A DNA stretch of 64,000 nucleotides, taken from NCBI GenBank assembly GCA_977016875.1, contig CDRNST010000082.1, positions 1,364,001 through 1,428,000 of the forward strand, in the 5' to 3' direction. Under the pieces are notes generated by a model, which worked only from the letters and a program-made list of their open reading frames with translations, made no database searches and was not told where the DNA came from. The DNA comes from Pavona decussata. Taxonomy: Eukaryota. Shown here piece by piece: positions 1 to 64,000 of the stretch; positions within the stretch are counted from its first letter, which is position 1, and each line of letters starts with the position of its first letter. The translations under genes were made by a program, and so were the position numbers.

Positions 1-12042: not shown

Positions 12043-15000
12043 TTTATTAACGTGTCAAGAAATGTAGCTGAGGGAAGAAGTCCCCTCTACTAATAGTGGA
12101 CACCTAACTAAATTCTAGACTAGTAGACTAATTGGGGACAATAGTAATAAAGAATAAATAAGTGGATGAACACATAACAATAAACGTTAACTTTAGATAT
12201 AATATAGATATATGTACAGTGTTAAAAATATTTATATAACAAACAAAGGTGACAGCAATTTATGGGCCTTTTAGAAATACCCTCATCAATGTATAGATCT
12301 AAAACATCAGAAAATTTGTCTTAATTAAAATTTCAGCATGCCGAGAGAGCGCGATAAGCTAGCTATATTTCCTTTGTTAGTTCACTACGTAAATTAAACG
12401 AAAGATATTACTTTAAAACATCATGTTCTGCCTAACCTCAGGAAGATAAATACCGGGAAAACACATCAAAGTGGTCTTCCAACATGGCGGACGGTAATTT
12501 AAGGGTCACGTGATAGTGCACGAACTATAGAAACTCGTTAAAAACATTCTCTAAAAATCAAATGAGCCATTACAAACTTAGCTTAGTTACCTTTGAGATC
12601 AATGATCTTCTTTATTATCTCTTTGCCGTTTGATTTTTCCTCGGCGGCCTTTGATCTTAGTTCAAGTTTCAAAGCATCTTTCTTAAAATTTAGTTCTTGA
12701 AAATGAGGTTTTTTGTTTCCTAAATGAAGGCAAAGTCAAATGAGAAAGTCATTAGAAAGAACCACGTGACAAACAGGTTATTGCAACCAGCCTCTTCTCG
12801 AGCCATCTTTGTAGACCGGGAGAATGTGACGTCACCTGTTGAGCTAATTGGGGAGACATAGCCAGGACGTCATCGACTTCAGTACCAAGACCCAGATAGG
12901 CAACTCGGCTTGCTCGATAAGCGCAATAAGGTCTGGTAACGAGGAAGTATCGCAATGACTCCTTGTACAATAACCATAAGTTAATTTTAAGTTAAAAGTT
13001 ACTCCACTCGGCAGTTTGTAAAATCTTTGAAAATTCGAGTGATATTATCTATTTAATTCTGCCACATGTGACGACCTATAGAACGCAAAACATTTCAAGA
13101 ATTAAAAAAGGCCAAGAAGAGAAAGATCATCTGGAGACAACGTCCTGATATCTTCTGAGACCTGTGACCCAAAGAATTGTGGGATATAGCCAGTAGATTG
13201 GCGGAGTTGGACTATTCATATCAATGATGTTTGGAGAAAATATGTCAGGCAATGAGAAAGTTAACATTTGATGGTCTTTTTTTTTCGTGACTGTTACATA
13301 TGAATGAGTATTCGCTAAGTTTTTAACAGCATGATAGAATGATATTCTTATTAATTATTGGTTATACCTCGGTGTTTTGAGGTACAATCATGGCACAACT
13401 CACCACATTTCCCGGCCTTTTTTATTTCTTGTCAATTTAATTTTAATTACCAATTTTATCTAGCACATACATTTAGCCTCTGTTTTCTTATTAAGATTAC
13501 TATTACCTTTCTTTGAGTGAACGAATACATTTACTCCTTTGCAGACCTTTTCCACGGCCCGCCTTTGGTTAAACGTCCACATAGGCTTTGGAAATTCTGT
13601 GAACAACTGACGGTAGTTGAATGCTAGGGCTGTTGCTAGGATACTGCCAGTCACGTGAGCATAAGGCAACTCACTCATGGAGTAATGGTCACCAGGACAA
13701 ACAAGCACTGTTGTTCCTCCATCAACTAACTGATCCCATGCCTCCTCGGCGCTCCTTGATGAGGGAAGCGTGGGTGAGAAGCGCGCGTTTTGACATTTAA
13801 GGTAGATAAGTGGACCTCGGTAACGAATCTACAAATAAAAATTGTTTAGAACGTTGCACTAGAGAAATTTTACCTGTTGGAGGGGCAGTTTTTTCGTAGG
13901 GAGGGCACTGCATAAACTAGACAAAACAGCAACAGTGATTTCTATTAACTTTGCAAGAAACACTTGAACAAACAAGACCGAGTTGTAGAGTGATCTATCA
14001 GGATCAGCAATGAAGTAATAAAACAACTTCCAACATGCAAGGCATAACTTTGTCCAATGTTCGTTCAAACAAAAGTAAGCTTTGTCAGAGGCAAGACAAG
14101 CTAAGTGAAAATGGAAAGAAACGTTACAGTGTTTAAAGCAAGGTAAAGTTGTGTGCTGCATGATCAGAATTATAACGCAAACAAACAAAACAGAAACTAT
14201 AAACTATAATATGAAAACAGTAAATCTGGAGACAGTTTAAGTTAGCAAAGTGGTCTGATACGACAGTGGTTTACTCAAGAAATTACAACCACTCGCGGAA
14301 AGCCAAGTCTTATCCGCACATGGCCAAAAGAAGGATTAAAGTGATCAAACGTCTTGGATATGGTCACGAGAGTAACAACTACATCAGCTTCATCACGTCT
14401 TTTTCCAATACAACTAAGGAAAGTTGTCAAAACTCCTATACTTGAACACGACCCACCAAACGAACAAAGCGATAAAAATTTGTCGGCAATTTCATGAGGT
14501 AGGTGATGTCTTCCATAACCCCCCTACCCTAGACAAGGTGGGCCTACTTCAATTAAACTTCCCTAAATGAAATTTACTGCTACGTTATTATGATCTCTAC
14601 CTCTGGGGGCTGCCACTCTAGGTGGGTCCTACCGGCGACACTTTGGTCCCTAAGAAGAGATTCTCTTAGAGCGTTTAAATTGTAGCCAGGGAGCCCCTTC
14701 TCAAGGCTCTTTTTCTGTAGCTCATTTATAATCCACTCTTGATCGTGTTGCTCTCTTAGCTGTTGGTATTCTTCAGCTCCAATCTCCAGTGAATCTACTG
14801 CCATCTTTGTCAAAAAATTTTCAAATTGCATCTGCAAAAAACAGCTCTGATTTAATAATTTATTTATAACTTAGATCAGCCACTAAGTCAACTGGTTACC
14901 TTAATGGTTCGATTTCGCGCCCCTTATTTACCTTACACTCGAATTCCAACAAGCGCCGCTATACTGGTAAAGGCGTGACTTGCGCAAGACCCTTTTTCGC

Positions 15001-18000
15001 ATAATTGCCCTTACAACATAGTCAGATTAAACCTATTCACTCTGCAATCGTATTGTACAGTTTCCATTCGAATTGTGCTCGCTTAATTTTCATGAATAAT
15101 CAACGCATTGTAAAACTGTCTAAATGTGGTCATGGTACGCTCCGTATTCGTCATATCTACACAAAAGACATTCTACGATAAACGTTATGTCATGTGAAGG
15201 GGAGAAGATTGTTACAAATAAATACCATCTCCATCTTTTCTACAAATTAAACTTAGCTTTGCTATCAATATGTTGAATAGCAGAACAAGTATCCTCTTCG
15301 ATCTTGTGGAAAATGGTCTGATTTTTATCCAAGTGAAGCGATTTCGAAAGATAATTTTTAATTGTTGTTCACTTGGTGTATTTACACTCCTAAATGTTTA
15401 TGTCTAAAAGAAATGAGCCCCTGTCTCCGATAGGCACGCTATTGTTACGTCTCGCAACTCACATTGCAAACGGTGTAAAGTCACCTACGTCGGCGAAACA
15501 ACAGCTCCTGTAACTCATGAGGTGTGGAGCACATAGCGGGTACAAGATGAGACAACGATATCCACCAGGAATATTTTGACATATATTTAAAAACCCTGAA
15601 CAGTAGATAGAAATGCCTTATTTAAGCATAACATTCCCTTGAAAAATTCAATTAACGAACAAGCATCCCTGGGGACAGAAAGGCAATAAACACCTATGTC
15701 AGGTAGGCAATAAGCACTTATGTCAGACAGGCAATAAACACTTATGTCAAGCAGGCATTAAACACTTATTTCGGGCGGGCAATAAACACCTATGTCAACC
15801 AGGCCGTAAACGCCTATGAGGGTAAATTTTGCAAACCTCAGCATTCTGACGTAAATTCCCATACTCCTGTGCTGAGAAGGAAGCCAGCCTACTGCTGATA
15901 GATTGGGAATGCGGAAGCCACCGGAATGTGTCAATCATTGCCACTAACTCCACCCTTTGCTTCCGTTCCGTCAACAAGGAAGCCATTTCGTACGCGAGCA
16001 ACCCTCCGTACGAGTATCCACCGAGAAAGTATGGTCCATGGCGCTGCTCCTTGCGGATTAGTTTCACGTAATGTGTAGCAAGTTCACGAACTCCACCCCA
16101 GTCCTCACTCACTGCCGTTGGGTCGGTAAAGCCAAGTGCGTAGAAAGACACTAGATCCTACAAGTAAAGAAGAAATCAACTAAGTTAATTACTTGTAAAG
16201 TTATCAATTTCACAACCCGATATGAAATAACTGTAATTCCACGTTCGGTATGATTGGGTTATTACATTTCATGACATGGAATATGTGTTAAACACTTTAA
16301 AGTGTGTAAGAAATTCTAATCACACTCTCCTACTCTTATTTTACTCTAAACCGACAGGTTCGGTAAAACACTGAATTCAGCAGCAATCAACCTCATATGT
16401 TGGGCTATTACCTGGCCTTGAAATCCGGTGGATATAGGCACCAAGCTCATAGCATAGCGGTGTGATGGATGGACACAGAAGAACTTTATAGCTGAACCCT
16501 CGGGAGTGTAGAGCGGTATAACTTCTATCTGGCTTCCAGGCCCAGATGTATGCTTACTGGCCTCTGTGTGCGCATGCTCAAGTTCCAAGTTGTCACCATT
16601 TCCACGCTGCTCATTAGGCGACTGGCAATCGCTACCTCGTTTACTCAGAGAGGCAGCGATGTCTCTCGCGAGTTTCAATGGAGTGGTATCAGGTTGCATG
16701 AAGTAGAAAACCTGCAGCAACACATTTTTTGATCAGCTCAGATTACACAAAGTGTTTCAAATGTTCGTGCTCTCTGTCTACAAACGCAGGCGCTTCTCTT
16801 AATTAAAACTTGCCAAACCTCAATCCAGCAGAAAATCTCTGGAACATTATTAACAAGATTACATACACGGATTCAGTACCGAAACAATGGGGGAATTAAT
16901 TTGAATTCCTCTGTTGTCGAAAGTTTTCCCGAGGACAGTTCTACAGAAAATCAGTTTTGTCTCTTTCTGTGTGATTGATTCTGTTGTTTATCTTCGCCAC
17001 GTGTATTAATATGACGGACTCAGGCAATACTTACCTCAAAAGAGACTTGCAACGCTTTTTCAATGTTTGTTTTCATATTCACTGCAGCAGAGGAGTCCAC
17101 TCCGTAGCTGTACAAGCTCTTGTTTAGATCTGTCTCAGAAGGTGATGAAATTCCTGTCCATTCTGTTATTGCTACGCGAACATACTCGTTGACTAGCTCA
17201 GCTCTCTTTTTTTTATCCTTCTCCAGAATGATTCTTTGCGCCAGCGACTCTGTTGAGCTGATTGGATTGTCAAGAGTATTGATTTCCGCGGCGATGATGG
17301 ACAATCGAGGTGTTTTTCCCACACCTGGATTATTCTTTAGGTATCGCGGCCAATCTGCATCAAACAGAGCGATTTGACAACGATCTGGCTCCTCAGTTAG
17401 TACTTTGGCCATATATTTGGCCCCTGTAAGAAAAAAATCACAGGAAACAGGAACTATTACGGTCCCACTTTTACTAAACTCAATTACGCTATTGGCTCTC
17501 CTTTACAGCCCAACTCAAATACAATTGAAAAAAAAACTTTAAATATCTAACCGTACATAGTTAATCGATGGTCAATGAAACCAGTGAGTAATCAGCTGGT
17601 TAGTCAATGAATATTGCAGATAATCAATTATTAATTGATGACTAGTTAGGACAATAATTTTGTGGTCTGTTGATTATTCTTCGATGTGATTGATTAGTGA
17701 TGGATGTTATTTCAAATTTCTCATCGATTACCTATTGGTAATATTGTTGTCTAAAATGTCCAAGTACCCTTCACAACAGGAACAGAGGAACTTGGAGAAT
17801 TTTCGAAACTGAACAACCTAGATACCAGAGCATGAAGATTTGGTTGAGAGAAGTCAGCTAACCTCAACCGACGTCAGTAGGGTTATACCAATAATGTGTG
17901 TTGTTAATTCTACTTAACTAATTGTTCATGAACCGCGCAATTTTTTTCCGAAATCAATATAAAATGAGGTAAAATAATGTGATTTGTAGCCACGTGATGA

Positions 18001-21000
18001 CATCGATGAATGTACCCAAAGAATGAATTATCAATAATATCAACGACTAAGTCATTGATTATTACTCTTCGGTTATCGGTAATAATCAATTACTAATCAA
18101 CTGTTAACCCGTGGAATACTTATCATCGACTAGTTATCAGTCAGTGATGTTGTCTATTGGTTATATATACGCCTGGATCTAAGAAGCTATCAGCAGCCCA
18201 CCTTTAATGTCAAAGTTTAGAATGCGTTCGGTCTTTTTATCATTTGAATACACCAGCTACGCTGTTTTGCTGAGCTGGGTCTTCGCAATGCAGGACACAT
18301 CTGCAATTCTCGTGACTCAGTTCGATTGAAACAGAAATTCAGCAAAGTAAAACTGAAGTTAGTGTGGCAGGTACTCATTCCCACCATCGCACATTTTAAG
18401 TATTTTGCTTCTTATACGCAAAAGAAAAATGAAAGTTGGCGAAAAGCCCAAAAAGGAGGTGTAGAAAGGCTAATTTTAATTAAGAGTAGGGTAAAGAGGA
18501 TGTATTTGAAATTCTTATGTGTTACCTTTTTCTTTTTTTCAGTAAAGAGATCTAGCTTACCTTCTTTGGCATGTATAAAGCCCAATCCTGCCAAGGTCAT
18601 CAATTTAGCAATGCGAGTCTCTCTTTCCATCACACCAGCTCCACTGATTGCTCCCCAGTTAATTGCAAGACCCGGCAGACCGAGCACTTGTCTGCGGTAC
18701 TGGGCAAGAGAATCTTGGAAAGCGTTGCAGGCGCAGTATGACGATAGTCCCGGCGCACCCAAGAGCGCAACCATGGAGGAAAACATGACGAAGAAATCCA
18801 GATCCATTTCTAAACTCATTTGATGCAGCAAAAAAGATCCTAAAGGAAAAAAAATTAAGCTCTTTAGTAATACCTATTCATTGAGTAATGATTACTAAAG
18901 TGGTAACAGAGACTATTATACCAGGGGAAGAGCATTCGCGAACGAGCAACAGTGAAGGGTGTGCGACTTTCTCAGTTCAGTTTTGGCAAACTTTACTTCC
19001 CAAGGGTTTCAATGACCTCTAGCTTTTACTTCTTTGATCGAGAACAATTTTAAGATGTCACTCACAGATTCGACTCCCAGCTAATGGGAGAACTCGGATT
19101 TCCCTTTTCTTTTTCTTCGAATATGCCTGTACTGTCACCGGCTGACTAAACAATACATATCACTCACATTTATTTACCAGGGTGAAAAAATACCATCACA
19201 ATTTTTTTCATTGCGCATATGCCACACATCGACATTCAAATCCTAGCAGTATGCCAGATATTTATCACGTGAACCTAGTTTAATGGCCTTAGCTCACACT
19301 AGTCTCCTGTTGCTCAGTGGCAGAGCTTCCGACCTGGTAATCGGAAGGTCATACGTTCGATTCCTATTTTCCTTTTTCCGAATGTGCCTGTGTCACTAGC
19401 TGAAAAAAGTAAAAATAGCTCTCAAAGCTTGAAAATTAATCGTAAATATCGAGTTTTGTTTGCAAATTTCACGCCACTTAGAGGATTGTTCCAAGCGAGT
19501 TTGTCACGCAACTTGAAATGGCCATACGACATACAAGCACGCAAAAACAATTTTACCTTTGATTTTGGGACCCATGACATCACTGAAACTCTCAAATGTC
19601 AGATCTTGGATGAACTCGTCTCTAAGGACCATAGCAGTGTTTACGATGCCCGCGACACTTGGAAGAGTTTGAAGCTGCTTCTTGAAAGATGACATTTGCT
19701 CCTGGTTGGATATGTCAACCTGAAAAAGGAGATACGATTTCTCGTTTTATTATTATTTTTTTATTTTTTTTTTTTTTACCAAAACGAATTCCAGCTCTGC
19801 AAGCAGGGAAAAATCGCAAAGTAAACCGCAGTTGGTGAGCCAGGGACGAACTTCAAATGGTGAACATAATTAACGCAGAACAGTTGTTCAATTGTTCAAT
19901 CGTCTTGTTGAGAACGTCATCAAAAAGGGTGAGCTCAGGCTGTTAGTCTTTTTTCTTAATGTAAGGAACCTCTTCTTTACGACCCTTCTTTCTCTGCCAA
20001 ATCACTTCGCGTTTCGCTCTGTTCATAGCGATACGATTTGCTCCACAATGCTCCACCGTCTCCGACCTCTTTAAAACTCACATACATAAGTGCTGAGGTG
20101 ATGAAGTCTGGGCGGTAACCTGATATTTGATACCGTAGCATCTCGCGTAACCGCTGCCTCACACGCTACGGAATTTGAAAGGAGATAGACGGCGGTCTAA
20201 ATAACAAATAGCCGGATAGATACACTTTACCTACCTGAAAAGTATGAATTTTAGTTCCAGTCCTCTTCTCAATCAGCCACAGCTCCTGGCGTTTGGCATC
20301 TGAAGGTTTGGAGCGGCTAAGAAGGCCTATGGTCTTTGCTCCATTGTCTGCCATCCAGCAAGCAACTTCAAATCCAAATCCTCCCAATCCACCTGCTACC
20401 AAGTAAGTCCTGTTGTCTTTCAGGCCACATTCATCAAGCCCTTGCCGAAGCACTGCAATGTCCTGAAGATGACTTTCTTCGTCAAATGTTGCAAGCGATT
20501 TAATTGATAATGAAAGGTCTGAATATTCTTCCACTTCGTGTCTTCGAGATGCTTTTCTGTCCGTTAACCCATTGGCAGCTCTGATTGATGATACTAAGTC
20601 GGCAGACTCAATTTTCATTTCCAGTAGCTGTTTAAGAACGCCTTTACCTTCCATCATTTCGAGACTCTCCAAAGTGAGTTTCGCGAATGCTAACGGAACC
20701 AGAAGAATGTCTGATATGTCATTTCTCAGGTATTCAACATTCTTGTTTGCCGGAAAAACAACGTCACCATAAAACTGAGCACTCAAAACAATAACTCTTC
20801 CTCCTTTCTTGAGGCTATGACCACTTCTATTGAGCGCATTTGGAGATGGTGGTGAGAAAAATATCACGGCATCAAACGGGTCTATGGAGTCATCCTTAAG
20901 AAGAGGGGATGACTGTCGCTTCACACTCTCCGCACCCAAACTGAAGAGAAGAGTTTTCGTGGATGTTTTGCAGGTGTCGGAAATAGTGCAAGATACCCGG

Positions 21001-24000
21001 TGACCCAATGTTTTTCCGAGGACTATTGCTGCAGGCCCAGGCCCAAGGTTAGCTTCATGTATCAGCAGTTTCTGATTTTGTGCACCCGATGTTGCTCTTT
21101 GAAGACCATACAAGGCTATGGACAGGCATGCAGGGATGCATGTGGCTTGTTCCTTTGTCAGACTGGCTGGCTTTAAAAATGCGTTCTTCGCGTCTATGGG
21201 AATGGAACGTCCAACACGTCCAGATTGAATAACACCACACACTTCGTCTCCAATCCGTAAATTATGCTGGCTCTTTTCGGGTAGATGAGTCACGTTTCCA
21301 GATACAAAGACACATCCGTTTGGTTTGGATAATTCATGCAGGGATTCTGAAAGGTTCCAGCAATAGTGGACATCTATCAAGACCTCCGAGTGTGATGGCC
21401 TTGAACAACTCCGTTCGCGCAGACACAGTGTTCTTGATGATGGTATAGTTGACAGGTAAAGTGATCCAATTTTCTTGTGGCCATCTTTGACTGTTAATGC
21501 AGATTTCTTCTGGTGTGGAGTGGACCTCAAAAGGCGATTTGTGAATCGTTTTCCACCTTGAAAGGCCACCTCGTCCTCAATGCTGTCACATAGGATCTCA
21601 CTAACCAAGGAATCTAATTCCTGTTGATCCTCTTTATTGCACAGATCAACAGCTGTAACCCTAATATTGAATAGTTCATGGTCTGTGGTTCGCCTTAGTC
21701 CCCACGCTGTAGACCCCCAGGGAAAGGATGTCATCTTGAGAGAATTTCCATAGTCATGCAACAGCTGTGTACACTCAGTAACGAGGAAAAGACGAGAATC
21801 GATTGACTTTTTTTCCACTAACTGCCTCAGCAGGAAGGCGGAACTTCTGAAGACAAGGTGTTGTGCTTTTTCAATAACTTCGAATTTGTCCGGAAGAAGT
21901 GAAGCTTCCAGAGGCCAAAGGTTGATAACCCTCAATTTGGATAAATTGTGCATTGGTACGTCTGAAAGGACTGCTAGTATTGCGTTCTCGGCATCTTCGT
22001 TAAAACAGCTACCATCTGGTGGATTAACGGTGATGACATTGACTTCCGCGGAATGAAGTCTTGCGACTAAATTGTCCGAGAAGCTGGATGAGTCTTGCAG
22101 TACTATACAAGTCAGATGTGTGGTGCTTTCACGTTGGCCCTTCAACTCTTCTTCCTTCCAACGGACTTCATATGCAAGTTCATCAAAGGCAAGTTGTCGC
22201 CGCGCTGAGCTTGTTAACTCTGAAACTCGAAAGTCATTCATTGTCAGCAAAACGCTGCCGGATGAACTCATGAGTGTGACGTCAAATCTTCCAAACTCAG
22301 TCGCATCTGAGACGACGTGGCAGTACAACTGACTGGTCGTTGGCACATCATACAGGATAATGCTTTTGAAACCAATGGGCACAATGGGTTTGTCAACAGT
22401 TAAGAAGCTAGCCAAGGGAACGAAACAAGATTGAAGACAGGCGTCTAATATGGATGGATGGACAATGTAACTTACAGTTTCTTCTTTAATGGTGTCTGAC
22501 TCACTGATGTCAACTAGGCAAAGTCCCTCGTTATTACGTTTCCATATCGCTTTGATGATGGAGAACGTAGGTCCGTACTTGAACCCACACTTCTCTGTTA
22601 TTTCTTTGAACTGTTCCATCGGCATTTTTGTCATGGATGTTATGAGCTCATTTACAACTGGGCCGACTTCAGTGGAAGCTAAAAATACAGAAAAGCAGTA
22701 ATTACTTACATTTTAAGGTTTATGTTATTATTATGTCACAATCTCGTAAAAAAGATTCCAACTGGTTATTTGCAAGTACGTCTCAGAGTATTACGTTGAA
22801 TTGTTTTAGAGGAGTGCGTGCCTTAGATATCATACCATCAAAACTTTTTAGCACTTTTCAATAGCTATACAAGAATTTTAGAAATAAAAAGCGATACAAT
22901 ACATTTCAACAAGTTGAGGAAGGCGTCCTATGTTTTCTTATCGGAAATTGCTTTATAATATCTCCTCTAAAGTTTAAAATTTGAATAAAACTAGTCTTAA
23001 CAGATTTTAAGTGATAAATATTTTTTCGTTTACAGTAAACGTTTTTATGTTATCTTATCTAGATTAGAACGTTTTGTCTAGTTCATTAGTTTAATCAATT
23101 TTGAAGTTTAATTAATAAGTCATGATCCGCAAACGTGAGCGATTATTATCCATTCATTTTCTTAACTTCTATCTAAATTACAGAGAATTATTTTTTCATG
23201 ACACCGAAGTAAAAACTTAATTTTTAATTTCCCTCTTCCTGTACTTAAATCTTAAAATTTTACAGGAAGGGCCAGTTGCAACGATTTTAGATAGGAGTAC
23301 CAGCCTATCGTGGCCATTCAAGAGAATTCGCCACTTCTATATTTCAGCCGAACGCCTTCATTCATAATGACTGAAAATGAACAATAGGGAAGTTCCAATG
23401 AGACAGTACCTTCCTTCCTGAAATTTTCGTGTTTCTGCAAAAGATCCACAAAAATACTTCCAGTGCTTAGTTTCAACTCAGAATTGTCATCCTGTACACT
23501 TGTAATTTGAAACTGGGCCTTGTCAATGCTGTCCGACTTCAGAAGACGCAGTCGTAAAGACCGCACCTGAAATACCAGTGGACCAATAAAAATAAATTAG
23601 CCAAAAAGCAACCCTGTAAACACATTCCAGAAGAAGGAACAAAGGGTTTATACTCAAAGCCTATATATGTCGGTTCTGACGTGGAAGTGATTCAACAATA
23701 AAGCAACATATGAAAGAGGAGTAAAAACCTATATAATAAAGAGTAAGGACGCTTCTTTCCTGCTCTAAAGGCTACTCGGGCATACTAAAATGAACAAACC
23801 GCCCTAATTGATTATTGAGCAAACTGTGTACTGAACATTATTTACCTTTGTTTCGGGCAGTGTCAAAAGGCTCAACAGTTTCACATCACTTAGTTCTAGG
23901 CCGGCAACGTCCACGAACTTGTCCCTCACCATCGCAAAGGCCATTTCTAGGTACGCAGCTCCTGCCATCACGGCACCACCTTGAATAAGAGCATGATCCT

Positions 24001-27000
24001 TGATATGTGGAAAACGGTGGAGGTCAATTTCAGTTTCCCAACAATGCAGGCCTGAATACAATTCAGTCATCCTTGTCTTTTCCAAAAACGGATGGGTTTT
24101 GCTGGTTGTGCGTTTGTCACCAATTAAAATTGGTATTGTGGTTTGGGGTGGCGATTCCCTGTACCAAAAGCTGTTTTGCATCCATGGATAAGTGACGGAA
24201 CGAACAAACTTGGCCGATTGATTGTTCTGCACACATGCCCACTCTATGGGAAATCCCTGCGTATATAATTTGCACACGGTGTTCAGGAGAAACGTCCTGT
24301 GCTGGTCACTGACAGGTATTCTTTTACTTGGAAGAGTTGCGAAGACAACTGGCACTGCCCCGTCTTGAAGTTTTTCTTGCATAGCGATCTGTTTAACGTA
24401 GTGGGATAAAATCGGCTGCATGCTTATCTCTATGATCTGCTTGTAGCCGTCCTTCAGAAGATGCTTCACTGCAGGGAAGAACTGGACTGGACAGCGAATG
24501 TTTCGCCACCAGTAATCGCGGTCCAACTGTTCACCAGAGATGACTTCACCTTCCACAGTAGAATACATTGGAATCTTCGACAGCTGAGGTTTCAACTTCA
24601 TCTGCTTCGTTGCGGCTTGAAAAGGCTTCCTAATACATTCCATGTGTGAACTGTGAAATGCACGTCTTGTATCCAGAATGCGCCAGAAAGTCTGATTGGA
24701 GTGGATGGCTAAATGTTTTCCGAGTTCTTCGATTGACTGGGAATCGCCAGCCACCGTTACACTATTTGCATCATTTACTGCGGCGATGCTAAGCGAGGAG
24801 TTTAACTTCAGTTCTGTCATCAGAGACCTGGCGCTTTCTTCTGACATGCCCAGTGCAGCCATACCGCCGTTATAGGGACATTGATCTTGCAAAGTAGAGC
24901 GAGTCAATACCAGCTGAACAGCTTCCTTGAGGGTAATAATCCCAGCTATACAAGCGGCTGCAAATTCTCCCAGACTGTGGCCAGCAACGGCGGAGGGATG
25001 GATTTTCCAAGACATCAGAAGTTGTGCAGTTGCATATTGTATAGCAAACGTCGCCGGTTGAGCAATGGAAGTTTCTGAGATCCTTGATTTGCCTTCTGTA
25101 ACCATGAGCTCATCCATAAGTGACCAAGGCTTCCCCAAGTTTCGCACTAACTTACTGACGGTTATAATGGCCTCTTTAAAAACAGGCTCAGTTTCAATAA
25201 GTTGCCTCCCCATGGCATACCACTGGGACCCCTGTCCACCGAACATGAAAACTACTCTTGGGTCGGAGGACCTCACTTCGCCATGGGAAACCAGTTTTTC
25301 CACCCCAGTGGAATTATCAGCGTACTGTGTTAGGTACTCGGATGCCTCAGAAACAGTTCCGAAGGGAAGTGCCAGGCGATGTAGGAATTGACTGCGGCGT
25401 TCGTTCAAAGAATAGCATAAATCTTCTACGAAGGTCTTATCCACATTCTCGCGTTTGTCTTTAAGCCATTCGGAGTAAAGCTTTGCCATCCGCTTCAGAG
25501 CTTCTTGTGAACGGGCAGACATAGTGAGAACATGATTTAGACGTGGAGCCTTGTCTTCTTCAGAACGTTGCTGTGATGAAACTTCCTTACAGATAGCGTG
25601 TACATTAGAACCACCGAAACCAAAGGAGTTCACAGCAGCTATACGTGGTTTCTCATTTTCTGTGATCCAAGGCTCGTTGCTTTGTTGAACGACAAGTCCT
25701 CTCTCTTCTAATTTCAGCTTGGGATTCAATACATGCACGTTGACAGTTGGGACAAATCTCTTCTTTTTAATCATCAAAGCGACTTTGATAAGTCCAGCCA
25801 GCCCAGAAGTAGATTCCGTGTGATTTAGGTTTGACTTCACAGATCCAATTCGTAGCTTTCGTATGGGGTTTTTAGTTCTTCTGGTGTAAGTGTCTGCTAT
25901 TGAAGCAACCTCTATCACGTCTCCAATGGCAGTACCAGTTCCGTGTGCCTCAAAGTAATCCACGTCTTCTACACTCACGCCTGACTGCTCGAGAACCATT
26001 CTTGATAGTTCAGCTTGTATCTTTGCACTTGGAGCCGTTATTGGCACAGCATTTTTACCATCGCTGTTCATACCACAGCCAATTATGTGGCAATATTCGT
26101 CGTCTTTGTCACTCAAAGCTGCATCGGAAAGCTTAAGAATGACAGCTGCAAATCCTTCTCCCCTTCCATAGCCATTTCCAGAAGCATCAAAGCTCTTTGA
26201 GCGCCCATCAGGTGCCAAAAGACCAGCCATGCTAGAAACCATTTGCACGCAATAGTTAATGACAATGTTGGGTGCGCAAACAATGGCTACATTGCAGTCT
26301 CCGTTGTGCAAGTTATCGCATGCAAGTTTGAGTGCAGTCAAAGATGAAGAGCATGCAGTATCAACTGCAATGCTTGGTCCTGTTAGGTTTAGACAAAAGG
26401 AGACTCTGTTGGCGAGAATTGATCCTGCCATTCCTGTTGATGAAAATTTGTCGATTCTCTGATAATTTGATGGGTCTGATACCAGATGATTTCCGTACTC
26501 TAGAGTCATTACACCGACAAAAACCCCTGTTTTGCACTTCTGAAGATCCTCGAGCCTCATTCCAGCGTCCTCAATGGCCTCATACACGACCTCAAGGAGA
26601 ATTCTTTGTTGAGGATCCATCCCACGAGCCTCCTGACTAGATATACCAAAGAAACTGTTGTCAAAAGTTTGGATTTCTTCCAGGTAGGACCCATTAACTG
26701 CACAGTGGCGTCCACTAACGAAGCGCTTGGGGTGATAATACTTAAAGAAAGTCTCATGCAAACCCGCTCTGTTCTGGGGAAATGCTCTGATCGAACTCTT
26801 CCCCTGTTCAAGTAAATTCCAAAACATATCCTTGCTGTTGGCTCCAGGAAACCTGCAACTGATGCCAATGATAGATAGTGCAGGTCGCTTTGACTTGACC
26901 TGTCGTTGTGGTGCGTCGCAATCTGGTACTTTAAGGTACTTTTCCTGCATTCCTTTCTTAACATTAAGCAGTCTGTTCAATTCATCCTCAGCATAAAATT

Positions 27001-29497
27001 TGTCAATAACGTCGAAGAATAACGTGACAACAGGCGGGAAAATTACGAAAGCATGAATAAGTCCAAGGGCAAACACCAGAGGGACGAGTTGGAAGAAAAT
27101 ATCTTGGAGACTTGGATAAATAAACCCTAGTGATAAGGATCCAGATATCTCCAGTAATGCTGCTGCTATTACGGGCCCCGAAACAGCGTAAAAAGTTTCA
27201 ATTGTGCGCTGGGCGATCTTCTGCTTTCCTGAAAATGTGAACGAATAGGCCATTTGAAGGCTAAAATTGAGGGCCAAGACAACTGAAAAGACCAAGGAGA
27301 TAAAGGAAATGGGATTGAGGTGAATTCTGCAGGCCTCCATAATGCTCACTGTCTCAAAAACAAGTAGGTCAAATGTTACTGCTAGGTAAGCACTAATCCA
27401 AAAACTTGAGCTTGAGAGCAAACAAAATACAAACACAACAACGGAGGCAGTAACAAGAACAAAAACTGCCTCTTTCTTCAACAAAAACAGATCATCAATT
27501 TCAACAAATTTCTCAGAGACCGGTGCAGCCTTCAATGAAGATGGCGTGGATAACTTCTCTCTTAGTTTCTCTAATGCTCGCCTATCCCCTTTAAAGTGGT
27601 TGTGCAGTACCATATGTAGACGGATACGAGATGCCATTAGTCGGAAATGATAGTCTTCAAAACGTACGTCTCGTTGATAATAGACGCTGGAGGGTTGATT
27701 AAGAAAACTTTTCAAGCACAGGTAGAATTCTGAATTCAAGCAGCTAGTGTTCTGTTGCTTTGCCCAAAGTAGTAAAGCAACCATCCAACACGATGATTTT
27801 CTGTGACTATAGGAAGCCTCCCCTAGAGTTCTACAAATGGTGATGATTTCATTCTGCACGGTTTGGTGTGAGTATTCAACCTTCTCAGAGAAAACGATGC
27901 TCACGTCGGTTTCGTTTCCAAAAAAATTTTCTTGGGCTTCATTAAACTTTCTAAAGTTGTCATCTCGCTGATAAAGGTTTTGAGTGGTTCCCGCTCTCCC
28001 TCCAGATCGTGAGACAGAAAGCACACACAAACTGACTATGCCAGCCAGAATTATGACTGCAATGACTTTACCAGCAAGTGACATTAGCATCTTAACAACG
28101 CTTTCCCGAAAGGTTCGAAGTGTAACTTGTAGTTGTTGTATGGGTCCTCCGCCGAAGCTTGTAACGCTAACGAATGGTGATCGTCTACTACAGGAATGCA
28201 AACACAAAGTTTTAGCTGACTGACTCTTTAAGGACGATACCAAAGTGACCGTTATCATGACAGATGCAACCGAAACAAGAACATAAGCTACCAGTGCCAC
28301 GAGGAAGAACCTTGAAATCACTTCAAACGAAGACTTGATTACAATTCCTAAAAGAATTGTTCCGCACAATGATGACAATACGTGGACGATCCCCGCTCTA
28401 GTAACGCAGCTGCTGACTCGATGTTCAAGCGATTTTATTTCCTTTTGCCGCTCCCATTCTCCTAAGAAGAGAATTACGTCTGACGCTACCTTTCCCAATA
28501 GCAGAAACGGAATGAACAACGTAGTTGGAGAAAGGGAAATACTTGCCATTGAAACAATACCAGCAAAACACAGCAGGGGTGACAGAACAGACGAGAATAA
28601 AAGAAAGACGGTTGTAAGGCAATTAAGAATTGTAGAAGAAAAATAGGTAACAGCAAACGCTAATGCAATCATTGCAAGTGCTGATAAATAAGGCAATTTC
28701 AGCTCCAGTTTCAGGACGTTTTGCAAAACGTCTGTTTCTGCTTTTCCAGTCTTAAAGGAGAGCGATGCACATTTTAAGCGGTGGCGTATTGACAAGACGA
28801 GACGCTCAAAAGATCTTTCAAAGCTAACGACTTCCTGGTCTTCTTCGTCGGTGGTTGCCTTTCTGAGAAAGTAAACGATTCGAAGAGCATCAGCCCGGGC
28901 CGTTAAAGGATCTGTTTTGTTTTCTACTCGAAAATTACTGATCATCTCCCGAAAAGAAGATTGACCAGTTTCACTACCTGGCAACGCTCTGGTAATTGTC
29001 GATTTTTTAACCAGAATAGAAGAAAGGTTGCTCAGATGTTCAAAGTGATCGCCAGCGAACTCCAAAGGGCTGCTGATAACACAGTCTTGCTTGACCGACG
29101 TTTTGCTGGTGTTTTGTGGAACCTGTTGCCTAAAACATAACTTTTGGTAACCGCTGATGTTCAAAACAGCCTTGTGTACGAAAATTGCGTCTTTCAAACA
29201 ATCTCCAGTTAAGATATTTTGGCCATGTTTAGCAGTCATTATGATTTGTTCCCGCCTTGCTTCAAGTAGTGGGAAGAATTGCGCTGCATGGCTTAAGTCT
29301 TGCCTGGACTGGCTATCAATCACGGTGAAATGTTCAACCGAAGGCTTTTCGATACTAACACGACTCAGTCCCAGACAGCATGTAACAACAACAATAAGAG
29401 AAGCTATTAAGATAGCCGATGGTCTTCGAGCTAGAAAAAAGCCGAATTTCTCGAACAAGCTTTCGTAGCCAAAAAGGATTCTGTAGCTAATTCCCAT
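11574..29497 (-). CDS. Copy A: Patched/sterol-sensing 12-TM domain fused to a type I PKS/FAS-like synthase (KS-AT-DH-psiER-KR-ACP-TE) with a PH-like C-terminus; about 3535 aa
   Basis: Hand-spliced GT-AG exons, all phase-compatible: 29497-23846, 23566-23410, 22678-20235, 19719-19557, 18839-18561, 17423-17035, 16711-16412, 16157-15837, 14831-14601, 13828-13507, 12719-12591, 11794-11574. Motifs: KS DTACSSS / EAHGTGT / NLNHTE; AT GHSLG / RAFHS; DH DHALIQGGAVM and HPSILDACLQ; KR GGLGGFG, VLRD, YCACN; ACP GVDS; TE GYSYG, MID, GDHY. The true start codon is uncertain. Confidence 0.92.
11931..12041. repeat. (AAT)n microsatellites
   Basis: Two TAA runs at about 11931-11960 and 12011-12041, in the last intron of copy A. 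Confidence 0.85.
12011..12280 (-). mobile_element. Probable LINE 3' end (stem-loop, AATAAA, (ATT)n tail)
   Basis: Minus strand reads ...ggtgtccactattagtagaggggacttcttccctcagctac...gacacgttaataaagttattattatt. The 5' boundary is approximate. Confidence 0.45.
15681..15820. repeat. 24-bp minisatellite, about 6 copies, in intron 8 of copy A
   Basis: Contiguous units of aggcaataaacacYtatgtcaRNN with no spacers. Confidence 0.9.
19065..19400 (+). mobile_element. tRNA-derived SINE-like repeat (1.5 units)
   Basis: A-box tgctcagtggcagagc, stem tccga..tcgga and B-box gttcgattcc at 19303-19366. The tail (cgaat.tgcctgt) is repeated at about 19118 and 19380. Confidence 0.55.
23846..26880 (-). other. KS-AT and start of DH of copy A (same exon as the membrane domain)
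   Basis: LSIIGISCRFPG, MDPQQR, DTACSSSL, GYGRGEG, EAHGTGT, NSFGFGGSNVH, FGGQGSQW, GHSLGE, RAFHS, HPFL...DHALIQGG. Confidence 0.95.
27010..29497 (-). other. Patched/NPC1-like (SSD, RND-fold) membrane domain of copy A
   Basis: Hydrophobic pattern 1 TM + large Cys-containing loop (YQKLC..CVISSPLEF) + 5 TM + 1 TM + large loop + 5 TM. The last helix, LGLIHAFVIFPPV, resembles Patched-family TM12. Confidence 0.85.
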
Positions 29498-29703
29498 TCG
29501 TAATTCATTGATAGTAGTGATAACTCCGCAGCCAAAGTAACGCTTCTGTTGTGTTGTATGGCAATCAAAAGACCTGCGTGTGAAAACAGAGGCGATGTTA
29601 TGAATCAGGAACGAAACTCTTAAGGTGAGCTCGCTAGATCTCTCTGCTCAAACGATTTCTACTCCACTCCAGGTATTCCATTTATTTTCTAGCGTGTTTT
29701 GAC

Positions 29704-30580
29704 TTCGATTCAATTCGTTTATTTTGCCACTAACCAAAAAATACAACATAAATACATTATAGACGACACACAATATTCTTACTATTACAATGTTCATACT
29801 TAACTATTTACAATATTAAATGTGTTAAAGGCTAGGAAGCCTATATAGAAGCCGGGGGCTTATTAACTAAAGGCTTCCTAGAACTATAGGATAAACCATA
29901 GAAGTTAAGGGTACTGATTGAAAATTCCAATTAATTTTTTTTAAAAGAAGAAAAAAAAAAAGAAAGAAAGAAAAAAAGAAAAGGTAAAGAAATGCGTGCG
30001 TAGTTTAACTAAGAGTCAATTTAACTTAGAAAGAAGGAATTTAAGTCTTTTGCCAAACAAACTGATACTTTCACTGTTTTGAATTTCACGACTTAGCGAG
30101 TTGAAAAACGTAGGACTTTGAAACCGAATTGAGAATTTTCGAAGATTAGTTCGACAATAAGGTATATAGAAAAGGTTGGAATTCCTTGTTTTATAAGAAT
30201 GTATTTGGCTTGCAATAGTAAACATATCACGAAAATAATTTGGAAGTAAGCTTCTTTTAAAAAGATTCATAAATTTACCTATTTGGTATAAATAAATGTC
30301 AGAGAATTTTAAAATCTCCTGTTCTTTAAAAAGAACACCGGTATGAGCATCAAAAGAAACTTTTGATATTATTCTGGTTATCTTCTTTTGCAGAACAATA
30401 ATGCGATTTAAATGAGACTGATATGTCGATCCCCACACAGAAACACAAATTAAGTAAGAGTAAACTAGACTATAGTACAAGGAACGTAAGGAGGTTTTGG
30501 GGAGGCAAAAACTAGACTTATAAATAATACGTATTGATTTTGATATTTTTCTAGAAACACTAAGAATGTGAGGCTACCAT
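29704..30580 (-). mobile_element. 5'-truncated LINE (CR1/L2-like): RT C-terminus and 3' UTR
   Basis: ORF 30016-30480 (YYSLVYSYL..SVWGST..LNRIIVLQKK..RII...FSIRFQSPTFFNSL) is typical of the RT C-terminal region. The 3' UTR has a GGAAGCCT..AGGCTTCC stem-loop, AATAAA and a short tail. Confidence 0.85.
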
Positions 30581-31493
30581 GACAAATGCTCATCGTTCAA
30601 TTGTTTGCAGATCGACACGAAATTATGATGCTATGATCATCAAGGGAAAAGACAAAAACCACGAACACCCTAGAGTTGGGGGGTGGGTTGGAGGCCGGAG
30701 CTGTTGCTCTCGTGCGCTAGCTTTACTCACCCACTCTCTCGCATATAACAGTTTCACAATCAAGAACAATAATGGACACGAGACTGTTTTCAAATAAAGT
30801 GGTATCATTTTCTTTGTCATTGCCGGACAATGCTTGACGTGACGTTCTTAAGACCTCCTTTTTACATTTTTACACTTGATGTAAGCATAAATTTGATGGA
30901 AAGCTATGGGGGGTCGTAGGCATCCTAATGCGCCATTCACATCAACTAAGCATGTTTAGTTAAACAAGGTTAAGAAATGAAAAATAGTGGCAGAATAGTG
31001 AAAGACTGATTTTTACAGGATTTCAAGTAAGGTACACTTCCTTTTTTAAATTTGAAATAAAAAAAATTATGTAGAAAACAATCGCAAACCATGCTTAACC
31101 AAACAGCTTTTAAACGTGTATTAGCCTTGGTGTGAAGGCGGAATAAGATAACTTTCTAGCTTAATAGCTATTTTCCACTGTCCTGCCTCAAACAGCTGGT
31201 AAAATAGGCACATAGAGATGGAGAGCGTGCTAAGCAACTTCACACACGTTCAGTGAAACGAGGTTGTAACAAGGGATAGATAAGTTCCGCTTTACATAGA
31301 AAAGTTCAGCCTTATAGAAAGAAGTATATCCCATTTGAAATCCTAACCGGCTTTCGACCGACCAACCCAACATAGAGGCCGTTTAAGCCAACCTTGTGTT
31401 CATTTTTGTCTTCAGTCGACTCTCTTCAGTCTGATATGTTATGATCACTTACACATATTTCAGATAGTTAGCACCCAAGATGAACAGTTGAGC

Positions 31494-31767
31494 TAGACTG
31501 TTTGTAGTCCCCTTCTCGCGTGATTGTTGAGTCGAAATGCCGCCATCTTGGCTTTTAATGGCGAGCGTGACTTGGGGAGAGCGGCAAAAACGCAGGTTGT
31601 ATAGCGTGGAGAGGACCGGCGGACCCTATTTTTTTCGCCTTTCTCCCACCATTCCCGGCTTCCTCGGTCACCCACGGTCGTCATTACAGACCAAGACGGC
31701 GGTAATTTGATTTAAGCATTCGATCTCGACAAGCACACACAAAAAAAAGGAGACGGTTAACAGTTTA
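31494..31767. mobile_element. Short degenerate MITE
   Basis: Termini tagactgtttgtagtcccctt and aaaggagacggttaacagttta are imperfect inverted repeats. Confidence 0.45.
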
Positions 31768-31829
31768 GAGTAGACCTTGGAGGCCTCAACGTACTCAACG
31801 AGCAACAAGACAAGTGATTCCTAGTATCA

Positions 31830-33060
31830 CTACAATATTCTTTGATCCCTGGGATTGATATCTTTAATTATTCTACCATCTAAGATCATGTTTCAAAGTT
31901 ATGGAAGGTACAGAGATGATAGATCAGAGAATTAATGTTGCAGTGTATGCTAAAGTACCAAGGCGAACTTATGAAATTCCCACTGAGAGTTAGCCCTAGT
32001 AAGGAAATGGGAGATCGCACGAAGCAAAGAAAAAATTTTGATCGTCTGTTGCTCTACCGACTGAGCTACGAGGCCAGACCGGAGCAAGACGTGGGTGATT
32101 ATGGTGGTAATTGCGGCAATGTGAATGTGAAGGGTACAATTGAATGCTTTTCCGCTAGCACTTAGCGGATACAAAGGATAGATCAGAGAATTAACTCTGC
32201 AGTGTATGCTAAAGTGCTAAAGTAAACCAAAGAACATAGAGATTGGGACGAGTTGGTTATCAACAATCAATCAACAGTGGTCGTCGTTAGAAATAAGACA
32301 AGTTGGAAAAATGTTATGCTGAGGACCTAATTAAGTGAAATTTTAAGCCCAATCTGTCCAGAATTTCATTGTTGCCAATCGGAAGATTATGGATTAGAAG
32401 GCTTAAGATGCTGTTGTTTAGTATGTGAGGGTAGAATATGAATCAGGAGGAGAATTCTGGATAGTACTTTCAAAGACAAGAGTTGGTCCTTTGACTAAAC
32501 AAAGCGTCTCTCGCTTGCAATTGCAAACACGTATTGCTCTAAATTACTGAGGATGTGAGTCAAGCTTAAGAAAACGTTGTGAGAGTTGACGATGTATTCA
32601 ACTATACATCCTTTGTGGTTGATCCTAAACACCAAGTTGTCATTAGAAACGATTCCTTTGAAATAATTGGAAATACAACACCTATGCAATGCCTGCCCCC
32701 CGACAGAAAACCAAGCTGACATGGCATCGAAGGGAATCAAGGCTATTGTACAGAAACGACTTTGTGAGAATCATGAGCAAGCTGAGAGCATGCAAGATCC
32801 TGAACAGAAACAGTCAGAGTGTTGATAGATAAAGCCAACTCTAAGACCGTATCAAGACGAGGAATGTGTACCGACAATATCAAAAAGAAACGTTTTATCA
32901 TCATTAGCTTATGATGCAAGTTCTCCGATACTTTTACCAAGAGATTATTATAGTGGATACCATAGGATCTTGGCATTGGTTCCGTTACATTCCAAGTCAT
33001 GGTTTGTTAAGGGCATAAAATGCAACTATGCAAAAAAGTTGAAGGTTAACCGTATGGAAC
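31830..33060 (+). mobile_element. Decayed BEL/Pao LTR-retrotransposon pol fragment, interrupted by a roughly 300-bp insertion
   Basis: Frame-broken motifs FDP.GLISLIILPSKIMFQ, DWDE, SKTRVGPLTKQSVSRLQL, CPPTENQADMASKG, PILLPRD, CKKVEG*PYG. The insertion at about 31910-32230 has terminal direct repeats (gatagatcagagaattaa..tgcagtgtatgctaaagt) and a tRNA-like head on the minus strand. Confidence 0.8.
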
Positions 33061-34400
33061 ATGAACTCACCGCTCAGTTACAGGAAGTTTGATAATCAGA
33101 CGAGTCTGCATTCTCACGTTCCTCAGCCTATTTATGTTAAGGATGTGTACAATATGAGTGGTAACATGAATCAGGTATACACCGTGCCATACACGTGTAT
33201 TTTGAGTCGTCAGTGACATTCATCTATGCCTTGTTCCGAAATTGAGAAGTGGAAGTAGGTTTATTTGAATATTTATTGAATCAGTAGCAATCTAATTTTA
33301 TCTAGTTCTAGAAATTTTAAAATATTTTGCAAGTTTTTAGTTAGGAAAATTGCTTTGTACAGGGTTAACCTCACGATTTCCCTTTTCAGGATGTTTTTTT
33401 TTGTATTGTGTTGTAGCCTCCTGAATAAAATGTTCATTCTTGATGGTGGGTTGATTGTGTGATAAACTTGACATTAGCAATTAATTGGGGCGGATGTTCT
33501 GAATGTCTTATAAGAGCAACAAAGAGCTCTCTGAAGAGGAAAAGCACGAGTCAGCGCACACAAGAAACTACTAGCTCTTGCCCCGAAAAATGGAGCGAAT
33601 TGGGTTCACGACGTACAGTAACTTACTTAGCATAAAGTGCTACGACAGCTTTGGAGTATGGGGGTTATCAAAACTCTCATTATGGGATGAAGAGGATATC
33701 ACAGAGGAGCTGCTTTGAAATGCCGAGTGGATATAAAGTTATTGAGGTACCGAGCCTCCCCAAGGAGAACATACCCACAAGTGCGGTAACAACGTAACAG
33801 GAACACCAGTTTCAAAAAAACCTTTGTAGAGAATGCAGAATAGGAGCGTGACAATAAACATTGGAGACTTTGACCTTTTCACTCGCCAACAGTGTAATTA
33901 ATTTGAGTTGTCACTTAAGTTGATTGACCTGCTCAGTCAAAGATGGGGTGCTTGAGAAATTAATGATGCTCATCGTTAGACCTACCAAGAAATGACCCCA
34001 ACAGGCCTGGCGGCATGAGACAATCAATGACAGATCATTTCATCAAGTTTTGTGCCGTGAAGCAGTAGGTATAATTCAGATAATTAACTCTGCAGAAAGG
34101 AAACTACTTAAATTTCGGCACAGAAAATCACTTCTAAAATCGGGGATAAAAGAAAAGAAAAGAAAAGAAAACGCGGTTGTTACCGTCTAAACAGAAAATA
34201 AAAGCGACCCTAAGTTTGTAGGTAAGTATAAACAGCACACGCTTACGGGTTTCTGCTCACAACCTCAACTCATTGCTACCAATTTTGAGAATGTCAAAGG
34301 TTTTCAAAAAGTCCCAAGGAGAAAAGTGCAGTTATGTTGGTCCCGATGGTGATGGATGCTCAAACGCGAAATAACTAATTAAAAATGACTTTTTAAAATG

Positions 34401-34881
34401 TGTCATGTGACTTTTTTCAAGCATCTTTCCTGTGGGATCATTTCCCCAGACATCCAGAAGGTAAGTAAGTAGAATGTCCTCGGCCGCTTCGGACGGATTA
34501 ATAAACAGCAAAATGGCGAGTTAGAATGTGTCCTTTAAGTTTCCTGGTGGCAGAGGTGACGGTGGGTTTTGCTTCTGGTGTCACGGTTTCACCTGAAACT
34601 TTTGTTTTATTACGTCGTCGAAATACAATAAATGATCGAAGCAGAGGTTACAATCAACGATCGCGCCAACATAGACAACTAAGACCGCAAAAATGAGGTC
34701 AAAGTTAAACTATGATATGGAACATCTTATTACAACAAATTTCACCACACTTAATGTCATAGGCTGGGCGGATATACGCAAGGTTTCGTAGGGCTATTGT
34801 CCTATAGGGAAAATGTCGAAAATACCACAAAATAAAGTCATTAAAAGCTCTTGCAGACTACAATACATTTTTTGGTCATAA
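34401..34881. promoter_or_regulatory. Non-coding block homologous to 58600-59163; candidate duplicated promoter or 5' UTR exon of the PKS paralogues
   Basis: Shared segments such as atggaacatctta.tacaacaaat.tcaccaca.ttaa.gtcat.ggctgggcggatatacg and tcattaaaagctcttgcagacta, in the same orientation upstream of both genes. Includes a GGGCGG box. Confidence 0.5.
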
Positions 34882-49900: not shown

Positions 49901-52900
49901 TCTCCTGATCCACTCCTGACCTCAAAACGCGATTAATGAATCGTTTTCTTCCTTGAAAGACCACCTCATCTTCAGCGCTGTCACCGAGGATCTCTTTAAC
50001 CAAGGAATCTACTTCTTGTTGATCCTCTTTGTTGCACAGGTCAACTGCTGTAACTCTCACATTTAATTCTTCAACAATTGCAGTTCGCCTCAGTCCCCAC
50101 ACTGTCGCTCCCCATGGAATGGACACCATCTTCAGAGACTCACCACAATCATGCAACAGCTGTGTACGCTCGGTGACGAGGAAAAGTCGAGCATCAATCA
50201 GTCCTTTTTCCAGTAGCAGCCTCATTAAGAAAGCGGAACTGCTGAACGCGAGGCGTTGTGCTTGTTCAATGACTTCGAAATTGTCCGGAAGAAATGATGC
50301 TTCCAGAGGCCAGAGGTTGATAATTCTCAGGTTAGGTAAATTCTGTGGTGGCATGGCTGCTAGGGTTGTTTCTATTGCTTCTTCTGCTTCTCCGTTAAAA
50401 CAACTACCACTTGGTGGTTCCACGGCGATGATATTGACTTCTAGAGCTTGAAGTCTCTTGACTAAACTGTTCGAGAAACTGGATGAGTTCTTAAGTACCA
50501 AGCATGTCAAATGTGTAGTGCTTTCACCTTGCCCTTTTAGTTCATCTTCCTTCCACTGGACTTCATACTTAAGTTCAGCGAAGGAAAGTTGTCGTGGTAA
50601 TTCTGTTAACTCTGTAACTCGAAAGTCGTTCATTTTTAGCAAAACGCTGCCAGTTGGACTCATGAGTGTCAGGTTGAATCTTCCAAATTCAGTGACGTCT
50701 TTGACGACGTGGCAGTACAAGTGTTTGGTTAATGGCACGTCATTGAGGGTAATGGTTTTGAAACCAACTGGCACAAGGGATTTTTCACCAGATAACGAGC
50801 TTTCCAGCGTAATGAAGCAAGATTGAAGGCAAGCATCTAAAATGGAAGGATGGAAAACATAATTTCCCGTTTCTGCTTCCATGTTTAACGACTCACCTAT
50901 GTCAATCAAGCAGAGTCCCTCGTTTTCAAACTCCCAGACCTCCTTGATGATGGAGAAGGTAGGTCCATACTTGAAACCATACCTCTCTGTTGTTTCTCTG
51001 AACCGATTCATTGGCACTTTCTTCATGTTTGTTATCCGCTCTTTTATGGCTCTGCCAACATCATCGGAAGCTAGAAGCAAACGAAGCCAAGATGTAGCTA
51101 ATTTGATCATTTATGCAGTGTTTAACCATCGTTTGAACAATTTCCGGCACTTTTTGGAAACGTGCAAGCACTGTGCCTTAATACGAAATAGAACCATGTG
51201 GATAGCATTGCAAGATATTAGGTTCACGTTATATTCTGAAACCACGAAATTTTAAAACTTTATTTTAACTGAGGAGTAACTGTGTAGTTTATCTACATTG
51301 TCTCAGCTTTTCATCAGAGTTGGCTATGACATCAAATTAGGAAGAGAGAAGCTGTTGAAGCAGAGAAAGAACTCTTCGCTTAAGACTCAAGACCTGAAAG
51401 CACTGAACTACTTGAAAGCATGGTTGTACAGACCTAATCCAACCACCGTCAAGTCATCAAAATTTGTTAGGGGAACTAGTTTGTAAGAAATTGTTGCGCT
51501 GTTTTCATGAGGGAGTGGTAACAAATATTTGCTTTTGTTAGCTGAATTGATGAGATTATTTTGCCAACGCTTTGAGATTCGAGCTGACGTTTCTTGCGCC
51601 TGCCCTTAATCAGAGCGAATTCGCTACGATGAAGGGGCAATGCTCGAAAAACCAACTCTCCAATCTTTTGACGGTGGCCAAATTACCTTATCAACTTAGT
51701 GGATAAAAGCACATATTTTTTTTTTTTGTTTGTTTCAGTGGAGCGCAGCACAGCCAATGACCACCCAGTTGATTATGGACACATTGACGTCACAGCCAGT
51801 TACTTTCTGCCCGAGGGAGTGTTCTTTAATTTCGTCTCCAAATTTGACATACGATTACTTTATCAGCATTTCTTAGGTACAACTTTAACTCATCTGACCT
51901 GTTTATGAAACGAATACAACGCGCCTACGACGCGAAGTGTGCAAATGAAACCTGTATCTTGTAAATGGGACAAGGTTGAAAAGTCTGCGATGAAGTTTTG
52001 GGTTTAAGTCACGAGACCCTGAGAAGAAGCAGATGCCACTGAAATGGAAATGACGATCTACAGAGTAATAGTACCTTCTCTCTCACTCATCTCGTGTTTG
52101 CACAAAAGATCCACAGAGATTCTCCCGCTGCTTAGATTAACCTCGGAATGATCATCCTGAATGCTTGTAATGTCGTACTGTGCCTCACCAATATTCTTGG
52201 TCTTTTTAATACGTAGTCTTAAAGATCGAACCTATAACAGAAAAGATAACGACAAATTTTAGCCGAAATCCCGACTGTTGTACAAATAAATACAGAGAAA
52301 ACGTAGGAGAGGAGTGACCCGCGAAATAAGTTACGAAGTATGAAAGAACAGTATATTAGGTTATGACGGGCAGCTTAAACACACTGGGATGCTTTTCTTT
52401 GTACTTAAATATTTTCTATTGTAGGAAGTCTTTTTGGCATTCATACTTTATTTATTCACCTGTGTTTCAGGTAATGTCAGAAGGCTCGAGACCTTTACAT
52501 CACTTAGTTCCAAACCAGCTACCTCCACGAACTGGTCCTTCGCCATCGCAAATGCCATTTCCAAATAGGCTGCTCCTGGCATCACGGGTCCTCCTTGTAT
52601 AAGAGCATGATCTCTCAGATTTGGAAAGCGATGGAGATCAATTTCAGTTTCCCAGCAGTGTAAGCCTGAACAGTGGTCGGTCATTTTCACCTTTCCTAGA
52701 AAAGGGTGAGTCTTGCTCTTAGTGTCTTTGTCTTTACCGAGAGGAAGGATTGTGCTTCGGGGTGTATGATCTCTGTACCAAAAGCTACGTTCCAACCATG
52801 GATAGCTCAGCGAGCGGATAAACTTGGGTGAAGGATTTCTCTGTACAAAGGTCCAGTCTATGGGATATCCTGTCGTGTACAATCTGCATACTGTATTCAG

Positions 52901-55900
52901 GAGAAAGAACTTGTGCTGTTCATTGACAGGCACTCGTTTACGAGGGAGAGTTGGCAGGACAACTGGTATTGCTTGGTCTTGAAGTTTTTCTTGCTTAGCA
53001 ATCCGTTTGACGTAGTGGGCTAAAATCGGCTGGGTGCTGATCTCGATGATCTGTGTGTAGCCATCTTTCAGTACGTTCTTCATGGCTGGTTGAAACTGGA
53101 CTGGACAGCGAATGTTGCGCCACCAGTAATCACAGTTAAAATGTTCACCTGAGATGATTTTACCCTCAACGGTAGAGTACATCGGAATCTTGGACAGCAA
53201 AGGTTTCAACTTGACACGCCTTATGGCTGCTTGAAACGGATTCTCAATAACCTCCATGTGTGTGCTGTGAAATGCACGTTTTGTTGCAAGAACACGCCAG
53301 AAAGTGTCTTTAGAGTGAATGGCTAAATACTGCCCAAGGTATTCAATTGACTTGGAATCACCAGACACTGTGACACTCCTTGCATCATTAATTGCGGCAA
53401 TTTCAAGTGTTTGGCTTAACTTCAGCTCAATCAGCAAGTTTCGAGCCTCTTCCTCTGACATGCCAAGAGCAGCCATACCCCCATTATTGGGACATTGATC
53501 CTGGAGAGTAGAGCGAGTCAAGACCAGCTGAAGGGCTTCCTTAAGGGTGATAATTCCAGCAGTACATGCAGCTGCAAGCTCACCCAAACTGTGCCCGAGA
53601 ACAGCAGATGGATAGATTCTCCAAGACATCAACAACTTTGCGCACGCATACTGTACAGCAAACGTGGTAAGTTGAGAGAGGAAAGTTTCCGCGATTATCG
53701 ATTCGTCCTCCGATGCCATGAGTTCATCTATAAGTGACCAAGGCTTTCCTAAATCTCGAACTAATTTGCTGACTGTTAAAATGCTTTCTCTGAAAACAGG
53801 CTCTGATTCAACAAGCTGTCTCCCCATTGCGTACCATTCAGAACCTTGTCCTCCAAACATGAACACAATTTTAGTGTTGCAAGACTTCACTTCATCGTAG
53901 CAAGCCATCTTTTCCCACCCGATGGATCCATCTGCGTAGTCTGACAGAGCCTTAGACGCCTCGTAAATAGATTCGAAAGACAATGCCAGGCGGTGGGAGA
54001 ACTGACTGCGACGTTGGTTCATTGAATAGCAGAGGTTTTCTACAAACCATGAGTCCATATCTTCGACGCCATCATTAAGCCACTTGGAATAAAGGGTTGC
54101 CATTCTCTTCAGAGCTTCTTGGGAACGTGCAGAGATAGTGAGGATATGATTGAAACGTCGGACCCTGTCTTCCTCAAACGTTGGCTTAGTTATTACTTCT
54201 CGAAGGATGACGTGTACATTTGAACCACCGTAGCCATAGGAGTTTACAGCAGCTATACGTGGTTTCCCATTCTCTGTGTTCCAAGGCTCGCTGTCTTGCT
54301 GCACAATGATTCCTTTCTCTTCCAACTTCAGTCTTGGATTCAATGTGTGCACGTTAACAGTTGGCACCAGCATTTTCTTCTTAATCATCAAAGCGACCTT
54401 AATAAGTCCAGCCAAGCCTGAGGTAGATTCAGTATGGTTGAGGTTTGATTTAACCGATCCAATTCTTAGCTTTCGTGTGGGGTTTGTATTTCCACGGGTG
54501 TAGGTCTCTGCAATTGAAGTGACCTCTATCACATCTCCAATGGCAGTACCAGTACCATGTGCCTCAACGTAGCCCACGTCAGCCGCAGTTACACCAGATC
54601 TCTCTAAAACCAACCTTGCTAGTTCAGCTTGCAACTTTGAGCTCGGAGCCGTCATTGGTATGGCATTTTGACCATCGTTATTCATTCCACAAGCAATTAT
54701 CTCGCAATATTCATCATCTCTGTCACTCGCAGCAGCATGTGAAAGTTTTAGAATAACTGCTGCAACGCCCTCGCCCCTTCCATAGCCGTCCCCGGAAGCA
54801 TCGAAACTCTTACAGCGACCGTCAGGTGCCAGTAAACCAGCCATACTGGATACTACCTGTGTGACGAAGTCTAATACGATATTAGGTGCGCAAACAATGG
54901 CTATATCGCAATCCCCGTTGTGCAGACTATCACATGCAAGTTTAAGTGCAGTTAAGGACGAAGAGCAGGCTGTATCAATTGCGATGCTTGGACCTGTAAA
55001 GTTTAGACAGAAAGAAACTCTATTGGCGAGAATAGAGGCTGTTATTCCAGTAGAAGAAAACTGGTTGATGTTGTGATAATTTGATGGATCTGTTATCAGA
55101 CCTCCGTAATCTAGATTCATCTGCCCGACAAAGACACCTGTTTTGCACTTCTGAAGCTCCTCAAGTCTCATTCCAGCGTCTTCAATTGCTTCATACACAA
55201 CTTCTAAGAGAATCCGTTGTTGAGGATCCATTGCACGAGCCTCCTGGGTAGATATACCAAAGAAATCATTGTCAAAAGTTTGGATTTCTTCCAAGTAGGA
55301 GCCATGGACGGTACAAAGTCGCCCACTAACAAAGCGCTGGGGATGATAATGTTTGAAAAACATTTCATGTTGTTCCACCCTATTTCGGGGAAATGCACCA
55401 ATAGAATTTTTTCCCTCCTCGAGTAGATTCCAAAACAAGTCCTTAGTATTGGCTCCAGGGAACCTGCATCCAATGCCAACGATTGATATGCCTGGAAATT
55501 TCGGCCTTAGCTGCGGTGAGTCACCTCCCACTACTTTAAGCGGTATTTCCGGCTTCTTTAGTTCCATTTGTATGTCCTCTTCACAACTGAATAATAAGGT
55601 GATCATTGGTGGCAAGATTACAAAAGCATTGATCACACCAAGAACAAGAACAATAGGTATGAGTCGAACGAAAATGCCTTGTAGAGCTGGATAGATAAAC
55701 CCCAATGCAATTGAACCACTTATCTCCAGCAGAGCTGCAGTTAACACAGGCCACGCAAACGAGCACAAAGCTGTGTTAATACGTTCTCTTACTTCTCGTT
55801 TTTCAGATAATACAATAAAATAAGCCACTTGAAGACTGAAGTTGAGGGCCAAGACAATTGTGAAAAACAACGAGATGAAGGAGATATGGTTCAAGTGAAT

Positions 55901-58237
55901 TCCCCACATCTTCATAATTCCTGCTGTCTCCAAGACGAGAAGTATAAATATTATTGTTATGCAAGCACTGATCCTGAAGAATGAGCTTGAGGTTAAACAC
56001 AGTACAAAGAGTACCACAGTGGCAACTGCGAGATCGAAGACTACTTCTCTTTGCAACGAAAACAGGTTATCAAGTTCAAAAAATGTATCCGACACTGGCA
56101 CAGCTTGAAGGGAAGGTTGCGTTGACAAATCGTGTCTCAGTTCTTCAAGGGACTTTCTATCTTCTTTAAAGCCGTTGTTCTGTGCCATCTTGGCATGAAT
56201 ACGAGAAACACTAATTTGAAGCCGGCCATTATTTTCTTTAAAACGTACGTCTTGTTGAAAAGGGAAGTTGCTTGATTTATTAAAAAACAAGTCCAAACAA
56301 CGGTGAAATTCTGAATTTGAGCAGCTCATATTATGGTCTTGTCCCCATTGTAGTGCATCTGCCATCCAACAAACTGATTCCTTGTGACTGTATGAGGCCT
56401 TACCCAACCTTTTACAAATGTTTACTAGTTAATTCTGCATAGTCTCTTGTGAGTAGTCAATTTCCTCAGAAAAAATTATGCTCACATCAGTTTCACTTCC
56501 AAAGAACTTCTGTTGTGTTTCTCTGAATTGGTTGAAGTTGTGATTTTCTATATCAAGGTTTGCTGTGGTACTCGTTCTCTCTCCTGGTTGAAAGGCAGAC
56601 AACATACTCAAGGAGAAAATGCAGGCCAAGAGAAAGGAAGAAAACACTTTGTTAGCACGTGACGTTAGTATCTGACTAACGTTCTTACGAATAACTCTCA
56701 GTTTAGTGATAAGTTGTCTCATGAGTGCCTGCCCTGGCGTTGTGGTAAATGGTGAGCTTCTACCACAGGACCTCGCACATGACGTGTCTAATAACTTCAA
56801 CTGCTTCTCTAGAGACAATAATAAACTGACAGTTACTATCAAAGATGCAACCGAAGCAAGTAGATAGGCTACTAACGCCGCCAGGAAGAACCTTGAAATA
56901 ACTTCAAATGAGGACTTGATTGCAATTCCAAACAGAAATGTTCCACAAACCGATGACAATACGTGACAAATTCCCACTCTGACCACACAGCTGCTGACCC
57001 GGTGTTCAAGTGATTTTAGATTCTTTTGCTGTTTCCATTCCGCTAAGAAGAGAACTACATCTGATGTTATTTTCCCCAACAGCAGAAAGGGAATGAACAA
57101 GGTTGTTGGGTAAAGAGAAATGCCTGCACTTGAAAGAATGCCTGCAGCACACGTCAGGGGTAACACAACAGACAACAGTATCAGTAAGACTGTTGTAAAG
57201 CAGCTGAGATTGTAGGAAGTAAAGTATACAACCATTAAAGCAACAAGACCCATTATTAAAGCTGAGAGATAAAGTGGCTGTAATTCTGGTTTCAGTACGT
57301 TTTGAATAGCATTTGTTGTTGCTGATCCAGTCCGTACGGAGAGAGAAGCACAATCTAGCCGGTGTTTCACTGATGAAACTTTGCTTTCAAAAGATGTTTC
57401 AAAGTTGAAAACTTCATGATCTTCTCCATTCGTTGGCATTCTAATAAAGTAAATTAGTCGAATGGCTTCAGCATGGGTAGTAATTGGATCTGATCGTGTG
57501 TTTATCTGAAAGTTGCTAACCATCTCGTTGAAAGAAGAATGGAATGATTGACCGGTAGAAAGTACGGCCCTGGGATTTGTCCACTCACGAGCCAGTATGG
57601 TAGACAGGTTGCTCAAATGTTCAAAATTTGTACCAGCTAGCTCCAAAGGACTATTAATAACGCAATTTTGTTCGGCGAGTTTTTCAGTTGCTGTTTGTGG
57701 AGACAGATGTCTGAAGCATAACTTTTTGTAGCCGCTAATGTTTACAACAGTCTGATGTACCAGAGCGGCTTCTTTCAAACAGTCTTCACTGAGGACGTTT
57801 TGACCTTTTTTAGGGGAGATGATAATCTGCTCTTGACGAGCTTTGAGAAGTGGAAAGAATTTAGCTGCATGAAGCAGATCATTCCTGGACTGGGCATCAA
57901 ATTTCGTGAAGTGGTCACTGGAGTGTTGCTCAACCCTTAGACGAAGAAAACCCAGGAAGCTTGCCGCAGTAACTGTCAGAAAAACTAACAGGAGAAATGT
58001 TGCTTTGCGAGCTAGTAAAAAGCCGAATTTCTCAAACCCTTTCTCGTAAAGAACAAGGATTCCGTTGGAGATGGTCCTTTGCCCTCTTGTAGAAGAGCCA
58101 CAACCAAGGCGACGTCTTGTATTTGCCCCATGAATGAAGCAAGACCTGTTCACGAAGACACGATTAATTAGATTTGTATACGTGCATTGTTTAGAAACGT
58201 TTGTGCTAGCATCTAATCCGGGACCTAAACTGTTCAT
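40902..58237 (-). CDS. Copy B: paralogous Patched/SSD-PKS-TE-PH fusion gene with a single in-frame TAA at 56431-56429 (null allele, recent pseudogene, read-through or sequencing error)
   Basis: Exons 58237-52460, 52231-52075, 51070-48636, 48376-48214, 47662-47384, 46960-46572, 45899-45594, 44678-44361, 43836-43606, 43337-43016, 42572-42444, 41122-40902. Phases are the same as copy A and most exon lengths are identical (157, 163, 279, 389, 231, 322, 129, 221). Catalytic motifs retained: DTACSSS, EAHGTGT, GHSLG, HALIQGGPVMP, LDACLQ, GGLRGFG, YSACN, GTDS, GYSYG, GDHY. Confidence 0.88.
41702..41847. repeat. Small inverted-repeat element (mini-MITE)
   Basis: agattcacgaaaccctcctcagttaagatg pairs with catcttaacttaggaaggtttcatgaatct. 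Confidence 0.6.
45055..45116. repeat. Strong hairpin/palindrome in intron 7 of copy B (probable transposon terminus)
   Basis: gtgttttatcggg.ctaaaaccac - loop - gtggttttaaatcccgataaaacac. Confidence 0.7.
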
Positions 58238-58599
58238 GTTAAAACCAGTAACACTGATGATGTTGATTATAAGAGAGAGATATGCAAAACAAGTACCTTG
58301 AACCTCGTGTTAAGTAATCGATTATTTTAGTTAGAAATTAAATTATTCAGTTAACCACTCCCGAGGTATGTCAATTTAATTGATGCAAGGCCTTTGCCAA
58401 ATAAGACACGATTTTAAAGGTGACGTAGCACTAAAAATGACAATCATTTATTGCTATCCTTCTGCGCATGTGAAGTTTCCAGTGCTGAATATCTTATGAC
58501 CCTATATAGATCCCGAGGTAATTTTCGTATATTTGAGGCTTTAATTACCGTAATTAATCTGGGGGCACAAAGTTTATCTACTTTGAACGTTTATAAAAC

Positions 58600-59163
58600 T
58601 TGTCATGTAATCTTTTCCAAGCATCTGATTTCAAACCTTTTGTCTTTGGGACCATTCCTCATACACCCGAAAGGAAATTAAGAATAGAATGTCCTTTCCG
58701 CATCGGACGGATTCATAAACAGCCAAAACGGCGAGGACATTGTGGAGAGTGCAAACTAGTTACCAGGCGTCCTATAAGTTTGCTGGTGGCAGAAGTGACG
58801 ATGGTTTTCGTTTCTGATGTCACGGCTTTCACCTGAAACTTTTCTTTCATGACGTGCTGAATACGTCGTATAGGCCCTCGAAATACAATAAACGATCGAA
58901 CCAACATATACAGGTAACATAGACCACAAAGTTGGGGTCAAATTAAAACCATGACATGGAACATCTTAATACAACAAATCTCACCACATTTAACGTCATG
59001 GGCTGGGCGGATATACGTAAGTTTTCGTGGGGCTACTGGCCTATAGGGAACATGGGGAAAATACCAGAAAATACCAGCTTCCTGCTGGACTGCATTCGAC
59101 TGGCTAAAATTGTACAATCATTAAAAGCTCTTGCAGACTATAATGGACTTTTTTTCGGTCTAA
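58600..59163. promoter_or_regulatory. Non-coding block 0.4-0.9 kb upstream of the copy B ATG, homologous to 34401-34881
   Basis: Direct similarity by eye to the block about 5 kb upstream of copy A. Confidence 0.5.
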
Positions 59164-59854
59164 AACAAGGACGATTCTGACCAAAACTTTAAAAATTCAT
59201 AAAAAATTCAATATCAAGCCAAAATGGCTGACATTTTCACCAAGGAGGTACCTGATCATACTTTCTTCAATATTGATCTTAAATTGCTGACTATGCATTT
59301 CTGAAGTTAATTATTGACCCTATAAAATAAAATGTTATTGTTAGACTTAATACACTGCCCCCTTTTTGTTTCCAATGAAAATGCGGTCAAATAAACTTAT
59401 GTTTGGCACATGAACTCTACATAAAAGGGGCTACAACTTAATGGGGCAAAATTTGGTTACGGCTGAAATTGTTGTCATGGCAACATGACCATTTAATTTA
59501 CTTTTTTGCCTGTAAATATGCTTCTATTTTATATGGTCTAATTTTGTCCCATTAAGTCGTAGTAATCTTCATGTCAAACACTTGAGCCAAGTTTGACTAA
59601 CATACCTTAAATCTAAGTGACAAAAAAATAGGGGGCAGGCCCGGCAGAAGGCAAAATGGCCATTTTTCAAAAACTGCCCTTAAACATTTGTAAAAGGGAA
59701 AAAACAATGAAAATGACTTCCATTCTCTCAACTACCTAATTTGCTTTGATATTTTACCATAATACTATATCAAAAAGCAGTAAATGTCACCAGGGAATGG
59801 TTTTTTTATGTCTGTTCAATTTTTTTTTCCCTTTCTTGGTGGTCCTCTCATATG

Positions 59855-61210
59855 TAACACCTTGCCACCTCGCCTAGACCAGGTGCCATCAAAGCTCACT
59901 GGTACTTCAGCTATTGTGTTCTCATTGTTATCTTACTCGCTCATCTTTAGAAATGCAAGTTTTCTAGCTTCAGCTCTATTCTTGGCCAGTTTTTCTCGGA
60001 TGACATCAGTGTGGGCCTCTAAGAGAGCATCCTCACGGTGTGCGACAAATGCAGACTGCAGACTTGCAGACTTGCAGACCTGCAGACCTGCAGACCTGCA
60101 GACCTGCAGACTTGCAGACCTGCAGACTTGCAGACTTGCAGACCTGCAGACCTGCAGACTTGCAGACCTGCAGACTTGCAGACTTGCAGACTTGTAGACT
60201 TGCAGACTCAACATACTGGCCTTTCCCAATTCATTTTAAAAATAATATTGTGTAACCTCCGCCATTCCATATCATGCGCTGTCCGCTTGGTACGCTTTGA
60301 TACTTGGCTACTTTCACGATTGTCCTTCAGGAATAAAATTCGTACGCGCGCCAGTTTTGAGAAAACGTTGTCAAACTATATAGCAAACAGCATAATAAGG
60401 GCTAGGTTCTGACAAAAATACAATTTTAGTGATTTTTTTTTTATTTTCTAAAATATCAGGATCGGGTAAACTCTCCGACGAACTTGAATTTATCGGGTAT
60501 CGAACGCCTGGCAAGAACGAATTAGCTGCACAGCGTAATTATTCAAAAGACATTAATAGGGCTTTTCCGATACTTTGATTGGTTATCGAGATATCCGAGT
60601 TCAAAGTTAGAATAGCAAAAAAAATTATGTAGACGTGCTGCTCAAGTGGTCGCCATGCCAAAGTTAGTTTAAATTTAAAAATTCCTGCGCGAGATTTTAG
60701 CTCATAAAGTTTCGTAAACGACACATGCCTCCACATGAGGGGATTATATCACTCGATCGTACTAAATGCCGCGAGCTAGTGAATTCTCGTTAAATTCCAA
60801 AGTCGCGAAAATCCGGAAGTATGCAGGTCGGCAAGTCTTCACGGTTGTCCTGAAGGACAACCTTGGAAGTAGCCAAGTAGCCTTAAAGCGTACTAAGCGG
60901 ACAGCGCATGATGTGGAATGGCGGAGGTTACACACTATTATTTTTAAAATGAATTGGAAAAGGCCAGTATGTTGAGTCCATCAAGTCTGCAAGTCTGCAG
61001 GTCAGCAGGTCTGCAAGTCTGCAAGTCTGCAGGTCTGCAAGTCTGCAGTCTGCATTTGTCGCACACCGGCATCCTCATGTCTATACCATGCATATTGAAA
61101 CACTGAAAGGCACATCTAACACTTCACAGAGTTTGGCTATTCCTTCGCTTCTTAAACCCATTTCAAAGGCACCATAAACAACTCTTCGATTTAAATCTTT
61201 TCCTTGGATA
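59855..61210 (-). pseudogene. Kolobok/Mutator-like transposase remnant split by the foldback element
   Basis: Removing 60036-61068 and one TSD rejoins DLNRRVVYGAFEMG..GIAKLCEVLDVP..WYRHEDALLEAH..IAEVPVSFDGTWSRRG (DGTW catalytic motif). Stops and frameshifts are present. Confidence 0.7.
60036..61068. mobile_element. Foldback/MULE-like non-autonomous element with long modular TIRs
   Basis: Termini cggtgtgcgacaaatgcagactgcagac / gtctgcagtctgcatttgtcgcacaccg. Subterminal 8-bp (tgcagacY)n arrays of unequal length and about 100 bp of further inverted unique sequence. Perfect 9-bp TSD gcatcctca (60027-60035 / 61069-61077). Confidence 0.92.
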
Positions 61211-61339
61211 GTATTCGGTGAGTGAACGAAATTCGGCCCGATTTAGCCGTGCTATAGATTTTCCGAATCAGGCCCATTTTCACCCCTCGCTACACCAACA
61301 GAAAAAGAAATCAGCCGACAAATTTCAAATGAGCTTTTG

Positions 61340-61945
61340 TTTATTTTGACTGTCGTGTTTTAGTCTGGTTCTCAATGAATTCAACGTTTGTTTTTGTCCA
61401 AGCCGACATGGAAATCTTCAACAGATGTTATAGGCCAAAATATTGAGTCAGGTGTGCCACCAAATCGTTTGTACCAGGACTTGTGCTTCAAAACCTTTTG
61501 CTTTTCCACAGCTCATTTAATTCAGTGTTTATTAGACTTCCGAGACTTCGGTTCGGCCGCTTGACTTTAAGCTTACCTTTTTGTCGCAGTAGCCAAGCTT
61601 TACCTTCAAGAATCGAACTTGCTTCGAACTTTTTTACTCTTGGTCTCTAATTATGGAGTACTTGTAACCTTGCCTTCTCAGATAACGTTCGTTCAATTGC
61701 AGTGCGAACACTGCCATGCTGGTATAGTCTTTCCCGTCGTTTTACGGACTGTTGCGTGAAAATCCTCGAGAATTTTGTTGAGTGCCTCCGGTTCATAGTT
61801 TTCAATATTTTGGTCGTGGCCCTTTTGTGCTGTCGAAGATCTCCAAACTCTTAGCCAGTGTGTTTGTGCTTTATTGAGTTTCTTTGCATTTTCCTTTAAA
61901 CTTTCAATTAAAATACTGTTACTCTCTTCAAACCTGTTCGCCATT
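61340..61945 (-). pseudogene. Crypton-like tyrosine-recombinase transposon remnant
   Basis: MANRF..IESLKENA..WLRVW..IENYEPEALNKILEDFHATVRK, followed in broken frames by YKYSIIRD, LEGKA..LRQKG, TIWW and LTQYFG, as in Crypton/DUF3504-type proteins. Confidence 0.65.
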
Positions 61946-64000
61946 TTGTTTCGAGACAACCGATTAACAAATTTGCGTACCTGTCAATCATTTTAATTTC
62001 ACCTTTTTTGCACTAATATTCAACTTTCTGCACTCAATTTCACATTTCTGCACAACCAATAATCAGCCTTGAAAGTAATAAATTGGTCATATTGCAAACT
62101 CAAAAATTAGGCTAATAAGATCATGAATTAGGAAATCGATTTCTGTGAGACTTCTTTTTTCTACACCAAATGTCACAAATATCTAAAATCTCTTTAGGAA
62201 AAGCACAGCCCTTGAAATCTAGTTTAAAAATATGCTAAACAGAGACATCATGGTGGTGACTCTACTGGCATGTGCGTTCTTACTATCATGATATTTAAAT
62301 TATGCATGTCTTTATATCTGAGCATTGTTGTCAACTCCATATAGATAAGAAATTTATTAAAATTATTAAGAAGATAATTTCAAACATAATTCCATGTTAT
62401 TGCCTGTTCAACAAACTTATAAAGGCCACTTTGGTAAGGATTTCCATTTAAATAAAAACACAGCGGAGTTTGTGGGAGGCTGACCCACAAGAATGCTGGA
62501 ACCTGGGAACCCGAGGTTTGGTGTTGGGTTTATGTTTAACACAACGTCAAATTATATACCAAATGGAAACGCCAGTACTTGCAACCAAAAATCTGTTTGT
62601 TTTTAAATGAATCTGACTTCTGAGATTGAGTACTACCCATAAAAACCATCCTCAATTGGGCTTTTGATGAGAAAATCAAAGTGTTGGTGGTTTGAAGCTA
62701 GGTCTATCCCTAAAGTGTTGAAAATTCACTACAGCATTGACTCTCTCTACCCAGGTGTATTGTTAGGAACTGGCAAAAAAATGCTGGGTAAACTGTAATG
62801 GACTCATTGATGAGGAATTTTCTGGTGAAATTTTGTTGGTAAAAGGTCACCTTTGAGGATATAAAAAAGCAACTACCTTGATGTTCTTGGATTTATGGTC
62901 GAACAATTAATTTCTCTTAAATAAATTGCATTCAAATGATGAGATTACAAAAACATTTCCGTTGAATGTTGTTAGACTTCTAATATTCATTTTCATAGTT
63001 ATAAGAAGGTATAAGGCATACACAAGAGATTTTGATGTGTTTGTGTTCTGCATTGATTTCTGTAATCTCAAGTTTAAGAGCTAACCCATTCCCAGTCCTG
63101 GTGTCCCTGGGCAAAAACGATTTGGTTCCCACTTTGCAAGGATGACTGCAGTTTGTTTAAAGCTTCTAACATGATAAATACTAAAGTTTGGGGGTTATGT
63201 CTACTAGGATAGTGGATTAGTTTTAGACATTTTGCCCCATGCATTTAATTTCTCCTTCACTGATACACTTGAGTAACCCCCCTTCCCCATGCAGCTCCGG
63301 CTTTATTTGGAACAAAACTATAAAAATTCCTTGGGCTCATAAATTGGTTTGTCTTTGTTGTTTTCACAAGAACTCCGAGTGGCCTCTTGTAACCTTCTCA
63401 CTTCTTTAAATTTTTCACCTTAAAAATAATGGTTTCAAAATAAAAGATCAAGTGGGAGTTGCTGTGGTTGAGGGGAAGTTTTCAAAGATCCATGTTTCAC
63501 CTTTTTCCTTTTATGAACACATGAAAACATTATACAATTCTTATATTAAACTAAGCAAAAGGGCAGGACCTTGACTTGTAAATCATAAGTTGCATGGGAC
63601 TTAGTAACTTATTTTCCAGTGTTGGTTCTGAACATTACAACGTATTGATGAAATAAGCTTAAGGGCTTGTTGCATTTACATAAAAACCGAAAAAAGGGCT
63701 TTATTGGATGCAAGGGTAGTGAATTAGAAACCTATCTACCTTGGATGAGAAAAAAAAAATAAAAAAACAGCTCCTATTAAGGTTCTAGTATTAAATAAAA
63801 ACGAGCCATTAAAATGACACTGAAGCAAATGTTAGCTAATAACTGATTTGCTTTTTTCCCCAGCAATCAAACGATTTTTGCCTGCATCCCTCTTAAACAA
63901 AGCCTAAATTATAATTGCTTAGAAACTCGATGAAAAACTGCCGGTCACTTTTAGAAAATCAAACATTTACACATTTACATTTACATATATTATTATTACA

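Follow-up and report, generated by a model that had tools for sequence, protein, structure and literature searches.

The window, a 64,000-nucleotide stretch of the Pavona decussata genome, encodes in two copies (A and B) an iterative type I polyketide synthase (PKS) whose enoyl reductase (ER) domain has probably been kept as a structure and lost as a catalyst (ER0), with an unsaturated or polyene-type product as the likely outcome. The domain occupies the canonical slot, with the structural KR half (psiKR) on one side and the catalytic KR on the other. It would no longer bind NADPH or reduce enoyl thioesters, and may provide the modifying region with a scaffold. With a B-type KR and a DH that both look competent, a trans double bond is expected from each round in which they act. 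What is released would then be not a saturated fatty acid but a polyketide of unsaturated or polyene type, which might also carry ketone or pyrone features; saturated acids could come from separate FAS-like genes of the coral with intact ER motifs. That KR and DH in the absence of an ER give olefins is an established rule. The sequence-only reading had built its product prediction on this rule and on the degenerate ER, both of which stand; it missed that the domain is maintained as a folded ER0. The result narrows the chemistry to be expected from an old, multi-copy, membrane-anchored PKS family in corals and sea anemones to unsaturated or polyene-type lipids. As a natural product lead the compound could be a pigment, a sunscreen, a signal or a defence lipid.

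Table 1. Features of copies A and B, in positions of the window.
Feature	Position	Strand	Basis or remark
Copy A, ER-like (MDR-fold) domain, 316 aa, judged catalytically dead (ER0)	20535..21482	(-)	phmmer, AF2, Foldseek
Copy B, ER-like domain, 68% identical to A	48939..49874	(-)	sequence comparison
Copy A, remnant of the dinucleotide-binding Gly loop	21027-21068	(-)	translates to LLIHEANLGPGPAA; active ERs have LIHxxxGGVGxAA at that spot
Copy B, Gly-loop remnant	49422-49463	(-)	translates to LLIHQANRGPGPAA
Copy A, codon GCT (Ala) at the proposed proton-donor Lys site (pig FAS K1771, EIGK motif)	20778..20780	(-)	alignment
Copy A, WNLSES, remnant of G[LIV]NFRD	21342..21359	(-)	the GxYPG loop after it is shorter by about 12 residues
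Copy A, exon with DH C-terminal half, psiKR, ER-like domain and KR N-terminus (GGLGGFG)	20235..22678	(-)	spliced RNA; Pfam PS-DH and KR
Copy A, introns, GT-AG	19720-20234 and 22679-23409	(-)	spliced RNA contigs
Copy A, middle KR exon, B-type LRD motif, catalytic Lys in GPKIK	19557..19719	(-)	motif reading and RNA joints
Copy A, KR C-terminal exon region, Ser/Tyr/Asn in FSS...SSYCACN	18415..18839	(-)	Pfam KR positions 119-179, E 4e-18; splice joint; 3′ end approximate
Copy A, first large exon: Patched/SSD-like membrane domain, KS, AT, DH N-terminus	23846..29497	(-)	Pfam and motifs; 3′ end from RNA; 5′ limit merely placed at the open frame's first ATG
Copy A, small DH exon	23410..23566	(-)	RNA joints; copy B equivalent at 52076-52204
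Copy A, open frame with ACP (GVDS)	17023..17502	(-)	motif; frame limits, not exon ends
Copy A, open frame with thioesterase nucleophile GGYSYGG	15798..16157	(-)	motif; frame limits, not exon ends

The ER-like region is a homologue of the ERs of PKSs and FAS. A phmmer search of the PDB with the copy A domain retrieves the MAS ER (E 7e-7), the CurK ER (2e-6) and the human FAS ER (1e-4); the whole exon product aligns with MAS through DH-psiKR-ER at E 6e-24. The region is also predicted to retain the two-lobe MDR fold, consisting of a GroES-like lobe and a Rossmann lobe. The AF2 model of the copy A domain reaches a pLDDT of 92.3 and a pTM of 0.91 from an alignment that is three-quarters active ERs and biases the model toward an ER-like shape. 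Foldseek places this model closest to the CurK ER (5dp1, E 6e-19, TM 0.74), and the matches to the CurK, MAS and JamJ ERs span E 6e-19 to 3e-16 and TM 0.70-0.75. The Pfam ADH family gives no match in copies A and B even at E<=10 (the copy B query, 48990-49925, is in frame and includes the Rossmann part), whereas an active ER used as control scores 78-79 bits. Taking this blank to mean that there is no ER domain was rejected, since the phmmer search of the PDB and the fold search show it to be present.

The Gly loop that binds the dinucleotide in active ERs is altered in both copies. The sequence-only reading had reported this alteration, and translation of the two loops confirms it with slightly different limits, its 21068-21028 for copy A being one base short and its 49464-49422 for copy B one base off. 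Instead of HxxxGGVGxAA, copy A reads HEANLGPGPAA and copy B HQANRGPGPAA. Gly occupies the first position of GGVG in 89% of the 56 active ER/QOR domains compared; the coral family has R, K, S, L or T there, and P, L, A or M at the Val position. In the loop of the coral copies the Gly in contact with the pyrophosphate has given way to a bulky Leu or Arg, and two Pro are present; a G-x-G survives, leaving two of the three Gly. The six paralogues on contig C82 have the change in common (LLIH[EQ]AN[LR]GPG[PT]A), the seventh, on contig C56, has it in altered form, and every close relative retrieved in a search of 1.84 billion representative proteins has it too. Because of this recurrence in paralogues and relatives the loop change is not a chance match.

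Further catalytic and cofactor signatures have disappeared. At the site of the proposed proton-donor Lys, 33 PKS-embedded ERs have Lys (30) or Arg (3), and none of 16 family members has Lys (A, S, E, C or G occur instead); copy B has Ser where copy A has Ala. Loss of this Lys alone is not decisive, because the mutagenesis work that PMC5369529 cites has not pinned down which residue is the ER proton donor. The GLNFRD-type motif had been described as absent. It is indeed lost, but by erosion rather than by clean removal, with WSPSQS as the copy B counterpart of LNFRD; its Asn is present in 98% and its Asp in 100% of the 56 active domains, and neither is conserved in the coral family. TAGSxxK, the 2′-phosphate site, is replaced by CTISDTCKTSTK with an insertion of three residues, and the C-terminal HxGKxVL motif, whose Lys is conserved in 98% of active domains, is gone. 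The Asp matching D1797 is still present in these coral copies. The earlier verdict of a degenerate ER in both copies is thus strengthened on further counts, namely the Lys, TAGSxxK, HxGK and part of the substrate-lobe loop. A still-active enoyl reductase with a non-canonical NADPH site would fit the retained MDR fold, the remaining G-x-G, the Asp near the D1797 position and the purifying selection described below, but is extremely unlikely: five independent signature motifs are lost together, bulky residues and two Pro fill the loop, none of the 56 compared active domains shows that combination and the domain is missed by the Pfam models.

Two FAS-like genes on contig C354 serve as an internal control, and their ER motifs are intact (LIHSGSGGVGQAAI, TTVGTKEKR, GRFLEIGKYD and GILLDA). 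Reduction could also be supplied from outside. With the cis ER dead, a separate trans-acting ER, a LovC-like MDR protein, would reduce some or all of the enoyl intermediates, and the product would be saturated or partly unsaturated. The precedent is LovB/LovC, where polyene pyrones arise from the synthase only without its partner (discussed in PMC7280274), and free MDR genes lie on contigs C331, C19, C45, C118, C54 and C10. Neither ADH_zinc_N (PF00107) nor ADH_zinc_N_2 (PF13602) was found, however, in the PKS cluster at 1.25-1.70 Mb on C82, the nearest match being at 264 kb, in a search that went exon by exon and so can miss genes; animal genes also need not cluster. A trans-acting partner is considered unlikely.

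The layout around the preferred ER0 was likewise read exon by exon, all searches using single exon products as queries, and runs Patched/SSD-like, KS, AT, DH, psiKR, ER0, KR, ACP, TE. Sterol-sensing/Patched matches and KS-AT-DH are found on one open exon of 1897 aa, with the KS motifs DTACSS, EAHGTGT and NLNHTE, the AT motifs GHSLG and RAFH, and the DH catalytic His in copy A. RNA contigs cover 20324-21908 unbroken, leaving the ER-like region uninterrupted, and four GT-AG introns are spliced. As stated in the sequence-only reading, the KR and DH catalytic residues are kept and the AT reads RAFH, all of which are present in both copies by motif reading; the equation of RAFH with a malonyl-type AT leans on bacterial rules applied to a coral AT. 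The AT of both copies has GHSLG as well. The DH has its His in DHALIQGG, DxxxQ in HPSILDACLQ, and YGPTF, and the KR has GGLGGFG or GGLRGFG, Lys in GPKIK, and FSS...SSYxACN. From these motifs the KR (B-type LRD, K/S/Y/N) and the DH (His, DxxxQ) look competent. Only about 235 residues, colinear with MAS, separate the DH from the ER-like domain, and the exon product has no Pfam match to a methyltransferase at E<=0.01. The label AFPK (sensu Lin et al. 2024) was rejected because there is no pseudo-methyltransferase from DH to psiKR and the layout is MAS-like.

The same loss of ER motifs is found in all seven paralogues of the genome and in relatives that include XP_048589011 and XP_032237653 of Nematostella vectensis. 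In a quick IQ-TREE run, with SH-aLRT as the only support measure and five fragments shorter than 240 aa left out (P0010, P0021, P0023, P0024 and P0026), the ER-like family is a single clade (SH-aLRT 100) with a stem length of 1.56. The ER loss, common to the whole family, traces to this one long stem branch. The change had been proposed to predate the duplication of A and B; it is also older than the split of the family into subfamilies and is seen in Nematostella. The ER-like region has a dN/dS of 0.28, compared with 0.24 for the C-terminal half of the DH and 0.32 for the psiKR, and its Rossmann part, at 0.18, has the lowest value of the non-catalytic parts. The domain, which spliced mRNA carries, is not decaying. 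Since it is kept as a folded module under purifying selection, it is classed as an ER0 and not as a decaying remnant. A pseudogene was rejected for copy A on account of spliced transcripts, open frames and a dN/dS well below 1. Copy B, which carries a single in-frame TAA within its Patched-like part, may be a pseudogene.

Conservation restricted to the family is seen at several residues (W42, N145, R253 and F266), and these coincide with the former active-site motifs; R253, beside the D1797 position, is invariant (100%). An ER-like domain with a new non-redox role, its remodelled cleft functional and not just filled in, could account for the W in place of the GLNFRD Gly, the HEAN before the loop, R253 and F266, and for the low dN/dS of the Rossmann part. 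Candidate roles are binding of an acyl chain or other ligand, docking of the Patched-like domain, or action as an isomerase or a cyclase-like chaperone of the chain, and the CurF ER offers a case of an ER fold with a changed reaction, though one that still uses NADPH. Bulky residues conserved where a cofactor once bound are also expected, however, if they merely stabilise an empty fold, and a new role is very unlikely. A more specific form of the idea, also quite unlikely, takes the domain to be a remodelled ligand- or partner-binding module particular to the Patched-fused cnidarian synthases rather than a passive scaffold. The cleft, rebuilt around family-invariant residues (the Trp, the HEAN-R/K-GPG loop, Arg253 and Phe266), might hold the growing unsaturated chain or serve to attach the synthase to the membrane transporter domain that it carries; in the latter case the product would be handed directly into the membrane.

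By analogy, the best reading of the domain is an ancient structural ER0 like those of EcPKS1/2 and LpaA. The sacoglossan EcPKS1 and EcPKS2 make polyenes with an ER0 (PMC7280274, PMC11831141; PDB 9CQ1, 9CTK), and for EcPKS1 a polyene was inferred from sequence and confirmed biochemically later (PMC7280274). Like the coral enzymes they are animal iterative type I synthases with an ordered ER fold devoid of NADPH-site and active-site residues, and with KR and DH that work in EcPKS and are apparently competent in the coral. They differ in that their layout is that of FAS, their methyltransferase is inactive and they lack both a TE and a membrane domain, whereas the coral family has a MAS-like layout without a pseudo-methyltransferase, a TE and an N-terminal Patched-like domain. 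Sequence similarity between EcPKS and the coral exon products is seen only in the KR, and the EcPKS polyenes were shown in vitro. The fungal synthases LpaA and PPS1 have an ER0 in which the Lys is changed to Gly and make polyenes, confirmed biochemically for LpaA, which produces them on its own (PMC7473843). Together with LovB they share with the coral the order KS-AT-DH-...-ER0-KR-ACP-TE, a replaced K1771 Lys (Ala or Ser in the coral) and an ER judged to be structural. In contrast, they are soluble HR-PKSs whose methyltransferase is active, and motif loss goes further in the coral domain, where it extends to the Gly loop, LNFRD and HxGK. MAS and the MAS-like PKS (PDB 9D2Y, 5BP4) give the best sequence match through DH-psiKR-ER, the same domain order and spacing and a top structural match. 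The MAS ER, however, has LIHSATGGVGQAAI, TAGNPAK and EIGK and reduces in every cycle, and none of these motifs occurs in the coral domain.

The principle behind an ER0 is well established, and its extension to this PKS family, which is new, makes a useful but unsurprising annotation. The literature on coral PKS function, or on an ER in this clade, yielded only the domain list of a 2026 Palythoa preprint (bioRxiv 10.64898/2026.04.08.717340). The preprint gives cnidarian PKSs a separate clade and describes a hexacoral clade with a Patched domain, KS, AT, DH, KR and TE, with no ER listed. The genes of the window fit this clade in their N-terminal Patched/SSD and KS-AT-DH-KR-TE. They differ from the published list, and correct it, in having a full-length degenerate ER-fold domain between DH/psiKR and KR, where the whole ER fold persists as an ER0.

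The two neighbouring PKS genes of the window, copies A and B, both carry an ER-like domain (316 residues in A) between psiKR and KR that, judged by its motifs, is best read as a structural ER0: a domain that would retain the fold that helps form the modifying region and would have lost NADPH binding and reduction of the enoyl intermediate. The genes are tandem paralogues on the minus strand of contig C82 (coral genome 602 Mb), in a setting of about 39% G+C with few long open frames, and the window sequence is present in coral metatranscriptomes. Each gene opens with a very long exon followed by a second long one, whose products are 67% identical between copies; the exons downstream encode the remainder of KR, the ACP, whose motif is GVDS in A and GTDS in B, and a thioesterase with GGYSYGG.

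Coordinates of the PKS exons and of the FAS-like control genes
Feature	Sequence	Coordinates	Strand	Content
Copy A first long exon	window	23804-29497	-	Patched/sterol-sensing-type membrane domain, KS, AT, DH start
Copy A second long exon	window	20166-22634	-	rest of DH, KR start
Copy B first long exon	window	56432-58237 + 52451-56407	-	Patched/sterol-sensing-type membrane domain, KS, AT, DH start
Copy B second long exon	window	48615-51110	-	rest of DH, KR start
FAS-like gene 1	C354	ER exon 1382242-1383363; KS 1402128-1402838	-	canonical ER motifs kept (GSGGVG, EIGK, ILLD)
FAS-like gene 2	C354	ER exon 1426825-1427811; KS 1416857-1417567	+	canonical ER motifs kept (GSGGVG, EIGK, ILLD)

The catalytic residues of KS, AT, DH and KR, of which the sequence-only reading had described those of KR and DH as kept and the AT as reading RAFH, are all found in both copies. 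They comprise DTACSS, EAHGTGT and NLNHTE in KS; GHSLG and RAFH in AT; the His in DHALIQGG, HPSILDACLQ and YGPTF in DH; and GGLGGFG or GGLRGFG, a B-type LRD motif, the Lys in GPKIK and FSS...SSYxACN in KR. The RAFH motif is thus present as noted, but its reading as malonyl-type follows bacterial AT rules, which fail to predict the substrate in animal PKSs (PMC11831141), so that malonyl is only one possible extender. The first exon of copy B, 62% identical to that of A across its length, is open except for a lone in-frame TAA in the Patched-like part at 56429-56431(-); the matching codon of copy A encodes Glu (QNEII versus QN*LV in copy B). A nonsense allele, a young pseudogene or a mistake in the assembly could each account for this stop. 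Between the two genes, at 30016-30480(-), lies a 154-aa open frame that by eye resembles a retrotransposon ORF at its C-terminal end.

A Pfam scan found no domain between DH and KR, and the ER-like stretch gave no match even at E<=10; an active control ER (P0015) scored 78-79 bits on ADH_zinc_N families in the same scan. In searches run per exon rather than on the joined spliced protein, the whole exon product is colinear with mycocerosic acid synthase (MAS) across DH, psiKR and ER (E 6e-24), and the 316-residue stretch alone (20535-21482) matches the ERs of MAS, CurK, CurF, human FAS, JamJ and PpsC (E 7e-7 to 7e-4). An AlphaFold model is confident (pLDDT 92.3, pTM 0.91) with a 76-row alignment composed mostly of active ERs, and its best structural matches (top E 6e-19, TM about 0.7) are the CurK, MAS and JamJ ERs and quinone oxidoreductases. 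Homology searches and model together indicate that the relationship to ERs is real despite the Pfam silence. About 235 residues separate DH from the ER-like domain; the order is therefore that of MAS (DH-psiKR-ER-KR), whereas the pseudo-methyltransferase of the FAS type is missing from the coral family.

The sequence-only reading had called the ER degenerate and proposed an alignment with active ERs. When the domain was aligned with 19 relatives and 56 active ER/QOR domains obtained by searching 1.84 billion representative proteins, it turned out to lack five hallmarks of active ERs at once. The Gly-loop remnant is LLIHEANLGPGPAA in copy A (21027-21068, minus strand) and LLIHQANRGPGPAA in copy B (49422-49463, minus strand), altered as had been noted, although the coordinates first assigned were one base off. 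The GGVG part of HxxxGGVG starts with a Gly in 89% of active domains; this residue is Leu or Arg in A and B and R/K/S/L/T family-wide, and the Val is replaced by Pro in both copies. The TAGSxxK motif of MDR enzymes touches the 2'-phosphate; its position reads CTISDTCKTSTK with a three-residue insertion. At G[LIV]NFRD, where N is conserved in 98% and D in 100% of the active set, the copies read WNLSES (A) or WSPSQS (B), and the GxYPG loop behind it is shortened by about 12 residues. Also missing is the C-terminal HxGKxVL motif, whose K occurs in 98% of the active set. The EIGK Lys (K1771 of pig FAS), by which the ER of LpaA was judged inactive (PMC7473843), occurs in 30 of 33 PKS-embedded ERs and in 0 of 16 family members; copy A has Ala there (codon 20778-20780) and copy B has Ser. 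The Asp at the D1797 position is kept in the coral copies and is not family-conserved. Two coral FAS-like genes on contig C354, facing divergent directions, serve as an internal control and read LIHSGSGGVGQAAI, TTVGTKEKR, GRFLEIGKYD and GILLDA. One run (X6) carries G>A at window position 21028, so that the loop remnant ends in Val instead of Ala (GPGPAV), a polymorphism in a degenerate motif.

The ER0 concept and its consequence are already well known. In EcPKS1/2 an ER0 was called from sequence and later borne out by polyenes obtained in vitro and by structures that show it ordered with active-site residues missing (PMC7280274, PMC11831141). The fungal polyene synthase LpaA received a similar call (PMC7473843), and that for the coral domain is of the same kind. 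A competent-looking B-type KR and DH beside an ER0 would leave a trans double bond in rounds using both, which makes an unsaturated or polyene-type product likely. Skipped reductions giving ketone or pyrone features are possible by analogy with EcPKS. It is also possible that an ER acting in trans, as with LovB/LovC, reduces the chain; the PKS cluster contains no MDR-family match and the nearest on C82 is at 264 kb of that contig, which in an animal genome is weak evidence against such a partner. For the ER0 itself, the residues conserved only in the family (W42, N145, R253 (100%), F266, D204 and P212 of the 316-residue stretch), some at former cofactor and substrate motif positions, could mean that the cleft has been filled and stabilised or that it has gained a new binding role. 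A single publication was found on this cnidarian clade (bioRxiv 10.64898/2026.04.08.717340); its domain list names patched, KS, AT, DH, KR and TE but not ER. What is new is a complete ER fold, judged dead, in the DH-KR gap, absent from that list.

The altered loop extends well beyond the two copies. All six paralogues in 1.25-1.70 Mb of C82 read LLIH[EQ]AN[LR]GPG[PT]A, and close relatives covering the loop in the representative search, Nematostella vectensis XP_048589011 among them (cluster mate XP_032237653, 2693 aa), have a HEAN[RKLST][GSDE][PLA]G kind of loop in 24 of 24 cases. A distant family member (23% identity) adjoins a 1823-aa KS-AT-DH product on its contig. A seventh coral paralogue, L007 (C56:1349035-1352883), shares 30% identity over its ER-like region and reads LLVGDTNSGLGMV, the His of LIH also being gone; in the tree it groups with P0009 and close to the Nematostella branch, so that this coral has two or more old subfamilies side by side. 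In a quick ML tree, with five fragments <240 aa left out, a single branch (SH-aLRT 100) separates the 15 family rows from the rest, with a stem of 1.56 changes per site against a median terminal branch of 0.54. The family-wide loop and the single clade therefore bear out the earlier proposal that the change predates the A/B duplication, and even show it to be understated; one old event in hexacorals would be the simplest reading. In L005 (C82:1443473-1447408) the ER-like exon frame stops ahead of the N-terminal part of KR (752 aa against 832-853 aa elsewhere), which may be a frame break or an alternative splice site.

Simple pairwise dN/dS estimates (Nei-Gojobori, five C82 paralogues) are 0.28 for the ER-like domain and 0.18 for its Rossmann part, against 0.24 for the C-terminal half of DH, 0.32 for psiKR and 0.15 for the KR N-terminus; the domain is thus constrained like the adjacent non-catalytic parts. 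Contigs of two same-species runs join across four copy A introns (18840-19556, 19720-20234, 22679-23409 and 23567-23845), all GT-AG on the minus strand, and so derive from spliced RNA. They span 20324-21908 unbroken; the ER-like region therefore belongs to the mature message of copy A. Within the KR intron of that copy, many short contigs end at window positions 19182-19378, where the summed contig word depth of two coral metatranscriptomes is about 19,600-26,800; this suggests an element that is either strongly expressed or present in many repeats.
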